In this document: piece by piece, positions 1 to 64,000 of the stretch
Layout: each line of letters starts with the position of its first letter
Numbering within the stretch: the first letter of the stretch is position 1
Assembly: GCA_035550055.1 (NCBI GenBank)
Contig: DASZRO010000120.1
Location: forward strand, 2,890-66,889
Direction of reading: 5' to 3'
Length of the DNA: 64,000 nucleotides
Origin: Mycobacteriales bacterium
GTDB lineage: Bacteria; Actinomycetota; Actinomycetes; JAFAQI01
Notes under the pieces: generated by a model
Told to the model about the DNA's origin: nothing
Seen by the model: the letters and a program-made list of their open reading frames with translations, nothing else
Databases searched by the model: none
Made by a program: the position numbers and the translations under genes

Positions 1-760
1 ACTGACTGCCGGCGGTCAGGGCGCTGCTCGCGGCCACCGACCAGGAGCCCGACGTCTCGGTCGTGGTGCGGGTCTGGACCGGGGTACCCGTCGCATTGGG
101 CCCGGCGTAGATCTTGACGGTGACCGTCGAGGAGTCCGCACTCTGCGTCGTCCCGGCCGCCTGGTTGCCTGCGGTGCCGGTGAAGGTCGGCGTCAGCGAG
201 GTCGTGATCGACCCGGCGGTTGGTGCCGTCACGGTGACCGAGGGCGCCCGGCTGTCGATGACGAACGTCGTGGTCGCCGTCGCGGCGTTTCCCGCGGCGT
301 CACTCTGACTGACCTGCGCCGTGTACTGCGCGTTGCCGGCGAGAGCAGGTGAGGGCGTGACCGACCAGCTGCCCGAGGTCACGTTGCCGCTGATGGTCTG
401 CACCGGGGGGCCGGTTGCCGTGCCACCTGAGTAGATCGTCACGGTCACGGTGGCTGCATCCGCGCTGTGGCCGGCGTCGGCGACCTGCGTGCCGGCGGCG
501 CCGGAGATCGTGGGCGTCGTCGATGCCAGGTATGCGCCGTTGCTCGGCGCGGTGACGGTCGGCGCGGGTGCGGCGGTGTCCTTGACCGCAGTGACGGCCA
601 ACGTCGTGGAGCTGCCACCGGCGTTGGTCGACCATGCGGTGACGGTGAGGTGACCGTCGTGCAGCGAAGACAGGTTCAGCGCGGTGAAGGCGGTCGTGCC
701 GGCGCCGCTCGGCGCTGTCTTGGCGCTCGGCGTGACGGTCGTCGTGCCGTCGCTCACGGT
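1..760. repeat. Tandem coding repeats with a period of about 324 bp (about 2.3 copies in the window, roughly 70% nt identity). They encode the Ig-like repeats of the large surface protein.
   Basis: Segments at about 104-170 and about 431-495 align (gtagatc...gacggtgaccgtcga.. versus gtagatcgtcacggtcacggtggc..). The protein-level repeats begin at residues about 238, 279 and 387. Confidence 0.55.
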
Positions 761-1288
761 CAGATGGACCATGTCGGCGGCGGTCGAGGTCGCCGGCAGG
801 GTGACGTCGATCTCGACGCTCGAGGCGTTCGCAGCGTCGATGTACGCCTGCCCGGTGCCGCCGCCGACGACGGTGACGGCAGTCGGGGCGGCCGGCGGGG
901 TCGTCGCGCTGACGATCGCGGTGGCGGCGGAGATCCAGCTCGACAGCGTGCTGTACACGTCGTACGACGGGGTCGTGCCGGGCGTGACGCCGGTCACCGA
1001 GCAGCTCCCGGTTGCACCGCTGATGGTGCAGGCCGCAGTGGAGGTCGTGCCGTGGGGGTAGGCGACGTAGCCGGTGGCGGCGGGCGCCGAAGGGCCGCTG
1101 GTGACGGAGATCGTGATGCTGGTGGCGCTCGCCGCGGTCGCGGAGGCCGCGATCGGCGCGCCGAGCGTCGTCGACGTGGCGAGCTGGCTCGCCGTACCCG
1201 TCGCCGTGAAGAAGGCGAGGGCGGAGGCTGCGCCGGCCACGGCGAGTGCCGCAGTGACGGCGAGGACGGAGTAGAAGCGGCGCCTCAT
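1..1288 (-). CDS. Large secreted cell-surface protein, N-terminal part only (the gene continues beyond the window start). It has a signal peptide, then Thr/Ala/Ser-rich tandem Ig-like repeats of about 108 aa with the motif D-A-A-G-N...V-I-D-S-R-A-P.
   Basis: ATG at 1286-1288 on the minus strand overlaps the stop of the upstream gene (ATGA). The reverse-strand translation reads MRRRFYSVLAVTAALAVAGAASALA|FFTATG..., followed by repeated TVTV(T/K)IY(S/A)G...SGSWSV...DAAGN...APSVTVTAP units. Third-codon positions are GC-rich. The ORF track omits it only because it runs off the window edge. Confidence 0.6.
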   Translation of the reverse strand, partial: MRRRFYSVLAVTAALAVAGAASALAFFTATGTASQLATSTTLGAPIAASATAASATSITISVTSGPSAPAATGYVAYPHGTTSTAACTISGATGSCSVTGVTPGTTPSYDVYSTLSSWISAATAIVSATTPPAAPTAVTVVGGGTGQAYIDAANASSVEIDVTLPATSTAADMVHLTVSDGTTTVTPSAKTAPSGAGTTAFTALNLSSLHDGHLTVTAWSTNAGGSSTTLAVTAVKDTAAPAPTVTAPSNGAYLASTTPTISGAAGTQVADAGHSADAATVTVTIYSGGTATGPPVQTISGNVTSGSWSVTPSPALAGNAQYTAQVSQSDAAGNAATATTTFVIDSRAPSVTVTAPTAGSITTSLTPTFTGTAGNQAAGTTQSADSSTVTVKIYAGPNATGTPVQTRTTTETSGSWSVAASSALTAGSQ

Positions 1289-1761
1289 CACAGGTGCGCC
1301 GTGCCGGTCAGCGGGACGACGAACGTCGTTCCCTGGCAGCCGTCAGCCGCCGCGGTGGTCATGGAGACCGTTCCGGTCGCCGTTCCTGACTGGCCGGGGG
1401 TCAGCGCACCTGATGGGAGGGCGCCCACCGCGAAGGTGACGACCGCGGGGTTGCAGCTGCCCTTGCCGGTGGTCTGGATCGTCGCGGTGCCCGACTGCGT
1501 CAGGGAGGTGACCGTGAGGTTTCCCGAGGTGGTGTTCTTCAGCGTCACGCTGACCGCAACGTTGCCGCCGGGGTAGAGCCCCGCGAGTGGTGCGGTGGTG
1601 ACTGCGAGGGTGACCGTCCCGGTGGAGGACCCCCCGGTGCCCGCTGCCCGACCGGACCAGTAGGCGTTGGCAGTGCCCGCGCCCGCCGCACCGATGGCGA
1701 CGAGGGCGAGCGCGACCGCGGTCCCGCGCTTCGCGCGCGATGAGATCCGGGAGTGCGACAT
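1288..1761 (-). CDS. Small secreted protein of 157 aa, a paralog of the gene at 2385-2840. It has a signal peptide ending ANA|YWSGRAAG, a GLYPGG motif, two Cys about 40 aa apart, and is Thr/Gly-rich (beta-sandwich, DUF11/CARDB-like pattern).
   Basis: ORF 1288..1980 from the track, trimmed to the internal ATG at 1759-1761 (MSHSRISSRAKRGTAVALALVAIGAAGAG...). It sits 7 nt downstream of the stop of the preceding gene. Its own stop overlaps the next ATG (ATGA at 1286-1289). Confidence 0.6.
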   Translation of the reverse strand: MSHSRISSRAKRGTAVALALVAIGAAGAGTANAYWSGRAAGTGGSSTGTVTLAVTTAPLAGLYPGGNVAVSVTLKNTTSGNLTVTSLTQSGTATIQTTGKGSCNPAVVTFAVGALPSGALTPGQSGTATGTVSMTTAAADGCQGTTFVVPLTGTAHL

Positions 1762-1768
1762 CGGTCGG

Positions 1769-2356
1769 TCAGCCTTGCCGTGCGGTGGCGTGGAAAGTGA
1801 GGGGGAACGACGCGTCCTTGCACGCGTTCTGGTTGGTGGGGAGGTCGAGCATCGAGATCCGCAACGGGATCCGGGCCGCCGCGCCGGGCGCGAGCTCGTA
1901 ACGCGTGGCGCCTGGCGCCGAGGAGCGGTATCCGGTGACCCGGATGCTCGTGGCCGCGCGGCAGGCCTTCGTCGCATCACCGACGGTGACGCCGGCGGAG
2001 GTGATGCGCGCGGGCCGGGAGCCGAGGTTCACGATCGACACGACGACGGGTCGGCTCACTCCGGGTGACAGAGCGCCTTTCTCGCGGCCGGTCACGGTGA
2101 TCGCCACCGGCGCCGATGGCGCGCTGTGCCGGCTCGTCGACCGCGCCGTCTGCGAGTTGCCGGGCATCGGGTTGCGCTCTCCCGCCGGAGGGTTCGCGGT
2201 CGCGCCGCAGCTGTTGCCGCAGCCGTTCAGCCGCAGGACGGCCGTGACCAGACCGGCAAGGAGGACGGCGAGGACGGCCAACCACAGCCACAGCAGCCCT
2301 GGGCGACGTACGTCGTCTTGCTCAGGTCGTCTGCGTTGGATCGCGTGGTCCGTCAT
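1769..2356 (-). CDS. Membrane-anchored protein of 195 aa. It has an N-terminal cytoplasmic tail, one TM helix (LLWLWLAVLAVLLAGLVTAVL), and an extracytoplasmic domain with DUF11-like motifs (ALSPGVSRPVVVSIVNLG, ELAPGAAARIPLRISML). This is a possible accessory or anchoring component (TapA-like role).
   Basis: ORF track 1769..2356. ATG at 2354-2356 is preceded by GGAGGA (reverse complement of 2362-2367). No SPase-I catalytic Ser box is recognisable. Confidence 0.5.
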   Translation of the reverse strand: MTDHAIQRRRPEQDDVRRPGLLWLWLAVLAVLLAGLVTAVLRLNGCGNSCGATANPPAGERNPMPGNSQTARSTSRHSAPSAPVAITVTGREKGALSPGVSRPVVVSIVNLGSRPARITSAGVTVGDATKACRAATSIRVTGYRSSAPGATRYELAPGAAARIPLRISMLDLPTNQNACKDASFPLTFHATARQG

Positions 2357-2384
2357 CGCCGTCCTCCTCGGCCGGCACGAGAGG

Positions 2385-2840
2385 TCAGCTGACGCTGTAG
2401 GTCACCGGGATGGTCTGCGACTTGCAGGCGTCCTGGTTGCTGCTGGTGTCGTTCATCGTCAGGGTGATGCCGGTCCAAGCGCCGACGCCGCTGCCTGGGG
2501 CGATCTCGGCGTTGACCGGGGCGGTGCCGGTGATCGTGAAGTCGCCCGCCACGCAACCTTCAGGCAGCGTGCCGAGGGTGGCCGTGACGGTCCCGACGTA
2601 CACCTTGCCGGAGTTCGTGTTGTTGAAGTCGCCGGACAGCGTGACGCTGCCGCCCGGGTACAGGCCCGAGGAGGTGCTGGTCTGCACGACCGCGACGTTC
2701 TGGACGCTGCCGGTAGCCGCGGTTCCCGACCCGCTGCCGGTGGAGGTCCAGTAAGCGAGGGCGATGCCGCCGCTGGTCAGGGCAAGAGCGCCACCGCCGA
2801 GGATGGCGGCTGCCTTCTTCTTGTTGTTGATCTTTCGCAT
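2385..2840 (-). CDS. Small secreted protein of 151 aa, a paralog of 1288-1761. It has a signal peptide (KKK n-region, AAAILGGGALALTSGGIALA h-region), an AXA site ALA|YWTSTG, a GLYPGG motif and two Cys.
   Basis: ORF 2385..2891 trimmed to the ATG at 2838-2840. This ATG is preceded by GGAG (ggagcagacaATG) with 6-nt spacing. It is the first gene of the operon. Confidence 0.65.
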   Translation of the reverse strand: MRKINNKKKAAAILGGGALALTSGGIALAYWTSTGSGSGTAATGSVQNVAVVQTSTSSGLYPGGSVTLSGDFNNTNSGKVYVGTVTATLGTLPEGCVAGDFTITGTAPVNAEIAPGSGVGAWTGITLTMNDTSSNQDACKSQTIPVTYSVS

Positions 2841-2926
2841 TGTCTGCTCCGCTCGCGTTGTGAGCCCCCCAAAGCGGGGCACCGACGTCAAAGGTGACGG
2901 CCTCGGCGCAACAGTTACGCGACGGA

Positions 2927-2950
2927 TTCACAACACTTGGACAACTTCCG
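2927..2950. promoter_or_regulatory. Tandem direct repeat (T)CACAAC-n6-GACAAC, about 12 bp centre-to-centre, lying between the response-regulator gene and the secreted-protein operon. It is a candidate OmpR-family binding site.
   Basis: Sequence ttcacaacacttggacaacttcc at 2927-2949. A second ggatt repeat is at 2923 and 2968. The region is AT-richer than its surroundings. Confidence 0.25.
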
Positions 2951-3020
2951 GTTCCGCAGTCCTGGACCGGATTTGTCCCGGTTCGTACGCCGCGCTCCGG
3001 TGGCCGGGCGACGCGTCGGG

Positions 3021-3722
3021 TCAGCCTTCGAAGCGGTAGCCGACTCCGCGAACCGTCTGCAGGTAGTGCGGCCGCCTCGGGTCCGCTTCGATCTTCGTGC
3101 GCAACCGGCGGATGTGCTCGGTGACGGTAGACGGGTCCTGCCACCTCGTGGAAGAGCCCCACACCTGGTCGAGCAGCTGCTCGCGGGTGAAGACCCGTCG
3201 CGGGGACCCGGCGAGCAGGGCCAGCAGGTCGAACTCCTTCGCCGTGGTCTCGACCACCTCGCCGTCGACAACGACCTCGCGCGCGGCGATGTCGATGGTC
3301 AGTGCGCCGTAGCGCAGCCGCTTGCTCGGCGCCGGCGAGGCGCCTTCCTGGCGGCGCATCACGGCGTAGATCCGGGCCACCAGCTCCGCGCCGCTGAACG
3401 GCTTCACGACGTAGTCGTCCGCTCCCATGCGCAGGCCGAGGACTCGGTCGGTCTCACCGCCTCGCGCGGACAGGAAGATGATCGGGATGTTGTCCCGGCG
3501 GCGGATCTCGGTCATCAGATCGAAGCCGCTGATCTCCGGCATCATGATGTCGAGCAGTACGACGTCCGGCCGGCGTTCGCTGATCGCGGTCAGCGCGCCG
3601 CGGGCATCCGCCACACACTCCACGGCGAAACCCTCGTCAGTGAGCAGCGCCTCGACGAGATCGCGAGTCGGTGCGTCGTCGTCGACCACGAGGACGTGCA
3701 GCTGCCGCCTCGTACGCACCAT
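3021..3722 (-). CDS. OmpR/PhoB-family response regulator (receiver domain plus winged-helix). It is an orphan: no histidine kinase is adjacent.
   Basis: 233 aa. It shows the VLVVDDD...DVVLLDIMMP...DYVVKPF receiver motifs and a C-terminal ...LTxKEFDLLxxLxxxPxRVFTREQLL..VWG... OmpR-type DNA-binding domain. Confidence 0.9.
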   Translation of the reverse strand: MVRTRRQLHVLVVDDDAPTRDLVEALLTDEGFAVECVADARGALTAISERRPDVVLLDIMMPEISGFDLMTEIRRRDNIPIIFLSARGGETDRVLGLRMGADDYVVKPFSGAELVARIYAVMRRQEGASPAPSKRLRYGALTIDIAAREVVVDGEVVETTAKEFDLLALLAGSPRRVFTREQLLDQVWGSSTRWQDPSTVTEHIRRLRTKIEADPRRPHYLQTVRGVGYRFEG

Positions 3723-3746
3723 GCCATGGTACGAACGGCGGCGGAC

Positions 3747-4655
3747 TCAGCCGGGGCTGACGAGCGGCTCGTCGACGATCGGGTCGAGCGGCTCGGACTC
3801 GCCGGCCACACGTCTCGCGGTCGCGAAGTAAGAGCCGGCGAGCACGAGCGGGAAGCCGACGATCATGCCGGTCGTCACGTGCTCGCCGAGCACGGCCACG
3901 CCGAGCGCGATCGCCACTGCGGGGTTGACGTAGGTGATCACCGTCGCTCGCGTGGGACCGATCTCGGCGATCAGCCAGAAGAACACCACGAACGCCAGGG
4001 CGGTGCAGATCAGCGCCAACCCGATCACGGACCAGATGACCTCTTCGGTGAGGTGATGGGGTGGGCGAGCGATGGCGACCGGCGCATAGACGACCGCGGT
4101 GATGCCCAGTGAGGCGGCGACGACGCCGAGGCCCGGTGCGTCGCCGAGCCGGTGCGTGAGCACCAGGGGGCCGAGCGCGTAGCCGACGGACACCAGCCCG
4201 ATCTCCCCGACCGCCGCCATGTCGACCTTGCCGACCTGCAGCCCGACGAGCGAGGCCACCCCGGCGATCCCCACGAGCAGGCCGGCCCACCGTTGCGTCG
4301 TCATCTCCTCGGCGAGGCCGAGCAGCCGGGTGATCGCGATCCCGACCAGCGGCACCGCGGCCACCAGCAGCCCGGCGAGTGAGCTGGTGAGGTGCTCCTC
4401 GGCGCTGCTCAGCAGCAACCAGGGGATCGTGAGCTCGACCGCCGTGTAGACCAGCACCCACCGCCAATGGCCGCGCAGCCCGCCGAACGCGCCGCGACCT
4501 GCCGCGACTGGTACGAGCAGCAACGCCCCGATCGCGGTCCTGGCGAACACGAGGTCAGCCGGGCTGAGGTCGCGCACCGCGATCCGGATCAGCAGGTAGG
4601 GCAGGCCCCAGATCACGCACATGGCCGCGAACAGCACCGCGCCACGTCGCGTCAC
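3747..4655 (-). CDS. EamA/DMT-superfamily transporter, about 10 TM.
   Basis: 302 aa, hydrophobic, with a duplicated EamA-like arrangement. GTG start at 4653-4655. It lies 24 nt upstream of the response regulator on the same strand. Confidence 0.8.
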
Positions 4656-4678
4656 GGGGCCAACATTACGATTCGAGG

Positions 4679-5725
4679 GTGACGAAGAGCGCGCGTATTG
4701 CTGTCGTGCCCGGTGACGGGATCGGCCTCGAGGTCGTCGCGGAGGGCCTCAAGGTGCTGCACGCCGCGGTGGAGCCCGAAGGGGTCAAGGTCGAGACCAC
4801 CGACTACGACCTCGGCGCAGCTCGCTACCACCGCACCGGCGAGACGTTGCCGGACAGCGTGCTCGAGGAGCTTCGCCAGTACGACGCCATCCTGCTCGGC
4901 GCGGTCGGCGACCCGACGGTGCCGCCGGGCGTGCTGGAGCGCGGCCTGCTGCTCAAGATCCGGTTCGCGTTCGAGCACGCGGTCAACCTGCGGCCGGTGA
5001 AGCTCTACCCGGGCGTCAGCACGCCGCTCGCCGGATCGGGCCCCGCCGAGATCGACATGGTGGTCGTCCGGGAAGGCACCGAAGGTCCGTACGTCGGGGT
5101 CGGCGGATCGATGCGCCAGGGCACCCCCCAAGAGGTCGCTACCGAAGAGAGCGTCAACACGCGCTACGGCGTCGAGCGCGTCGTCCGGGACGCGTTCCGG
5201 CGCGCCGCGGCCCGCCCACGCAAGAAGCTGACGCTGGTGCACAAGACCAACGTGCTGGTCCACGCCGGCAACCTTTGGCAGCGCACGGTTGACGCGGTCG
5301 CGCCGGACTTCCCGGACGTCACCGTCGACTATGCCCACGTCGACGCGGCCTGCCTCTACATGGTCACCCAACCCGAGCGGTTCGACGTGGTCGTCACCGA
5401 CAACCTGTTCGGCGACATCGTCACCGACCTGGGCGCGGCGATCGCCGGTGGCATCGGGCTGGCGGCGAGTGGCAACCTCAACGTCGACGGGACGGCACCG
5501 TCGATGTTCGAGCCGGTGCACGGCAGCGCACCCGACATCGCCGGGCAGGGCATCGCGGATCCGACCGCCACCGTGCTGTCCGTCGCGATGCTGCTCGACT
5601 CGCTCGGTTTGGGCGATGCCGCGAAGCGCGTCGAGGCGGCCGCCGCGGCAGACCTCGCTGAGCGAGGGGGCGCCCAGCGGCGTACCGCCGAAATCGGTGA
5701 TGCGATTGCGGCGAGGCTGACCTAA
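4679..5725 (+). CDS. leuB: 3-isopropylmalate dehydrogenase
   Basis: 348 aa. It carries IAVxPGDGIGxEV, LLGAVG and the NLFGDIxTDL..[15 protein letters not shown] signature of the isocitrate/isopropylmalate dehydrogenase family. Confidence 0.93.
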
Positions 5726-5734
5726 CCTCGACCC

Positions 5735-6814
5735 ATGGGTCTCGAGTTCAGCGTCGAGCCGACGCAGCAGCCAACCACGCCCGAGCGACTCGCGGAGATC
5801 CTCGCCGCGCCGGGGTTCGGCAAGGTGTTCACCGACCACATGGTGACGGTCGAGTGGACGCCCGACGCGGGCTGGCACGATGCGCGGGTACGCCCGTACG
5901 GGCCGCTGCCCATGGACCCGGCAAGTCACGTCTTCCACTACGGCCAGGCGATCTTCGAGGGATTCAAGGCTTACCGGCAGCCCGACGGCGCCATCGCCAC
6001 CTTCCGGCCGGAGTTCAACGGGGAGCGGTTCAACCGCTCGGCGCAGCGCCTCGCGCTCCCGGAGCTGGCGGTTGAGGACTTCGTCGCGGCGTCTGACGTG
6101 CTCGTCGCGCAGGACGCCGACTGGGTGCCGCGAAGCGACGACGCCAGCCTTTATCTGCGGCCCTTCATGATGGCGACCGAGGTCGGTCTCGGCGTGAAGC
6201 CGTCCTCCCACGTCACCTTCCTCGTGATCGCCTCGCCCGCCGGCCCGTACTTCGCGTCCGGGGCCAAGCAGGTCACGATCTGGCTGTCCGAGGACTACAC
6301 CCGTGCCGCCCCCGGCGGGACCGGCGCGGCGAAGTGCGGCGGGAACTACGCCGCGAGTCTGGTCGCGCAGCAGGAAGGCATCGCCAACGGGTGCGAGCAG
6401 GTGCTCTTCCTCGACGCCGTCGAACGGCGTTGGGTCGAGGAGCTCGGCGGGATGAACCTGTGGTTCGTGCAGGACGACGGCACGATGCTGACCCCCGAGC
6501 TCACCGGCACGATCCTCGAGGGCGGCACCCGGGATGCGCTGAAGGTGCTCGCGGCCGAGCTCGGCCACGAGATCGAGGAGCGTCGCGTCGACATCGACGA
6601 ATGGCGCAAGGGCGTCGACGCCGGTCGCATCACCGAGGTGTTCGCCTGCGGGACCGCCGCGGTGATCGCCTCGGTCGGCACGCTGAAGTGGCACGGCGGC
6701 GAGGTGACCCTGCCGACCGAGACGCCGGTGGCGACCGCGTTGCGCAGTGCCCTCGTCGACCTCCAGTACGGCCGCAAGCCCGATCCTCACCACTGGATGC
6801 ACAAGGTCTGCTAG
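5735..6814 (+). CDS. ilvE: Branched-chain amino acid aminotransferase
   Basis: 359 aa of the class IV aminotransferase family (FTDHMV...[12 protein letters not shown]...NYAASL). It is the gene immediately after leuB. Confidence 0.92.
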
Positions 6815-6849
6815 CGCGTACCCCTGCGCTTCGTCGTACCCTGCGCGAC

Positions 6850-8010
6850 GTGGTGCGACTGCTGCTGCTCGGTTCCGGCGAGCTCGGCAAGGAGATCACG
6901 CTGGAGGCCGCGGCGCTCGGCGTCGAGGTCGTGGCGGCCGACCGGTACGACGACGCGCCCGCGATGCAGGTCACCCCGCATCGCCGCGTGGTCGACCTGC
7001 TCGACCCTGATGCCGTGCGCGCACTGGTCGAGGAGACCAAGCCGGACTTCGTCGTACCCGAGGTCGAGGCGATCGCCACCGACGCCCTGGTCCGGCTGGA
7101 AAGTGAAGGCTGGGTGGTTGTCCCGACCGCGCGTGCGGCCCGCCTGACGATGGATCGGGAGGGCATCCGGCGGCTTGCCGCCGAGACGTTGGGCCTGCCG
7201 ACGTCGCCGTACCGGTTCGCGGCGTCCGAGGCCGAGTACGTCGCGGCGGTCGAGGCGCTGGGACGTCCTTGTGTGGTCAAGCCGGTGATGAGCTCGTCCG
7301 GCAAGGGCCAGTCGGTGGTCGGGGTGGACGACGACCCGATGGCCGCGTGGCGCTACGCCCGCTCGTCCGGCCGCGTCACCGGCCAGCCGGTCATCATCGA
7401 GGGCTTCGTCGAGTTCGCCTACGAGATCACGATGCTGACCGTCCGGCATGCCGCGGGCACGACCTGTTGCCCGCCCATCGGTCATCGCCAGGAGGCGGGC
7501 GACTACCGCGAGTCGTGGCAGCCGCAGCCGATGTCGGAGCTTGCCCTGGCGCGAGCGACACAGATCGCGGTCGCGATCACCGACGGGCTCGGCGGCCGCG
7601 GCATCTTCGGCGTCGAGCTGTTCGTCACCGCCGACGACGAGGTCCTCTTCAGCGAGGTCAGTCCACGACCGCACGACACCGGGCTGGTGACGCTGCTGAG
7701 CCAGGGCACCAGCGAGTTCGGGCTGCACGTGCGCGCGATCCTCGGACTTCCGGTGCGCGCCGACGATGTCGCCAGCCGCGGAGCGTTCGCGAGCGCGGTC
7801 GTGCTCGCCGACGCCGACATCGAGGCCCCGGCGATCTCCGGGGTCGATGCCGCCCTCGCCGGTGCGCTCACCAAGGTGCGGGTGTTCGGCAAGCCGTCCG
7901 CCCACCCGGGCCGGCGCATGGCCGTCGCCGTGGCGGGTGGCAGCGACATCGACGACGCCCGGGCGCGGGCGCGTGCTGCTGCCGGGCGCATGTCGGTCGT
8001 CAAGGCTTGA
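6850..8010 (+). CDS. purT: Formate-dependent phosphoribosylglycinamide formyltransferase (GAR transformylase 2, ATP-grasp)
   Basis: It has the [12 protein letters not shown] nucleotide-binding N-terminus and an ATP-grasp body. The start is assigned to GTG 6850/6853 because the track ORF 6334..8010 upstream part overlaps ilvE in another frame. No ATG is available. Confidence 0.8.
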
Positions 8011-8071
8011 CCTTTGGCCTCGACGTGGCGAAGACTGAAGGCGTGACGCAGTTCGCCACGATTATTTCTGG

Positions 8072-8142
8072 GCGCGTCGGCTAACCACACCAGCCGACGC
8101 GCAACCCTCCGCTGCCCTTGTCGGGTCGGGGGGTTTTTTGTT
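8072..8142 (+). terminator. Perfect 11-bp inverted repeat (gcgcgtcggct / agccgacgcgc, 8072-8102) followed by a GC-rich stem and a G6T6 tract (8128-8139). It is a probable intrinsic terminator of purT and sits 30 nt before the cimA/leuA-like start, so it may act as an attenuator.
   Basis: The inverted repeat and ggggggttttttg were read directly. There is no Leu-rich leader peptide. Confidence 0.4.
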
Positions 8143-8172
8143 GGACCAACGCTTCCTCGAAGGGACGAGCCG

Positions 8173-9753
8173 GTGACACTCACCGACCTGCACGTCTACG
8201 ACACCACGCTTCGCGACGGGTCGCAGCGCGAGAGCCTGTCGCTGTCCGTGGACGACAAGCTCGCGGTGGCCGCGCACCTGGACGCGCTCGGCGTCGGCTA
8301 CATCGAGGGCGGCTGGCCCGGCGCCAACCCCAAGGACGAGGCGTTCTTCCGGCGCGCCGCGGCCGGCGAGCTCGTGCTGCGCAACGCGACGCTCGCGGCG
8401 TTCGGTGCCACCCGCAAGACGGGTCTGGTCGCGGCGGACGACCCGCAGGTCCGTGCGCTGGTCGACGCGCAGACGCCGGTCGTGACGCTCGTCGCGAAGT
8501 CCCACACCGGTCACGTCGAGCGGGCGCTTCGCACGACGCTCGCGGAGAACCTCGAGATGATCCGCGACACGGTCACCTTCCTGCGCGGTGAGGGCCGCCG
8601 GGTGTTTCTCGACGCCGAGCACTTCTTCGACGGCTACCACCTCGACCGCGACTACGCCCTCGAGGTGCTCGCGACGGCGGCGGAGTCCGGCGCGGAGGTC
8701 GTCGCGCTGTGCGACACCAACGGCGGCATGTTGCCGACCCGGCTCGCCGAGGTCGTGAACGAGGTGGTCGGCTGGCTCGGCCACCCGCAGACGCGCGTCG
8801 GGATTCACGCGCACGACGACACCTCATGTGCGGTGGCCAACTCGCTGGCCGCCGTACAAGCCGGTGCCACCCATGTGCAGGGAACCGCAAACGGGTACGG
8901 CGAGCGCGCGGGCAACGCCGACCTGTTCTCCATCGTCGCCGGCCTCGAGCTCAAGCTCGACCTGCCGGTCCTGCCCGAAGGGGCGATCACCGAGCTGGTC
9001 CGGGTCAGCCACGCAATCGCGGAGCTTGCCAACATCGCGCCTGATGACCACCAACCGTGGGTTGGCGCGAGTGCATTCGCTCACAAGGCGGGTCTGCACG
9101 CGTCGGCGCTCAAGGTTGACCCGGACCTCTACCAGCACATCGACCCGGCCGCCGTCGGCAACGACATGCGGATCCTCGTGTCCGAGCTGGCCGGTCGCGC
9201 GAGCGTCGAGCTCAAGGCCCGCGAGCTCGACATCGAGGTCGATCGCGAGGTGGTCGGCAGGGTGATCGAGCGGGTGAAGTCGATGGAGGCCGCGGGGTAC
9301 TCCTTCGAAGCGGCGGAGGCGTCCTTCGAGCTGATGCTGCGCGAAGAGGTCGACGGCGCCCGATCGCGTCCGTTCAAGCTTGAGTCGTATCGGGTGATCA
9401 GCGACGGGCGAGGCGAGGGCAACGAGTCCTCCGAGGCGACCGTGAAGCTGCACGTCGGCGAGGAGCGGGTCGTGGCGGTCGGCGAGGGCAACGGCCCGGT
9501 CAACGCCCTGGACATGGCGCTGCGCAAGGCGTTGGAGCGCTTCTACCCGCAGCTGGGCAAGCTCGAGCTGGTCGACTACAAGGTGCGGATCCTCGAAGGT
9601 GCGCACGGCACAGGCGCGGTCACCCGGGTGCTCGTGCGCACCTCGGACGGGGAGCGCTCCTGGGACACGGTCGGCGTCGACGAGAACGTGATCGCGGCGT
9701 CGTGGCAGGCCCTCGACGACGCGTACGCGTTCGGCCTGCTCGACAAGGGGTGA
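8173..9753 (+). CDS. cimA: Citramalate synthase / 2-isopropylmalate synthase family enzyme (LeuA-like, CimA type)
   Basis: 526 aa with HVYDTTLRDGSQ...GVGYIEGGWPGANPKD. It has a DRE-TIM barrel and a LeuA-dimer-type C-terminus. I cannot separate CimA from the short LeuA form without an HMM. Confidence 0.85.
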   Translation: MTLTDLHVYDTTLRDGSQRESLSLSVDDKLAVAAHLDALGVGYIEGGWPGANPKDEAFFRRAAAGELVLRNATLAAFGATRKTGLVAADDPQVRALVDAQTPVVTLVAKSHTGHVERALRTTLAENLEMIRDTVTFLRGEGRRVFLDAEHFFDGYHLDRDYALEVLATAAESGAEVVALCDTNGGMLPTRLAEVVNEVVGWLGHPQTRVGIHAHDDTSCAVANSLAAVQAGATHVQGTANGYGERAGNADLFSIVAGLELKLDLPVLPEGAITELVRVSHAIAELANIAPDDHQPWVGASAFAHKAGLHASALKVDPDLYQHIDPAAVGNDMRILVSELAGRASVELKARELDIEVDREVVGRVIERVKSMEAAGYSFEAAEASFELMLREEVDGARSRPFKLESYRVISDGRGEGNESSEATVKLHVGEERVVAVGEGNGPVNALDMALRKALERFYPQLGKLELVDYKVRILEGAHGTGAVTRVLVRTSDGERSWDTVGVDENVIAASWQALDDAYAFGLLDKG

Positions 9754-9769
9754 CGAGCGGCGTGCGGGC

Positions 9770-10396
9770 TCAGTACCGCACGGCGCCGAGTCGCGGACCG
9801 CGCTGCCAGGTCAGGCCGCCGTCACTCGACACGTAGCGCCGGGTCGGGAACGTTCCCGACCGATCCGGATCGCCGAGCGCCCGCACGGTCAGTTCGCCGT
9901 TGCTGACCGCGGCGCTCTGCACGCCGGCCGGGAAGTCGGATGCGAACCACTTGGCGCCGCGGTCGGTCGTCGTCTTCACGAAGTTGCCGCCCTGGCCCCA
10001 GGCCATCAGCGTGTGGTCGCCGAGTGCGGCCAGGCGGCTGGTGACGTCCGGCGCGTCGGCGGCTGGTCGGTAGAACATCGGGCCGTCGATGCGCCAGTGC
10101 GTGCCGGCGTCGGTCGACAGCGCGGGATAGACCGCGCCCGCGGTCGCCGGACCTTCGGCGAGGCCGGCTCGCACCTGCCCGCCGAGGCTGACCCGCTGCG
10201 AGACGGCGGTCGCGGCGATCGGACTGCCGCGGTGGAGACCGCCTCCCGCGTTGGCGAGCTTCACGTTGATGCGCGTTGCGTGGATCGTCGACGGGAACGC
10301 GTTCGAGCCGCTTGCCGCGGCGGGAATCGCGCCGAGCAGTGTGGTCAGGGCGGCGCAGGGAAGGAGCAGGTGGCGGGACGTCTTGCGTGTGGCCAT
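9770..10396 (-). CDS. Small secreted protein with three BNR/Asp-box repeats (S-x-D-x-G-x-T-W)
   Basis: 208 aa with a signal peptide (MATRKTSRHLLLPCAALTTLLGAIPAAASG). Asp-boxes are LSTDAGTHW, TTTDRGAKW and VSSDGGLTW. The AAGGAGG RBS lies 5-6 nt before the ATG at 10394-10396. Confidence 0.7.
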   Translation of the reverse strand: MATRKTSRHLLLPCAALTTLLGAIPAAASGSNAFPSTIHATRINVKLANAGGGLHRGSPIAATAVSQRVSLGGQVRAGLAEGPATAGAVYPALSTDAGTHWRIDGPMFYRPAADAPDVTSRLAALGDHTLMAWGQGGNFVKTTTDRGAKWFASDFPAGVQSAAVSNGELTVRALGDPDRSGTFPTRRYVSSDGGLTWQRGPRLGAVRY

Positions 10397-10479
10397 GGTG
10401 GCCTCCTTTGTCGCCCATGAGACGCGGTGATGATCATCTCGGTTTACCTGCTCCCGCGGCGCGCTCGTAGGGTGGGCGG

Positions 10480-11412
10480 GTGAGTGAGATGCGGTTTCGC
10501 CGGCTCGGCCGCTCCGGGTTGACCGTCTCGGTCGTCGGGATCGGCTGCAACAACTTCGGACGCCGAATCGACCTCGCTGCCACTCGCGAGGTGGTGCACG
10601 CCGCTCTCGATGCGGGTGTCACGTTGTTCGACACGGCAGACATCTACGGCGAGTCCGAGGACTTCCTGGGGGAGGTGCTCGGCGCCGCGCGGGCCGACAT
10701 CGTGCTGGCCACGAAGTTCGGCATGGACATGGGTGGGAAGCTCGGCCCCGACTGGGGGGCGCGCGGCTCACGGCGCTACATCCGCAAGGCCGTCGAGTCC
10801 TCGCTGCGGCGGCTGCGTACCGACTGGATCGACCTGTATCAGATGCACGCTCCCGATCCGGCGACGCCGATCGCGGAGACGTTGGCGGCGCTCGACGAGC
10901 TGGTCGACGAGGGCAAGGTGCGCTACATCGGGTGCTCCAACTTCAGCGGCTGGCAGCTGGTCGAGGCCGAGTGGACGGCGCGGACCGCGGGCCTGGAACG
11001 CTTCGTCAGCGCGCAGAACCACTACAGCCTGATCGAGCGCGGCGTCGAGGCGGAGCTGGTTCCGGCCTGCCGCCAGTACGGGGTCGGGGTGCTGCCGTTC
11101 TACCCGCTGGCCAACGGCCTGTTGTCCGGCAAGTACCGCCGCGGCGAGCAGGCGCCGGAGGGTACGCGGCTGGCCAGCCGAGCGGACTGGCTGACCGAAG
11201 CCCGCTTCGACCAGGTCGAGGCGCTGTCGGCGTACGCCGACGAGCGCGGCATCTCGTTGCTCGACGTGGCGATCGGCGGCCTCGCAGCGCAGCCGACGGT
11301 GGCCTCCGTCATCGCGGGAGCGACCAAGCCGGAGCAGATCAGGGCCAACGTTGCGGCCGGGCAGTGGGTGCCGAGCGCCGACGATCTGACCGCGCTCAAT
11401 AAACTGCACTGA
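10480..11412 (+). CDS. Aldo/keto reductase family oxidoreductase
   Basis: 310 aa. It shows the typical AKR pattern: GxGCNNFG, DTADIYG, LATKFG..., IDLYQMHAPD, VRYIGCSNFS. Confidence 0.9.
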   Translation: MSEMRFRRLGRSGLTVSVVGIGCNNFGRRIDLAATREVVHAALDAGVTLFDTADIYGESEDFLGEVLGAARADIVLATKFGMDMGGKLGPDWGARGSRRYIRKAVESSLRRLRTDWIDLYQMHAPDPATPIAETLAALDELVDEGKVRYIGCSNFSGWQLVEAEWTARTAGLERFVSAQNHYSLIERGVEAELVPACRQYGVGVLPFYPLANGLLSGKYRRGEQAPEGTRLASRADWLTEARFDQVEALSAYADERGISLLDVAIGGLAAQPTVASVIAGATKPEQIRANVAAGQWVPSADDLTALNKLH

Positions 11413-12171
11413 GTGCAGATCGCCCGGTTCTCCCACGACGGTGCCGTCTCGTTCGGCGTGATCGAAGGCGACACGGTCGCGCAGATCAGCGCCCATCCCT
11501 TCGGCGCGATCGAGTTCACCGGCGGCCGCGCGCCGCTGTCGGCGGTGAAGCTGCTGGCGCCGGTGCTGCCGAGCAAGGTCGTCGCCATCGGCAAGAACTA
11601 CGCCTCGCACGCCGCTGAGATGGGCGGCGAGGTCCCCGAGCAGCCGTTGATCTTCCTCAAGCCGTCGACCTCCGTGATCGCCGGCGGGGACGAGATCGCC
11701 TCCCCACCGTCGTCGGAGCGCGTCGACTACGAAGGCGAGCTCGCAGTCGTGGTGGGGCGGCTGTGTCGTGACGTGCCGGTCGAACGGGCGATGGACGTCG
11801 TGCTCGGCTACACCTGCGCCAACGACGTGACCGCTCGTGACCACCAGAAGACAGACGGACAGTGGTCGCGGGCCAAGGGCTACGACACGTTCTGCCCGCT
11901 CGGTCCCTGGATCGAGACCGACCTCGACCCCGCGGACCTTCGGATCACCACCCGGCTCAACGGTGAGGTCAAGCAAGACGCGCGCACCTCGATGATCGTG
12001 CACAAGATCCCGCAGCTGATCGCCTACATCACCGCATGCATGACCTTGCTGCCGGGCGACGTGATCCTGACCGGCACGCCGGACGGGATCGGCCCGATGC
12101 AGATCGGCGACAGCGTCGAGGTGGAGATCGAGTCGATCGGCGCGCTCACCAACCGCGTGGTCGCTCGGTGA
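11413..12171 (+). CDS. Fumarylacetoacetate hydrolase (FAH) family protein
   Basis: 252 aa with the FAH-fold motifs KVVAIGKNYASHAAEMG...YEGELAVVVG...GDVILTGTPDGIG. GTG start overlaps the stop of the AKR gene (TGAGTG). Confidence 0.88.
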   Translation: MQIARFSHDGAVSFGVIEGDTVAQISAHPFGAIEFTGGRAPLSAVKLLAPVLPSKVVAIGKNYASHAAEMGGEVPEQPLIFLKPSTSVIAGGDEIASPPSSERVDYEGELAVVVGRLCRDVPVERAMDVVLGYTCANDVTARDHQKTDGQWSRAKGYDTFCPLGPWIETDLDPADLRITTRLNGEVKQDARTSMIVHKIPQLIAYITACMTLLPGDVILTGTPDGIGPMQIGDSVEVEIESIGALTNRVVAR

Positions 12172-13604
12172 GCGTCCGGCTCCGGGTTGCGCCCTCACCG
12201 ACCGGTGACCCGCACGTCGGTACGGCGTACATGTCGCTGTTCAACCTGGCGTTCGCCCGGCAGCAGGGCGGGGCGTTCATCCTGCGGATCGAGGACACCG
12301 ACCGGGCGCGGTTCGACGCGACCAGCGAGCAGCAGGTGTACGACACGTTGCACTGGCTGGGGCTCGGTTGGGACGAGGGTCCTGACATCGGGGGGCCGTT
12401 CGCGCCGTACCGCCAGTCCGAGCGGCTGGCTTCCTACCAGCCGGTGGTCGAGACCTTGCTCGCCAGCGGTCACGCCTATCACTGCTGGTGCTCGTCGCAA
12501 CGGCTGGCCGAAATGCGGGAGGCACAGCAGAAGGCGAAGCAGCCCACGGGCTACGACCGGCTGTGTCTCGGGAAGACCCGTGACGAGCGGGCCGCGCTGC
12601 CCGGGTTCTCCGAGACGCCGGTCATACGGATGCTCGTTCCCGACGACGTGCCGCTGACCTTCACCGACCTGATCCGCGGTGAGGTGACTGCTCCGCGCCC
12701 GGACGACCAGGTCTTGATGAAGACCGACGGGTTTCCCACCTACCACCTCGCCAACGTCGTTGACGACCACGAGATGGGCATCACCCATGTCGTACGCGGC
12801 GAGGAGTGGATCGCCTCGACCCCCAAGCACGTCCTTCTCTACCAGTGGCTCGGCTGGGAGCAGCCTCGCTTCGCCCACATGCCGTTGCTGCGCAACACCG
12901 ACAAGTCGAAGATCTCCAAGCGCAAGAACCCGGCTGCGCGGCTCACCTGGTTCGTCGAGCAGGGCTTCCTGCCGGAAGCGCTGCGCAACTTCCTGGCGCT
13001 GATGGGCTACTCGCTCGGCGAGGACCGCGAGATCTTCACCTTCGAAGAGATGGTCGCGACCTTCGACTGGGGGCGGGTGAACCCGGTCGGTCCGGTGTTC
13101 GACGTCGACAAGCTGCGATGGCTGTCCGGTCACTACATGCGGGAGCTGTCCGCCGAGGACGCTGCTGCCCGCCTGGTGTCATTCATGGGTATCGACGGCG
13201 ATGCGGCCGCCATCGTGACCAAGGCGACGCCGCTGGTGCAGGAGCGGGTCTCGACGTTGTTGGAGGCGGCCGAGATGGTCGGCTTCCTGCTCGACGAACG
13301 CTTCGTCGTCGATCCGGATGCGGCGGCCAAGCAGCTGGGGCCGGAGTCCAAGCCGGCGCTCGAGGCCGCCCACTCCGCGCTCGAGGCGGTCTCGTCGTTC
13401 ACCACCGCGGAGATCGAGACCGCGCTACGTGGCGCGCTCGTCGACGGGCTCGGTCTGAAGCCCAAGAACGCCTTTGGTCCGGTGCGTGTCGCCGTCACCG
13501 GCAAGACGGTCTCGCCGCCGCTGTTCGAGTCGATCGAGCTGATCGGCAAGGACCGGACCTTGGTGCGTCTCGACGCGGCGTTGAACCAGGTGCGCCTGGG
13601 CTAG
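12168..13604 (+). CDS. gltX: Glutamyl-tRNA synthetase
   Basis: It has the class I HVGT motif (PSPTGDPHVGTAY) and KISKRK (KMSKS-like). GTG at 12168 overlaps the FAH stop (GTGA). It is followed by tRNA-Gln and tRNA-Glu. Confidence 0.93.
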   Translation: MSVRLRVAPSPTGDPHVGTAYMSLFNLAFARQQGGAFILRIEDTDRARFDATSEQQVYDTLHWLGLGWDEGPDIGGPFAPYRQSERLASYQPVVETLLASGHAYHCWCSSQRLAEMREAQQKAKQPTGYDRLCLGKTRDERAALPGFSETPVIRMLVPDDVPLTFTDLIRGEVTAPRPDDQVLMKTDGFPTYHLANVVDDHEMGITHVVRGEEWIASTPKHVLLYQWLGWEQPRFAHMPLLRNTDKSKISKRKNPAARLTWFVEQGFLPEALRNFLALMGYSLGEDREIFTFEEMVATFDWGRVNPVGPVFDVDKLRWLSGHYMRELSAEDAAARLVSFMGIDGDAAAIVTKATPLVQERVSTLLEAAEMVGFLLDERFVVDPDAAAKQLGPESKPALEAAHSALEAVSSFTTAEIETALRGALVDGLGLKPKNAFGPVRVAVTGKTVSPPLFESIELIGKDRTLVRLDAALNQVRLG

Positions 13605-13634
13605 AGTGGTCGGCGGCCCGCGAGAGCGGGCCCT

Positions 13635-13706
13635 TGGGGTATGGGGTAATTGGCAGCCCGGCTGATTCTGGTTCAGCTAGTCTAGGTTCGAGTCCTGGTA
13701 CCCCAG
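13635..13706 (+). tRNA. tRNA-Gln (anticodon CTG)
   Basis: Hand-folded cloverleaf. Acceptor TGGGGTA/TACCCCA, anticodon stem GCTGA/TCAGC, loop TTCTGGT, T-loop TTCGAGT, discriminator G. No encoded CCA. Confidence 0.88.
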
Positions 13707-13740
13707 CGATGTACCGGACTGAGCGACAATCGGTCCGCTC

Positions 13741-13813
13741 GCCCTCGTCGTCTAGTGGCCTAGGACGCCGCCCTCTCAAGGCGGTAACGGCGGTTCGAAC
13801 CCGCTCGAGGGTA
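13741..13813 (+). tRNA. tRNA-Glu (anticodon CTC)
   Basis: Acceptor GCCCTCG/CGAGGGT (G1-U72), D-arm GTCTAGTGGCCTAGGA, anticodon stem CCGCC/GGCGG, loop CTCTCAA, T-loop TTCGAAC, discriminator A. Confidence 0.88.
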
Positions 13814-13856
13814 CGTTTACCAAGTTGAGAGGCCCGGCCTTCCGGTCGGGCCCCCA

Positions 13857-14408
13857 TCATTTTGAAAGTAGATCTGGGGCGTACCGGCGAAGCAGCTCGA
13901 CCGCGAACGCGATCTTGTCTGCAACCCGCTGTCCACGGGGTTGCCACCGGCTCCACAGCTCGAGATTCTCCGGACGATTGTCGAGGCGGTCGCCCGAGCG
14001 GTGGTGGACGCTCTCGTCAGGCCACAGTGGCCTATTGAGAAGTTGGGCCATCACGAACCGATGTTCGAGGGCTTGGCTGTCGCCACCAGTCAGATAGCGC
14101 ATCTCGGGGGGAACATTGACGACGTAGTACCCATGGCTGATGTGGCGGTCGCCGGCGGGCGGGCGGATGGGCTGCTCCGCGCGCACGTCGCCGCCCGCCA
14201 TCTGGCGACGGTAGTGCGGAGCGCACAGTCCGCGGGCGTAGATCGTTCGCTCACAGGTGCCGATCTTGCAGGTGCCTTGTGTCTTCCGCCCCAGCGGACG
14301 CTCGGCTTGAACATGTCCGAGCCGTTTCCACCGCTGGTAGTGGCCGTGGCACCAGCCGCGTTCTTTCGCGTCACGTTCGCAGCCATCGACGGAGCACTTC
14401 TTGATCAT
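13857..14408 (-). CDS. HNH endonuclease with two N-terminal zinc-ribbon repeats (C-x2-C...C-x-H-x-H-Y-x-R)
   Basis: 183 aa. It has CSVDGCERDAKERGWCHGHYQRWKR and CKIGTCERTIYARGLCAPHYRRQ repeats. The HNH core is HISHGYY...EHRFVMAQ...HHRSGDRLDNRPENLELW. It lies 43 nt from the tRNA-Glu 3' end. Confidence 0.85.
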   Translation of the reverse strand: MIKKCSVDGCERDAKERGWCHGHYQRWKRLGHVQAERPLGRKTQGTCKIGTCERTIYARGLCAPHYRRQMAGGDVRAEQPIRPPAGDRHISHGYYVVNVPPEMRYLTGGDSQALEHRFVMAQLLNRPLWPDESVHHRSGDRLDNRPENLELWSRWQPRGQRVADKIAFAVELLRRYAPDLLSK

Positions 14409-14563
14409 CTCTCGATCGTCCCCACCGGCCCTGACAGGACTTGCCTTACTGGCGTCGAGCCTGTGGACGGGTGGACGCCTAGGTGAAGTGGTGACGAGTC
14501 ATGTGGGTGCGCCCGCCTTGCGGCGTTCACCCGCATTGCCGGCTCGCGCAATCGGCCGTTGCG

Positions 14564-14621
14564 CGAGACGGAACGCTACTCAGCCGCCGACCGACTCGCT
14601 GAGCTCTCGGGCGGCGTCGAC
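14564..14621. repeat. Left copy of a 58-bp direct repeat (56/58 identical to 16093-16150). It lies within a cluster of degenerate TTGCGGCGTTCAC-containing repeats (14515-14668).
   Basis: cgagacggaacGctactcagccgccgaccgactcgctgagctctcgggcggcgTcgac at 14564-14621, against cgagacggaacCctactcagccgccgaccgactcgctgagctctcgggcggcgGcgac at 16093-16150. Confidence 0.85.
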
Positions 14622-16093
14622 TTGCGGCGTTCACGTGCGTTCCCGATTCGCACGATCGCTCGGTTGACCTTCGGCAACCGCCGGGCCGCCTGCAGCGTGA
14701 ACCGATCGAGGATCGTCGCTTCAGTTCGTTGAATCGGCACCGTTCCGTCCTGGTCGGCTGCGACGTCCAACCGGAACAGCTCCCACGCTCCCGGGACCCC
14801 CTTGAGCGCGTGGCTGCCGCAGGGGGAGAAGCGCAGGCCCGACCCCGCCACGAGATCCCGGACGGTCTGCGTCACCAGGATCTCGCCGGCTCCTGCCTTG
14901 CTGGACACCCTCGCGCCGATGTGGACCGTCATGCCGTGGAAGTCGATACCGCTGCGCTCGATCTCCCCCGCGTGGGACCCCGCGCGCACGTCCAACCCAA
15001 GCTCGCTGGCGGAGTCTCGAATCCTGCATGCGGCTCGCAGTGCCTGGACCGGGCCATCGAAGACGCTGAAGGTTCCATCTCCGATGACGTTGACCAGCTC
15101 GCCGCACTCAGCCTCGACGTGCAGCCGGACGAGTCGCTCGTGCGCCGCGCGAAGCTCGCCGTACCTTTTGTCTCCCAGCTCAGCGAGCAGGTCCGTCGAG
15201 GACACGACATCTGTGAACAACACGGTGCGGAGCAGCCGGTTTGCATCAGTCGGCATGACCGATCCGGTTGTCGCCTCCATGATCTCGTCGATCATCGGGG
15301 CGTAGGACTCGCCGAATGAAGCGCCGGGCAGCGTCGGCGCCATGACGTGGAGTGTCGCGTTGGGGATGAGGTCGACGAAGTGTCGGGTCACGGCGATCGG
15401 GATCGGGCTTGACGGTTTGCGTAGCACGCGAGTGGGGACCTGCACCGCGCGGCAGATCTCGGTGAGGTCCGTGTGCATCAGCCAGTCCCAATACGCCATG
15501 GCCTTGGCCGGGCTCGCTGAGCACCTCTCGTTGAGGGCGAACAGCCGTCGGTTGTATGGCGTCGCCAGCACGTAGTCCCACATGTCGACGGTCGCCCCGG
15601 TTCCCCAGCGATCGAAAGCCTCTCGATACCCCAACTCGAACGCCGCCATTTCGTCGGCGGTCCACCCGACAGGCCGCGCTGCGCTCGCGAGACCTTGCGC
15701 GAATGGGTTGATGAGGACGAGTTCCTTGACGCGGGATGGCTCGCGTGCGGCCACCATTGCGGCCGCGCCGCACAGCCCGAACATCGAGGCGATCACGACG
15801 CGTTCCATCCCCACCGCGTCCATCACGGCCAGCAGGTCCGACGCCTGCTGCTCGAGTGTCGGGATGTATGCCGTCGTTTCGGACAGTCCGATCCCTCGCA
15901 TCTGAAGCATCGCGAGCCTGATGTACGGCGCTGCGCCCTCGAGCGCCTCGTGCAGATGCGGATCGGACCAGATCAGGTCGAGGTGGCTGTTCACCTCCAT
16001 GAACAGCAGAACGTCGGCTGGGCCATCGCCGATCACCTGGAAGGCGAGCGACGTCCCGTCTCGATCGAGGTAGCTCGTCTCCGGGGAGACCAC
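14576..16093 (-). CDS. Alpha/beta-hydrolase fused to a class III adenylate/guanylate cyclase (CHD) domain (LipJ/Rv1900c-like)
   Basis: 505 aa. The N-terminal alpha/beta hydrolase shows LLFMEVNSHLD...RVVIASMFG. The C-terminal CHD shows LRTVLFTDVVSSTDL...VIGDGTFSVFD...GSHAGEIER...GMTVHIGARV. GTG start at 16091-16093. The last 14 codons lie inside the left direct repeat. Confidence 0.88.
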   Translation of the reverse strand: MVSPETSYLDRDGTSLAFQVIGDGPADVLLFMEVNSHLDLIWSDPHLHEALEGAAPYIRLAMLQMRGIGLSETTAYIPTLEQQASDLLAVMDAVGMERVVIASMFGLCGAAAMVAAREPSRVKELVLINPFAQGLASAARPVGWTADEMAAFELGYREAFDRWGTGATVDMWDYVLATPYNRRLFALNERCSASPAKAMAYWDWLMHTDLTEICRAVQVPTRVLRKPSSPIPIAVTRHFVDLIPNATLHVMAPTLPGASFGESYAPMIDEIMEATTGSVMPTDANRLLRTVLFTDVVSSTDLLAELGDKRYGELRAAHERLVRLHVEAECGELVNVIGDGTFSVFDGPVQALRAACRIRDSASELGLDVRAGSHAGEIERSGIDFHGMTVHIGARVSSKAGAGEILVTQTVRDLVAGSGLRFSPCGSHALKGVPGAWELFRLDVAADQDGTVPIQRTEATILDRFTLQAARRLPKVNRAIVRIGNARERRKSTPPESSASRSAAE

Positions 16094-16150
16094 GAGACGG
16101 AACCCTACTCAGCCGCCGACCGACTCGCTGAGCTCTCGGGCGGCGGCGAC
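16093..16150. repeat. Right copy of the 58-bp direct repeat. It comprises the last 13 codons plus the stop of the IclR regulator gene and 16 nt downstream, and it abuts the cyclase start codon.
   Basis: See the left copy. Weaker similarity (about 60%) continues to about 16205 versus 14622-14668. Confidence 0.85.
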
Positions 16151-16816
16151 GACCGCTGCGGCGTGGAGCCTTCCCGGCGTTCGGGTCAGCCGGTCGATCG
16201 GTCCTGACACCGAGACGGCCGCGACGACTCTGCCGTCGCCGTCGAAAACGGGTGCGGACACCGAGGCCACGCCCGCCTCGCGTTCACCGACGCTTGCCGC
16301 CCAGCCTCGCCGGCGCACCGCGGCGAGCGTGGCGGGGGAGAACCGGGCGCCTTCTGGCGGAGCCTCACCCGCGGTCGACCACGCCAGCAGAACCTGGGCC
16401 GCCGAGCCCGCGGACATCGGGAGATCCGCCCCCACCGGAACGGTGTCGCGCAACCCGCTGGACCGTTCGGCCGCCGCGACACAACGGCGTACGTCGCCGA
16501 CCCGCCGATACAGCTGCGCACTTTCCTGTGTTCGCGCGGAAAGCCGTTCCAGTACGTCGCCGGCAGCGCGCAGCAACGGATCAGGCCGGCCGTTCGCGGC
16601 GAGGTCGAGCAGCGCCGGCCCCAGCGTGAAGCGCCCATCGGCATCGCGCTCGACGAGCCCGTGCACCTCGAGGGCGACCGCGAGGCGGTACGTGGTGGCC
16701 CGCGACAGTCCGGCCCGCTCGACCAGCTCGGCCAAAGAGGCCGGCCCGGGCCGCAGACACTCGAGGACGTGAACCGACTTGTCGAGCACCCCTACGCCGC
16801 TGCTACGCTGTGCCAT
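16109..16816 (-). CDS. ndgR: IclR-family transcriptional regulator, divergent from leuCD (NdgR/LtbR/AreB ortholog by synteny)
   Basis: 235 aa with an HTH (GPASLAELVERAGLSRATTYRLAVALE) and an IclR effector domain. ATG at 16814-16816. The track ORF 16109..18211 is a spurious 5' extension antisense to leuC. Confidence 0.88.
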   Translation of the reverse strand: MAQRSSGVGVLDKSVHVLECLRPGPASLAELVERAGLSRATTYRLAVALEVHGLVERDADGRFTLGPALLDLAANGRPDPLLRAAGDVLERLSARTQESAQLYRRVGDVRRCVAAAERSSGLRDTVPVGADLPMSAGSAAQVLLAWSTAGEAPPEGARFSPATLAAVRRRGWAASVGEREAGVASVSAPVFDGDGRVVAAVSVSGPIDRLTRTPGRLHAAAVVAAARELSESVGG

Positions 16817-16834
16817 ATAGCAATACTGCTGTAT
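16815..16834. promoter_or_regulatory. AT-rich pseudo-palindrome ATATAGCAATACTGCTGTAT (AGCA-n4-TGCT core) in the 48-bp ndgR-leuC divergent region. It is a probable IclR operator.
   Basis: Read directly. 16/20 positions are self-complementary. It is the only AT-rich tract in this region. Confidence 0.35.
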
Positions 16835-16864
16835 CAAGATATGAGACGCAACTAAGGAGCGCCC

Positions 16865-18235
16865 ATGGCTCGCACAATGGCCGAGAAGGTGTGGGACAAC
16901 CACGTCGTCCGCCGCACCGAAGGCGAGCCGGACCTGCTCTACATCGACCTCCACCTCGTGCACGAGGTCACCAGCCCGCAGGCCTTCGACGGGCTGCGGG
17001 CGTCGGGACGTCAGGTCCGTCGTCCCGACCTCACGATCGCCACCGAGGACCACAACGTGCCGACCACGTCCGGCCCGATCGTCGACCCGGTCAGCCTCGC
17101 GCAGGTCGAGGCGCTGCGGCGCAACTGCGAGGAGTTCGGCATCCGGTTGCATCCGATGGGTGACGCCGGCCAGGGGATCGTGCACGTCATCGGTCCGCAG
17201 CTCGGTCTGACCCAGCCTGGGATGACCGTGGTCTGCGGAGACAGCCACACCAGCACCCACGGAGCGTTCGGCGCGCTGGCGTTCGGCATCGGCACGAGCG
17301 AGGTCGAGCACGTCCTCGCCACGCAGACGCTGCCGCTGCAACGGCCCAAGACGATGGCGGTCGAGGTGGAAGGCGCACTCCCGCCAGGGGTGAGCGCCAA
17401 GGACCTGGTCCTCGGCATCATCACCCAGATCACCACTGGCGGCGGCCAGGGCCACGTCATCGAGTTCCGGGGCGAGGCGGTTCGCGACCTGTCGATGGAA
17501 GGCCGGATGACGGTCTGCAACATGTCGATCGAGGCCGGCGCCCGCGCGGGCATGATCGCGCCGGACGACACCACGTTCGCCTACCTGAAGGGTCGGCCCA
17601 ACGCACCAACGGGCGCGGACTGGGACGCGGCGGTTGCTGCCTGGCGTGAGCTGGCGACCGACGAGGGAGCCGTCTTCGACAAGGTCGTGAAAGTCGACGC
17701 GACCAAGCTCTCGCCGTGGGTCACCTGGGGAACCAACCCGGGCCAGGGCGCCGCGTTGTCCTCCGACATCCCGCAGCCCCGTGACGCCGCCGACGAGCGT
17801 GCGCTCGAATACATGGGCCTGACCGCCGGTACGCCGCTGCGCGAGGTGAAGGTCGACACGGTGTTCGTCGGCTCCTGCACCAACGGGCGGCTCGAGGACT
17901 TGCGCGCGGTCGCCGAGGTGCTGCGCGGCCGCAAGGTCGCCGACGGCGTACGGATGCTTGTCGTTCCCGGGTCGGTCGTGGTCAAGGACGCCGCCGAGTC
18001 CGAAGGTCTGCACGAGATCTTCGCGGCTGCCGGCGCCGAATGGCGCGGCGCCGGGTGCTCGATGTGTCTCGCCATGAACCCCGACAAGCTCGCCCCCGGC
18101 GAGCGAAGCGCGTCCACGTCCAACCGCAACTTCGAGGGCCGCCAAGGCCCCGGCGGCCGGACCCATCTGGTGTCGCCGGCGGTGGCTGCCGCGACGGCGG
18201 TTGCCGGCCACCTGGCTGCCCCGGCCGACCTGTAG
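16865..18235 (+). CDS. leuC: 3-isopropylmalate dehydratase large subunit
   Basis: 456 aa of the aconitase family ([11 protein letters not shown]...[20 protein letters not shown]...). The AAGGAG RBS is 6 nt before the ATG. Confidence 0.95.
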
Positions 18236-18252
18236 AGCGAAGGGACCTCGCC

Positions 18253-18840
18253 ATGGAGAAGTTCACGACCCACACCGGTCGCGCAGTGCCGCTGCGTCGT
18301 AGCAACGTCGACACCGACCAGATCATCCCGGCCGAGTACCTCAAGCGTGTGACGCGCACCGGCTTCGAGGACGGATTGTTCGGTGCGTGGCGTCAGGACC
18401 CGTCGTTCGTGCTGAACGACGACCGGTACGACGGCGCGACGATCCTCGTCGCGGGACCGGACTTCGGGACCGGTTCCTCGCGCGAGCACGCGGTCTGGGC
18501 GCTGCAGGACTACGGCTTCCGCGCGGTGGTCTCCTCGCGGTTCGCCGACATCTTCCGGGGCAACTCGTTCAAAGGCGGACTGCTCACCGTCCAGCTCCCC
18601 GAAGACGTCGTCGGGGCCTTGCAGGACCTCGTGGAGGCCGACCCGTCGACTCCGGTCACGGTCGATCTCGAGGCTCGCGAGGTGCGGGCGGGCGCGATCT
18701 CGGCCGGCTTCGAGATCGACGACTACACCCGCTGGCGGCTGATGGAAGGGCTCGACGACATCGGCCTCACCCTGCGCCACACCGCGGACATCGACGCCTT
18801 CGAGGCGAAGCGTCCGTCGTGGCTGCCGGTCACCGCCTGA
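18253..18840 (+). CDS. leuD: 3-isopropylmalate dehydratase small subunit
   Basis: 195 aa with [14 protein letters not shown] and [21 protein letters not shown]. Confidence 0.95.
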
Positions 18841-19007
18841 CGTGTCGAAGTAACCCACACGGCCTAGTCGGGCCGACGTCGGGCACGAATGCGCTGCGAC
18901 ACAACAAAAAATGCGGGTCGCGATCGTTGTGCGCGTCGCGTTTAAGGCCTAGCGTCCGCGTCAGGTCGAGGGCAGTCAGTCCTCGACGTCGACTGCGGAG
19001 GATGCAC

Positions 19008-19481
19008 GTGAACAGGGCCGAACTGATCGACGCCATTCGCGACCGGCTGGGCGCGGACAAGCGGACGGCCGAGGACGCGGTAGACGCGGTGCTCGACACC
19101 ATCCAGCGAGCGGTCGCCGCGGGTGAGCGAGTGGCGATCACCGGCTTCGGGGTGTTCGAGAAGGTCGAGCGCGCTGCTCGTACCGGCCGCAACCCGCGCA
19201 CCGGCGCAACGGTGAAGGTCAAGGCGACCGCGGTGCCGAAGTTCCGGCCCGGCACCCAGTTCAAGGGCGTCGTCAGCGGCGCGGTGAAGCTCGGCAAGGT
19301 GACCGACGCCGCGACCAAGGCGGCGGCCAAGTCCACCGCCTCCACCGCGCGCAGCGCCGCGAAGACGGCTTCCGCCGGTCCCCGCAAGGCCGCGGCAGCG
19401 GCGAAGACCGCCGCCAAGAAGGCCGCGAAGGCGCCGGCGAAGAAGGCCCCCGCCAAGAAGGCCCCCGCCAAGAAGCGCTAG
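19008..19481 (+). CDS. hupB: HU-family nucleoid protein with a Lys/Ala-rich histone-like C-terminal tail (actinobacterial HupB/HupS/Hlp type)
   Basis: The N-terminal HU fold is NRAELIDAI...[21 protein letters not shown]. The C-terminus is [23 protein letters not shown], with 15-nt repeats at the DNA level. GTG at 19008 lies 6 nt after GGAGG. A 7-bp hairpin sits at 18965-18987 in the 5'UTR. Confidence 0.9.
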
Positions 19482-19501
19482 CCGCCAGCCCGCTCGAGGA
19501 G

Positions 19502-19714
19502 TCAGGCCGGGTCGGGGAAGGTCGCGATCGTCAGCGACCTGACCCGGCCCGCCTCGTCGAGATCGAGTCGCACTCGCTGCCCGGTGCGCAGCAGCCGCAG
19601 CCCCGACCGGTCGAACGCGCCCGCGTCGAACTCCACGGCGGCGCCGGAGTCGAGCAGCACGTCCCCGCTTCGTGTCGCCTCGTCGAAGCGGCGTACCGTC
19701 GCCTGCACCGTCAT
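19502..19714 (-). CDS. Small (70 aa) protein with a degenerate cold-shock/OB-like sequence pattern
   Basis: MTVQATVRRFDEATRSGDVLLDSGAAVEFDAGAFDRSGLRLLRTGQRVRLDLDEAGRVRSLTIATFPDPA. Its ATG overlaps the cofC stop (ATGA at 19711-19714). Confidence 0.45.
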   Translation of the reverse strand: MTVQATVRRFDEATRSGDVLLDSGAAVEFDAGAFDRSGLRLLRTGQRVRLDLDEAGRVRSLTIATFPDPA

Positions 19715-20349
19715 TCGTTCCACACCGCCGGAAGCGACCGCAGCGCCGCGGCGCTGCTCGCCCCGATGCCGAGGCGGACGGCTGCCCGCAGGTCCTCGAC
19801 GGTGTCGACGTCGCGACGAAGTGACTCCGGTGCGAGCGGGGTGAGGTCGTAGGCCCCCGCGGCGACATGAGCCGCGAGAGACGAGACGCCGAACTGTGGC
19901 GTGAAGCTCGCGACCGACTCCGCACACAACAGCGTCGTACCGGTGCCTTGCTGGTCGGCGACCACGGCGCGGGCGTGGCGTTGTGCCTGTTCGAGCACGA
20001 CCGAGAGGTCCGCCGGGCGCAACGCGGGCAGATCGGAGGACAACGCCGCCACTCGCGCAGTGGCGGCACTTCGCGCGCCGTGGCTCAACGCCGCGTTGAG
20101 GCCGGCGTCGGGTACGTCGGCGACGATCGTCACGTCGAGTTCTCGCAGCGCCTCTCGTGCCCGGCCGTCATCGGTGACGACGACGACCATCGCCACCCGC
20201 TCGCAGCCGAGGGCCGCGGTGACGGTGTCGACTGCCATCGTCACGGCCAGCGTCGTGCGGGCCGCGACGTCGACCGCAAGCCGGGTCTTCGCGATCTCCA
20301 CCCGCTTGACCGGCACGATCAGCGACCAGCGGTCCGCTTGCTGGGACAT
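19711..20349 (-). CDS. cofC: 2-phospho-L-lactate guanylyltransferase (F420 biosynthesis, CofC/FbiD)
   Basis: It begins MSQQADRWSLIVPVKRVEIAKTRLA, matching the FbiD N-terminus, and has the MobA-like NTP-transferase fold. GAGG lies 9 nt before the ATG at 20347-20349. Confidence 0.8.
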   Translation of the reverse strand: MSQQADRWSLIVPVKRVEIAKTRLAVDVAARTTLAVTMAVDTVTAALGCERVAMVVVVTDDGRAREALRELDVTIVADVPDAGLNAALSHGARSAATARVAALSSDLPALRPADLSVVLEQAQRHARAVVADQQGTGTTLLCAESVASFTPQFGVSSLAAHVAAGAYDLTPLAPESLRRDVDTVEDLRAAVRLGIGASSAAALRSLPAVWNE

Positions 20350-20367
20350 GTCTGGCATCCTCGCAGG

Positions 20368-21096
20368 ATGCGGTATGGGCGCCTCGGATTCTGGTACCGC
20401 CTGGTCGTCGTGGTAGTGAGTCCGTTCCTTCGGCTCACCACCACTCGCGACTGGCGTGGTGCCGAGCGGGTGCCCAAGTCGGGCGGCGTGATTCTCGCCG
20501 CGAACCACGTCAGCTACATCGATCCGTTCGCCCTCGGTTTGTATGTGCTCGAGGCCGGGCGCACCCCGAAGTTCCTGGCGAAGTCGTCGCTGTTCGAGCA
20601 TCCGCTGACGCGGCGCATCTTCATCGGTGCCAACCAGATCCCGGTCTATCGAGGTACGGCGGACGCCGCCAACGCGCTGTCGGCCGCCATCGACGCGGTC
20701 AACGCGGGCGAGTGCCTGCTCATCTACCCGGAGGGCAGCGCCACCCGTGACCCGGACTGCTGGCCGATGAAGGCGCGTACCGGTGTCGCGCGGCTCGCGC
20801 TCGAGACCGGCGCACCCGTGATCCCCATCGCCCAGTGGGGCCCGCAGAAGCTGTGGCGTTACAAGGCGAAGCTTCCGAACCTGGCACCGCCGCGCAAGCG
20901 CATGCAGCTGCTGGCCGGCGAGCCGGTCGATCTGTCGGCCTACCGCGGACGACCCGTCGACGCCGAGCTGCTCCGAGAGGTGACGGAGCTGGTCATGGCG
21001 AAGATCACCGAGCTGCTCGTCGAGCTTCGCGGCGGCACCCCGCCGGCACAGACCTTCGACCCGAAGGCATCGAGCAACCCGGAGGCTGCGGCGTGA
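20368..21096 (+). CDS. 1-acyl-sn-glycerol-3-phosphate acyltransferase (PlsC family)
   Basis: It has the HxxxxD motif (ANHVSYID) and the PEGSATRD box. It is divergent from cofC, with start codons only 18 bp apart. Confidence 0.85.
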   Translation: MRYGRLGFWYRLVVVVVSPFLRLTTTRDWRGAERVPKSGGVILAANHVSYIDPFALGLYVLEAGRTPKFLAKSSLFEHPLTRRIFIGANQIPVYRGTADAANALSAAIDAVNAGECLLIYPEGSATRDPDCWPMKARTGVARLALETGAPVIPIAQWGPQKLWRYKAKLPNLAPPRKRMQLLAGEPVDLSAYRGRPVDAELLREVTELVMAKITELLVELRGGTPPAQTFDPKASSNPEAAA

Positions 21097-22103
21097 CGCG
21101 TGCGGCGGTGATCGGAGCCGGCTCCTGGGGGACCGCCTTCGCGCAGGTGCTTGTCGACGCCGGCACCGACACCGTCATCTGCGGACGCCGGCCCGAGCTC
21201 GCGGACGCGATCAACGACCGGCACGAGAACCCGGACTACCTGCCGGGAATCGCGCTGTCCTCCGGTCTGCGCGCGACCGCGAACCCCGACGAAGCACTGG
21301 CCGGCGCAGAGATCGTCGTCCTCGCGGTGCCGTCGCAGACGCTGCGCGCGAACCTCGTCGACCTGGTCGACCGGCTGCCTCGCGACGCGACGTTCGTCAG
21401 CTTGATGAAGGGCGTGGAGCTCGGGACCGACAAGCGGATGACCGAGGTGATCCGCGAGGTCGTCGGCGTGCCGGAGGACCGGGTCGCCGCCGTGACCGGA
21501 CCGAATCTCGCGAAGGAGATCGCTCGCCGCGAGCCGGCCGCCGCCGTCGTCGCGTGCACTGACCTCGAGGTCGCCGGCGTGGTGCAGCTCGCGTGCAACG
21601 CCGGCTACTTCCGGCCCTATCGCAACCACGACGTGATCGGCTGCGAGTTCGGCGGAGCGGTCAAGAACGTGATCGCCCTCGCGGTCGGGATGGCAGCCGG
21701 CCTCGGCCTCGGCGACAACGCGCGCGCCTCGCTAATCACCCGTGGCCTGGCGGAGACGGCGCGGATCGGGGTGGCGCTCGGCGCCGAGCCACTCACCTTC
21801 GCCGGCTTGGCCGGCATGGGCGACCTGGTCGCCACCTGCTCGTCGCCGCTGTCACGCAACCGGACCTTCGGGGAGGACCTGGGTCGCGGGTTCACCGTCG
21901 AGCAGGTCGTCGCCAAGACCAAGCAGACCGCCGAAGGCGTGAAGTCGTGTCGCTCGATCCTCGACGTCGCCCGCCTGCACAACGTCGCGGCGCCGATCAC
22001 CGAGCACGTCGTGAAGGTGGTCGTCGACGGCATGACGGTGCAGGACATGTTGACGTCCCTGCTGTCGAGCGATCCCAAGCACGAGCAAGACGCGGACGTC
22101 TGA
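21093..22103 (+). CDS. gpsA: NAD(P)H-dependent glycerol-3-phosphate dehydrogenase
   Basis: It has AVIGAGSWGTAFA and the GpsA family body. GTG overlaps the plsC stop (GTGA). Confidence 0.93.
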   Translation: MTRAAVIGAGSWGTAFAQVLVDAGTDTVICGRRPELADAINDRHENPDYLPGIALSSGLRATANPDEALAGAEIVVLAVPSQTLRANLVDLVDRLPRDATFVSLMKGVELGTDKRMTEVIREVVGVPEDRVAAVTGPNLAKEIARREPAAAVVACTDLEVAGVVQLACNAGYFRPYRNHDVIGCEFGGAVKNVIALAVGMAAGLGLGDNARASLITRGLAETARIGVALGAEPLTFAGLAGMGDLVATCSSPLSRNRTFGEDLGRGFTVEQVVAKTKQTAEGVKSCRSILDVARLHNVAAPITEHVVKVVVDGMTVQDMLTSLLSSDPKHEQDADV

Positions 22104-22111
22104 CCCACCAC

Positions 22112-23392
22112 ATGTCCGACCCCGAGGCCACACCCGCCGGCCACAACCTGCCGATCCTCGAGCCGGCCGACGCGGGCGGCGGTGAGGGCACCCGCGCGGT
22201 CCACGCGCCGCGACCGGACTTCAGCCGCGTCCGTGCGGTCGGCCTGCCGACGTACCGGACCAGCACGTTCGCCTTCGACACGGCGCAGGACTACGCCGAC
22301 GTCCTCGGTGACAGGGCTGCCGGCTACACCTACAGCCGCATCGACAACCCCACCGCCGACGCCTTCGCCCTCGGGTTCGCCTCGCTCGAGGCCCACGGGA
22401 TCGACCGCGCTGTCGCGGCGCAGCCGTTCGCCTCCGGCATGGCGGCGATCTCGACCGTGCTGCTGGCGCTGTGCGAAACCGGCTCGCACGTCGTCGCCCC
22501 GGCGGCGGTGTACGGCGGAACCTACGGCGTCATCGAGCATGTGCTTCGCCGCTTCGGGGTCACCGCGACGTTCGTCGACATGACCGACGTGTCGGCGGTG
22601 CGCGACGCCATCCAGGACCGCACGGCGCTGGTGTGGGCCGAGACGATCGCCAACCCGACCACCGCCGTGGCAGACCTGCCGGCCCTCGCCGCGATCTGTC
22701 GCGACGCAGCGATCCCGCTCTGCGTCGACTCGACCTTCGCCCCGCCCCCGGTCTGCCGGCCGCTGGCCTGGGGCGCCGATCTCGTCGTGCACTCGGCGAC
22801 GAAGTACATCGGCGGCCACGGCGACGTCACCGGCGGAGTGGTCGTCGGGGACGTCGACCTCCTGACCGCGGTGCGCAAGGCACGCGTGGACCTGGGCGGC
22901 AGCCTCGCGCCCGACGAGGCCTTCCTGTTGCAGCGTGGTCTGTCAACACTTCCGCTGCGGGTCGCGCGGCACTGTGCGACTGCTGCCGCGGTCGCGTCGG
23001 CGATCGCCGACCACCCCGCCGTCGAGCGGGTGGACTACCCGGGGTTGGCCGGCCATCCGCAGCACGCGCTGGCCACGAAGCTGTTCGAAGCGGGGGCGGA
23101 GGGCACGAGGTACGGCGCGGTCGTGACGATCACGCCGAAGGGCGGCCGGGCAGCCGGCTTCGCCTTCGCCGACGCACTGCGGGTGGCGTTGATCGCGACG
23201 AGCCTCGGCGGCGTCCATTCGCTGGTCAGCCACGTCGCGTCGACCACCCACCGCCAGCTCGACGACGCCGCGTTGCTGACCGCCGGCATCCTGCCCGGCG
23301 CAGTCCGGTTCTCGATCGGGCTGGAAGACCCGCACGACCTCGTCGCCGACATCCGCCACGCGCTGGAGCACGCTCAAAGCCAGGACTTCTGA
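22112..23392 (+). CDS. PLP-dependent Cys/Met-metabolism enzyme (cystathionine gamma-synthase/lyase / O-acylhomoserine sulfhydrylase family)
   Basis: 426 aa with the PLP-Lys motif VVHSATKYIGGHGD. Confidence 0.85.
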   Translation: MSDPEATPAGHNLPILEPADAGGGEGTRAVHAPRPDFSRVRAVGLPTYRTSTFAFDTAQDYADVLGDRAAGYTYSRIDNPTADAFALGFASLEAHGIDRAVAAQPFASGMAAISTVLLALCETGSHVVAPAAVYGGTYGVIEHVLRRFGVTATFVDMTDVSAVRDAIQDRTALVWAETIANPTTAVADLPALAAICRDAAIPLCVDSTFAPPPVCRPLAWGADLVVHSATKYIGGHGDVTGGVVVGDVDLLTAVRKARVDLGGSLAPDEAFLLQRGLSTLPLRVARHCATAAAVASAIADHPAVERVDYPGLAGHPQHALATKLFEAGAEGTRYGAVVTITPKGGRAAGFAFADALRVALIATSLGGVHSLVSHVASTTHRQLDDAALLTAGILPGAVRFSIGLEDPHDLVADIRHALEHAQSQDF

Positions 23393-23417
23393 CCCGGTCG
23401 ACTCTACAGTTGCTCCT

Positions 23418-24605
23418 GTGACTCGTGGTGCCACAGTGGCTGCTGCGCTGGTCGCCGCGCTGTGCGCCAGCGGCGCCGCGGCACCGGCGTACGCCTCGCA
23501 CGGGCCGGCGCCGTCGGCCGGCCAGGTCGCGCAGAGCAAGGCGACGGTCGCTGAGCGCGAGCAGCAGGTGGCGCACGCGGCGGCTGCGCTGGCGCGGGCG
23601 CAGGCGAAGTTCCAGAAGCTCAGCGACGCGGCGGAGGGAATCGTCGAGGCCTATGACGAGGCCCAGGTGAAGCTCGCCGCCGCCGAGCGCGATGCCAACA
23701 CCGCGGAAAGCGTGCTCGCGGTCGCCAACGCCCAGGTCGCGAAGAGCCAGCGCTCGGTGTCCCACTTCGCCCGCGCCGCGTACGAGTCGGGTGGGTTGTC
23801 CTCGATCGACGCGGTTCTCGCACCCGGTGGCACCCGAGCCCTGGTGGGTCGGGTCGCTGCGATCGATGCGATCTCGGTCAGTCAGCACCGGACGCTGGCC
23901 AGGCTCGACGCCGCCTCGATCTATCAAGGCGTCGTCGCGAAGCAGGCGGAAAGCGTCGCCGGCAAGGCTCGCCAGGCGGCGGACGTCGCCGCGAAGGCGA
24001 AGTCGCAGGCCGAGGCAGCGGTGGCGGACCAGCAGCGGTTGCTGACCTCGTTGCACCGCAAGAAGGCCCACCTTGCCGCACTGCTCGCCGACGCCCAGAC
24101 AACCGCGTCGAGGCTCGAGCGGGAGCGGCTTGCCGCGCTGGCAGCACCGCCGGCCGTGAGCGCGGCGCCGCCGTCGAGCGGGTCGAGCCCCTACGCCGGG
24201 GAGACCGGCGACCTCAGCGACACCATCTCGGCCGCCACGGGCGAGGCGGCCGTGCAGGCGGCGGAGTCCCAGATCGGCAAGCCCTACGTGTGGGGTGGCG
24301 CCGGTCCGGACTCCTTCGACTGCTCGGGCCTGGTGATGTGGTCCTACGACCAGGTCGGGGTCCACCTCCAGCACTGGACCGGCTTCCAGTGGGAAGAAGG
24401 CGCGCACGTCGCCGTGTCGGATCTGCGGCCCGGCGACCTGCTGTTCTTCGCCTACAACACGTCGGACCCCGACACCATCCATCATGTGGGCATGTACATC
24501 GGCAACGGCGAGATGGTTCAAGCGCCAGAAACCGGCGAGAACGTCGAGATCACCAGCGACGCCCGGCCGGACTTCATCGGCGCGATCCGGCCCTACCAGC
24601 AGTGA
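23418..24605 (+). CDS. Secreted NlpC/P60 peptidoglycan endopeptidase with an N-terminal coiled-coil (RipA-like)
   Basis: It has a signal peptide, a long Ala/Gln coiled-coil, and a C-terminal NlpC/P60 domain (GKPYVWGGAGPDSFDCSGLV...HHVGMYIG). Confidence 0.85.
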   Translation: MTRGATVAAALVAALCASGAAAPAYASHGPAPSAGQVAQSKATVAEREQQVAHAAAALARAQAKFQKLSDAAEGIVEAYDEAQVKLAAAERDANTAESVLAVANAQVAKSQRSVSHFARAAYESGGLSSIDAVLAPGGTRALVGRVAAIDAISVSQHRTLARLDAASIYQGVVAKQAESVAGKARQAADVAAKAKSQAEAAVADQQRLLTSLHRKKAHLAALLADAQTTASRLERERLAALAAPPAVSAAPPSSGSSPYAGETGDLSDTISAATGEAAVQAAESQIGKPYVWGGAGPDSFDCSGLVMWSYDQVGVHLQHWTGFQWEEGAHVAVSDLRPGDLLFFAYNTSDPDTIHHVGMYIGNGEMVQAPETGENVEITSDARPDFIGAIRPYQQ

Positions 24606-25660
24606 CGCCTCGACTGCGGGTCGCGGTCATCTTCGGAGGGCGTAGCAGCGAGCACGCCGTCTCGTGCGTCACGGCCGGAAGCGTGTTGGCAGCCCTGGAT
24701 CCGCAGCGCTACGACGTCGTACCGGTCGGCATCACGCCCGGCGGACGCTGGGTGATCGCCGACACGTCGGCGCTGGAGATGCGCGGCCGCGAGCTGCCGA
24801 CGGTCGCCGCCGAGGGGTTGTCGGTGGCGATCCCGGGTGATCCGACCGCACTGCCCGACGCCCTTGGCGGCCAGATCGACGTCGCCTTCCCGCTGCTGCA
24901 CGGTCCGTACGGCGAGGACGGCACGCTGCAGGGGCTGCTCGAGCTCGCCGGCATCCCGTACGTCGGCTCCGGGGTGTTCGCCTCAGCGGCCGCGATGGAC
25001 AAGGCCCACATGAAGCGGTTCCTGAGTGCGGCCGGGCTGCCGGTCCCCGGCTACGTCATCGCGCGTGAAGGCCGTTCCGTCCCGGCGGAGGTGGCCGATC
25101 TGGACTGGCCGGTGTTCGTGAAGCCGGCGCGCGGCGGGTCGAGCATCGGCATCTCGCGGGTGAGCGAACAGGCCGGTCTGGCGCCGGCGCTGGCTGAGGC
25201 CTTCCGCCACGACCCGAAGGCGCTGATCGAGTCCGGGGTCGTCGGGCGGGAGATCGAGTGCGGTGTCCTGGCCGGTGCCGACGGCGGCCCGCCGGAGGCG
25301 TCGCTGCCGGCGGAGATCCGGCTGGCCGACGGCAGCGACTTCTACGACTTCGACGCGAAGTACATGCCGGACTCGGGGACTGCCTTCGACATCCCGCCGA
25401 AGCTGTCGGCGGAGCTGGTCGCGCAGATCCAGCAGGCCGCAGTCGCGGCGTTCGAGGCGCTCGACTGCGAAGGCTTGGCCCGGGTCGACTTCTTCCTCGT
25501 CGACGACGGCCGGCTGTTGGTCAACGAGGTCAACACCATGCCCGGCTTCACCCCGGTCTCGATGTTCCCCCAGATGTGGGCCGCGAGCGGAGTGAGCTAC
25601 CCGCAGCTGGTGAGCCGGCTGATCGACGACGCGGTCCGTCGCGGCACCGGGCTGCGCTGA
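24602..25660 (+). CDS. ddl: D-alanine--D-alanine ligase
   Basis: It has RVAVIFGGRSSEHAVS, GIPYVGSGV and the ATP-grasp fold. GTG overlaps the upstream stop (GTGA). Confidence 0.93.
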   Translation: MTPRLRVAVIFGGRSSEHAVSCVTAGSVLAALDPQRYDVVPVGITPGGRWVIADTSALEMRGRELPTVAAEGLSVAIPGDPTALPDALGGQIDVAFPLLHGPYGEDGTLQGLLELAGIPYVGSGVFASAAAMDKAHMKRFLSAAGLPVPGYVIAREGRSVPAEVADLDWPVFVKPARGGSSIGISRVSEQAGLAPALAEAFRHDPKALIESGVVGREIECGVLAGADGGPPEASLPAEIRLADGSDFYDFDAKYMPDSGTAFDIPPKLSAELVAQIQQAAVAAFEALDCEGLARVDFFLVDDGRLLVNEVNTMPGFTPVSMFPQMWAASGVSYPQLVSRLIDDAVRRGTGLR

Positions 25661-25661
25661 G

Positions 25662-26099
25662 TCAGGAAAGCGCGCTCTTCAGCGGACGCGCGAGGGCGGT
25701 CAAAAACGCCGCGTCCTGGCTGTAGTGCTTGGGCACCGTCAGCGCGACGTAGACGCGATGACGCGACAGCGGGTCCGGACGGATCGCGGTCCAGGTGACC
25801 GCATCCGCACCGACCTGCTCGTACCACTGCACGTCGTCGACCGACAGGGTCGAGGTCGAGGCCGGCCGGTAGCCGGCAGGCGCCGGCACCCCGCAGACCA
25901 GCGTGACGGGCGGTGAACCCCACGCGTGGGTCAGGGACGATCGCGGCTCGGTCTGCCGGGCGGAAAGGCCGGCGAGCGTGCCGGGAAGTGCAGCCCCGAG
26001 CCGGTCGCAGCGCTGCGCGTCCTGGCCGGCCGGATGCGGCGGCGGGAGCGTGACGGACGTCGCGGAAGAGCTGCACGCAGCCGCGGCGAGCACGGTCAC
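25662..26099 (-). CDS. DUF3515-like secreted/lipoprotein (Rv2980-like neighbour of ddl)
   Basis: 145 aa with N-terminal AAAACSSS (lipobox-like). Its synteny matches mycobacterial Rv2980. Confidence 0.6.
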   Translation of the reverse strand: MTVLAAAACSSSATSVTLPPPHPAGQDAQRCDRLGAALPGTLAGLSARQTEPRSSLTHAWGSPPVTLVCGVPAPAGYRPASTSTLSVDDVQWYEQVGADAVTWTAIRPDPLSRHRVYVALTVPKHYSQDAAFLTALARPLKSALS

Positions 26100-26138
26100 G
26101 GCGCTCGCCGCGAGCAGCGTCAGCCTCAGCGCACGGCC

Positions 26139-26375
26139 TTACAGGTGGACGACCGGGCAGGTGAGGGTGCGGGTGATGCCCGCCACCGACTGCACCTTCG
26201 CCACCACGAGCTTGCCGAGCTCGTCCATGTCGCTGGCCTCGCTGCGAACGATGACGTCGTAGGGGCCGGTGACGTCTTCGGCTTGGGTGACGCCCTTGAT
26301 CGTCGAGATCTCGGCGGCCACCGCGGCGGCCTTGCCGACCTCGGTCTGGATGAGGATGTACGCCTGGACGGTCAC
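26139..26375 (-). CDS. Stand-alone Lrp/AsnC ligand-binding (RAM) domain protein
   Basis: 78 aa, MTVQAYILIQTEVGKAAAVAAEISTIKGV...GPYDVIVRSEASDMDELGKLV. GTG start. Confidence 0.65.
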   Translation of the reverse strand: MTVQAYILIQTEVGKAAAVAAEISTIKGVTQAEDVTGPYDVIVRSEASDMDELGKLVVAKVQSVAGITRTLTCPVVHL

Positions 26376-26479
26376 GCGACGACCGTACCCGAACTGAAGG
26401 GAGCGTCGTCATCTCGGTTTCTGGCTCCCCGGAGGGGTCGATCGGGCGTACCGGCGAGTTCGCGCTGATCGCCCGCGTC

Positions 26480-27370
26480 GTGTCGCGGCTGCGGCAAGGT
26501 CAGCAGGTCCTCGTCGGGCCAGGCGACGACGCCGCCGTCGTCACCGCGCCGGACGGCCGCGTGGTGACCACGGTCGACGTTCTCGTCGAAGACCGCCACT
26601 TCCGGCGGGACTGGTCGAGCGGGTACGACGTGGGCTGCCGCGCGGCCGCGGCAAGCCTTGCTGACGTCGTCGCGATGGGAGCGCGCCCCACCGCACTGGT
26701 GGTCGCGCTCTGCGCGCCGCCCGACCTCGACGCCGCGTGGGCGGAGGCGCTCGCCGACGGGCTGCGCGACGAGGCAGACCGGGTCGGCGCGTCGGTCGTG
26801 GGCGGCGACGTCAGCTCGGCGGCCGCCGTGTCAGTCGCGGTGACCGCGCTCGGCGACCTCGAGGGCCGAGACCCGCTGACCCGCTCCGGCGCCGCGCCGG
26901 GCGAGCGAGTGGTGCTGTTCGGCCGGCTCGGTTGGGCGGCGGCCGGCCTCGCGCTGCTCGAGGCGGGCCGGCCGAGCCATCCGCTGGCCGACGCGCACCG
27001 GCGTCCCCGTCCCGCCTACGACGAGGCACTCGCCGCGGCACGCTCGGGGCTGCTCGCGTCGCTGATCGACGTCTCCGACGGACTGGTCGCCGACCTGGGC
27101 CATCTCGCGGCGGCGTCGCAGGCCCACATCGAGCTGGCGGCGGCATCGCTTCCGGTCGCCCCTGCGGTCGCCGCCGCCGCCGCCTCCCTCGGTGTGGACC
27201 CGCTCGACTGGGTCACCACCGGGGGTGACGACCACGCGTTCGTGGGGTCGGCGCGGGGGGCGGTGCCGGACGGGGCCGTCGAGATCGGCCGGGTCGTGGC
27301 GGGACCGCCAGGAGTGAGCTTCGTCGATCGAGCGACGCCGGTCCGCGGCGGACACGAGCACTTCTCCTAG
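26480..27370 (+). CDS. thiL: Thiamine-monophosphate kinase. The coordinates run from the first canonical start (GTG 26480). The conserved GEFALIARV N-terminus is encoded upstream (26453-26479) without a canonical start codon.
   Basis: It has the AIR-synthase-related fold ([12 protein letters not shown]...DVLVEDRHF...GGDVSS). See the finding on the start codon. Confidence 0.85.
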
Positions 27371-27379
27371 CCTCGGCGG

Positions 27380-28177
27380 GTGCCTACATCGCCACCGCCA
27401 CGGGTGCTCACCGTCGCCGGGTCCGACTCCGGGGGTGGGGCGGGGATCCAGGCCGACTTGAAGACGATGCTTGCGCTCGGCGTACACGGCATGTCGGTGG
27501 TGACCGCGGTGACCGCCCAGGACTCCACCGGCGTTCACGGCTACTGGGAGCTGCCCGTCGAGGCCGTTCGGGCGCAGCTGGACGCCGTGATCGACGACAT
27601 CGGCGTCGACGCGGTCAAGACCGGGATGCTCGCCTCTCCCGCCCTCGTCGAGGCGACGGCGCAGCGGCTGGCCGACGTCGCCGTTCCGATCGTGGTGGAT
27701 CCGGTCTGCGTCTCCAAGCACGGCGACCCGCTGCTCGTCGAGTCGGCGGTCTCGGCGATCGTCACCGAGCTGCTTCCGATCGCGACCGTCGTCACGCCGA
27801 ACCTGCCCGAGGTCGAGCGGTTGACCGGGCTTGCCGTCGACGACCGCGACGGGCAACGCAGGGCGGCGGAGGCGGTCCTGGCGTTGGGTGCGACGTGGGT
27901 GCTGGTCAAGGGCGGCCATCTCCCACACGGCGACGCGGTGGACCTGCTCACCGACGGGCAGACCACCCTCGAGCTGGCGGCGCAGCGCCTGGACACGGTC
28001 CACACCCACGGCACCGGCTGCACCCTCGCCTCGGCGATCGCGTCCCGGCTCGCCCTTGGCGACGACGTCCCCGCGGCAGTGACGGCCGCGAAGGACTACG
28101 TGACCGGGGCCATCGCCGCGGGGTTCCCCCTCGGTAGCGGGATCGGCCCCGTCGACCACGGCTGGCGGCATCGATGA
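27380..28177 (+). CDS. thiD: Hydroxymethylpyrimidine/phosphomethylpyrimidine kinase
   Basis: [21 protein letters not shown] and the ribokinase-like fold. Confidence 0.9.
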
Positions 28178-28632
28178 GCGAGCTCGAGCTGCGTGAGGTC
28201 GCCTACGACTCGGCGGTCGCGGCGCAGCTCGTCGCTGCCGTGCAGGCCGAGTACGTCGCGCGCTACGGCGGCCCGGACGAGACGCCGGTCGAACCGGGGG
28301 AGTTCGCCGCTCCGCAGGGGCTGTTCCTCGTCGGCTACCTCGACGGCGTACCCGTGGCGACCGGCGGTTTCCGCCGGCACGCGCCGACGGCGGTCGAGCT
28401 CAAGCGGATGTACGTCGTGCCCGAGGCTCGCGGCAAGGGGCTGTCGCGGGTGATGCTGGCCGCCCTCGAGGACCGGGCGCGACTGGCCGGCGCACGTCGA
28501 ATCGTGCTCGAGACCGGCGATCGGCAGCCGGAGGCAGTCAGCCTGTACGAGTCGTCGGGGTACGAGCGGATCCCCGGTTTCGGGCACTACGCATGCGCGC
28601 CCGAGTCGTACAGCTTCGCCAAGGACCTCTAG
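28174..28632 (+). CDS. GNAT family N-acetyltransferase
   Basis: 152 aa with the acetyl-CoA motif [17 protein letters not shown]. Confidence 0.85.
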
Positions 28633-28814
28633 CGCGCGACCTTGCCGGCCTTGAGGCAGCTGGTGCACACGTTCATGCGCTTGCGCGAGCCGGAGACCAT
28701 GGCGCGCACCGACTGGATGTTGGGGTTGAAACGACGACGGGTACGCCGGTGCGAGTGCGACACGTTCATGCCGAACCCGGGACCCTTGCCGCACACATCA
28801 CAGACGGAAGCCAC
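28629..28814 (-). CDS. rpmB: 50S ribosomal protein L28
   Basis: 61 aa, [31 protein letters not shown]. Confidence 0.9.
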
Positions 28815-28880
28815 GCGAACAGGTTAGCCCGACTCGACAGCCTGACTCAATGCGTCGCATCGGGCGCTTAACCTCGCTAC

Positions 28881-31019
28881 GTGATCGGCGAGTCGTCGCA
28901 CGTCCGCGATGTCGTCACCAGCGAGAAGATCGCGGCACTGCTGGAGAAGGCGTTCGAGATCCGCACCGTCGGCGACCTGCTCCGTCACTACCCTCGCCGC
29001 TACTTCGAGCAGGGTGAGCTGACCGACCTCTCGCAGCTGCGTCCAGGCGAGCAGGCGACGCTGAAGGTTCGCGTGGTGAAGGTCGACGGCCGCCAGATCC
29101 GGCCCAAGCTGCACAAGACCGACATCACGGTCACCGACGGCACCGGGCGGCTGGTCGTGACGTTCTTCAACCGCGCGTACCTGAAGAAAACGCTGACCGA
29201 AGGCGACGAGATCGTCGTCGCCGGCGAGATCGAGACCTTCCACGGCAAGCTCCAGCTCAAGCAGCCCGACATGAACCCGGACGCGGAAGGCATGGTCGAG
29301 GCGGCCGGCAAGCTGCTGCCGATCTACCCGGCGACCAAGGCCCTGCCGACCTGGTTCCTGCGCCGCGCGATCCGCAACGCCCTCGACATGATCGAGATCC
29401 CCGAGACCCTGCCTGACGAGCTACGCGCGCAGCGCCGGCTCATGGGACGCGCCGAGGCGGTGCGAGCGATCCACTCGCCGGCCGACTTCGCCGAGCTCGC
29501 GAAGGCGAAGGACCGGCTGCGCTACGACGAGGCGTTCGTCATGCAGGTCGTGCTCGCGCAGCGACGGGTGCTGGCCGCCCTCGAGCCCGCGAAGCCCCGA
29601 ACCCCACGGCCGGGCGGCCTGTTGGAGGCCTTCGACGCGTCGCTGCCGTTCACGCTGACCGCCGGGCAACGCGACGTGGGGGAGCAGCTGCTCGCCGACT
29701 TGTCCAGCGAAGTGCCGATGCATCGCCTGCTGCAAGGTGAGGTCGGCTCCGGCAAGACCGTGGTCGCCTTGCGCGCGATGCTTGCCGTGGTCGACTCGGG
29801 CGGGCAGGCCGCGCTGCTCGCGCCGACCGAGGTTCTCGCCCAGCAGCACGCCCGTTCGATCGACGCTCTGCTCGGACCTCTGGGCCGCGGCGGTCAGCTC
29901 GACGCCGCCGACGGCGCGACGAAGGTGGCGCTGGTCACCGGGTCGATGAGTGCGGCCGCGCGACGCAGCACGCTGCTCGACATCGGCGTCGGCGACGCCG
30001 GGATCGTCATCGGCACCCACGCGCTGCTCGAGAACACGGTGCAGTTCTTCGATCTCGGCCTGGTCGTCGTCGACGAGCAGCATCGATTCGGTGTCGAGCA
30101 GCGCGACGCGCTGCGCAGCAAGGCGGACACCCCTCCGCACGTGCTCGTGATGACGGCGACGCCGATCCCGCGGACGGTCGCGATGACGGTGTACGGCGAT
30201 CTGGCGACCTCGACCCTCACCGAGCTGCCCGCGGGTCGCCAGCCGATCTCGACCACCGTGGTGCCGACCGCGGACAAGCCGGGCTGGATCGAACGCGTGT
30301 GGCAGCGGGCGCGTGAGGAGATCGACGCCGGCCGGCAGGTCTACGTCGTGTGTCCGCGCATCGACGCCGACGACGAGGCGGTCGCCGACACCGATGAGGG
30401 CTGGGGGGCCACGGCGACCGTCGTGGAGGTGGCGGCGAGCCTGGCTGCCGGACCACTCGCGGGAGTCGGCATCGACATCCTGCACGGGCGGATGCCGGCG
30501 GAGGCCAAAGACGACGTCATGCGCCGGTTCGCCGCCGGCCGGGTCGACGTACTGGTCGCGACCACGGTCATCGAGGTCGGTGTCGACGTCCCCAACGCGA
30601 CCCTGATGGTCGTCCTCGACGCCGACCGGTTCGGGATCTCCCAGCTCCACCAGCTCCGCGGCCGGATCGGCCGCGGCGGTCACGCCGGAGTGTGCCTGCT
30701 CGTGACAGCAGCGCCGGCCGATGCGCCGTCGCGTGAGCGTCTGGATGGCGTCGCGGCGACCGTCGACGGCTTCGAGCTGGCCCGACTCGACCTCGAGCAA
30801 CGGCGGGAGGGTGACGTGCTCGGGCAGTCGCAGTCGGGCCGCCGCTCGAAGCTCAAGCTGCTGCGGTTGTTGCGCGACGAGGGCGTGATCGACACCGCCC
30901 GGGTCGACGCCGGCGGGGTGGTGGCTCACGATCCGGCCCTCGAGCGCCACCCGGCACTGCGCGCCGAGGTCGAGGCGCTCGCCGCCGACGAGCGTGCCGA
31001 CTACCTGGGCAAGACGTGA
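28881..31019 (+). CDS. recG: ATP-dependent DNA helicase RecG
   Basis: 712 aa with a wedge domain and SF2 helicase motifs (GEVGSGKT, DEQHRFG). Confidence 0.94.
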   Translation: MIGESSHVRDVVTSEKIAALLEKAFEIRTVGDLLRHYPRRYFEQGELTDLSQLRPGEQATLKVRVVKVDGRQIRPKLHKTDITVTDGTGRLVVTFFNRAYLKKTLTEGDEIVVAGEIETFHGKLQLKQPDMNPDAEGMVEAAGKLLPIYPATKALPTWFLRRAIRNALDMIEIPETLPDELRAQRRLMGRAEAVRAIHSPADFAELAKAKDRLRYDEAFVMQVVLAQRRVLAALEPAKPRTPRPGGLLEAFDASLPFTLTAGQRDVGEQLLADLSSEVPMHRLLQGEVGSGKTVVALRAMLAVVDSGGQAALLAPTEVLAQQHARSIDALLGPLGRGGQLDAADGATKVALVTGSMSAAARRSTLLDIGVGDAGIVIGTHALLENTVQFFDLGLVVVDEQHRFGVEQRDALRSKADTPPHVLVMTATPIPRTVAMTVYGDLATSTLTELPAGRQPISTTVVPTADKPGWIERVWQRAREEIDAGRQVYVVCPRIDADDEAVADTDEGWGATATVVEVAASLAAGPLAGVGIDILHGRMPAEAKDDVMRRFAAGRVDVLVATTVIEVGVDVPNATLMVVLDADRFGISQLHQLRGRIGRGGHAGVCLLVTAAPADAPSRERLDGVAATVDGFELARLDLEQRREGDVLGQSQSGRRSKLKLLRLLRDEGVIDTARVDAGGVVAHDPALERHPALRAEVEALAADERADYLGKT

Positions 31020-31564
31020 CGCGGCTGATCGCCGGCGCCGCCGGGGGACGGCGGCTGGCCACCCCCACGGGCCGCGGCACCCGGCCGACGTCGGATCGAG
31101 TGCGGGAGGGCCTGTTCTCCGCCCTCGAAGCGCTGCGTGGCGGCCTGGCGGGCGCGGCGTTCCTCGACCTGTACGCCGGCTCCGGGGCGGTCGGCCTGGA
31201 GGCCGCGAGCCGCGGCGCGACGCGGGTGGTCATGGTCGAACGTGACCCGTCCGCGCTGAAGGTCATCCGGTCCAACGCCGAGGGACTACAGGTGAGCGGC
31301 GTGACGGTCGTCGGGGCGGCGGTGACCAAGTTCCTGGCCGGGCCGCCGAGCCCGTACGACATCGTCTTCCTGGATCCGCCGTACGCCGACCCGGTCGACG
31401 CGACGCTGGCCGCATTGGCCGGTGGCGGGTGGCTGTCCGAAGGCGCCCTGGTCTGCGTCGAACGGGCCACGCGCGAGGCGGGCGTGACCTGGCCCGACGG
31501 CCTGGACGCGCTCCGGTCGCGCAGGTACGGCGACACGACCCTCTGCTACGGTCGCGCCTCATGA
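31016..31564 (+). CDS. rsmD: 16S rRNA (guanine966-N2)-methyltransferase RsmD
   Basis: FLDLYAGSGAVGLEAASRGA...VFLDPPY. Confidence 0.88.
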   Translation: MTRLIAGAAGGRRLATPTGRGTRPTSDRVREGLFSALEALRGGLAGAAFLDLYAGSGAVGLEAASRGATRVVMVERDPSALKVIRSNAEGLQVSGVTVVGAAVTKFLAGPPSPYDIVFLDPPYADPVDATLAALAGGGWLSEGALVCVERATREAGVTWPDGLDALRSRRYGDTTLCYGRAS

Positions 31565-32055
31565 GACGGGCGGTATGTCCGGGCTCCTTCGATCCCATCA
31601 CCAACGGCCACCTCGATGTGATCGCCCGGGCGAGTGCGCTGTTCGACGAGATCATCGTCGTGGTCGGCGTCAACGTGTCGAAGAACCGGCTGTTCGAGCC
31701 CGACGAGCGACTCGAGCTGATCCGGGCCGCGACCGCGCACCTGCCCAACGTCACGGTCGACACCTTCCGGGGCCTGCTCGTCGACTTCTGCGTCGCGCAC
31801 GACGTCAAGGTGATCGTCAAAGGCCTGCGTGCGGTCAGCGACTTCGACTACGAGCTCCAGATGGGCCAGATGAACCATTCGCTGGCCAAGGTCGACACGT
31901 TGTTCATGCCTGCCGACCCGCATTACAGTTTTCTTTCGTCGAGCCTCGTGAAAGAGGTTGCGACATATGGCGGGGACGTATCGAAGCTGGTGCCGGAACC
32001 CGTCCTGCGCCGGCTCGAGCAGCGGCTCGCCGTACGGCCAGAGAGCGAGGCATAA
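31561..32055 (+). CDS. coaD: Phosphopantetheine adenylyltransferase
   Basis: AVCPGSFDPITNGHLD... The ATG overlaps the rsmD stop. Confidence 0.94.
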   Translation: MRRAVCPGSFDPITNGHLDVIARASALFDEIIVVVGVNVSKNRLFEPDERLELIRAATAHLPNVTVDTFRGLLVDFCVAHDVKVIVKGLRAVSDFDYELQMGQMNHSLAKVDTLFMPADPHYSFLSSSLVKEVATYGGDVSKLVPEPVLRRLEQRLAVRPESEA

Positions 32056-32061
32056 CTCAGC

Positions 32062-32568
32062 GTGGGCATCTCCGAGAAGCTCGACGAGTTCGTGGCGATG
32101 GTCGAGAACGCTCGTGCCATGCCGATGTCCGCGTCGTGCATCGTCAACCGCAACGAGATGCTCGAAGCGGTCGAGGAGCTCCGCAAGGCGCTGCCCGAGG
32201 AGCTGCGCAAGGCCCGCAGCCTGCTGCGCGACCGCGCCGCGGTGATCGAGGAGGGTCGCGCCGAGGCGAGCGTGATCCTCGCGGAGGCCGAGTCGGAGCG
32301 GGCACGGCTGGTGTCGCGCACCGAGGTCGTCAAGGAGGCGACGCGCGAGGCGGAGCGGCTCGTGGCCGCCGCCAACGCCGAGTCCGACCGCATGCGGCGC
32401 GAGGTCGACGACTACGTCGACGGCAAGCTGGCGAACTTCGAAATCGTGCTCAACCGCACGCTGCACGCCGTCGAGCACGGTCGCAACAAGATCAACGGGC
32501 GTCACGAGCTCGAAGCGCTCGCGGACACCGACGACGACGAGGACCTGGAGCCGCTCCCGGGCGCCTGA
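32062..32568 (+). CDS. Hypothetical coiled-coil protein with an acidic C-terminus, conserved between coaD and yceD (possibly cell-division related)
   Basis: 168 aa, Glu/Arg/Ala-rich helical. GTG at 32062. Confidence 0.55.
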   Translation: MGISEKLDEFVAMVENARAMPMSASCIVNRNEMLEAVEELRKALPEELRKARSLLRDRAAVIEEGRAEASVILAEAESERARLVSRTEVVKEATREAERLVAAANAESDRMRREVDDYVDGKLANFEIVLNRTLHAVEHGRNKINGRHELEALADTDDDEDLEPLPGA

Positions 32569-32590
32569 GCGCTGGGTAGCCTTTTCAGGC

Positions 32591-33142
32591 GTGAAGAGTG
32601 CGTTCCGCTACGACACTCGCCAGCTCGGCCGCCGGGCCGGCTCGATGCGGGAGGAGCGGATCGAGGCGCTCGCGCCGGCCGGGTGGGGGCTCGACCTGGT
32701 CAGTGTGGCCGCCGGTACGCCGATCGTCATCGACGCCAGGTTCGAAGCCGTCATGGACGGGGTTCTCGTCACGGCGACCGTGGAGCTGCCGGTCGCCGCT
32801 GAGTGCGGACGCTGCCTCGACCCGGTCGAGCTGCGGCTGGCCGTCCCCGTCCAGGAGCTGTACGCCTACCAGCCGGATCCCGACGACGACGAGGCCCTCA
32901 CGCTCGACGGAGACATCCTTGACCTGGAGCCGGTCGTGCGCGATGCCGTCGTCCTCGAGCTGCCGATGAACCCGCTCTGCGATCCGGACTGTGAAGGGCT
33001 GTGCCCGACCTGTGGGGCGCGGATGGCCGAGGTGGCGCCGGGGCACTCGCACGACGAAGTTGACCCGAGATGGGCAGCCCTTGCACTCTTGAAGGAGCCG
33101 GACGACGAGGCCGGCACGAGAAGAATCAACGAGGAGACCTGA
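32591..33142 (+). CDS. YceD/DUF177 family protein (upstream partner of rpmF)
   Basis: The C-terminal CxxC...CxxC ([13 protein letters not shown]) is typical of DUF177. Confidence 0.85.
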
Positions 33143-33144
33143 TC

Positions 33145-33318
33145 GTGGCCGTTCCCAAGCGCCGTATGTCGCGCAGCAACACGCGCTCGCGTCGCTCGCA
33201 GTGGAAGGCCAGCGCGCCGTCCCTCGTGAGCTGCTCGCGCTGCCGTCAGCCGAAGCTGCCGCACACCGCCTGCTCGGTGTGCGGCACCTACAACGACCGT
33301 CAGGTCGTCGCCGTCTGA
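33145..33318 (+). CDS. rpmF: 50S ribosomal protein L32
   Basis: [21 protein letters not shown]...CSRC..C. GGAG lies 8 nt before the GTG. Confidence 0.9.
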
Positions 33319-33323
33319 CCGAG

Positions 33324-33581
33324 GTGACCTCGCCTCGGTTGTCCGCCACGGTGCGCTCGGCCGTCGCGCTGGTCTGCAGCGTGGACCCGGCGTCCTTGGA
33401 CGCCCAGACCACGCTGGCGCAGCTCGACGCCGACTCCCTCGTGCGCGTGGGCATCGCCGACGTCGTCGAGGCCGAGCTGGCCCGTGACGGGATCGTCGTC
33501 CACATCGACGACGCGACGCTCGGCCGGGTGATGACCCTCGGCGAGCTCGACGCCTATCTCGCCGACCATCGCAGTGCCTGA
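33324..33581 (+). CDS. Acyl-carrier-protein-like small protein (85 aa) with the DSL phosphopantetheine-attachment motif
   Basis: ...[20 protein letters not shown]...[10 protein letters not shown] resembles ACP helix II/IV. It lies directly after rpmF, where plsX-fab-acpP sits in many bacteria. Confidence 0.5.
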
Positions 33582-33595
33582 AGGTCACCGCGGCG

Positions 33596-34309
33596 ATGCC
33601 TGAGGGCGACAGCGTCGACGGCCTGATCGAGGCGCTCGGCGGCGACGTGGACGCCGACCTGGTCGAGCTGTCGGTGACCCACCGCTCCTACGCCTACGAG
33701 AACGGCGGCCTCCCGACCAACGAGCGACTCGAGTTCCTCGGGGACTCGGTGCTCGGCATCGTCGTGACCGAGGAGCTCTACCGCCGGTTTCCCGATCTGC
33801 CCGAAGGCCAGCTGGCCAAGCTGCGCGCCGCGGTCGTCAACGCCCGCGCGCTGGCCGGGGTCGGCCGGGCGATCGGCCTCGGCGCCTACCTCAAGCTCGG
33901 CCGCGGTGAGGAGACGACCGGCGGCCGGGACAAGTCCTCGATCCTCGCCGACGCCCTCGAAGCGGTGATAGGTGCCTATTACCTCGACCGGGGCCTCGAG
34001 GCCTCGCGTGCGCTCGTGCTGGGGTTGTTCGCCTCGGCGCTCGAGGACGCCGCGGGGCTCGGCGCGGGACTGGACTGGAAGACCTCGCTGCAGGAGCTCG
34101 GCGCCGAGCGCGGCATCGGGGCGCCGGAGTACGCCGTCGAGGAGAGCGGCCCGGACCACGCGAAGTCCTTCCGGGCAACGGTGCTGCTCGCCGGCGAGCC
34201 GGCCGGCGAGGGCGTCGGCAACAGCAAGAAGGAAGCCGAGCAGCGCGCCGCCGAGCAGGCCTGGACCGCGCTCAGCGCCGCCGACTCCGGCTCCGACACC
34301 AGTGCCTGA
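33596..34309 (+). CDS. rnc: Ribonuclease III
   Basis: It has [12 protein letters not shown] and a dsRBD. Confidence 0.94.
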
Positions 34310-35180
34310 GCTGCCCGAGGTCGAAACCGTTCGACGTGGTCTGGAGAAATGGGTCGTCGGGCGACGGATTGCCGAGGTCGAGGTCTTCGGCGAGCGCACC
34401 CTGCGCCGCCACGTTGCCGGCGAGCACGACTTCGTCGCCCGGCTGACCGGACGCCGGGTGATCGCCGCACGTCGCCGCGGGAAGTACCTGTGGTTGCCGT
34501 TGGACGACGCCACCAACCTGCTCGCCCACCTCGGGATGTCCGGTCAGTTCCTCTCGGTGGCGCCGCAGGAACCGCCCAACCGCCACCTGCGTGCCCGGTG
34601 GCGGTTCGACGACGGCGGCGCCGAGCTGCGGTTCTGCGACCAGCGCACGTTCGGGGGCCTCGCGCTGGCCGACGAACGCCTCACGCCTGACGGCGTCCCG
34701 GCCGTGCTCGCGCACGTCGCGCCCGACCCGCTCGAGCCGGCCTTCGACGCGGCCCGGTTCAGTGCCAGGCTGCGCCGCCGCCACACCGGGATCAAGCGGG
34801 CCCTGCTCGACCAGACGCTGATCTCGGGCATCGGCAACATCTACGCCGACGAAGCCCTGTGGCGGGCCCGGCTGCACTTCGAACGGCCGACGAACCGGCT
34901 GCGGCCGGCCGACGTCGGCCGGTTGCTCGACGCGGTCGAGGAGGTGCTGCGGGCGGCGATCGCCGCGGGTGGCACCTCCTTCGACGCGCTCTACGTGGCG
35001 GTCAACGGGGAAAGTGGCTGGTTCGACCGCTCGCTGGAGGCCTACGGCCGGGACGGCCGGCCCTGCTCGCGCTGCGGCACGCCGATCGTGCGGGTGAGCT
35101 TCACCAACCGTTCGTCGTACTTCTGCCCGCGATGCCAGCGGCCGCCGCTTGACCGGCGCAGCGGGGAGCGTCACACTTGA
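34302..35180 (+). CDS. fpg: Formamidopyrimidine-DNA glycosylase
   Basis: The N-terminus is (M)PELPEVE and the C-terminal zinc finger is CxRCG...CPRCQ. GTG at 34302 overlaps the rnc stop. Confidence 0.9.
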
Positions 35181-35298
35181 TATGTCGCGCCGAGATATGG
35201 ACGCGGCCTACTCAGCAACGTTGTCGGGGATCCGGCGCGGGTTCGGTCCTGCCCGGCTGGCGAGTCCGACATGTCCTCACCGTGGAGGATCGGCAAGG

Positions 35299-35517
35299 AT
35301 GGCAAAAGCCCTCATGGGTCACGTCGGGACGGGTCTCGACGTCCGTATGGCTTCTGAGCTGAAGCGACTTCGGGACCGGGTTCGCGACCTCGAGCACGAG
35401 GTGATTCGGCTGCGTGCCGAGAACGCCGAGCTGTCCACGATCGCTCGGGTCGACGAGGAGATCATGCGGCTCACCGTGGGCGAGCAGGCCCGCGACCACG
35501 AGCCCGCGCTCACCTAG
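35299..35517 (+). CDS. Small (72 aa) coiled-coil protein upstream of smc
   Basis: GGAGGA lies 9 nt before the ATG at 35299. Sequence: MAKALMGHVGTGLDVRMASELKRLRDRVRDLEHEVIRLRAENAELS.... Confidence 0.45.
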   Translation: MAKALMGHVGTGLDVRMASELKRLRDRVRDLEHEVIRLRAENAELSTIARVDEEIMRLTVGEQARDHEPALT

Positions 35518-35604
35518 TTCAGCTTGCGGTTGTTTGCCCTCGACTTGGGCTAGCGTTGCCAGCGGTCTTCCCCGACTGACCGCCTCGACCCGGGAGTCTC
35601 ACGG

Positions 35605-38600
35605 GTGCATCTTGCGAGCTTGACCCTCCGCGGGTTCAAGTCCTTCGCGTCCTCGACCACGCTGCGGTTCGAACCCGGCGTCACGGCCATCGTCGGTCCG
35701 AACGGCTCCGGCAAGTCCAACGTCGTCGACGCGATCGCTTGGGTGCTCGGCGAGCAAGGGGCGAAGTCGCTGCGCGGCGGGAAGATGGAAGACGTCATCT
35801 TCGCCGGTACGGCGGGCCGGCCGGCGCTCGGCCGCGCCGAGGTCTTGCTGACGATCGACAACACCGACGGCGCGCTGCCGATCGACTTCACCGAGGTGAC
35901 GCTGTCGCGGATCATGTTCCGCAACGGCGGCTCCGAGTACGCGATCAACGGCTCCCCGTGCCGGCTCCTCGACATCCAAGAGCTGCTCTCCGACTCGGGC
36001 ATCGGTCGCGAGATGCACGTCATCGTCGGGCAGGGCCAGCTCGACGCCGTCCTGTCGGCCACCCCCGAGGAGCGGCGCGGCTTCATCGAGGAAGCGGCGG
36101 GCGTCCTCAAGCATCGCAAGCGCAAGGAGAAGGCGCTTCGCAAGCTCGACGCGATGCAGGTCAACCTCAACCGGCTGACCGATCTCACCGCCGAGCTGCG
36201 CCGCCAGCTCAAGCCGCTCGGCCAGCAGGCCGATGTCGCGCGACGCGCTTCGGTGATCCAAGCCGACCTGCGAGACGCCCGGCTGCGGCTGCTCGCCGAC
36301 GACCTGTCGACGATGCGCGGCGCCTTCGAGGCCGAGGTCGCCGACGAGGCAGCGCTGCTCGCCCGGCGAGCCGCGGCGGAGGCCGCGCTCGCCGACGCGT
36401 CGGTGCGCGAGCAGCAGCTGGACGCGACCCTGGCCGAGCAGACGCCGCAGCTGGCTCGGGCTCAGGAGACGTGGTATCGGCTGTCCAGCCTGCGGGAACG
36501 GATGCGCGGCACGGCCTCGCTGGCTGCGGAGCGTCAGCGCAACAGCGCCATCGCGGTCGATCTCGGCACGGGTGGCAGGGACCCGATGGCGTGGCAGGCG
36601 GAGATCGACCAGCTGAAGGCCGAGGGCAACGAGGTCGAGGAGGCGCTCGCGGCCGACCGCGAACGGCTCGCTGCCGTCGAGGCCGAGCGCATGCAGCTCG
36701 AAGCCTCGCTCAGCGCCCAGGAGCAGGCGCTCGCCGCGGCGCGGCAGGCACTGGCCGACCGTCGCGAGGGCCGGGTCCGGCTACAGGGCGAGGTGACCGC
36801 GCTGCGCACCCGGGCGCAGGCCGCCGAAGACGAGATCGGGCGGCTCTCGGCGTCGTGGGAGGCCGCGCAGGAGCGTGCCGCGAAGGCGGCCGCGGAGTTC
36901 GCGGCGCTCGAGAGCGAAGTGGCAGGTCTCGACGCGGGCGAGGTGGACCTCGACGCGGCCCACGAGGCGGCCGCCGCGGCGCTCGCCAGCGCCGAGGAGA
37001 GCCTCGCGGCGCTTCAGGAAGAGGAGCGTGAGGTCGAGCGGCAGCGAAGCGCCGCCGCGGCGCGGCGCGACGCGCTCGCCCTCGGGCTGGACCGCAAGGA
37101 CGGCGCGGGTGCGCTCGTCGCGGCCAAGGATCGCCTCCATGGCGTACTCGGCACGGTGGCCGACCTGGTTCGGGTGGCGGCGGGCTACGAGGTCGCCGTG
37201 GCGGCCGCGCTCGGCGCGGCGGCGGACGCGGTCGCGGTGCGAAGCATCGCCGACGCTGCGGCGGCGATCGCATTCCTCAAGGGCGAGGACGGCGGGCGCG
37301 CCGGGATGCTCGTCGGCGGCCTCGACGCGGACACCGACATCACCGTGGACGTCCCCGACGGGGCCCGCGCCGCGCTGGACGTCGTCCACGCCGACGTCAC
37401 CTTGCTGGGCGCGCTCGCCCGGCTGCTCGCCGACACGGTCGTGGTCGCCGACGCGGCAGAGGCGCAGCGGGTGGTCGGCGCACAACCGCGGCTGCGCGCG
37501 GTCACCCGCGACGGCGACGTCTTCGGCGCGGGGTGGTCCGCCGGCGGCTCGAGCTCCGCGCCCTCCCTGCTGGAGGTCCGAGCGGCCCACAGCGAGGCCG
37601 AGCAGCTGCTCGGCGAGCTCTCGCGCCGCGGCGACCAGCTGCGTTTCGCGCTGTCGGGCGCGATCGAGGAGGTCGCGGCGCGCCGCGACGACCTCGAGGT
37701 GGCGGTGAACGCCCTCCACGAGTCCGACGCGAGGCTCGCCGCCGTCGCCGAACGGCTCGGTCAGCTCGGTGCCGCCGCCCGCGCCACTGCGGGCGAGAGC
37801 GAGCGGCTCGCCCGGGCGGTCGAGGAGGCGTCGCAGGCCCGCGACCGCGATCTGGCCGGGTTGAGCGCGCTGGAGGAGCGGCTCGCCGCGGCCGAGGCGA
37901 CGCCGGAGGAGGCGACGCCCGACGAGGGCGAGCGCGACCGCGTCGCGGAGCTCGTCGTGGCGACCCGCGCCCGCGAGCTCGAGGCCCGGCTCGCGGTGCG
38001 CACCGACGAGGAACGCCGATCGGCACTCGCCGCGCGGGTGGTCGCCCTCGAGACCGCCGCGGAGGCGGAGCGTGCGGCCCGGGAGCGGGCGGCCGAGCTG
38101 GTACGCCGCCGGGCTCGGGAGGCCGTCGTCGCCGCCGCGGTGTCCGCCGTCGCGCGGCAGGCGCTCGACGCCCTGGAACGATCCCTCGACGCGGCAGCGG
38201 CACAGCGCGCGGCCATCGAGCAGCAGCGAACGGTCACCGAGGGCGAGCTGTTGGCGGTGCGCTCGACGGTGCGCGACCTGTCCGGCGATCTCGAGACGCT
38301 GACCGGCGCGGTGCACCGCGACGAGGTCGCGCGCGCCGAACAGCGAATGCGCATCGAGGCGCTCGAGGCCAAGGTCGTCGAGGAGTTCGCGGTCGAAGCG
38401 GAGACGCTGCTCGCCGAGTACGGGCCCGACGTCGCGGTGCCGCCGTCGGCAGACGCTCCCGAGGGCGCAGTTGCCATTCCTTACGACCGGGCGGTGCAGG
38501 AGAAGCGCTGGAAGGCCGCCGAGCGTGCGCTGGCGCTGCTCGGGAAGGTCAACCCGCTCGCGCTCGAGGAGTTTGCGGCGCTCGAGGAGCGGCACAAGTT

Positions 38601-39153
38601 CCTCTCCGACCAGCTCGAGGACCTCAAGGCGTCGCGACGCGACCTGCTCGTGGTCGTCAAGGAGGTCGACGACCGGGTCGAGCAGGTGTTCCGAGAGGCC
38701 TACGAAGACGTCGCTCGCGAGTTCGAGACCGTCTTCGCCACCTTGTTCCCCGGCGGGTCGGGGCGGTTGGTGCGGACCGACCCGAACGACTGGCTGCTGA
38801 CCGGAGTCGACGTCGAGGCGCGCCCGCCGGGCAAGAAGGTCAAGCGGTTGTCGCTGCTGTCCGGCGGCGAGCGTTCGCTCACCGCGATCGCGCTGCTGGT
38901 GGCGATCTTCCGGGCACGTCCCTCACCGTTCTACGTGCTCGACGAGGTCGAGGCGGCACTCGACGACCGCAACCTGCTGCGCCTCGTCGGACTGCTCACC
39001 GAGCTGAAATCGACCTCCCAGCTGATCGTCGTGACGCACCAGAAGCGCACGATGGAGGTTGCCAACGCCCTCTACGGCGTCTCGATGCGCGGCGACGGGA
39101 TCACCGAGGTGATCAGTCAGCGGCTGCGTGAACCCGAACCGGAGCCCGTCTGA
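35605..39153 (+). CDS. smc: Chromosome partition protein SMC
   Basis: 1182 aa. It has the N-terminal Walker A (GPNGSGKSN), a long coiled-coil with hinge, and C-terminal LSGGE...DEVEAALD. Confidence 0.95.
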   Translation: MHLASLTLRGFKSFASSTTLRFEPGVTAIVGPNGSGKSNVVDAIAWVLGEQGAKSLRGGKMEDVIFAGTAGRPALGRAEVLLTIDNTDGALPIDFTEVTLSRIMFRNGGSEYAINGSPCRLLDIQELLSDSGIGREMHVIVGQGQLDAVLSATPEERRGFIEEAAGVLKHRKRKEKALRKLDAMQVNLNRLTDLTAELRRQLKPLGQQADVARRASVIQADLRDARLRLLADDLSTMRGAFEAEVADEAALLARRAAAEAALADASVREQQLDATLAEQTPQLARAQETWYRLSSLRERMRGTASLAAERQRNSAIAVDLGTGGRDPMAWQAEIDQLKAEGNEVEEALAADRERLAAVEAERMQLEASLSAQEQALAAARQALADRREGRVRLQGEVTALRTRAQAAEDEIGRLSASWEAAQERAAKAAAEFAALESEVAGLDAGEVDLDAAHEAAAAALASAEESLAALQEEEREVERQRSAAAARRDALALGLDRKDGAGALVAAKDRLHGVLGTVADLVRVAAGYEVAVAAALGAAADAVAVRSIADAAAAIAFLKGEDGGRAGMLVGGLDADTDITVDVPDGARAALDVVHADVTLLGALARLLADTVVVADAAEAQRVVGAQPRLRAVTRDGDVFGAGWSAGGSSSAPSLLEVRAAHSEAEQLLGELSRRGDQLRFALSGAIEEVAARRDDLEVAVNALHESDARLAAVAERLGQLGAAARATAGESERLARAVEEASQARDRDLAGLSALEERLAAAEATPEEATPDEGERDRVAELVVATRARELEARLAVRTDEERRSALAARVVALETAAEAERAARERAAELVRRRAREAVVAAAVSAVARQALDALERSLDAAAAQRAAIEQQRTVTEGELLAVRSTVRDLSGDLETLTGAVHRDEVARAEQRMRIEALEAKVVEEFAVEAETLLAEYGPDVAVPPSADAPEGAVAIPYDRAVQEKRWKAAERALALLGKVNPLALEEFAALEERHKFLSDQLEDLKASRRDLLVVVKEVDDRVEQVFREAYEDVAREFETVFATLFPGGSGRLVRTDPNDWLLTGVDVEARPPGKKVKRLSLLSGGERSLTAIALLVAIFRARPSPFYVLDEVEAALDDRNLLRLVGLLTELKSTSQLIVVTHQKRTMEVANALYGVSMRGDGITEVISQRLREPEPEPV

Positions 39154-40364
39154 TGGTTTTTCTGATCGTCGGCATCGTCGTAGCGGTCCTGCTCGTCGGT
39201 GCCGTGCTCGGCCTTGTCCTCGCACCGTCGCGCAGACGTGCCCGCGGCGCCTCGCTCCCGCCGGTGCCGCCGGCCACGATCGACGCACCTGCGCCGGCTG
39301 CGCCGGTCCCACCACAGCCGGCGCCGCCCGCGCCGGCTTCGCCGCCAGCCCCGCCCACGGCGCCGCCGGCCGAGCAGGTCGTCGAGGCGCCGCCGCCAGC
39401 GGCCCCGCCAGCGGCCCCGCCGCCCACCGTCGAGGTCCCCGAGCCGTCCGCCGGGCGGCTGGTCAGACTCCGGGGCCGGCTCTCCGGCTCGCAGACCACG
39501 CTCGGCCGGGGACTGCTCGCCCTGCTCTCGCGCGACGCGATCGACGACGAGGTGTGGGAAGAGCTCGAAGACACCCTGCTCAGCGCCGACGTCGGGCTCG
39601 CGGCCACCAACGAGATCGTCGGCGCGTTGCGGGAGCGGGTGCGCATCCAGGGAACCCGTTCCGCCGAGGACGTCCGCGGCATGCTGCGGGAGGTGCTGCT
39701 CGCGGTCATCGGTGCGGACACCGACCGTGCACTCCGGACGGCGGCACACGACGGTCGTCCCGCCGTCGTACTGGTGGTCGGCGTGAACGGAACCGGCAAG
39801 ACCACGACCTGCGGCAAGCTGGCACGCGTCATCGTCGGCGACGGCGGCAGCGTCCTGCTCGGCGCCGCGGACACCTTCCGCGCGGCGGCGGCCGATCAGC
39901 TGTCGACCTGGGCCGAACGCGTCGGCGCGTCGGTGGTGCGCGGCCCCGAGGGCGCCGACCCGGCGAGCGTGGCCTTCGACGCGGTGCACGACGGTGCGGA
40001 GCGCGGTGTCGACACGGTCGTGATCGACACGGCCGGCCGGCTGCACACCAAGGCCGGCCTGATGGACGAGCTCGGCAAGGTAAAGCGCGTCGTCGAACGG
40101 CAGGGCCCGGTCGACGAGGTCCTGCTGGTGCTCGACGCCACGACCGGCCAGAACGGACTCGTGCAAGCCCGGGTGTTCGGCGAAGTGGTCGACGTCACCG
40201 GCATCGTGCTCACCAAGCTCGACGGCACGGCGAAGGGCGGCATCGTGATCGCCGTCCAGCGCGAGCTCGGCGTACCGGTGAAGCTCGTCGGGCTCGGCGA
40301 GGGCCCCGACGACCTCGCGCCGTTCGATCCGGCGGTGTTCGTGGACGCGATGTTGGGCGCTTGA
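39153..40364 (+). CDS. ftsY: Signal recognition particle receptor FtsY
   Basis: It has an N-terminal TM plus a Pro/Ala-rich region, then NG domain motifs (GVNGTGKTTT, DTAGR, TKLDGTAKGG). Confidence 0.94.
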   Translation: MVFLIVGIVVAVLLVGAVLGLVLAPSRRRARGASLPPVPPATIDAPAPAAPVPPQPAPPAPASPPAPPTAPPAEQVVEAPPPAAPPAAPPPTVEVPEPSAGRLVRLRGRLSGSQTTLGRGLLALLSRDAIDDEVWEELEDTLLSADVGLAATNEIVGALRERVRIQGTRSAEDVRGMLREVLLAVIGADTDRALRTAAHDGRPAVVLVVGVNGTGKTTTCGKLARVIVGDGGSVLLGAADTFRAAAADQLSTWAERVGASVVRGPEGADPASVAFDAVHDGAERGVDTVVIDTAGRLHTKAGLMDELGKVKRVVERQGPVDEVLLVLDATTGQNGLVQARVFGEVVDVTGIVLTKLDGTAKGGIVIAVQRELGVPVKLVGLGEGPDDLAPFDPAVFVDAMLGA

Positions 40365-40366
40365 CG

Positions 40367-40573
40367 GTGCCGGGTCTGTTCGGCGAACCCGTCGCCGTGA
40401 CCTACGTCGATCCCGACAACAACGAGATCGTCACGAGCTGGGGCACGTCCGTCCTGCCCCGCTGTGGGGAGAACGTGCGCATCGCCGGGGTGCCCTACCT
40501 CGTGGAGCGCGTCGGCTACGACCTGCCGAAGGACAAGGTCGAACGAATCTGGATCGTCGTACGACCCGCTTGA
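40367..40573 (+). CDS. Small hypothetical protein (68 aa) coupled to the ftsY stop
   Basis: GTG lies 3 nt after the ftsY stop. Coding-like GC3. No recognisable domain. Confidence 0.35.
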   Translation: MPGLFGEPVAVTYVDPDNNEIVTSWGTSVLPRCGENVRIAGVPYLVERVGYDLPKDKVERIWIVVRPA

Positions 40574-40603
40574 TCTGAAGCCGTCGTCGCCCCGACGCCG
40601 TTC

Positions 40604-42458
<1,855 letters not shown>

Positions 42459-42474
42459 CCGTCCGGGTCATGGG

Positions 42475-43770
42475 ATGTGCACGGCGGTGGGCCATAGGCT
42501 CGCCGCCGTGCACATCGATGGGGGAGACACCGCCTGGGTGCTCGGCAGCACCGGGCTGGTCCTGTTCATGACGCCGGGTCTGGCGCTGTTCTACGGCGGG
42601 ATGATCCGCTCGAAGAACGTCCTGGCCATGCTCGTCGCCAACTTCGCGACCATCGCCGTGGTCAGCATCGTGTGGGCGGTGCTCGCCTACTCGCTGGCGT
42701 TCGGACCGAGCACCGGAGGCGGATTCCTCGGAACGCTTCATTTCGCCGGGCTCGGCCACGCCAACGAGCAGGTGCCCGGCTTGCACCTGACGGTCCCGCC
42801 GCTGGCGTTCGCCGCCTTCCAGATGATGTTCGCGGTCATCACCGCCGCGTTGCTCACCGGGACGGTCGCCGAGCGCGCGAAGTTCGGCGGGTTCATGGTC
42901 TTCGCCGCGATCTGGGTGGTGGTGGTCTACGCGCCGATCGCACACTGGGTGTTCTCGCCGCACGGCTGGCTGGCGCAGCGCGGCGTCCTCGACTTCGCCG
43001 GCGGCAACGTCGTCGAGATCGACTCCGGCGCCTCCGCGCTGGCACTCGCCCTCGTCATCGGGCGTCGCCACGGGTGGCCCAAGGAGCTGGTCGCCCCGCA
43101 CTCTTTGCCGTTGACGATGCTGGGTGCGGGAATCCTGTGGTTCGGCTGGTTCGGGTTCAACGCGGGCTCGGCGCTGTCCTCGGGCGCACTCGCCTCGCAG
43201 GCGCTGGTCGGCACTCAGCTCGCCGCCTGTGCGGGCCTGCTCGCCTGGTGCGGGCTCGAGAAAGCGCGAACCGGCCACGCCACGACCCTCGGCGCAGCGT
43301 CAGGGGCGGTCGCCGGGCTGGTCGCGATCACGCCGGCGGCGGGCTACGTGAACAGCATGGCGGCGTTGGTCATCGGCGCCGCGGGTGGTGTCGTCGCGCT
43401 GTTCGCCGTCAACCTGAAGCATCGAGGCGGCTACGACGACGCGCTCGACGTCGTGGGCGTCCACGGCGCGGCGGGCGTCGTCGGCACCGTGCTCGTGGGT
43501 GTCTTTGCCAGTCGGGTCGTCAATCCCGCGATCCGCTACGACGGCCTCATCGACGGCGGCAGCGCTCACCTGCTCGGGGTGCAGTCGCTGGCGGTCCTGG
43601 TCACGATCGCCTGGGCGTTCACGATGACCGGCATCGTCGCCACGCTCGTCCAGCGCACCATCGGGTTGCGGGTGAGCGAGTCCGACGAGCTCGAAGGGCT
43701 CGACACCACGATCCACGCCGAGTCGGCGTACGAGTTCGGCAACGCGCGCGCGGTACGGATCGGGCACTAG
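42475..43770 (+). CDS. Ammonium transporter (Amt family), copy 2
   Basis: 431 aa with DFAGGNVVEIDSGASALA. The start is ATG 42475 (or GTG 42508), inside an 11-bp perfect hairpin. Confidence 0.9.
   Translation: MCTAVGHRLAAVHIDGGDTAWVLGSTGLVLFMTPGLALFYGGMIRSKNVLAMLVANFATIAVVSIVWAVLAYSLAFGPSTGGGFLGTLHFAGLGHANEQVPGLHLTVPPLAFAAFQMMFAVITAALLTGTVAERAKFGGFMVFAAIWVVVVYAPIAHWVFSPHGWLAQRGVLDFAGGNVVEIDSGASALALALVIGRRHGWPKELVAPHSLPLTMLGAGILWFGWFGFNAGSALSSGALASQALVGTQLAACAGLLAWCGLEKARTGHATTLGAASGAVAGLVAITPAAGYVNSMAALVIGAAGGVVALFAVNLKHRGGYDDALDVVGVHGAAGVVGTVLVGVFASRVVNPAIRYDGLIDGGSAHLLGVQSLAVLVTIAWAFTMTGIVATLVQRTIGLRVSESDELEGLDTTIHAESAYEFGNARAVRIGH
42477..42513 (+). promoter_or_regulatory. Perfect 11-bp stem (GTGCACGGCGG / CCGCCGTGCAC) with a 15-nt loop, overlapping the 5' end/start of the second amt gene
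   Basis: Read directly. No T-run follows it. Confidence 0.4.
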
Positions 43771-43776
43771 CGGCAG

Positions 43777-46071
43777 ATGCCCGACGACGCCGCTGGCGAG
43801 CTCCGCGAGGCGCGAGCCGCCGTCCTCGCCGTCGCCGGCCTGCCCGGGGCACAGCTGCGGGAGGCGCTGACCGCGGCGGCGGACGCCTGGTTCGCGGCGC
43901 GGCTCGCCGACACCGCCGGTGTGGCTGTCGTGGCGGTCGGCGGGTACGGCCGGCGCGAGCTGGCGCCCGGCAGTGACCTCGACGTGGTCCTGGTGCATGC
44001 CGACGGGCTCGACGTCGCCGAGCTCGCGAACTCGCTGTGGTACCCGATCTGGGATGCCGGCGTCGGACTGGACCATTCCGTGCGCACCGTCGGTGAAGCG
44101 GTGTCCGTGGCCCGCGAGGACCTCAAGGCCGCGATGGGACTGCTCGACGCCCGACACGTGAGCGGCGACGCCACGCTGACGGCGTCGGTGCGCGAGCAGG
44201 TCTACGCCGCATGGCGCAAGGAGTCCCGCCGGCGGCTACCGGAGCTGCTCGACGCGGTTGCCGAACGAGCCGCGCGCATGGGGGAGCTGGCCTTCCTTCT
44301 CGAGCCCGACCTCAAGGAGTGCCGGGGCGGCATCCGAGACGTGCACGCGATCACCGCGATCGCCTCCGCGTGGGTGGCCGACGCGCCCGGTCCCGCGGTT
44401 CGCGAGGCCTACGCCTGGCTCCAGGACGTCCGATGTGAGCTGCACCGTCGGTCGGCGAGGGGAAACGACCGGCTCGTCGCCCAGGAGCGGATCCCGGTGG
44501 CGAAGGCGCTCGGGGTCGACGACCCGGATCACCTCATGCGGCAGGTGTTCGAGGCAGGCCGGACCATCGCCTACGCCCTGGACCACGCCTGCCGGCGGGC
44601 CGACGTCGCAAGCCGGCCGGCGCGCCGCTGGAGCCGGCGCGGCTCGGCGCCGGCGCGCCGCCCGTTGGCGGACGGCGTGGTCGAGCAGGAAGGCGAAGTC
44701 CACCTGGCGCGCGATGCCGACCTCAGCCGTGACCCGGTGCTGGCGCTGCGGGTCGCCGCTGCCGCGGCACAGGCGAACCTGCCGATCGCGGCGAGCGTCG
44801 CATCCCGGCTGGCCGCCGAGTCAGCGGCACTACCGCAGCCGTGGCCGCCGCAGGCGCGTGACGCTTTCGTTGCGATCCTCGGTGCCGGCCGGCCGGCGGT
44901 CGGGGTCTTCGAGACCCTCGATCAGACCGGGATGCTCGTGCGGCTGATCCCGGAGTGGGACGCGGTGCGGTGCAAGCCGCAGCACAACGCGGTGCACCGC
45001 TTCACCGTTGATCGCCACCTGATCGAGACCGCCGTCGAGGCGTCGGCGCTGACCCGTCGCGTCGCCCGGCCTGATCTCCTGCTGCTCGGCGCGCTGTTCC
45101 ACGACATCGGAAAGGGTTTCCCGGGGGACCACACCGACGCCGGCGTGGCACGCGTGCCCGAGATCGCTCGGCGAATCGGGCTCTCCGAGGACGACGCCGC
45201 AACCGTGACCGCGCTCGTCCACCACCATCTGCTGCTGCCGGACACCGCGACCCGGCGTGACCTCGCCGACCCGGCCACGATCGACATCGTCACCCGGGCG
45301 GTGGGGGACGTGGCGACCCTCGAGCTGCTGCACGCGCTCACCGTCGCTGACGCCGCGGCCACCGGGCCTGCCGCGTGGAGCGACTGGAAGGCAGGGCTGG
45401 TCAGCGAGCTGGTACGGCGTGCCGCGGCGGCCGTCGCCGGAGAGCACGTCGCGGAGTTCGAGACGATCACCGCCGAGCAGCGAGCACTCGCGGAGGCCGG
45501 TGAGCTGGCGGTCTCGCTGCACGGGTCCGCCCTGACCGTCGTCGCGCCCGACCGCCCCGGCCTGATGGCTCGCTGGGCGGGTGTCGTCGCGTTGCACCGC
45601 CTCACGGTGCGATCCGCGACGGCCACGTTCGCCGCGACTCCGGCCGGCCGGATGGCGATCACGACCCTCGAGGTCGCCCCGAAGTTCGGCGCCATCCCCG
45701 ACGTCGACGCGCTCGCGGCCGACGTCCGCCGGGCCTACGACGACACCCTGCCGCTGGACGCCCGGTTGGCGGAGCGGGAGCGGACGTATGCCAGCGATGC
45801 CGTTCCGGCCGCGCCGCCGATGGTGCTGTGGTTCGACGACGAGTCTCATCACTCGACCATCGTGGAAGTGCGAACCCATGACTCGGAAGGCTTGCTGCAT
45901 CGGCTGACCAAGACCCTCGCGGCCGAAGGCCTCGACGTCCGCTCCGCACGGATCCAGACTCTCGGGGCCGAGGTCGTCGACGCGTTCTATGTCGTCGACT
46001 CGGCCGGCCGCAGCATCGACGACGAGGAACGACGAGCCGCGATCGACGCGGCCCTCATCGCGGTCTGCTAG
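43777..46071 (+). CDS. glnD: [Protein-PII] uridylyltransferase/uridylyl-removing enzyme
   Basis: 764 aa with the nucleotidyltransferase GS..D.D motif (GGYGRRELAPGSDLDVVLV), an HD domain and ACT domains. Confidence 0.93.
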   Translation: MPDDAAGELREARAAVLAVAGLPGAQLREALTAAADAWFAARLADTAGVAVVAVGGYGRRELAPGSDLDVVLVHADGLDVAELANSLWYPIWDAGVGLDHSVRTVGEAVSVAREDLKAAMGLLDARHVSGDATLTASVREQVYAAWRKESRRRLPELLDAVAERAARMGELAFLLEPDLKECRGGIRDVHAITAIASAWVADAPGPAVREAYAWLQDVRCELHRRSARGNDRLVAQERIPVAKALGVDDPDHLMRQVFEAGRTIAYALDHACRRADVASRPARRWSRRGSAPARRPLADGVVEQEGEVHLARDADLSRDPVLALRVAAAAAQANLPIAASVASRLAAESAALPQPWPPQARDAFVAILGAGRPAVGVFETLDQTGMLVRLIPEWDAVRCKPQHNAVHRFTVDRHLIETAVEASALTRRVARPDLLLLGALFHDIGKGFPGDHTDAGVARVPEIARRIGLSEDDAATVTALVHHHLLLPDTATRRDLADPATIDIVTRAVGDVATLELLHALTVADAAATGPAAWSDWKAGLVSELVRRAAAAVAGEHVAEFETITAEQRALAEAGELAVSLHGSALTVVAPDRPGLMARWAGVVALHRLTVRSATATFAATPAGRMAITTLEVAPKFGAIPDVDALAADVRRAYDDTLPLDARLAERERTYASDAVPAAPPMVLWFDDESHHSTIVEVRTHDSEGLLHRLTKTLAAEGLDVRSARIQTLGAEVVDAFYVVDSAGRSIDDEERRAAIDAALIAVC

Positions 46072-46619
46072 CTGGTGGCGAGCTCCACGGCAACCAGCGG
46101 CAGCATCACGACATCACTCGCGCAGAACGCGACAGCAGCTCCGACGGAGTCCGGCTCCACCTCCCCGACAGTGCTGACGATCCGGTGGCGCACTGCATCC
46201 GGCAGGCTCAGCAGGGCGTGGTGATCGCCGACCTCGACCACCACCCCACGGCGTCTGGCACCCATGTCGGGAGTCACCGCGCGCACGGCAGCCTGCCGGT
46301 CCTCGCTCGCGCCGATCGCCACGAGGACGTCGATCGGCCCGAGTCGCTGCTCGGCGTGGGGCAGGACTCGCCCCCACACCTCGGCAGCGTGTGGATCCGC
46401 CACGACGCCGAACACGGCGACCTCGTTCGCTTCCGCGGAGGCCACCGCGTCGTCGACCGTTGCGCGGCTCGCCCCGACCACAGCCAGCGCCATCCCGCTG
46501 GCGGCCAGCGCGGCGACGACCGCGGGCACCACCTCGCCCTCGCCGCTGACGACGGCGACTCGACCGGCCAGATCGGGGTAGCGCGCCCGCCACGCCGGGA
46601 CGCCGACCTCACTCGTCAC
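46068..46619 (-). CDS. Hypothetical Rossmann-type (degenerate SDR-like) protein
   Basis: About 183 aa, RVAVVSGEGEVVPAVVAALAASGMALAVVG...GPIDVLV. Strong GC3 bias. The start codon is uncertain (GTG 46617-46619). Confidence 0.4.
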   Translation of the reverse strand: MTSEVGVPAWRARYPDLAGRVAVVSGEGEVVPAVVAALAASGMALAVVGASRATVDDAVASAEANEVAVFGVVADPHAAEVWGRVLPHAEQRLGPIDVLVAIGASEDRQAAVRAVTPDMGARRRGVVVEVGDHHALLSLPDAVRHRIVSTVGEVEPDSVGAAVAFCASDVVMLPLVAVELATS

Positions 46620-46649
46620 ACCGGCATTGTGCGTCGTACGGTTCGGCCC

Positions 46650-48446
46650 ATGAGCAACCCGCCTCGTAACCTGCTCGACGCGTTCCTCGCAACGACGGCC
46701 CGCCAGCCCGAGGCCGTGGCGGTTCGCGAGCTGCACGGCGAGCAGATGACCTGGTCGGAGTACGCCGACCGGGTCGCGCACTTTGCGGGAGGGCTGACCG
46801 CGCTCGGCGTCGAGCCGGGCGACCGCGTCGTGCTGATGTTGCACAACCGGCTCGAGTTCCACGTGGCCGACGTCGCCGTCGTCGCCGCGGGGGCGACTCC
46901 CATCTCGATCTACAACTCCTCCTCGCCCGAGCAGATCGGCTACCTCGTCAACCACTCGAAGGCGCGGGTCGCGTTGGTGGAGAGCGGGGACTTCGCCGAC
47001 CGGGTGCTCGCCGCTGCCGGCGAGTGTCCTGCCCTGAAGTCGGTCGTCGTGCTCGGCGACGCACCGAGCGGGACCATCGACTGGTCGCAGATCGCAGCAG
47101 GCGACCCGATCGACCTGCCGGCTGCCGCCGAGCGGATCGATCCGGCTTCGCTACTCACCGTGATCTACACCTCGGGTACGACGGGTCCGCCGAAAGGCGT
47201 GATGCTCAGCCACACCAACGTCATCGCCGCAGGAAGCGTGCTGCGCCACTTCACCGGGCGCGACACCGACGACGGGCGTCGGCTGATCTCCTACCTGCCG
47301 ATGGCGCACATCGCCGAGCGCATGGTGTCGCACTACACCCATCTCCTTCGCGGCGGTGAGGTCGTGCCGATGGCCGACCTCAACCAGCTGCCGGCCTACC
47401 TCGTCGCGGTGCACCCCGGATCGCTGTTCGGCCCGCCGCGGGTGTGGGAGAAGCTCGTCGCCGGCATCAAGGCGCAGGTGGCCGCTCGCGACGCGCAGAC
47501 GCAGGCGAGCTTCGCCGACGCGTTGCGGATCGGCCGCGAGGTGCAGCAGCTGCGAGCCCGCGGCGAGGCGCTGCCCGCCGAGCTCGCCGAGACCTGGGAG
47601 TTCGTGGACGCGATGGCGTTCGCGCCGATTCGCGAGGCGGTGGGCCTCGACCAGGTCGAGTTCGTCTTCTCGGGCGCGGCGCCGGTACCGGTGGAGGTGA
47701 TCGACTTCCTGCGCGACATCGGGCTGCCGATGAGCGAGGTCTACGGCATGAGCGAGAACTGCGGCGGCATGACCTGGGACCCGTTTCTGGTCAAGCCGGG
47801 AACTGTTGGCCGGGCGTACCCGGGGATCGAAGTGGTGACCGCCGACGACGGCGAGGTGCTCTGTCGCGGCCCGATCGTCTTCAGCGGCTACCTGGACGAC
47901 CCCGAACGCACGGCGGAGGCGCTCGACGACGACGGGTGGCTGCACACCGGGGACATCGGCGAGTTCGACGAGGACGGGTATCTCAAGATTGTCGATCGCA
48001 AGAAGGAGCTGATCATCACGGCGGGCGGCAAGAACGTCTCGCCGGCCAACGTGGAGGCCGTCCTGAAGACGGTCCCGCTGGTCGGGCAGGCGATGGCGGT
48101 CGGCGACGCTGCGCCATATCTCGTCGCGCTGCTCACGTTGGACCCGGATGCCGTCGCGGCGCGGTTCCCGGGGCGCTCGCTTGCGGACCTGGCCACGGAC
48201 CCTGAGGTGCTTCAAGAGATCGCCGACGGGGTCGCGGTGGCAAACGAACGGCTGTCCCGGGTCGAGCGGCCTCGGCGGGTCGCCGTACTCGCCGAGGAAT
48301 GGCTGCCCGACTCGGACGTGCTGACGCCGACCATGAAGCTCAAACGACGCGGTGTGATGAACCGCTACCGGTCACTCGTCGAGGAGCTGTACGCCGGTGG
48401 CGGCGTCGAGATCAGCGCGGCCCCCGAGGTCGCGACCGCCACGTAG
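46650..48446 (+). CDS. AMP-dependent synthetase/ligase (long-chain fatty-acid--CoA ligase, FadD-like)
   Basis: 598 aa with the AMP-binding motif IYTSGTTGPPKGV and ...GWLHTGDIGEFDEDGYLKIVDRKK. Confidence 0.9.
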   Translation: MSNPPRNLLDAFLATTARQPEAVAVRELHGEQMTWSEYADRVAHFAGGLTALGVEPGDRVVLMLHNRLEFHVADVAVVAAGATPISIYNSSSPEQIGYLVNHSKARVALVESGDFADRVLAAAGECPALKSVVVLGDAPSGTIDWSQIAAGDPIDLPAAAERIDPASLLTVIYTSGTTGPPKGVMLSHTNVIAAGSVLRHFTGRDTDDGRRLISYLPMAHIAERMVSHYTHLLRGGEVVPMADLNQLPAYLVAVHPGSLFGPPRVWEKLVAGIKAQVAARDAQTQASFADALRIGREVQQLRARGEALPAELAETWEFVDAMAFAPIREAVGLDQVEFVFSGAAPVPVEVIDFLRDIGLPMSEVYGMSENCGGMTWDPFLVKPGTVGRAYPGIEVVTADDGEVLCRGPIVFSGYLDDPERTAEALDDDGWLHTGDIGEFDEDGYLKIVDRKKELIITAGGKNVSPANVEAVLKTVPLVGQAMAVGDAAPYLVALLTLDPDAVAARFPGRSLADLATDPEVLQEIADGVAVANERLSRVERPRRVAVLAEEWLPDSDVLTPTMKLKRRGVMNRYRSLVEELYAGGGVEISAAPEVATAT

Positions 48447-48458
48447 CCTGGCTCTGCG

Positions 48459-49946
48459 ATGTTCGACACCCTCTCCGACCGGCTCGAGTCGGTCTTCACC
48501 TCCCTGCGGGGCAAAGGTCGGCTCTCCGAGGCCGACATCGACGAGACCGCGCGCGAGATCCGGATCGCGTTGCTCGAAGCCGACGTGGCGCTGCCCGTCG
48601 TCAAGGAGTTCATCGCAGCCGTCAAAGAACGGTCGCGCGGCGCGGCGGTCAGCCAGGCGCTCAACCCGGCGCAGCAGGTCATCAAGATCGTCAACGAGGA
48701 GCTCGTCGCGATCCTCGGTGGCGAGACCCGGACGCTGAACCTGGCCAAGACCCCGCCGACCGTGCTGATGCTTGCCGGTCTGCAGGGCGCCGGCAAGACG
48801 ACCCTCGCCGGCAAGCTGGGCCGCTGGCTCAAGCAGCAGCGCCACGCGCCGTTGCTGGTCGCCGCGGACCTTCAGCGCCCGAACGCCGTCGACCAGCTCA
48901 AGGTCGTCGGCACCCAGGCCGGCGTCGATGTCTTCGCGCCGGAACCGGGCAACGGCATCGGTGATCCGGTCGCGGTCGCGACGGCCGCCGTCGAGCACGC
49001 CCGCCGCATGGGCCACGACATCGTCGTCGTCGACACCGCCGGGCGGCTGGGCATCGACGTCGAGATGATGGCGCAGGCCGCGGCAATCCGCGACGCGGTG
49101 CAGCCGGACGAGACGCTGTTCGTCGTCGACGCGATGATCGGCCAGGACGCGGTGACGACGGCCGAGGCGTTCCGAGACGGCGTCGGGTTCACCGGCGTCG
49201 TGCTCACCAAGCTCGACGGGGACGCCCGGGGCGGCGCGGCGCTGTCGGTCGCCAACGTCACCGGTCGCCCGATCATGTTCGCCTCGACCGGCGAGAAGCT
49301 CGACGACTTCGACGTCTTCCATCCCGAGCGGATGGCCTCGCGCATCCTGGGCATGGGCGACGTGCTCACCCTCATCGAGCAGGCCGAGCGCACGTTCGAG
49401 GCCGACGAGGCCGAGCGCATGGCCGAGAAGATGCTCGGCGGGGGCGAGCTGACCCTCGAGGACTTCCTCGAGCAGATGCAGATGGTGCGGCGGATGGGTC
49501 CCATCGGCAACCTGCTCGGCATGCTGCCCGGGATGGGGCAGATGAAAGAGGCGATCTCCCAGATCGACGACCGCGACCTCGACCGCATCACGGCGATCAT
49601 CCGCTCGATGACCCCGGCGGAGCGTCAGGACCCGAAGATCCTCAACGGCTCGCGCCGGCTGCGGATCGCCCGCGGCTCCGGCACCACCGTCACGGAGGTC
49701 AACCGGCTTGTCGAGCGGTTCTTCGAGGCCCGCAAGATGATGAAGCAGATGGCCGGAGGCCTGCCCGGCATGCGGCGGCCGTCCAACCGGAAGAGCGCGA
49801 AGGGCAAGAAGGGCAACTCGAAGCGTGGGCGTACGTCGGTGCGCGGTGGTGGACTCCCGCCGAACCTGGCCCTGCCGCCCGGGCTGAAGCTCCCGCCGGG
49901 CCTGTCCCCGGACCTGTCGAACCTGAAGCTGCCCAACTCCGAGTGA
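48459..49946 (+). CDS. ffh: Signal recognition particle protein Ffh
   Basis: It has an NG domain ([24 protein letters not shown]), an M domain and a basic tail. Confidence 0.95.
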
Positions 49947-49978
49947 ACTGGCCGGGCTTCCAGGCCGATATCCCTGCC

Positions 49979-50401
49979 ATGGACCGGTGCAGCAGCTGCG
50001 GCGCGACGCTCGCGCCTGCCGCGACCTGGTGCACCCAGTGCTACGCGGTGCGGGGGCACGTCAACGCCCCGGCGGCGGCAAGCGTGGTGCCAGGGGCGGT
50101 GGCACCGGCGTACGGCGGGGACCAGAGCGGCTACTCGATCATGTCCGGCGAGCGCCGGCAGGCGGCGTCGCGGCCGATGATGCCGATGGTCAAGACGCGC
50201 TGGCGCAAGACCCCGACGACGTTCGGCCCGGTCGGCCGGGTCGCCTGGACCGTCTTTCTCGTCGTGATGCTCGCCCCGATGATCGTCGGCACCGCGGTCG
50301 GCATCATTCCGTGCGTCGTCGGGCTCGGGATCTGGATCTTCATCATCATGCCGTGGGCGCTGCGCGACATCTGGAAGGCAGGTCAGCTCCCGGCCGGGTA
50401 G
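49979..50401 (+). CDS. Small zinc-ribbon (CxxC...CxxC) protein with two C-terminal TM helices
   Basis: [22 protein letters not shown]... then hydrophobic [40 protein letters not shown]. An alternative GTG start at 49943 overlaps the ffh stop. Confidence 0.55.
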
Positions 50402-50490
50402 ACTCCACCGGCGCGGCGCGTGTGACGTGCCCGAGACCTCGGCTTGGCGTCCAAGTCGCTGAATCGCAAGCTTTTGGAGAGCATCACCCC

Positions 50491-51090
50491 GTGGCAACCA
50501 AGATCAGGCTCATGCGGCTCGGCAAGATCCGTGCGCCGTACTACCGCATCGTCGTCGCCGACTCGCGTACCAAGCGCGATGGACGCGTCATCGAGACGAT
50601 CGGCAAGTACCACCCGAAGGCCGACCCCTCCTTCATCGAGGTTGACTCCGACCGCGCCCGCTACTGGCTGTCCGTCGGCGCCCAGCCGACCGAGCCGGTA
50701 GCAGCCATCCTCAAGCTCACCGGCGACTGGCAGGCACACAAGGGTCTGCCGGCTCCGACCGAGGGCGTCCGCACCGCCTCGCCGAAGGCCGACCGCAAGG
50801 CGGCCTTCGAGGCAGCCGCGAAGGAGACCCACGACGAGGCGCCGGCCAAGAAGGCGCCAGCCAAGAAGGCGGCCGCCAAGAAGGCCGAGGCTGAGCCGGA
50901 CGCGCCCGTCGAGGCGCCGGCGGCGCAGGCCGCGGCCGACGAGACGCCTGCCGACCACGCCACTGAGCCGGAGACGCCTGCGGCTGAGGCCGAGACGCCT
51001 GCGGCCGAGCCCGAGGCGCCTGCGGCTGAGGCCGAGACGCCTGCGGCTGAGCCCGAGGCGCCGGCCGACGAAGCGCCGGCTGCGGAGTAA
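50491..51090 (+). CDS. rpsP: 30S ribosomal protein S16 with a long Ala/Glu/Pro-rich repetitive C-terminal extension
   Basis: N-terminus [33 protein letters not shown]-terminal repeats [14 protein letters not shown]. Confidence 0.93.
50941..51075 (+). repeat. About six tandem copies of a 21-bp repeat (gagacgcctgcggctgaggcc) encoding heptads (E[TA]PAAE[AP]) in the rpsP 3' end
   Basis: Read directly at 50971-51075, with a degenerate copy at 50941-50970. Confidence 0.7.
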
Positions 51091-51314
51091 TGCTCACCGA
51101 GGCGCTCGACCACCTGGTCCGCGGGATCGTCGACCACCCGGACGACGTCCACGTCGACCTTCGCGAGCGCAGGGGCGGCAGCGTGCTGGAGGTCCGGGTG
51201 CATCCGGACGATCTCGGCAAGGTGATCGGCCGGGCCGGGCGCACCGCGAAGGCGTTGCGCGCGGTCATGAGCGCCCTCGGCGGCAAGGGCGTACGCGTCG
51301 ACCTCGTCGACTAG
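51090..51314 (+). CDS. KH-domain RNA-binding protein (between rpsP and rimM)
   Basis: 74 aa with GKVIGRAGRTAKALRAV. The ATG overlaps the rpsP stop. Confidence 0.85.
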   Translation: MLTEALDHLVRGIVDHPDDVHVDLRERRGGSVLEVRVHPDDLGKVIGRAGRTAKALRAVMSALGGKGVRVDLVD

Positions 51315-51334
51315 GCGACGGGTTCCCCGCGCGG

Positions 51335-51844
51335 ATGCAGCTCGTCGTCGGCCGGATCGTCAAGGCTCACGGCATCGCCGGCGAGGTGGCGGTCGAGGTT
51401 CGCACGGACGACCCTGAGCATCGTTTCGCGCCCGGTTCGTCGCTCGACACCGACCCGAGCGAGCGCGGCCCGCTGGTCGTGGTGCGCTCGCGATGGCATT
51501 CCGGCCGGCTGCTCGTGACGTTGCGAGACGTGACCGACCGCAACCTCGCCGAAGCGCTTCGCGGCACCGTGCTCGTCGCGGACTCGCAGAGCAGTCTCGC
51601 CGTCGACGACGCCGACGACTACTGGGACCACGACCTGGTCGGTCTTCGTGCCCATACCGTTGCCGGCCTCGAGCTCGGCGACGTCTGCGACGTGCTCCAC
51701 CCGCCCGGCCCGCCGGTCCTGGTGATCGCACGGCCGGAGGCAGGCGAGGTCCTGGTGCCGTTCGTCCGGGAGCTCGTCCCCACGGTGGACCTGGTGGCCC
51801 GGCGGGTGCTGATCGACCCGCCAGAAGGCCTGCTCGACCTCTGA
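51335..51844 (+). CDS. rimM: Ribosome maturation factor RimM
   Basis: [18 protein letters not shown]... and the PRC barrel. Confidence 0.9.
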
Positions 51845-52554
51845 TGCGCATCGACCTCGTCACGATCTTCCCGGACTACTTCGCCGCGCTGTCGGTGTCG
51901 CTGCTCGGCAAGGCGCACGAACGGGGCGATGTCGACCTGCGCGTCCACGACCTGCGTGAGCACACCGACGACGTCCACCGCACGGTCGACGACACCCCGT
52001 ACGGCGGCGGCCCGGGCATGCTGATGCGCCCCGAACCGTGGGGACGCACGCTCGACGCCTTGCTCGCAGACGCCTTGCCTGCCGACGCCTCGCCGCCGGC
52101 CCGACCGCTGCTGGTCCTGCCGAACCCGGCCGGCGAGGTCTTCACGCAGCACATGGCGCAGGAATGGACCCAGCGGCCCTGGCTGATCATCGGCTGCGGC
52201 CGCTACGAGGGGATCGACGCGCGGGTCGCGATCGACGCCGCGAGCCGGATGGACGTCGCCGAGGTCTCGATCGGCGACTACGTGCTCGCCGGCGGCGAAG
52301 CCGCCGCGCTGGTGATGGTCGAGGCGGTGGTCCGGCTGCTTCCCGGCTTCATGGGCAACCCGGCGTCGGCGCTCGACGACTCCTTCGCCGGTGACCGCAC
52401 GCTCGAGGCGCCGTCGTACACCCGGCCCGCGGTCTGGCGCGGTCTGGAAGTGCCGGAGGTGCTGAGGTCGGGCGACCACGCCGCCATCGCGCGGTGGCGT
52501 GAGGAGCAGTCGCGCGAGCTCACCGAGCGCCGCCGCCCCGACCTGCTGAACTAG
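51844..52554 (+). CDS. trmD: tRNA (guanine37-N1)-methyltransferase
   Basis: [13 protein letters not shown]... and the SPOUT fold. The ATG overlaps the rimM stop. Confidence 0.94.
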
Positions 52555-52668
52555 CTGCACTCCTGGCCGAGGATTACCCCCTCGGAGGGTCGCTGTGGCA
52601 AAGTGGATGGACCGCCTGACCCGACCGCGCCGTTTTGCGCGTGTCTTTCGAACGAGGAATCGACCACC

Positions 52669-53028
52669 ATGCAGACGCTCGACGCGATCGACGCCGCTTC
52701 GCTGCGCAGCGACATCCCGGCCTTCCGCCCCGGCGACACCGTCAAGGTCCACGTCCGGGTCGTCGAGGGCAACCGGACGCGCGTCCAGGTGTTCCAGGGT
52801 GTCGTCATCCGCCGCCACGGCGGTGGCGTGCGGGAGACCTTCACGGTGCGGAAGGTGAGCTTCGGCGTGGGCGTCGAGCGGACCTTCCCGGTCCACTCTC
52901 CGATCGTCGATCACCTCGAGGTCGTCACCCGCGGTGACGTCCGCCGCGCGAAGCTGTACTACCTGCGTGACCTCCGCGGGAAGAAGGCCAAGATCAAGGA
53001 GCGTCGCGACGCCATTTCGGCGAGCTGA
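52669..53028 (+). CDS. rplS: 50S ribosomal protein L19
   Basis: [37 protein letters not shown]. Confidence 0.94.
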
Positions 53029-53039
53029 CCGCCGGCCTC

Positions 53040-53903
53040 GTGACCGAGCCCGACAACCCCGAAACGCATCCCGAGCCCGCCACCGACGAGGGCTCCGACC
53101 GGCCCGGCTCGGAACACGGCTCGTTCTGGCGTGAGCTGCCGTTCCTCGTACTGATCGCGCTGGTTCTCGCGCTGCTGATCAAGACCTTCCTGGTTCAGGC
53201 GTTCTACATCCCGTCGGCGTCGATGGAGAACACGCTGCAAGGTGGCGGTGACTTCGCCAACTCGGCGGCGACCGGCAAGCACCCCTACGACCGGGTGCTG
53301 GTCAACAAGCTCGTCTACGACTTCCGGTCTCCGCGTCGTGGCGAGATCGTGGTGTTCAAGAAGCCGCCCGGCTGGCCGAACGAGTCGAACTTCACGACCC
53401 CTAGCAACCCGGTGCTGCACTTCTTCCACGACATCGGCTCGGCGATCGGCATCGCGCCCTCCGGGGGCAGCGACTTCATCAAGCGGGTCATCGGCGTCGG
53501 GGGCGACACGATCTCCTGTGAGAACGACGTGCTCTCGGTCAACGGTCACGTGTTGCACGAGCCCTACCTCTACCCCGGCTCGCACCCGTGCTCAGCCGGC
53601 AACTTCGACAACCGGACGAAGGTCGTGCCCAAGGGCGAGCTGTTCGTCATGGGCGATCACCGTGACGACTCCGACGACTCCCGAGTCAACGGGTTCGTGC
53701 CGGACAAGGACGTCATCGGCCGTGCGTTTGTCGTGATCTGGCCGATCTCGGACTGGAAGACCCTGCCGATCCCGTCGACGTTCAAGCAGGCCGGTCTCGC
53801 GGCGGCCGGCTCCCCGGCCGCGCCGCTCGTCGGCGCCGCCGCGATCGTGGCGCCGGTCGGCCTGTGGCGCAAGCGACGCCGACGCCGGCGCGACGCCCGA
53901 TAG
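53040..53903 (+). CDS. lepB: Signal peptidase I (LepB type, S26A)
   Basis: It has the SPase boxes IPSASMENTL (Ser), KRVIGVGGD (Lys) and GDHRDDSDDSR. Confidence 0.9.
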   Translation: MTEPDNPETHPEPATDEGSDRPGSEHGSFWRELPFLVLIALVLALLIKTFLVQAFYIPSASMENTLQGGGDFANSAATGKHPYDRVLVNKLVYDFRSPRRGEIVVFKKPPGWPNESNFTTPSNPVLHFFHDIGSAIGIAPSGGSDFIKRVIGVGGDTISCENDVLSVNGHVLHEPYLYPGSHPCSAGNFDNRTKVVPKGELFVMGDHRDDSDDSRVNGFVPDKDVIGRAFVVIWPISDWKTLPIPSTFKQAGLAAAGSPAAPLVGAAAIVAPVGLWRKRRRRRRDAR

Positions 53904-53924
53904 GCCCGCGTACTCTCACGCTTG

Positions 53925-54596
53925 ATGGGCGTGGCAGGGCAGACCGTACGGCGAGACGCCGGGATCTACGGGTACGAGCGGGCGCTGGCCCGGCGCGGCC
54001 TGACCCCGGTCGCCGGCGCGGACGAGGCGGGCCGCGGGGCGTGCGCCGGCCCGCTGGTCGTCGCCGCCGCGGTGCTCAAGCCGGGCAAGTCGGGTGAGAT
54101 CCCGGGTCTTGCCGACTCCAAGCTGCTGACCCCGCTCGCCCGCGAGCGCGTCTACGCGCAGGTCGTCCGTCGCGCGGCGGCGTACTCGATCGTCGTGATT
54201 CCGGCGGCCGAGGTCGACCGAATCGGCCTGCACGTCTGCAACGTGATGGGGATGCGCCGGGCGCTGGCAGCCCTGTCCGTGCGGCCCGGGTACGTGCTCA
54301 CCGACGGCTTCCCGGTACCCGGGCTCGACGTACCCGGACTCGCGGTCTGGAAAGGCGACCGGGTCGCCGCCTGCATCGCCGCCGCCTCGGTCCTGGCCAA
54401 GGTCACCCGCGACCGCATGATGACGGCGCTGCACGAGCAGTGGCCGCACTACGAGTTCGCCAGCCACAAGGGGTACGTCACGCCGGAGCATCAGCAGGCG
54501 CTCGCGATGCACGGGCCGTGCCCCGAGCATCGCCGGTCCTACGTCAACGTGCGCAATGCCGAAGCCCGTGACGATCAGGAAGAATGGGTGTCGTGA
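53925..54596 (+). CDS. rnhB: Ribonuclease HII
   Basis: [20 protein letters not shown] (catalytic DE..D) and the RNase HII body. Confidence 0.9.
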
Positions 54597-54904
54597 GCGC
54601 GGAGGACCTCGAGAAGTACGAGACGGAGATGGAGCTCCAGCTCTACCGGGAGTACCGCGACGTGGTCCGGCTGTTCCGGTTCGTCGTCGAGACCGAGCGC
54701 CGCTTCTACCTCACCAACGACGTCCAGGTGATCCAGCACGACCAGTCTGGCGAGACCTATTTCGAGGCGGTCATGCAGGACGCCTGGGTCTGGGACATGT
54801 ACCGGCCCGCCCGGTTCGTTCGCAACGTCCGCGTCCTCACGTTCAAGGACGTGAACGTCGAAGAGCTGGCGCCGGCCGACCTCGAGATTCCCGAGGACCA
54901 CTAG
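54584..54904 (+). CDS. DUF2469 family protein (Rv2901c-like)
   Basis: 106 aa, [20 protein letters not shown].... Conserved position after rnhB. Confidence 0.75.
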
Positions 54905-54997
54905 CACTTTTCCCACAGCCCCGCGTCGTGAGGCTGATCTGCACAGGCAGTCGCGCCGCGGGCCGGCCTTGTCAGCGGGCCTGCCGAGTTTGGCCCG

Positions 54998-55351
54998 ATG
55001 CACACCAAGGACCAACTCGGCATCGACGGCGAGAACTACGCGGCTGCCTATCTCGTCGCTTCAGGCCATCACATCGTCACTCGCAACTGGCGCTGCTGCG
55101 AGGGTGAGATCGACATCCTCGCGATGGACGGGGACACCCTCGTCGTCGTCGAGGTGAAGACGAGAACCTCAACTGCCTACGGGCTGCCGCTGGAGGCGGT
55201 CACCTGGCGCAAGGCGGAGAAGCTCCGCGCGCTCGCCGCCAGATATCTCCGCGAGGCCGGCCATCACGGTCCGCTGCGCTTCGACGTGATCAGCATCGTC
55301 ATGCCGAAAGCCGGTCGGCCCGAGCTCCAGCACGTCCGGGCGGCGTTCTGA
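54998..55351 (+). CDS. yraN: YraN/UPF0102 family endonuclease-like protein
   Basis: GENYAAAYL...GEIDILAMDGDTLVVVEVKTR. Confidence 0.85.
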   Translation: MHTKDQLGIDGENYAAAYLVASGHHIVTRNWRCCEGEIDILAMDGDTLVVVEVKTRTSTAYGLPLEAVTWRKAEKLRALAARYLREAGHHGPLRFDVISIVMPKAGRPELQHVRAAF

Positions 55352-56898
55352 TGGGGCTCGGGTGCACGCGCTCGATCGTGCTCAGCGGGCTGACCGCGCA
55401 CGCCGTCACGGTGGAGGCGAACGTCCGGGAAGGGCTGCCCGGTACGGCGTGGACCGGCCTGCCGGACACCGCGGTGCGCGAGTCCGGCGAGCGAGTCAGG
55501 TCGGCGATCACGGTGAGCCGCGAGCCATGGCCCACGACGAAGATCACGATCGGCCTGCTGCCGGCGTCGCTGCGAAAGAGCGGCAGCCATTTCGACCTAG
55601 CCGTCGCGCTCGCCGTGCTGGCTGCGCAACGCGCCCTCGACCCGGCTGCCGTGCGCGACCTCGTCGTCCTCGGTGAGCTCGGGCTCGACGGCCGGGTCCA
55701 CCCGGTCAACGGCGTGCTGCCGGCGGTGATCGGCGCGGCGAGGCTGGGTCACACCCGGGTCGTCGTACCCCACGGCAACGCCCGGGAGGCGGCGTTGGTG
55801 CCCGGCATCGAGGTCTGTGCCGTGCGGTCGCTCGGCGAGCTGTGCGCCTGGCTGCGCGGTGAGCTGGTCGAGCTCGACGACAGCCTGGCGCCGGTCCCGG
55901 ACGACGCCGACGCGTGCCCCGACATGACCGACGTCGTCGGCCAGGAAGAGGCCCGTCACGCCGCGGAGATCGCCGCCGCCGGAGGGCACCATCTCCTGCT
56001 CACCGGTCCGCCGGGCGTCGGCAAGACGATGCTTGCCGAGCGGCTGCCCGGGCTGCTGCCCGACCTCGTCGGCGACGAGGCGCTCGAGGTCACCTCGATC
56101 CACTCGCTGCTCGGCCGGTTGCCTGCAGGGCGGCCGCTGTTGGTCAAGCCGCCCTTCTGCGCGCCGCACCACTCCGCGACGGTCGCGGCTCTCATCGGCG
56201 GCGGGACCGGCGTCCCGACTCCGGGCACCATCTCGCTGGCCCATCGCGGCGTGCTGTTCCTCGACGAGGCCCCGGAGTTCGAACGCCGTGCCCTCGACGC
56301 GCTTCGGCAGCCACTGGAGTCCGGAGTCGTGCGGATCCACCGTGCCGGTGGAGCGGCGACGTATCCGGCACGCTTCCAGCTCGTGCTTGCGGCCAACCCG
56401 TGCCCGTGTGCGCGCGGCGGCCGATCCACCGACGTCGCCTCGTGTCGCTGCAGCTCGAGCCAGCTACGGGCCTACCGCAACCGGCTGTCGGGCCCGCTGC
56501 TCGACCGCATCGACTTGCGCGCCCGGCTGGAGCCGGTCAGTCGTGCGGTGCTCGCCGCGGGGGCGGCGGGCGAGCCGACCGCGTCGGTCCGGGAGCGAGT
56601 GCTCGCTGCCCGCGACCGCACCGCTCGTCGCCTCGCGGGCACCCCGTGGACCACCAACGCGGAGGTGCCTGGCCCGCAGCTGCGCCGTCACTGGCCGATC
56701 CCGCCGGCAGCGCTGAGCTCGCTGTCGGCCGATCTCGATCGCGGCGAGCTCTCGACGCGGGGCGTCGATCGCGTGATGAAGGTGGCCTGGACGCTCGCCG
56801 ACCTCGCCGGCCGCGACCAGCCGACCAAGGACGACGTCGACCGGGCGTTCGCACTGCGCATCATCGGCGAGACCAGCACCCTGGCGAGGACCGCATGA
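55351..56898 (+). CDS. YifB/ComM-family Mg-chelatase-like AAA+ ATPase
   Basis: It has a Lon-like N-domain, Walker A GPPGVGKTM, Walker B VLFLDE, a C4-like CPCARGG...CRC motif and a C-terminal domain. Confidence 0.9.
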   Translation: MGLGCTRSIVLSGLTAHAVTVEANVREGLPGTAWTGLPDTAVRESGERVRSAITVSREPWPTTKITIGLLPASLRKSGSHFDLAVALAVLAAQRALDPAAVRDLVVLGELGLDGRVHPVNGVLPAVIGAARLGHTRVVVPHGNAREAALVPGIEVCAVRSLGELCAWLRGELVELDDSLAPVPDDADACPDMTDVVGQEEARHAAEIAAAGGHHLLLTGPPGVGKTMLAERLPGLLPDLVGDEALEVTSIHSLLGRLPAGRPLLVKPPFCAPHHSATVAALIGGGTGVPTPGTISLAHRGVLFLDEAPEFERRALDALRQPLESGVVRIHRAGGAATYPARFQLVLAANPCPCARGGRSTDVASCRCSSSQLRAYRNRLSGPLLDRIDLRARLEPVSRAVLAAGAAGEPTASVRERVLAARDRTARRLAGTPWTTNAEVPGPQLRRHWPIPPAALSSLSADLDRGELSTRGVDRVMKVAWTLADLAGRDQPTKDDVDRAFALRIIGETSTLARTA

Positions 56899-58070
56899 TC
56901 AGCGACGGCGAACGCGCGGCGCGAGCGCTGCTCTTGCGCGCCGCGGAGCCGGGCTGCCGACCGCTGCTTCGCCATGTGGGCGCAGTCGGCCCCGAGACCG
57001 CGGTCGCCGACATCAGGCGCGGCCTGCGGTTCGGCGACGGTGACGTGGCGGGCTACGCCTCCCGCATCGCCGGTGTCGACGCTGACCAGGAGCTGGCGGC
57101 CGCGGCCAACCTGGGCGCCCGGCTGGTCTGCCCGGGCGACGAGGAGTGGCCCATCGGCCTCGACGACCTGGCGGGGCTCGGCGCGGAGTGCCTCGGGCTG
57201 TGGGTGCGCGGTGGCGGGTCGCTGGCCGATCTGTGTGACCGTGCCGTCGCGATCGTCGGCACGCGGGCGCCGACCGACTACGGCGTCGGCATCGCCCGGT
57301 CGCTGGCCGCCGGCCTGGCCGAGCACGGGTGGACCGTCGTGTCCGGGCTCGCGCTGGGCATCGACGCCGCCGCCCACCGCGGCGCGCTGGCGGCCGGCGG
57401 GACCACGGTCGGCGTGCTCGCCTGCGGCGTCGACGTCGTCTACCCGAAAGCACACCATGAGCTGGCGCAGGCCTGCGTCACAGCCGGTGCACTGGTCAGC
57501 GAGCAACCACTCGGCTCGGCGCCGCACCGCGCGAGGTTCCTCGTCCGCAACCGGCTGATCGCCGCGTTGTCGGCGGGGACGGTCGTGGTCGAAGCCGCAC
57601 CGCGAAGCGGTGCGCGCTCGACCGCCCGGCATGCCGGAGAGCTGTTCCGCCACGTCATGGCGGTGCCCGGTCCGGTCACCGCGGTCACCTCGGCCGGCTG
57701 TCACCAGCTGCTGCGCGACCGCCCGGACACCGTGCTGGTCACGAAGGTCGACGAGATCCTCGAGCAGGTCGGCCCGCTCGGCCAGTTCGCCGAGCGGGTC
57801 AGCGGGCCGGTCCGGCGCCGGGACCTGCTCGGCCCCGTGGTGAGCCGGGTGTTCGAAGCGGTTCCCGTGACGCGGGCCGCACCCACCGAGCGGATAGCCG
57901 CCGTCGCCGGCCTGCGGGTGGAGGCGGTCGCGGCGGCGCTGGCGGCGCTGGCGGTCGCAGGCCTCACGGTGGAGTCCGCGGCCGGCTGGCGGATGACCTC
58001 GCTCGGTCGCGACGAGCGGTTCGCCGACGCCGCGGGAGGGGTGCACGAGCTGCCACTCGGGTGGTGGTGA
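56895..58070 (+). CDS. dprA: DNA-processing protein DprA
   Basis: It has the Rossmann-like DprA domain (AIVGTRAPTDYG...SGLALGIDAAAHRGAL) and a C-terminal winged-helix. The ATG overlaps the yifB stop. Confidence 0.9.
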   Translation: MISDGERAARALLLRAAEPGCRPLLRHVGAVGPETAVADIRRGLRFGDGDVAGYASRIAGVDADQELAAAANLGARLVCPGDEEWPIGLDDLAGLGAECLGLWVRGGGSLADLCDRAVAIVGTRAPTDYGVGIARSLAAGLAEHGWTVVSGLALGIDAAAHRGALAAGGTTVGVLACGVDVVYPKAHHELAQACVTAGALVSEQPLGSAPHRARFLVRNRLIAALSAGTVVVEAAPRSGARSTARHAGELFRHVMAVPGPVTAVTSAGCHQLLRDRPDTVLVTKVDEILEQVGPLGQFAERVSGPVRRRDLLGPVVSRVFEAVPVTRAAPTERIAAVAGLRVEAVAAALAALAVAGLTVESAAGWRMTSLGRDERFADAAGGVHELPLGWW

Positions 58071-58115
58071 GCGTGGCGACTTGACGCGCGGGGACGACAG
58101 GCACAGCGTGAGGCC

Positions 58116-59054
58116 GTGTCACGCGGCGCTGAGGCGGTCGAGGAGTGCGAGCTCGCCGGTGAGCTCGCCGACGCCCGTGCCCGCTATCTCGAGCACCTGA
58201 CCTTCGAGCGCGGTCTCTCGCCGCACACCGTGCGCGCCTACGCCGTCGATCTCGACAGCCTGCTCCGCCACGCCGGTCGCATGCGGTGCCAGACCGTTGC
58301 GGCGATCGACGTCGGCGTGCTCCGGTCCTGGCTCGCGCAGCTGCACACCATGGGCAAGAGCCGCGCGACCCTCGCGCGGCGGGCGTCGTCGGCGCGGATG
58401 TTCACCGCTTGGGCCTGCCGGGACGGGTTGGCCGACGTCGACGCGGGCGCTCGGCTGGCCACCCCGCGAGCCGCCCGCAAGCTGCCCGAAGTGTTGCGGG
58501 TCGACCAGGCCGCCGAGGTCATGTCGGCGGCCGGTGAGGACCGCTCGCCCGTCGGGCTGCGTGACGCGGCGATCGTCGAGCTGCTCTACGCCACCGGTGC
58601 CCGGGTGAGCGAGCTGTGCGGCGCCGACATCGACGATTGGGACCGCGACCGGCAGACCTTGCGCGTGTTCGGCAAGGGCGCGAAGGAACGGACCGTGCCG
58701 CTGGGGGTTCCCGCCGCCCGGGCGGTCGCTGCTTGGCTGTCGGCGGGCCGTCCCGCGCTTGCCGACGCCGACAGCCCGCCGGCGCTGTTGCTCGGCGTTC
58801 GTGGCGGCAGGCTCGATCCGCGCACCGCTCGCCGCGTGGTGCATCAGCGCGTCGGCGCGGTGGCCGGGCTGGCCGATCTCGGGCCGCACGGCCTGCGCCA
58901 CACCGCCGCGACGCATCTGCTGGAAGGTGGCGCTGACCTGAGAAGCGTTCAGGAGCTGCTCGGTCACGCTACGCTCGCAACGACTCAGATCTATACCCAC
59001 GTGTCGATCGAACGGCTGAGAAGGACTTATGAGTCCGCGCACCCCAGAGCGTGA
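58116..59054 (+). CDS. xerC: Tyrosine recombinase XerC
   Basis: It has the R..H..R..Y catalytic set (ATGARVSE..., [39 protein letters not shown]). Confidence 0.9.
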
Positions 59055-59865
59055 CAAGATCGCGCTCGAGGACGACGAGGCGAAGCAGGACGCGCCGGCC
59101 GTCGACGCAGCGCTGGCCGAGCTCTGGCGTGACTTCAAGGCCACCGGCGACCAGGCGTTGCGGGAACGGCTGATCCTGCACTACTCGCCGCTGGTGAAGT
59201 ACGTCGCGGGCCGGGTCGGGGTGGGCCTGCCGCCGAACATCGAACAAGCCGACCTGGTGTCCTACGGCATCTTCGGCCTCATCGACGCGATCGAGAAGTT
59301 CGACATCAGCCGAGCCATCAAGTTCGAGACCTACGCGATCAGCCGGATCAAGGGCGCGATCATCGACGAGCTGCGGGCGATCGACTGGATCCCGCGCTCG
59401 GTCCGCTACAAGGCACGCGAGGTGGAGAAGGCCTACGCCGCGCTCGAGTCGCGGCTGCACCGCACGCCCACCGAGGCCGAGGTCGCCGGGGAGCTCGGGA
59501 TCGCCCTCGACGAGCTGCACGCGATCTTCTCGCAGGTGTCCTTCGTCAACGTGATCGCGCTCGACGAGCTGCTCAACGTCGGTGGCGAGCGCGGCGACAA
59601 GCTCTCGCTGGTCGACACCCTGGAAGACACCAAGGCCGAGGACCCGGTGGCGGTCTTCGAGACCGAGGAGACGAAGTATCTCCTCGCGCGAGCCATCAAC
59701 ACGCTGCCCGAGCGCGAGAAGATCGTGGTGACGCTGTACTACTACGAAGGTCTCACCCTCGCCGAGATCGGCCAGGTGCTCGGCGTGACGGAGAGCCGGA
59801 TCTGCCAGATGCACACAAAAGCGGTGCTGCAGCTGCGCGGAAAGCTCTCCGAGCCCAAGGACTGA
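59029..59865 (+). CDS. whiG: FliA/WhiG-family RNA polymerase sigma factor
   Basis: It has regions 2-4 ([15 protein letters not shown], ...[18 protein letters not shown]..., helix-turn-helix [19 protein letters not shown]). The GAAGGA RBS lies 6 nt before the ATG. It overlaps the xerC 3' end by 26 nt. Confidence 0.88.
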
Positions 59866-59874
59866 GCGGTCGCG

Positions 59875-60408
59875 TCAGCTCGCCGCGCTGTCGGGCAGCG
59901 GCAGCAGGCGAACCTGTTCCAGCCCGAGCAAAGCGAGCGGGTCGAGGTAGTCCTCGCCGCGTAGCAAGCCCCAATGCAGGCACGCCCGTGGTGCGCAGTG
60001 CGAGCCGGCGGCGGTCAGCGTGCCGAGAACCGTGCCGACGCTGACGCGCTGCCCCTCGCGCACCGCGACGTGCAGTGGCTGGTAGGTGGTTCGGATCGCG
60101 CCATCCGTCACGCTCACCACGCCGATGCCGGCGATCGACCCGGCGAAGCTGACGATGCCACCGGTCGCCGCGTGGACGGCCTGTCCGGCCTGTCCGGCCA
60201 GGTCGACACCGCGGTTGCCGGCCAGCCAGGGCTCGGCAGGCGGATCGAAGCCATCTGCCACGCGGTCCGGGCCTGGCAGCAGCGGCCAGCCGGCGCCCGC
60301 CGCGGGCGTTGCGGACGGCTGGGGGGCCGGAGCGGACGCAACGGGCGCCGCGAGGGCGGTGATGCCGGTCATGAGCACGGGTACGACGGTGAGGCCGAGT
60401 CGGGTCAT
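59875..60408 (-). CDS. Secreted M23-family peptidase
   Basis: It has a signal peptide and the M23 motifs HRGVDLAG and HLHWGL-like (HCAPRACLHWGLLRGEDYLDPL). The track ORF is trimmed to the ATG at 60406-60408. Confidence 0.8.
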   Translation of the reverse strand: MTRLGLTVVPVLMTGITALAAPVASAPAPQPSATPAAGAGWPLLPGPDRVADGFDPPAEPWLAGNRGVDLAGQAGQAVHAATGGIVSFAGSIAGIGVVSVTDGAIRTTYQPLHVAVREGQRVSVGTVLGTLTAAGSHCAPRACLHWGLLRGEDYLDPLALLGLEQVRLLPLPDSAAS

Positions 60409-60689
60409 CCGGCGATCGAAGCGCCGGGTCGACGAGGCGGTTGACCGGCGCACAGATCTGTGGACGACGGTCGGGGGCGAATCGACGTAGACTTTGCGCA
60501 GCGGTTCGCGCAAGCGAGCCGACTTCGCATGCCGTCAACCGTCGCTGTGCTGGGCGGGGCGCGTCGTACGGTCCCTTGGGTTGAGTCAGCGCAAGGGTTC
60601 GGCGCGGCGACGGCATCAGGCGCGGCGGTCACAAGGGCAGTCGCGGGAAACCGAGCGTGGGCGCAGCCTGCGCGAGAGGAGAACCACCC

Positions 60690-61541
60690 ATGGCCGTCGT
60701 CACGATGCGCCAGCTGCTCGAAAGCGGCGTCCACTTCGGGCACCAGACCCGGCGCTGGAACCCGAAGATGAAGCGCTTCATCTTCACCGAGCGCAACGGC
60801 ATCTACATCATCGACCTGCAGCAGTCGCTGTCCTACATCGACCGCGCGTACGACTTCGTCAAGCAGACCGTCGCTCACGGTGGAACCGTGATGTTCGTCG
60901 GCACCAAGAAGCAGGGCCAGGACGCCATCGCCGAGCAGGCGACCCGGGTCGGCATGCCCTACGTGAACCAGCGCTGGCTGGGGGGCATGCTCACCAACTT
61001 CTCGACCGTGCACCGTCGTCTCCAGCGCCTCAAGGAGCTCGAGGTCATCGAGGCGACCGGTGGCGCGAACGTCACCACCAAGAAGGAAGCCCTGACCCTC
61101 TCGCGCGAGCGCGAGAAGCTCGCCCGCACTCTGGGCGGGATCCGCGACATGTCCAAGGTGCCGAGCGCGATCTGGGTCGTCGACACCAACAAGGAGCACA
61201 TCGCGGTCGCCGAGGCACGCAAGCTCGGCATCCCGGTCGTGGCCGTGCTCGACAGCAACTGCGACCCCGACGTGGTCGACTACCCGATTCCGGGCAACGA
61301 CGACGCGATCCGTTCGGTGGCGACGCTCACCCGGGTCATCGCCGACGCGGTCGCCGAAGGGCTGATCGCCCGGGCCGGCGCGGCCGAGTCCGACGAGACG
61401 CCGGAGCCCGGCACGCTGGGCGCCGACGAGCCGCTTGCCGACTGGGAGCGCGAACTGCTCGAGGGCGCGAACGCGGCAGCGGCGGCACCCGCCGCCGAGG
61501 CCGCACCGGCCGATGCGGCCCCCACCACCGAGACCGAGTAG
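60690..61541 (+). CDS. rpsB: 30S ribosomal protein S2
   Basis: [22 protein letters not shown]... with an acidic C-terminal extension. GAGGAG RBS. Confidence 0.95.
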
Positions 61542-61554
61542 GGACGAGAACGAG

Positions 61555-62370
61555 ATGGCGGTCAGCGCTGCTGACGTGAAGAAGCTCCGCGACGCGACGG
61601 GCGCGGGGATGATGGACTGCAAGAAGGCGCTCGAAGAGGCCGGGGGCGACTTCGACAAGGCCGTCGAGGTGCTGCGCGTGAAGGGTGCCGCGAAGGCGGC
61701 GAAGCGCAGCGGCGAGCGCGAGGCCACGAACGGTCTGGTCGCCGCGGCTGACGGCGCCATGATCGCGCTGGCCAGCGAGACCGACTTCGTGGCCAAGAAC
61801 GAGGAGTTCCAGAGCCTCGCCGCCGACATCGTCGCGCTTGCGGCGAGCACCCACCCGGCGAACGCCGAGGCGCTGGCCCAGGCCACGCTGGCCGACGGTC
61901 GTACGGTGGAGCAAGCGATCGAGCAGACCTCGGCCGTGATCGGCGAGAAGCTGGCGCTGGGCGACGTCGCGGTGTTCGACGGCAAGACCACGACGTACCT
62001 GCACAAGCGGGCGACCGACCTGCCGCCGCAGATCGGCGTCCTCGTCGAGTTCGAAGGCGAGGACGCGGAGACCGCGCGCGGGGTCGCGATGCAGATCGCG
62101 ACCTACAACCCGCCGTTCCTCACCCGGGACGACGTCCCCGAGGACACCGTCGCCAGCGAGCGCCGGATCGCCGAAGCCACGGCGCGCGAGGAGGGCAAGC
62201 CCGAGCAGGCGCTGCCCAAGATCGTCGAAGGCCGCCTCACCGGCTTCTTCAAGGACAACGTCCTGCTCGACCAGGCCTACGTCCGCGACAACAAGAAGTC
62301 GGTGCAGGCCGTGCTCGACGAAGCCGGCGTGAAGATCGTCAGGTTCGCCCGGTTCGCGGTGGGCGCCTGA
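61555..62370 (+). CDS. tsf: Elongation factor Ts
   Basis: [19 protein letters not shown] (UBA-like) and the EF-Ts core. Confidence 0.95.
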
Positions 62371-62373
62371 CCC

Positions 62374-63120
62374 ATGGCGGCGCCGCCGGCGAAGTGGGGC
62401 CGCGTCCTGCTCAAGCTGGGCGGGGAGATGTTCGGCGGGGGTTCGGTCGGCGTCGACCCTGACGTCGTACAGGACGTCGCGCGCCAGATCCGCGACGTCG
62501 TCGTCAGCGGCGTGCAGGTGGCCGTCGTCATCGGCGGCGGCAACTTCTTCCGTGGCCAGGAGCTCTCCGAACGCGGGATGGACCGCGGTCGGGCCGACTA
62601 CATGGGCATGCTCGGCACGGTCCTGAACTGCCTCGCGCTCCAGGACTTCCTGGAGAAGCAGGGCGTGGAGACCCGGGTCCAGACCGCCATCACGATGGGC
62701 CAGGTCGCGGAGCCCTACGTGCCGCGTCGCGCCATGCGCCATCTCGAGAAGGGCCGCGTCGTGATCTTCGGCGCAGGTCTCGGTGCACCGTTCTTCTCCA
62801 CCGACACCACGGCAGCACAACGCGCGCTCGAGATCAACGCCGAGGTGCTGCTGATGGCCAAGGCAGTCGACGGGGTGTACGACGACGACCCTCGCACCAA
62901 CCCGGCCGCGAAGCGGTTCGAGCACATCACCTACGGCGACGTCCTCGCTCGCGAGCTCAAGGTCGCCGACCTGACCGCATTCACCCTCTGCATGGACAAC
63001 CGGCTGCCGATCGTCGTGTTCAACCTGCTCGTCGACGGCAACATCGCTCGTGCCGTCCGTGGTGAGACGATCGGGACCCTGGTGGATGCAGTGCCGGAGA
63101 GGGCGGACGAAGCGACGTGA
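62374..63120 (+). CDS. pyrH: UMP kinase
   Basis: [13 protein letters not shown]... and the [11 protein letters not shown] amino-acid kinase fold. Confidence 0.94.
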
Positions 63121-63674
63121 TCGAAGAGACGATGTTCGAGGCCGAGGAGAAGATGGAGAAGGCCGTCGCGGTCTTCCACGACGACCTCGCAACGGTGCGC
63201 ACCGGACGGGCGACGCCGCAGATGTTCTCCAAGATCATCGTCGACTACTACGGCACCCCGACGCCGGTGAACCAGCTCGCCTCGTTCAACGTTCCGGAGC
63301 CGCGGATGGCGGTCATCTCGCCGTACGACAAGGGGTCACTGGCCGCGATCGAGAAGGCGATCAGGGACAGCGATCTCGGTGTCAACCCGACCAGCGACGG
63401 CACGATCATCCGGGTGGTGTTCCCGCAGCTGACCGAGGAGCGCCGCCGGGACCTGATCAAGGTCGCGCGCGGCAAGGCCGAGGACAGCCGGGTGTCGATC
63501 CGCAACATTCGCCGTCACGCGAAAGAGACGCTCGACAAGCTGAGCAAGGACGGCGAAGCCGGCGAGGACGACGTGGCGCGCGCCGAGAAGGAGCTCGAGA
63601 AGACCACCCACACCTACGTCGAGCAGGTCGACCAGGCGCTCGCGGTCAAGGAAGCAGAGCTGCTCGAGGTCTGA
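63117..63674 (+). CDS. frr: Ribosome recycling factor
   Basis: ...[36 protein letters not shown]... The GTG overlaps the pyrH stop. Confidence 0.94.
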
Positions 63675-63709
63675 CCGGCGCTACCGCCGTCAGCCTCCTG
63701 GCAGACCAC

Positions 63710-64000
63710 GATGAGCAACGAGGAACCTTCGCGGGCGGGCCGAAACGTCCCGGTCGCCGTCGGCGTCGGGCTCGGACTCGGCGCACTCGTGCTGACGACG
63801 CTCTACCTCTACCGTCCGGCGTTCCTCGCGGTGGTGGTGCTCGCGATCGGGATGGGCATGTACGAGCTCACCAGGGCGCTCGGCGCCAAGGACATGCATC
63901 CACCGTTGATCCCGCTGGTGGTCGGCTCCACCGCCATCCTCTGCGTGTCCTATGCGGTCGGGCGCCAGGCGATGACGACCGCGTTCCTGCTGACCGTCGC
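63710..64000 (+). CDS. cdsA: Phosphatidate cytidylyltransferase, N-terminal part only (continues beyond the window)
   Basis: Hydrophobic N-terminus. Conserved position after frr. Confidence 0.8.

Follow-up and report, generated by a model that had tools for sequence, protein, structure and literature searches.

Four genes, here called A to D, lie closely packed and in the same direction on the minus strand at the start of the window, the 64-kb stretch of DNA that was analyzed (Table 1). The sequence-only reading of this DNA had described the four genes and the gaps of 28 and 7 nt between them; both points were confirmed from the sequence, and the public contig carries the same gene calls. It had also described an ATGA stop/start overlap between genes C and D, which was not what we found. 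The junction is cacctGTGATGagg, in which the TGA stop overlaps an ATG by 1 nt, or an upstream GTG by 4 nt, and translational coupling at this junction is plausible. We placed the start of gene A at the ATG at 2840 rather than choosing the longer ORF that begins with TTG at 2891, because its homologues start at MRKINNKKK. The last protein, D, had been called a giant but is 546 aa long, and its gene ends about 350 nt past the window edge. An orphan OmpR-type response regulator just upstream of the operon and a LepB signal peptidase at 53040 are both present as described. The DNA comes from a MAG of an uncultured member of the Mycobacteriales, and its description as a mycelial actinomycete is not established.

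Table 1. Genes and features of the locus. Nucleotide positions are counted from the first letter of the window; a slash marks the cleavage site.
Feature	Position	Strand	Description
Gene A	2385..2840	-	151 aa; ORF and sequence, identical protein called on the public contig
Parts of A	residues 1-29 and ~48-151		Sec-type signal peptide (1-29), conserved mature N-terminus, Ig-like beta-sandwich (~48-151); C96-C139, NQDACK motif
Cleavage-site and N-terminal motif of A	2709..2762	-	A-L-A/Y-W-T-S-T-G-S-G-S-G-T-A-A-T-G; proposed donor or recognition segment
Gene B	1769..2356	-	195 aa
Parts of B	~2234-2299 and ~1793-2107	-	Basic N-terminus, TM helix (residues ~20-41), linker, beta-sandwich (residues ~84-188)
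Gene C	1288..1761	-	157 aa
Parts of C			Signal peptide, TANA/YWSGRAAGTGG motif, paralogous beta-sandwich; C103-C142
Gene D	1..1288	-	First 429 of 546 aa inside the window
Parts of D		-	Signal peptide, SALA/FFTATG motif, Big_13 Ig-like repeats (from the translation); putative FN3-like domain, read by eye
OmpR/PhoB-type response regulator	3021..3722	-	Response_reg and Trans_reg_C; no adjacent kinase
Direct repeats	2908..2945	-	Upstream of gene A; three phased GTTG[TC] repeats with spacings of 11 and 22 bp; kept in six Mycobacteriales loci

A shared Ig-like domain and a conserved mature N-terminus

One Ig-like beta-sandwich of about 110 aa with a conserved Cys pair occurs in three paralogous forms, as A, as C and as the ectodomain of B. 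The paralogy of A and C, which had been noticed from shared motifs, was upheld by BLASTP (34% identity, E=7e-9), and the GLYPGG motif and the Cys pair occur in both (Table 1). The membrane protein B, in which sandwich motifs had been seen, has an ectodomain that is the third paralog (30% identity to A, E=8e-8, BLASTP) and in which the Cys pair is C132/C179; an HMM of the A/B/C superfamily matched B at E=9e-23. Single-chain AF2 models of A (pLDDT 78.6, seven strands) and C (pLDDT 74.4) were obtained, and the folds of the modelled subunits are generic, non-enzymatic beta-sandwiches. A profile search of PDB sequences with the family returned no match, and no model in Pfam or NCBIfam covers the cassette family. 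D contains the Ig-like repeats that had been attributed to it (Big_13, E=5e-15); it gave no match to the superfamily HMM, so that an A-type domain was not found in it, nor were a TM segment or a sorting signal.

As the sequence-only reading had proposed, a conserved N-terminus follows the cleavage site in three of the four proteins. The three sites are IALA/YWTSTG in A, TANA/YWSGRAAG in C and SALA/FFTATG in D, exactly as claimed, and have in common AxA/[YF][WF][ST]xxGxG, a near-invariant segment that runs on as [YF][WF][ST]xxGxGxG and that recurs in the equivalent genes of most of 83 loci. Among 255 diverse family members, Ala is found at -3 in 96% and at -1 in 94%, Tyr or Phe at +1 in 98%, Trp at +2 in 98%, and Thr or Ser at +3 in 99%. 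No other stretch of the family is as conserved as the motif (W31, G37 and G39 are invariant), and the first ~16 mature residues are better conserved than the folded domain. The AF2 model leaves this segment of A unstructured, with pLDDT <50 at residues 27-42; donor strands are typically left unstructured in such models. The segment is also rich in Gly, Ser and Thr, and its only hydrophobic residues are the Tyr and the Trp, whereas alternating hydrophobics are the mark of classical donor strands. It is also possible that the conserved N-terminus serves only in processing or sorting.

Across the loci, the AxA-YW motif was never found at the N-terminus of a B-class protein. A C-terminal LPxTG or LAxTG sorting signal was present in 10 of 65 B-class homologues and on no A-, C- or D-class protein, nor on the B of this window. 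We propose B as the anchor because it has a TM helix and because sorting signals are exclusive to its class; these signals lend independent support to the membrane-anchor role that B had been given.

Distribution of the cassette and comparison with known systems

We found 301 homologues of A, and the cassette extends to 389 loci in species-representative genomes and ~5,000 clusters at 50% identity. Both Actinomycetota and Chloroflexota show the recurring order A, B-like, C-like and large motif-bearing protein. Species of Arthrobacter, Nocardioides and Knoellia are among the carriers. Gene order was counted in the 69 of 83 related loci that had sufficient downstream sequence: A was followed by B in 47 and by B and C in 33 (a C-class gene holding the third position in these 33), and motif-bearing large proteins like D, of 335-1998 aa, lay downstream of A in 47. 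The recurrence of motif and gene order in dozens of distant genomes is far beyond chance. The homologous loci bear out a module whose genes are conserved and cluster together, made up of exported structural paralogs with a membrane anchor and a large repeat-rich protein, and the tests that had been set on co-clustering, motif conservation and a non-enzymatic fold all came out in favour of it.

The specific assignment to the TasA/SipW family did not hold, as TIGR04088, TIGR04089 and PF12389 all remained below threshold. PF12389 (Peptidase_M73), the model of the TasA/camelysin family, has a gathering score of 22.5 bits; it did not match A, B or D, and C reached 13.6 bits (E=0.061), below that score. 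Matches to it at E<=10 were seen in 20 of 51 family members, the best at a sub-threshold E=9e-5, and four that we inspected (13.6-19.1 bits) covered only HMM positions 5-84 of 196. TIGR04088, a 34-position signal model with a threshold of 19 bits, did not match A, C or D at E<=1 and gave weak matches in 2 of 51 members (best E=0.0014). TIGR04089, with a cut-off of 60 bits, gave weak matches in 3 of 51 (best E=0.0023), and A, C and D stayed below that cut-off. When mature regions were compared with the TIGR04089 family by hhalign, the first 11 residues alone aligned, at a probability of 1.6%. An alignment of 120 A-family sequences compared with 117 PF12389-annotated TasA proteins gave 2.5% at full length and 0.4-0.6% for the mature parts, and the A family against a single TasA sequence gave 9.6%. 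In profile-profile comparison with genuine TasA and TIGR04089 proteins, the alignments were confined to the first ~11 mature residues or to a short PG motif. Kinship of the cassette with TasA could not be shown from these comparisons, and its likeness to the SipW class is limited to the signal region. A Foldseek search with A placed the TasA fibre 8aur at the top and AbpA third; the top match was non-significant and was not reproduced with C.

A SipW-like HMM detected no SipW-like peptidase in the window. Inspection beyond the window start for a dedicated peptidase or a sortase, as the earlier reading had advised, showed neither among the gene calls that flank the operon on its parent contig, nor any other gene related to fibres. 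Their absence near the operon is one of the findings that had been named in advance as counting against a fibre module. A SipW-like peptidase gene is adjacent in only 2 of the 83 loci, L084 (Nocardioides) and L048; there an A-like gene, together with a C-like gene in L084, adjoins such genes or sits a few kb from them. One neighbour in L084 is a genuine TIGR04088 protein (33.8 bits), and its N-terminal 40-45 residues aligned with A-like proteins at E=6e-5 to 9e-3 in pairwise comparison against a small database. This is a likeness to the TIGR04088 class that falls short of membership.

We compared the cassette with assembly systems that use similar parts. In Bacillus, TasA donates a strand made of the 11 residues that follow the cleavage site, a segment that TapA also has (PMC9674648). 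The TasA/TapA/SipW system (PF12389; PDB 8AUR) and the cassette both have a Sec-exported beta-rich subunit whose functional segment begins at the first post-cleavage residue, and an accessory protein in the same operon with that segment (TapA there, D and C here). They also share the signal-region layout GG-x-x-A/aromatic-aromatic-[ST/N] and a short L-x-P-G-[GD]...F-x-N-x-G motif at an equal distance from the N-terminus. However, we detected no homology of the mature domains. TasA is a 234-aa jelly-roll, whereas the cassette subunit has half that length and is a plain Ig-like sandwich of seven strands, with a disulfide pair. The cassette operon has no SipW gene and its accessory protein is a large Ig-repeat protein, while Bacillus lacks a dedicated anchored paralog like B. 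Among actinobacterial proteins of the same phylum, those with an 'alternate-type signal peptide' (TIGR04089/TIGR04088; SipW-like TIGR02228) align over the N-terminal 40-45 residues (LLLGGAGTLAYWTDTG versus LLGGAGTAYAYWTNTG) and adjoin cassette genes in L084, but their mature domains are unrelated by profile-profile comparison and the usual cassette has no peptidase gene.

The loci of haloarchaeal Tat-fimbriae (Tafi) encode TafA/TafE pilins, TafC tip, TafF anchor, TafB regulator and TafD/G peptidase; they thus hold a major pilin with its minor paralog, a multi-domain tip protein, an anchor with one TM helix and a beta domain, and a neighbouring regulator (PMC12337348). Compared by parts list, five of the six parts have counterparts in the cassette (A, C, D, B and the response regulator). 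Tafi are, however, archaeal and Tat-dependent with a signal-peptidase pair of their own, whereas the cassette has no peptidase and its anchor is a clear paralog of its subunits. No Tafi entry appeared among the fold matches listed, and the PDB copies searched may hold no Tafi structure. The Sulfolobus thread (Saci_0406 with Saci_0405) has homologues that all share the same first 7 residues after cleavage, and a paralog serves as cap (PMC9715654); the bundling pili (ABP) of Pyrobaculum (AbpA/AbpB) have no dedicated peptidase (PMC9245690). Both resemble the cassette in their type I signal peptide and generic peptidase, in lacking a chaperone or usher, in the strict conservation of the first post-cleavage residues, and in a paralog or accessory protein with extra distal domains that is proposed as cap or nucleator. 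They differ in being archaeal and without sequence relationship to the cassette, a membrane-anchored paralog is not described for them, and threads carry isopeptide bonds and N-glycans.

Two classes of pili were considered and rejected. Sortase-assembled Gram-positive pili share the tip adhesin/shaft/base logic and Ig-like subunits, and some B-class proteins carry LPxTG/LAxTG, but the shaft and tip proteins of the cassette (A, C and D) have no sorting signal and the conserved element is N-terminal, not C-terminal. A pilus sortase gene is wanting as well: there was no sortase Pfam match among the called neighbours of the operon, and a crude motif scan found no ORF with a TLxTC sortase signature in the window or in nine inspected loci with a signal-bearing B-like protein. 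Type IV pilins and Tad pseudopilins have a class III signal (a short basic leader, G/[FM], Glu at +5 and a hydrophobic mature helix). The N-termini of A, C and D run from a basic n-region and a hydrophobic h-region through AxA to a polar, Gly-rich mature start, which is the opposite order.

A candidate surface fibre and competing explanations

With slightly less than even confidence, we suggest that the four genes belong together as one conserved cassette that makes a cell-surface appendage, which is most likely a thin fibre built without chaperone, usher or sortase polymerase. By inference, the best reading is a chaperone-free strand-donation fibre with A as major subunit, C as minor subunit, D as tip and B as anchor, a set of parts like that of TasA/TapA or archaeal Tafi. 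The subunits would be exported by Sec and cleaved either by the housekeeping LepB or by a peptidase whose gene lies elsewhere, and the freed N-terminal segment of each would then dock onto the sandwich of the next, a strand donation comparable to that of TasA, archaeal threads, ABP and Tafi. D would start the fibre and end up at its distal tip as an adhesin, because it has a donor segment and no acceptor domain. The shaft would consist of repeated A, with C as a minor or adaptor subunit. B, which has an acceptor domain and no donor segment, would for that reason end the fibre, fastening it to the membrane in this genome and, through sortase, to the cell wall in some lineages. Against strand donation counts the Gly/Ser/Thr-rich composition of the segment, compared with the alternating hydrophobics of classical donor strands, and against a fibre the lack of a dedicated peptidase or assembly factor at the locus. 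The AF2 monomers also have the look of finished sandwiches of seven strands, with no evident open groove.

A rival explanation is a surface complex that does not polymerize. Secreted A and C would bind, in fixed stoichiometry, to the anchored B and to the adhesin D, and the N-terminus would be only a specialised export, processing or modification signal without a part in assembly, for example for recognition by a particular signal peptidase or as an O-glycosylation patch. We regard this as unlikely, although a serious contender. The motif's likeness to the SipW class is confined to the signal region, the segment is not strand-like, the modelled monomers appear complete, and similarity to proven fibre subunits was not found. 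On the other hand, signal peptidase I requires little beyond -3/-1, and it would be unusual for a mere cleavage context that ~16 mature residues outdo the folded domain in conservation. One mature motif on three proteins of the operon and none on the anchored paralog fits an assembly code.

That the cassette is a highly divergent but genuine member of the TasA/SipW family, with a SipW-like (TIGR02228) peptidase elsewhere in the genome and a sandwich that is a minimized TasA jelly-roll, seems to us improbable. The sub-threshold PF12389 matches are collinear in the 20 of 51 members that have them (protein residues ~8-88 to HMM 5-84, with the best E-value given above), a few members touch TIGR04088, TIGR04089 or TIGR04090, and the JGI name of one homologue cites a SipW-like signal peptide. 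The Foldseek ranking of 8aur and AbpA and the two loci near SipW-like peptidases point the same way. Yet every curated threshold is unmet, hhalign of the mature domains is negative (probability <=2.5%), the fold match is non-significant and does not recur with C, and a SipW-like gene is so rarely adjacent and is absent from the window. A slightly lower probability still attaches to uncleaved N-termini, by which A, C and D would be type II membrane-anchored proteins, with the Tyr-Trp pair at the membrane interface, in a membrane-tethered coat or adhesin array. Aromatic residues often lie at that interface, AF2 renders the N-terminus as a helix and a dedicated peptidase was not found nearby, but Ala at -3 and -1 is a signature of signal peptidase I that an anchor would not need. 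B exemplifies an uncleaved anchor, with a longer TM helix and a long linker and without the AxA-YW motif; were all components already anchored, there would be no need for a separate anchor paralog.

The strand-donation fibre leads to a broader idea, which taken as a whole we hold possible but rather doubtful: that these cassettes encode a widespread, undescribed class of surface pili in Actinomycetota and Chloroflexota. Such pili may consist of disulfide-bonded Ig-like subunits of ~120 aa that are unrelated in sequence to TasA, chaperone-usher, sortase and type IV pilins. They may assemble tip first, by insertion of the Gly-rich YWT-GSGSG segment freed by a housekeeping signal peptidase, and a paralog that has lost that segment may end the pilus and hold it to the cell, either through a membrane helix or through a sortase signal. 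If this is true, strand-donation pili were invented independently in monoderm bacteria.

Candidate regulation in Mycobacteriales

The response regulator adjoins the cassette only in six Mycobacteriales loci. It is possible that it controls the operon, in this lineage only, and within the proposed mechanism the adjacent OmpR-type protein may control expression of the fibre genes in Mycobacteriales. The phased GTTG[TC] repeats upstream of gene A are tentatively a lineage-specific candidate operator for this neighbouring regulator.

Genes and products of the cassette

Four genes with the same orientation are packed on the minus strand of window 1-2891, with gaps of 28 and 7 nt between them; we refer to the genes and their products as A, B, C and D. 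This layout, noted in the sequence-only reading, was confirmed by the ORFs and by the public contig of an uncultured Mycobacteriales MAG (GCA_964558155.1), where the region is identical and the genes are called as 151, 195, 157 and 546 aa. Given two factual corrections, the earlier observation was essentially right. The ATGA overlap described at the C/D junction is not literal, the TGA stop and the ATG sharing a single base (cacctGTGATGagg), and the last protein, at 546 aa, is not the giant it was taken for. Past the window start, where a SipW-like peptidase or a sortase was to be sought, the public contig carries a convergent LeuA-like gene and then a PAP2 gene, and neither a peptidase nor a sortase is among the next genes. 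Scanning the operon for a consensus promoter and terminator returned no sites, the scan being uninformative at 70% GC.

Positions of cassette genes and associated features in the window
Feature	Position	Strand	Remark
Gene A	2385-2840	minus	151 aa
Gene B	1769-2356	minus	195 aa
Gene C	1288-1761	minus	157 aa
Gene D	from 1288, continuing past window edge	minus	546 aa on public contig
RLNGCGNSCG of B	~2204-2233		residues 42-51
Upstream block	2861-2945		conserved in six Mycobacteriales loci
GTTG[TC] direct repeats	2945-2941, 2934-2930, 2912-2908	minus	phased 11 and 22 bp, upstream of A
TTGACG	2892-2887	minus	downstream of the repeats
GCCCC-N5-GGGGGC hairpin	2880-2864	minus	beyond TTGACG

The proposed paralogy of A and C holds (34% identity, E=7e-9), and the domain they share recurs a third time in the C-terminal ~105 residues of B (30% identity to A, E=8e-8). 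In all three copies two conserved Cys residues are spaced about 40 residues apart. Local jackhmmer searches started from A, B or C all converged on one set of ~200 ORFs in 83 loci, and an HMM from this set matched exactly three ORFs in the 64-kb window, A, B and C; D gave no match. Pfam and NCBIfam scans of the four proteins found nothing significant save Big_13 in D, which has a signal peptide, the N-terminal motif described below, two Big_13 Ig-like repeats (E=5e-15) and, read by eye, a putative FN3-like domain. The C-terminus of D was checked for a transmembrane (TM) segment and a sorting signal and has neither. Homologues of A (the A family) have no Pfam or NCBIfam model, and a PDB sequence search with the family profile returned only scFv linker artefacts, with E about 1. 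Residues N74, N76, D137 and K140 of A, invariant or nearly so across the family, lie beside the conserved disulfide and might conceivably form an isopeptide bond like those of Gram-positive pilins, threads or BsaA.

The hydrophobic regions of A, C and D end in IALA|YWTSTG, TANA|YWSGRAAG and SALA|FFTATG, respectively, the bar marking the cleavage site. AxA is the classical signal peptidase I site, and what follows had been read as a conserved mature N-terminus. Among 255 diverse A-family proteins, Ala occupies -3 in 96% and -1 in 94%, followed by Tyr/Phe at +1 (98%), Trp at +2 (98%), Thr/Ser at +3 (99%) and then G-x-G-x-G-x-A-x-T-G; W31, G37 and G39 never vary across an independent alignment of 51 sequences. 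The ~16 mature residues after the cleavage site are better conserved than the folded domain, and the motif can usefully serve to mark out a special class of exported proteins. AF2 models of A and C (pLDDT 78.6 and 74.4) consist of a signal-peptide helix at the N-terminus, an unstructured stretch and a seven-strand beta-sandwich; the unstructured stretch has pLDDT below 50 and spans the motif.

The AxA-YW motif is absent from all B-class proteins, which run from a basic N-terminus through a single TM helix and a variable linker to the sandwich. A C-terminal cell-wall sorting signal was found in 10 of 65 B-class proteins (LAYTG, LPATG, LAATG, LASTG, LPTTG, LAFTG, LPVTG, LPGTG or LPDTG, then a hydrophobic stretch and an RRRR tail) and on no A-, C- or D-class protein. 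Therefore, it is the component without the N-terminal motif that carries the tethering devices, which points to B as the anchor. One A-family search match of 406 aa, P0382, is an apparent frameshift fusion of A-like and B-like sequences that ends in LPTG, a hydrophobic stretch and RRRRR; this origin made it unusable as a natural tandem fusion for single-chain AF2 strand docking. Directly after its TM helix, B has a Cys-rich segment, RLNGCGNSCG, kept in most close Mycobacteriales relatives and missing from locus L009 and other lineages. The segment could be a local disulfide, a metal site or a degenerate lipobox; an LNGC lipobox as a general feature of B was rejected, conservation being confined to the close relatives.

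Relationship to TasA and SipW-type systems

The sequence-only reading had put the cassette forward as a candidate TasA/SipW-like module. PF12389, TIGR04088 and TIGR04089 matched none of A, B and D, and C scored below the PF12389 cut-off (13.6 versus 22.5 bits). When 51 family members were scanned one by one, 20 had weak PF12389 matches (best E=9e-5) and a few matched TIGR04088, TIGR04089 or TIGR04090 weakly; the four PF12389 matches inspected are confined to the first ~85 of the model's 196 positions. For hhalign we collected the TIGR04089 family and the genuine TasA family, with the TasA query verified against PDB 8AUR. The mature regions aligned with TIGR04089 only at YWTxxGxxxG (probability 1.6%) and with the TasA family only at L-x-P-G-[GD]...F-x-N-x-G (2.5%); against a single TasA sequence the probability was 9.6%. 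There is no SipW-like peptidase in the 64-kb window, no LepB paralogs or sortases were found beside the cassette, and a SipW-like peptidase (TIGR02228) adjoins an A-like gene in only 2 of the 83 loci. The hhalign comparison was thus negative for both families, and a TasA/SipW system was not shown by these tests. A literature search on TIGR04088/TIGR04089 or TasA-like systems in actinobacteria found nothing relevant.

A strong genomic tie of the cassette to SipW-type processing is seen only at the two exceptional loci, L084 and L048. In the Nocardioides sp. locus (L084:1960-5907), an A-like and a C-like gene stand immediately downstream of a genuine TIGR04089/SipW cluster, which comprises a TIGR04089 protein, a PF12389 protein and two archaeal-type SipW-like peptidases (one with a fused C-terminal extension); B and D genes are absent from the locus. 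In the other (L048:13258-14548), an A-like gene lies near one or more SipW-like peptidase genes. The N-terminal 40-45 residues of the L084 TIGR04089 protein align with A-like proteins (LLLGGAGTLAYWTDTG versus LLGGAGTAYAYWTNTG), and judged by such alignments the likeness to SipW-class proteins is real for the signal region. Jackhmmer seeded with the TIGR04089 and TasA-like proteins of L084 recruited the A family, which we judged to be signal-peptide drift because single-pass phmmer links the signal region only.

Conservation of the cassette and a possible fibre

A word-index search gave 301 A-family matches; those listed had no name or "hypothetical protein", bar two automatic JGI names (FliL; SipW-like signal peptide). 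The family has 5,079 50%-identity cluster representatives at E<=1e-3, 2,020 of them at E<=1e-10, and 389 loci in GTDB species-representative genomes. Loci occur in Actinomycetota (Mycobacteriales, Nocardioides, Arthrobacter, Promicromonospora, Knoellia, Cryobacterium, Acidimicrobiia, Solirubrobacterales) and in several Chloroflexota. We counted gene order in the 69 retrieved loci whose sequence extends 3.5 kb or more downstream of the A-like gene. A motif-less B-class paralog comes next after A in 47, the order A, B, C is kept in 33, and a large motif-bearing protein (335-1,998 mature residues) is encoded within 4 kb downstream in 47; these large proteins open with a hydrophobic segment and AWA|[FY]W[ST], and their first domain is of the TVTVSW type. 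Co-occurrence of the motif across homologous operons, which the sequence-only reading had put forward for checking, was thus found. Both the co-clustering and the motif are therefore old and maintained by selection rather than products of chance.

Widespread and unnamed, the cassette has a parts list that matches known strand-donation filaments and a subunit family with no demonstrable relative. Chaperone-free filaments of this kind have recently been recognised (TasA, ABP, threads, Tafi, cannulae), and the motif follows their logic: it is shared by a small subunit of abundant type (A), a minor paralog (C) and a large multi-domain protein (D), missing from the anchored paralog B and unstructured in monomer models. 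The TasA donor strand comprises residues 28-38, straight after cleavage, and TapA, which has this strand too, nucleates the fibre (PMC9674648); likewise, the motif on A, C and D begins right after cleavage and is common to accessory proteins. The first seven post-cleavage residues of Sulfolobus threads are identical among homologues, and the proposed cap is a paralog without an acceptor site (PMC9715654). Pyrobaculum ABP relies on the generic peptidase, and its accessory protein carries distal domains (PMC9245690). Haloarchaeal Tafi loci encode a major pilin, a minor paralog, a tip protein and a regulator, and the anchor is one membrane helix plus a beta domain (PMC12337348).

By analogy with these systems it is quite possible, if not quite probable, that the cassette builds a chaperone-free strand-donation fibre. 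D, with a donor segment and no A-type acceptor domain, would start the fibre and end as the distal adhesin, A would form the shaft and C the adaptor, and B, with an acceptor domain and no donor segment, would terminate and tether it. Growth would take place at the cell-proximal end, where Sec releases new subunits. Counting against the fibre model, the Gly-rich segment has few hydrophobic residues and the monomer sandwiches predicted by AF2 look complete. As the main alternative, which we consider less likely, the products might form a surface complex without polymerisation, with the motif serving just for processing or sorting. Stripped of its TasA/SipW label, the original proposal of a fibre/adhesin module made up of subunits, an anchor and a repeat-rich tip stands, now with comparative support.

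To our knowledge, little is understood of surface filaments in non-pathogenic Actinomycetota and Chloroflexota, and little has been described beyond sortase pili, Tad pili and Streptomyces chaplins. If the cassette does build a fibre, strand-donation filaments would reach a new subunit fold and two large soil phyla, and a simple system of just four parts (tip, shaft, adaptor, anchor) would be at hand for studies of start, termination and tethering. Even without polymerisation the A family merits a model and a name; the cassette is common (389 loci, about 5,000 clusters) and is also found on a putative mobile element and in tandem copies.

Upstream region and unusual loci

An OmpR-type regulator, correctly placed just upstream by the first reading, lies 180 nt upstream on the same strand in six of six Mycobacteriales loci and not in other lineages. 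The three GTTG[TC] repeats upstream of A are common to these six loci, and the whole minus-strand block is conserved in six Mycobacteriales loci. Phased direct repeats are the layout expected of an OmpR/PhoB-family site, and the repeat block looks like a candidate operator for the adjacent response regulator, in this lineage only.

Tandem duplication was seen in L013, L035 and L070, which have two cassettes apiece within 20 kb, and in L086, where three A-like genes stand in a row. A reduced cassette (L005/L006:2012-14244) consists of an A-like gene and a 776-aa motif-bearing protein. Its surroundings, with an integrase, a TrwC-type relaxase, ParA, HTH_17 and an FtsZ/tubulin-like gene, resemble an integrative conjugative element, which suggests horizontal spread of the cassette. 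All loci are from Actinomycetota or Chloroflexota except L081, an A-plus-large-protein locus in a MAG labelled delta proteobacterium, a label that likely reflects mis-binning or mislabelling.

Follow-up and report, generated by a model that had tools for sequence, protein, structure and literature searches.

Homology-facilitated illegitimate recombination was put forward as the origin of the orphaned 3' fragments in T6SS effector–immunity arrays and Rhs/CDI loci (PMC5361080), in a paper that cites de Vries & Wackernagel 2002 and Prudhomme et al. 2002 for the mechanism. Two protein families matter for the locus described here. LipJ (Rv1900c) of Mycobacterium tuberculosis is an alpha/beta-hydrolase fused to a class III adenylyl cyclase (PDB 1YBT/1YBU; PMC2447327), and free-standing HNH homing endonuclease genes are described from phages, both of the T4 mobE type and in actinophages (PMC2790892, PMC10448857). 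The NdgR role of an IclR regulator of the kind found beside them here has likewise been described (PMC4340878).

The window analysed here, a stretch of 64,000 nucleotides from a Mycobacteriales bacterium, carries relatives of all three between tRNA-Glu and leuC. Along the minus strand, the IclR gene, which ends in one copy of a 58-nt repeat (H), is followed after 15 nt by a LipJ-like cyclase gene (GTG to AAG, codon 491), the second repeat copy (H'), a single G, a stub of 20 cyclase codons with a stop, an old spacer, the HNH gene and tRNA-Glu. The preliminary description of this DNA took some 2.3 kb of it for a single tRNA-adjacent mobile islet; its coordinates for the repeats, tRNA, HNH gene and cyclase gene all hold and the cyclase gene does prove to be inserted, but the HNH gene as cargo, the link to the tRNA and the mobility of the segment have not stood up. 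We lean, without great confidence, towards reading the repeats as the junction scar of illegitimate recombination, not as att sites.

Backbone and HNH endonuclease gene

The backbone includes tRNA-Gln (CTG; 13635–13707, plus strand) and tRNA-Glu (CTC; 13741–13814, plus strand), both called by ARAGORN and present as a pair in all relatives, and leuC (16865–18235, plus strand), the neighbour of the regulator gene. The latter (16109–16816, minus strand) encodes an IclR-family protein of 235 aa with Pfam HTH_IclR and IclR_C domains, is syntenic in all relatives and is divergent from leuCD, i.e. in the NdgR/LtbR position. A search of genome contigs with the IclR protein gave, among the matches listed, relatives at no more than 64% identity, and was of use only for the deep backbone (locus L004).

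The HNH endonuclease gene (13857–14408, minus strand; 183 aa) lies 42 nt from the 3' end of tRNA-Glu. Its product combines two Cys/His ribbons, seen in the translation as two C-x4-C...C-x2-H motifs, with an HNH_3 core that scores 29.7 bits against Pfam PF13392 (cut-off 24.8) and in which the motif HHRSGDRLDNRPENLELW is intact. Of the PHROG families that it matches, 15/17 are annotated as HNH endonuclease, and the phage connection suggested by the preliminary description is borne out by 35–48% identity to actinophage HNH endonucleases; on these similarities the protein belongs to the actinophage family of free-standing HNH endonucleases. The gene adjoins tRNA-Glu in all nine clade-relative loci that cover the position (9/9), so that the 2.3 kb cannot be treated as one islet. 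It is absent from L004, in which 75 nt separate IclR from tRNA-Glu, it is missing from more distant genomes, and in some relatives it has decayed. Its allele identities are incongruent with those of the flanking genes: relative to L019 and L025 the HNH genes are 53–54% identical against 88–89% for gltX, whereas relative to L027 the values are 79% and 80%. Together with this presence and absence at a fixed site, the pattern points to an older resident, a putative homing-type gene beside tRNA-Glu. Since the gene sits there in every clade relative examined, it belongs to the local backbone and predates the cyclase insertion, rather than being recent cargo.

Deviant composition across 13857–16093, a further indication that the preliminary description proposed to look for, was found in part. 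The HNH gene is the clearest outlier (GC3 0.74 against about 0.90 for the backbone), while the cyclase gene deviates only mildly (0.83), and because the IclR gene itself stands at 0.81, composition is weak evidence.

The 58-nt direct repeats

The two repeat copies that bracket the cyclase gene are real: H' (14564–14621) and H (16093–16150), neither assigned to a strand, are each 58 nt long, in direct orientation and identical at 56/58 positions. An exact 41-nt core occurs twice in the window against zero occurrences expected from shuffles, and the pair is the sole dispersed repeat above about 80% identity in a repeat search of the whole 64 kb. Nor is the 58-mer a common dispersed repeat beyond these two copies, as it gave 0 matches in two metagenome DNA scans, one with a spacer query and one with an IclR-end query. 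A second, weaker repeat, overlooked in the preliminary description, pairs 14514–14554 with 14618–14658 at 78%.

The right copy, H, consists of the last 13 IclR codons (16112–16150), the TGA stop (16109–16111) and 16 nt, made up of a 15-nt spacer and the G with which the cyclase GTG begins. The IclR C-terminus, AAARELSESVGG, agrees with AAAREVTRSLGG and AAARELSTAAG* in relatives, and H is therefore the native gene end, as had been claimed, and H' its displaced duplicate. Both mismatches between the copies sit in the non-functional H', one of them an Ala-to-Asp change in the IclR frame, the other a change of AGGG to AGCG in the spacer. The boundaries of the bracketed DNA read AAG|TCGAC and CTCG|TGGTC. 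The two repeats would permit clean loss of the cyclase gene by homologous recombination.

The cyclase gene

The bracketed gene (14576–16093, minus strand; 505 aa) encodes a LipJ-like alpha/beta-hydrolase with a class III cyclase domain, identified by Pfam, structure and NCBIfam matches. It matches Pfam Guanylate_cyc and the LipJ/Rv1900c cyclase structure 1YBT (E=1.6e-35), and its residues 3–441 align to positions 7–448 of the 449 in the NCBIfam LipJ model NF058673. The score against this model is 268.6 bits and lies far below the equivalog cut-off of 800, so the protein is a homolog of LipJ and not an ortholog.

The ends of the gene are shared with the repeats. The first base of its GTG start is common to H, and its TAG stop (14576–14578) lies inside H'. 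Homology to the cyclase family runs from Met1 through ...RIGNARERRK491, i.e. the gene is full length from its start to 3–7 codons short of the family's usual end. At that point it runs into a duplicate of the final 39 nt of IclR with the stop and spacer, and from H', read in a frame other than that of IclR, come its last 14 codons and its TAG, the native terminal 3–7 residues having been swapped for a repeat-encoded tail.

Since the cyclase gene is promoterless and starts 15 nt past the IclR stop, co-transcription with the NdgR/LtbR-type regulator is probable. A promoter and terminator scan, in itself uninformative, gave no terminator-like site between the two genes. Were they co-transcribed, amino-acid status would be linked to cAMP or lipid signalling in an uncultured Mycobacteriales lineage.

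Relatives and a second assembly

The empty site that an insertion predicts exists in L028, L027/L026 and L025, where IclR is directly followed by the HNH gene after 63–90 nt. An HNH gene right behind IclR is the ancestral state of the clade, with lineage-specific DNA confined to about 1.6 kb: cyclase gene, repeat and stub. Between stub and HNH gene, 14409–14498 (minus strand) may be a remnant of the ancestral IclR–HNH spacer, as its ACTTCACC...CCACAGGCTCGAC resembles L027 and L028, although the similarity is weak. The comparison separates three layers of differing age, namely the backbone, the old HNH gene and the recent cyclase.

These empty sites could instead be independent clean deletions of a cyclase gene that was ancestral here. 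The stub shows that a cyclase was at the site before the present copy, and the gap is prone to recombination, but three sub-lineages would have to have arrived at short IclR–HNH spacers without stub or repeat. Moreover, the closest homolog of the cyclase among 5.8 billion proteins is only 58% identical, while relatives of IclR and HNH stand there at 80–88%, some of them at 86–88%. We regard ancestral presence as very unlikely.

The same arrangement occurs in GCA_964558155.1 (L017), which is 100% identical across 13815–16200 and differs from the window at 1 position in about 15 kb. It was considered as an independent strain on the basis of a 99.68% identity, and this was rejected since all mismatches but one lie at its contig end; it is effectively the same strain. 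As the source is a metagenome-assembled genome, and both assemblies represent one strain and may share reads, a chimeric assembly path through a shared k-mer has to be weighed. However, the two repeat copies can be told apart at 2 positions, each of them tied to its own flank, and no alternative partner has more than 7 nt in common with the junctions between cyclase and H' and between H' and stub, a length too short for assembler k-mers. The ORF, its frame and its stop are coherent, and the structure is identical in two separate assemblies. An artefact is extremely improbable.

A stub of an older cyclase gene

Directly left of H', exactly where a cyclase would be expected to start, a second cyclase has left its last 20 codons (14499–14563, minus strand), encoding QRPIARAGNAGERRKAGAPT and ending in a native TGA (14499–14501). 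The stub, which first showed itself through the weak 78% repeat, is in frame with the expected start, where the codon is GCG and not GTG. An HMM of the family C-terminus, built with the window sequence left out, matches it with E=0.003; it is the second-best match in the six-frame window, the next having E=0.41. Compared with the live cyclase end, 33/45 nt are identical, with 7/11, 9/11 and 5/11 matches at the three codon positions, so that mismatches are concentrated in third positions, and outside the conserved ERRK codons the identity in fixed register is 19/31 nt (p ~3e-4). The second cyclase diverged from the live one as a coding sequence. Another account of the stub, in which 104 nt were inserted and 14 nt of target duplicated, was rejected: significant similarity, in fixed register and with a coding pattern, extends to the 31 nt that lie beyond the 14-mer.

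An intragenomic tandem duplication of IclR end and cyclase gene by unequal or illegitimate exchange, followed by deletion within the distal copy, would yield the order H–cyclase–H'–stub in the same two steps and make a foreign donor unnecessary. In such a duplication the cyclase 3' ends should match as well as the 58-mers do, but they differ at 12/45 positions against 2/58 (Fisher p=0.0009), in a pattern of divergence under coding constraint; if the duplication were old, gene conversion would be needed to hold the 58-mers at 97%. For these reasons we consider it rather unlikely.

Mobile elements and endonuclease-driven capture as alternative readings

The repeats had been read as the signature of a site-specific insertion or cassette. 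In an explicit form of that reading, the 58-mers would be attL and attR of a non-autonomous cyclase cassette whose recombinase is encoded elsewhere, the IclR end having been regenerated. Some features speak for it: precise, near-identical direct repeats surround exactly one ORF, the bracketed DNA holding nothing else, one of them restores the end of the target gene, and relatives have the empty site. Yet the gene table with its Pfam matches shows no integrase, transposase or recombinase over at least 3.7 kb towards leuC and 10 kb towards gltX, and there are no inverted repeats at the boundaries. The 58-mer regions fold no better than shuffles (z 0.3–0.7) and form no significant hairpin. Neither is the site re-used, as no further 58-mer occurs in the window or the two metagenome scans and a duplicated IclR end is found in none of 13 related loci, 4 of which carry other cargo. 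Homologs of the cyclase elsewhere stand in unrelated contexts and have no flanking repeats. A simple attL/attR model also fails to explain the stub beside the left repeat: the site before insertion would have to be IclR–H–stub, and the stub would need a separate event. A site-specific cassette is therefore quite unlikely.

More specific classes of element fare similarly. Integron cassettes are not indicated, as the boundaries have no GTT core and no intI lies nearby, and a reading of the repeats as attC-like sites or terminators was dropped because the RNA folding of both equals that of shuffles. An IS, transposon or MITE is not suggested by a duplication of 58 nt with neither transposase nor terminal inverted repeats. 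As for insertion at a tRNA 3' end, the HNH gene separates the tRNA from the insertion, and a repeat search detected no duplicate of the tRNA-Glu 3' end.

A different role for the HNH protein may be imagined, in which it would be an active chromosomal homing or nicking endonuclease whose breaks make the IclR–HNH gap a hot spot. Ku/LigD end-joining is typical of Mycobacteriales, and nicks staggered by 58 nt, filled in and joined by this route, could have captured a promoterless ORF while duplicating 58 nt of the target. This would amount to integrase-free capture of ORFs behind a regulator gene, and would explain why the gap holds different cargo in each relative; we nevertheless think it highly improbable.

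Illegitimate recombination as the proposed origin of the repeats

Illegitimate recombination, to which we incline, would require at least two events, probably homology-anchored, through which a new cyclase gene was placed upstream of an older one, the IclR end was duplicated and the older gene was deleted. A cyclase gene, A, would first have been captured just after the IclR stop. A segment comprising the 3' part of IclR, the spacer and a cyclase gene B would then have been laid in, with its homology anchor in IclR, while its far end, after the AAG, would have been joined illegitimately to the IclR gene already in place, at a point 42 nt upstream of the last base of the stop (39 nt of IclR coding sequence plus the stop). 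The resident IclR end with cyclase A would thereby have been displaced downstream, giving the 58-nt duplication, and the redundant distal copy A could subsequently have been deleted from its start codon to codon -20. The likely mechanism would be homology-facilitated illegitimate recombination, and H' followed by a 20-codon orphan cyclase 3' end is what a displacement scar would look like. The IclR gene is intact after these events. IclR and the 3' end of the cyclase gene have an 8-nt motif, ACGCCGCA, in common; as the place of crossover it was rejected because it misses the actual junction by 2–6 nt.

Several points count against this recombination model. It needs at least two events, and donor and recipient would have to combine almost identical IclR ends (97%) with cyclase alleles that differ by about 27%, an awkward pairing except where the cyclase has a paralogous source or the locus is hypervariable. 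Copy A would have been removed with suspicious neatness, in frame and from the start codon on; microhomology at AAG|TCGAC is an overlap of only 1 nt, and both assemblies are essentially one strain. No intermediate genome, whether with a tandem B–H'–A or with an intact IclR–cyclase A–HNH arrangement, appeared in two metagenome scans, so the order of events is one that we infer. Neither these scans nor a protein search gave a donor allele.

The structure is one of ordinary genome evolution and no new kind of element. It offers a small, clean case of gaining and then replacing one promoterless gene without mobile-element machinery, in which an essential neighbouring regulator was left intact and the newcomer cyclase probably put under the regulator's promoter. 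For genome scans it is a warning as well, since direct repeats, a tRNA and an HNH gene together mimic a mobile island.

Comparison with known systems

Integrase islands that use the 3' end of a tRNA or protein gene share with this locus direct repeats of tens of bp, one of which is the intact target end, and an empty site in relatives. Unlike them, the locus has no integrase, carries a bare 1.47-kb ORF, has a target other than a tRNA, is not re-used in relatives and bears the stub of an older gene at its junction.

Of the two enzymes, the cyclase resembles LipJ in its two-domain architecture from end to end and in the FTD and GDG metal-binding motifs, conserved in the alignment, but differs in its 14-residue foreign C-terminal tail, its genomic context and its score (268 against 800 bits). 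The HNH gene shares with phage HNH homing genes the HNH_3 core and a fixed intergenic position; in contrast to these it is chromosomal and vertically syntenic across a bacterial clade.

A further likeness is with displacement in T6SS and Rhs loci. There, and in our reading here too, homology is provided on one side only, by a conserved gene upstream; a new variable gene enters behind this anchor, the former copy is shifted downstream and persists as an orphan 3' fragment behind a short piece of the anchor, and no dedicated recombinase takes part. This locus carries a signalling or lipolytic enzyme rather than a toxin–immunity pair, and a single displacement step, with the mechanism inferred from the scar, has left 20 codons of the displaced copy.

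Gene content and the 58-nt repeat

After direct reading of the region, ORFs and tRNAs were called, giving the order gltX (end at 13604), tRNA-Gln (13635-13707), tRNA-Glu (13741-13814), an HNH_3 endonuclease ORF identified with Pfam (13857-14408, minus strand), a 505-aa hydrolase-cyclase ORF supported by ORF calling and Pfam (14576-16093, minus strand), an IclR-family regulator gene (16109-16816, minus strand) and leuC (16865-18235, plus strand). The regulator gene is divergent from leuCD, which is where NdgR/LtbR-type regulators are situated (PMC4340878). The 505-aa ORF encodes a LipJ-like protein that joins an alpha/beta-hydrolase to a class III cyclase (Pfam Guanylate_cyc match), the cyclase domain of which matches PDB 1YBT/LipJ at E=1.6e-35; it aligns with the NCBIfam LipJ model from one end to the other, scoring 268 bits against an equivalog cut-off of 800 bits. 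Its nearest homologs among 5.8 billion proteins, of ~495 aa, are only 57-58% identical.

The cyclase gene is flanked by a 58-nt direct repeat (14564-14621 and 16093-16150), the copies of which are identical at 56/58 positions. The right copy, H, holds the last 13 IclR codons, TGA, a 15-nt spacer and the first base of the cyclase GTG, while the left copy, H', encodes in another frame the last 14 codons and TAG of the 505-aa ORF. Repeat search and ORF and tRNA calls re-derived the coordinates and the 56/58 match of the preliminary description, and bear out its view of the right copy as the native IclR 3' end (13 codons, TGA and 16 nt). The 41-nt exact core of the repeat occurs twice in the window, where shuffles predict no occurrence, and a whole-window search found no other dispersed repeat above ~80% identity; as neither the window nor metagenome scans contained further copies, this is not a common dispersed repeat. 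Alignment places the cyclase GTG at Met1 of the family and ends the homology at ...RIGNARERRK491, 3-7 residues before the usual family end, so that almost exactly one ORF's length of unique DNA lies between the repeats. The IclR gene is intact. The cyclase start follows the IclR stop by 15 nt and nothing terminator-like lies in between, so the two genes are likely to be co-transcribed.

An assembly artefact would be an unlikely source of this structure, because the overlap of the junctions with any other possible partner is too short for assembler joins, and the two repeat copies can be told apart by sequence. MAGs labelled Mycobacteriales bacterium contain the exact window proteins. The locus has an identical structure in L017 (GCA_964558155.1), a second assembly evidently of the same strain by its sequence, with one mismatch to the window within 4576-19546 and all remaining mismatches at the L017 contig end. 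Past 19546 the two diverge sharply (window 19547-20160), reflecting either strain variation in a segment downstream of an HU-like gene or an artefact of the contig end. Tandem coding repeats rich in Lys, Ala and Pro (AAKKA-type) lie in the tail of the HU-like gene (19382-19478) and again within a gene at 50814-51071.

Related loci and the IclR-HNH gap

Relatives' contigs encoding the nearest IclR and HNH relatives were compared with the window by tblastn, sequence reading and tRNA calls. HNH stands directly beside tRNA-Glu in every clade locus covering that position (L019, L020, where it is frameshifted, L021, L022, L024, L025, L026, L027 and L028). In a distant actinomycete MAG (L004, 8693-8842) the IclR stop lies 75 nt from tRNA-Glu without an HNH gene, an arrangement that represents the deep state of the gltX-tRNA-IclR-leuCD backbone. 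The HNH gene has therefore long been resident throughout the clade and does not belong to a recent islet. The empty site does exist: in L028, L027/L026 and L025, IclR is followed directly by HNH across a gap of 63-90 nt. L028 is 83% (IclR) and 88% (HNH) identical to the window. The lineage-specific DNA in the window amounts to only ~1.6 kb.

Other relatives carry different cargo in this gap, which is a variable hot spot. L019 has a solute-binding protein gene, then a cyclase/beta-propeller gene downstream (gap 7797-11431); L029 has a solute-binding protein gene (1484-2272), its contig stopping before the point of the L019 cyclase/beta-propeller gene; L020 holds ~6 kb including methyltransferase, CYTH and GNAT genes (8033-14241); and L021/L022 hold a MamF-like gene and a mutator-family transposase (L021 7889-9648). 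In L019, the closest backbone relative, the gene adjoining HNH (9340-10932, minus strand, the opposite strand) encodes 530 aa. Besides a YNCE/SGL beta-propeller, this protein has an N-terminal class III cyclase-like region that shares 28% identity with residues 284-442 of the window cyclase; the gap has thus received another cyclase-domain gene, unrelated to the first.

The HNH_3 core of the HNH protein is intact (Pfam), and in searches of phage proteins it shares 35-48% identity with HNH endonucleases from phages of Gordonia, Mycobacterium, Streptomyces and Microbacterium. GC3 is ~0.90 in gltX, leuC and leuD, 0.83 in the cyclase gene, 0.81 in IclR and 0.74 in HNH, values that weakly favour a foreign origin of the cyclase and more strongly mark out HNH as deviant in composition. 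The identities of HNH are at odds with those of the flanking gltX and IclR (window, L019, L021, L024, L025, L027, L028): between the window and L019/L025 they are 88-89% for gltX, 85% for IclR and 53-54% for HNH, between the window and L027 80%, 77% and 79%, and between L019 and L025 94% for gltX and 66% for HNH. The pattern suggests that alleles are exchanged, or home, at a fixed position beside tRNA-Glu. The L020 HNH gene (13191-13726) is uncalled, and tblastn recovers it in two parts, 45% and 78% identical and in different frames, reading as a frameshifted pseudogene. Incongruence, decay in L020 and absence from L004 together are what a homing-type selfish gene swapping alleles at a fixed site should show; that such a gene lies behind the variability of the adjacent gap is speculative and very improbable.

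A remnant of a second cyclase gene

A weaker repeat (14514-14554 versus 14618-14658) pointed to a stub directly after the left 58-nt copy (14563-14499, minus strand), which reads (G)CG CAA CGG ... and translates as QRPIARAGNAGERRKAGAPT*. This is the characteristic C-terminus of the window cyclase family, with its stop at the usual distance after the RRK motif. A family C-terminus profile built with the window protein left out matches the stub at E=0.003, the second-best match in the six-frame translation of the 64 kb, the next being at E=0.41. In a fixed register, stub and live gene share 19/31 nt outside the conserved ERRK codons (p about 3e-4), and their matches by codon position (7/11, 9/11 and 5/11) have the pattern of two coding sequences diverged under selection. 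The stub is in frame with the start-codon position after the left repeat, where GCG stands instead of GTG.

Tandem duplication within the genome would yield the same topology; it predicts a near-identical stub and live copy, however, and the two differ. Mismatches number 12/45 nt between the stub and the live 3' end and 2/58 between the repeat copies (Fisher p=0.0009), so the stub comes from a different, diverged cyclase gene, and the duplication of the IclR end is recent.

Origin of the locus

Nothing in the sequence points to site-specific recombination, given the lack of a recombinase near the locus (Pfam gene table, at least 3.7 kb on the leuC side and 10 kb on the gltX side), of inverted repeats at the boundaries or a duplicated tRNA-Glu end (repeat search), of a significant hairpin in the 58-mer (fold of the repeat regions), of additional 58-mers in the window or in metagenome scans, and of re-use of the site, no duplicated IclR end being present in the relatives with other cargo (L019, L029, L020, L021, L022). 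Cyclase homologs in other genomes lie in unrelated neighbourhoods without flanking repeats. No role of the 58-mers as att sites is demonstrated. From the mobile-islet reading, insertion of the cyclase with preservation of the IclR end survives, and the tRNA-linked, HNH-bearing islet does not.

The locus, ordered IclR-H-cyclase B (the live gene), H'-stub (A)-HNH, is best filed as a scar left by recombination, through gene capture and displacement at a hot spot. Homology within IclR would have anchored an incoming segment made up of the IclR 3' part, spacer and cyclase B, and the other end of this segment would then have been joined illegitimately to the resident IclR gene, at a point 39 nt upstream of the stop codon. 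The resident IclR end and cyclase A would have been pushed downstream, and the redundant distal cyclase A later deleted. Intermediates of this displacement were not found, so the order of events, the donor and the neat in-frame loss of copy A stay inferred and in part unexplained. Through the flanking repeats the cyclase could be lost cleanly. The process is of a known kind and the locus a new instance of it: the same logic, homology-facilitated illegitimate recombination, was put forward to account for orphaned 3' modules of T6SS and Rhs loci (PMC5361080).
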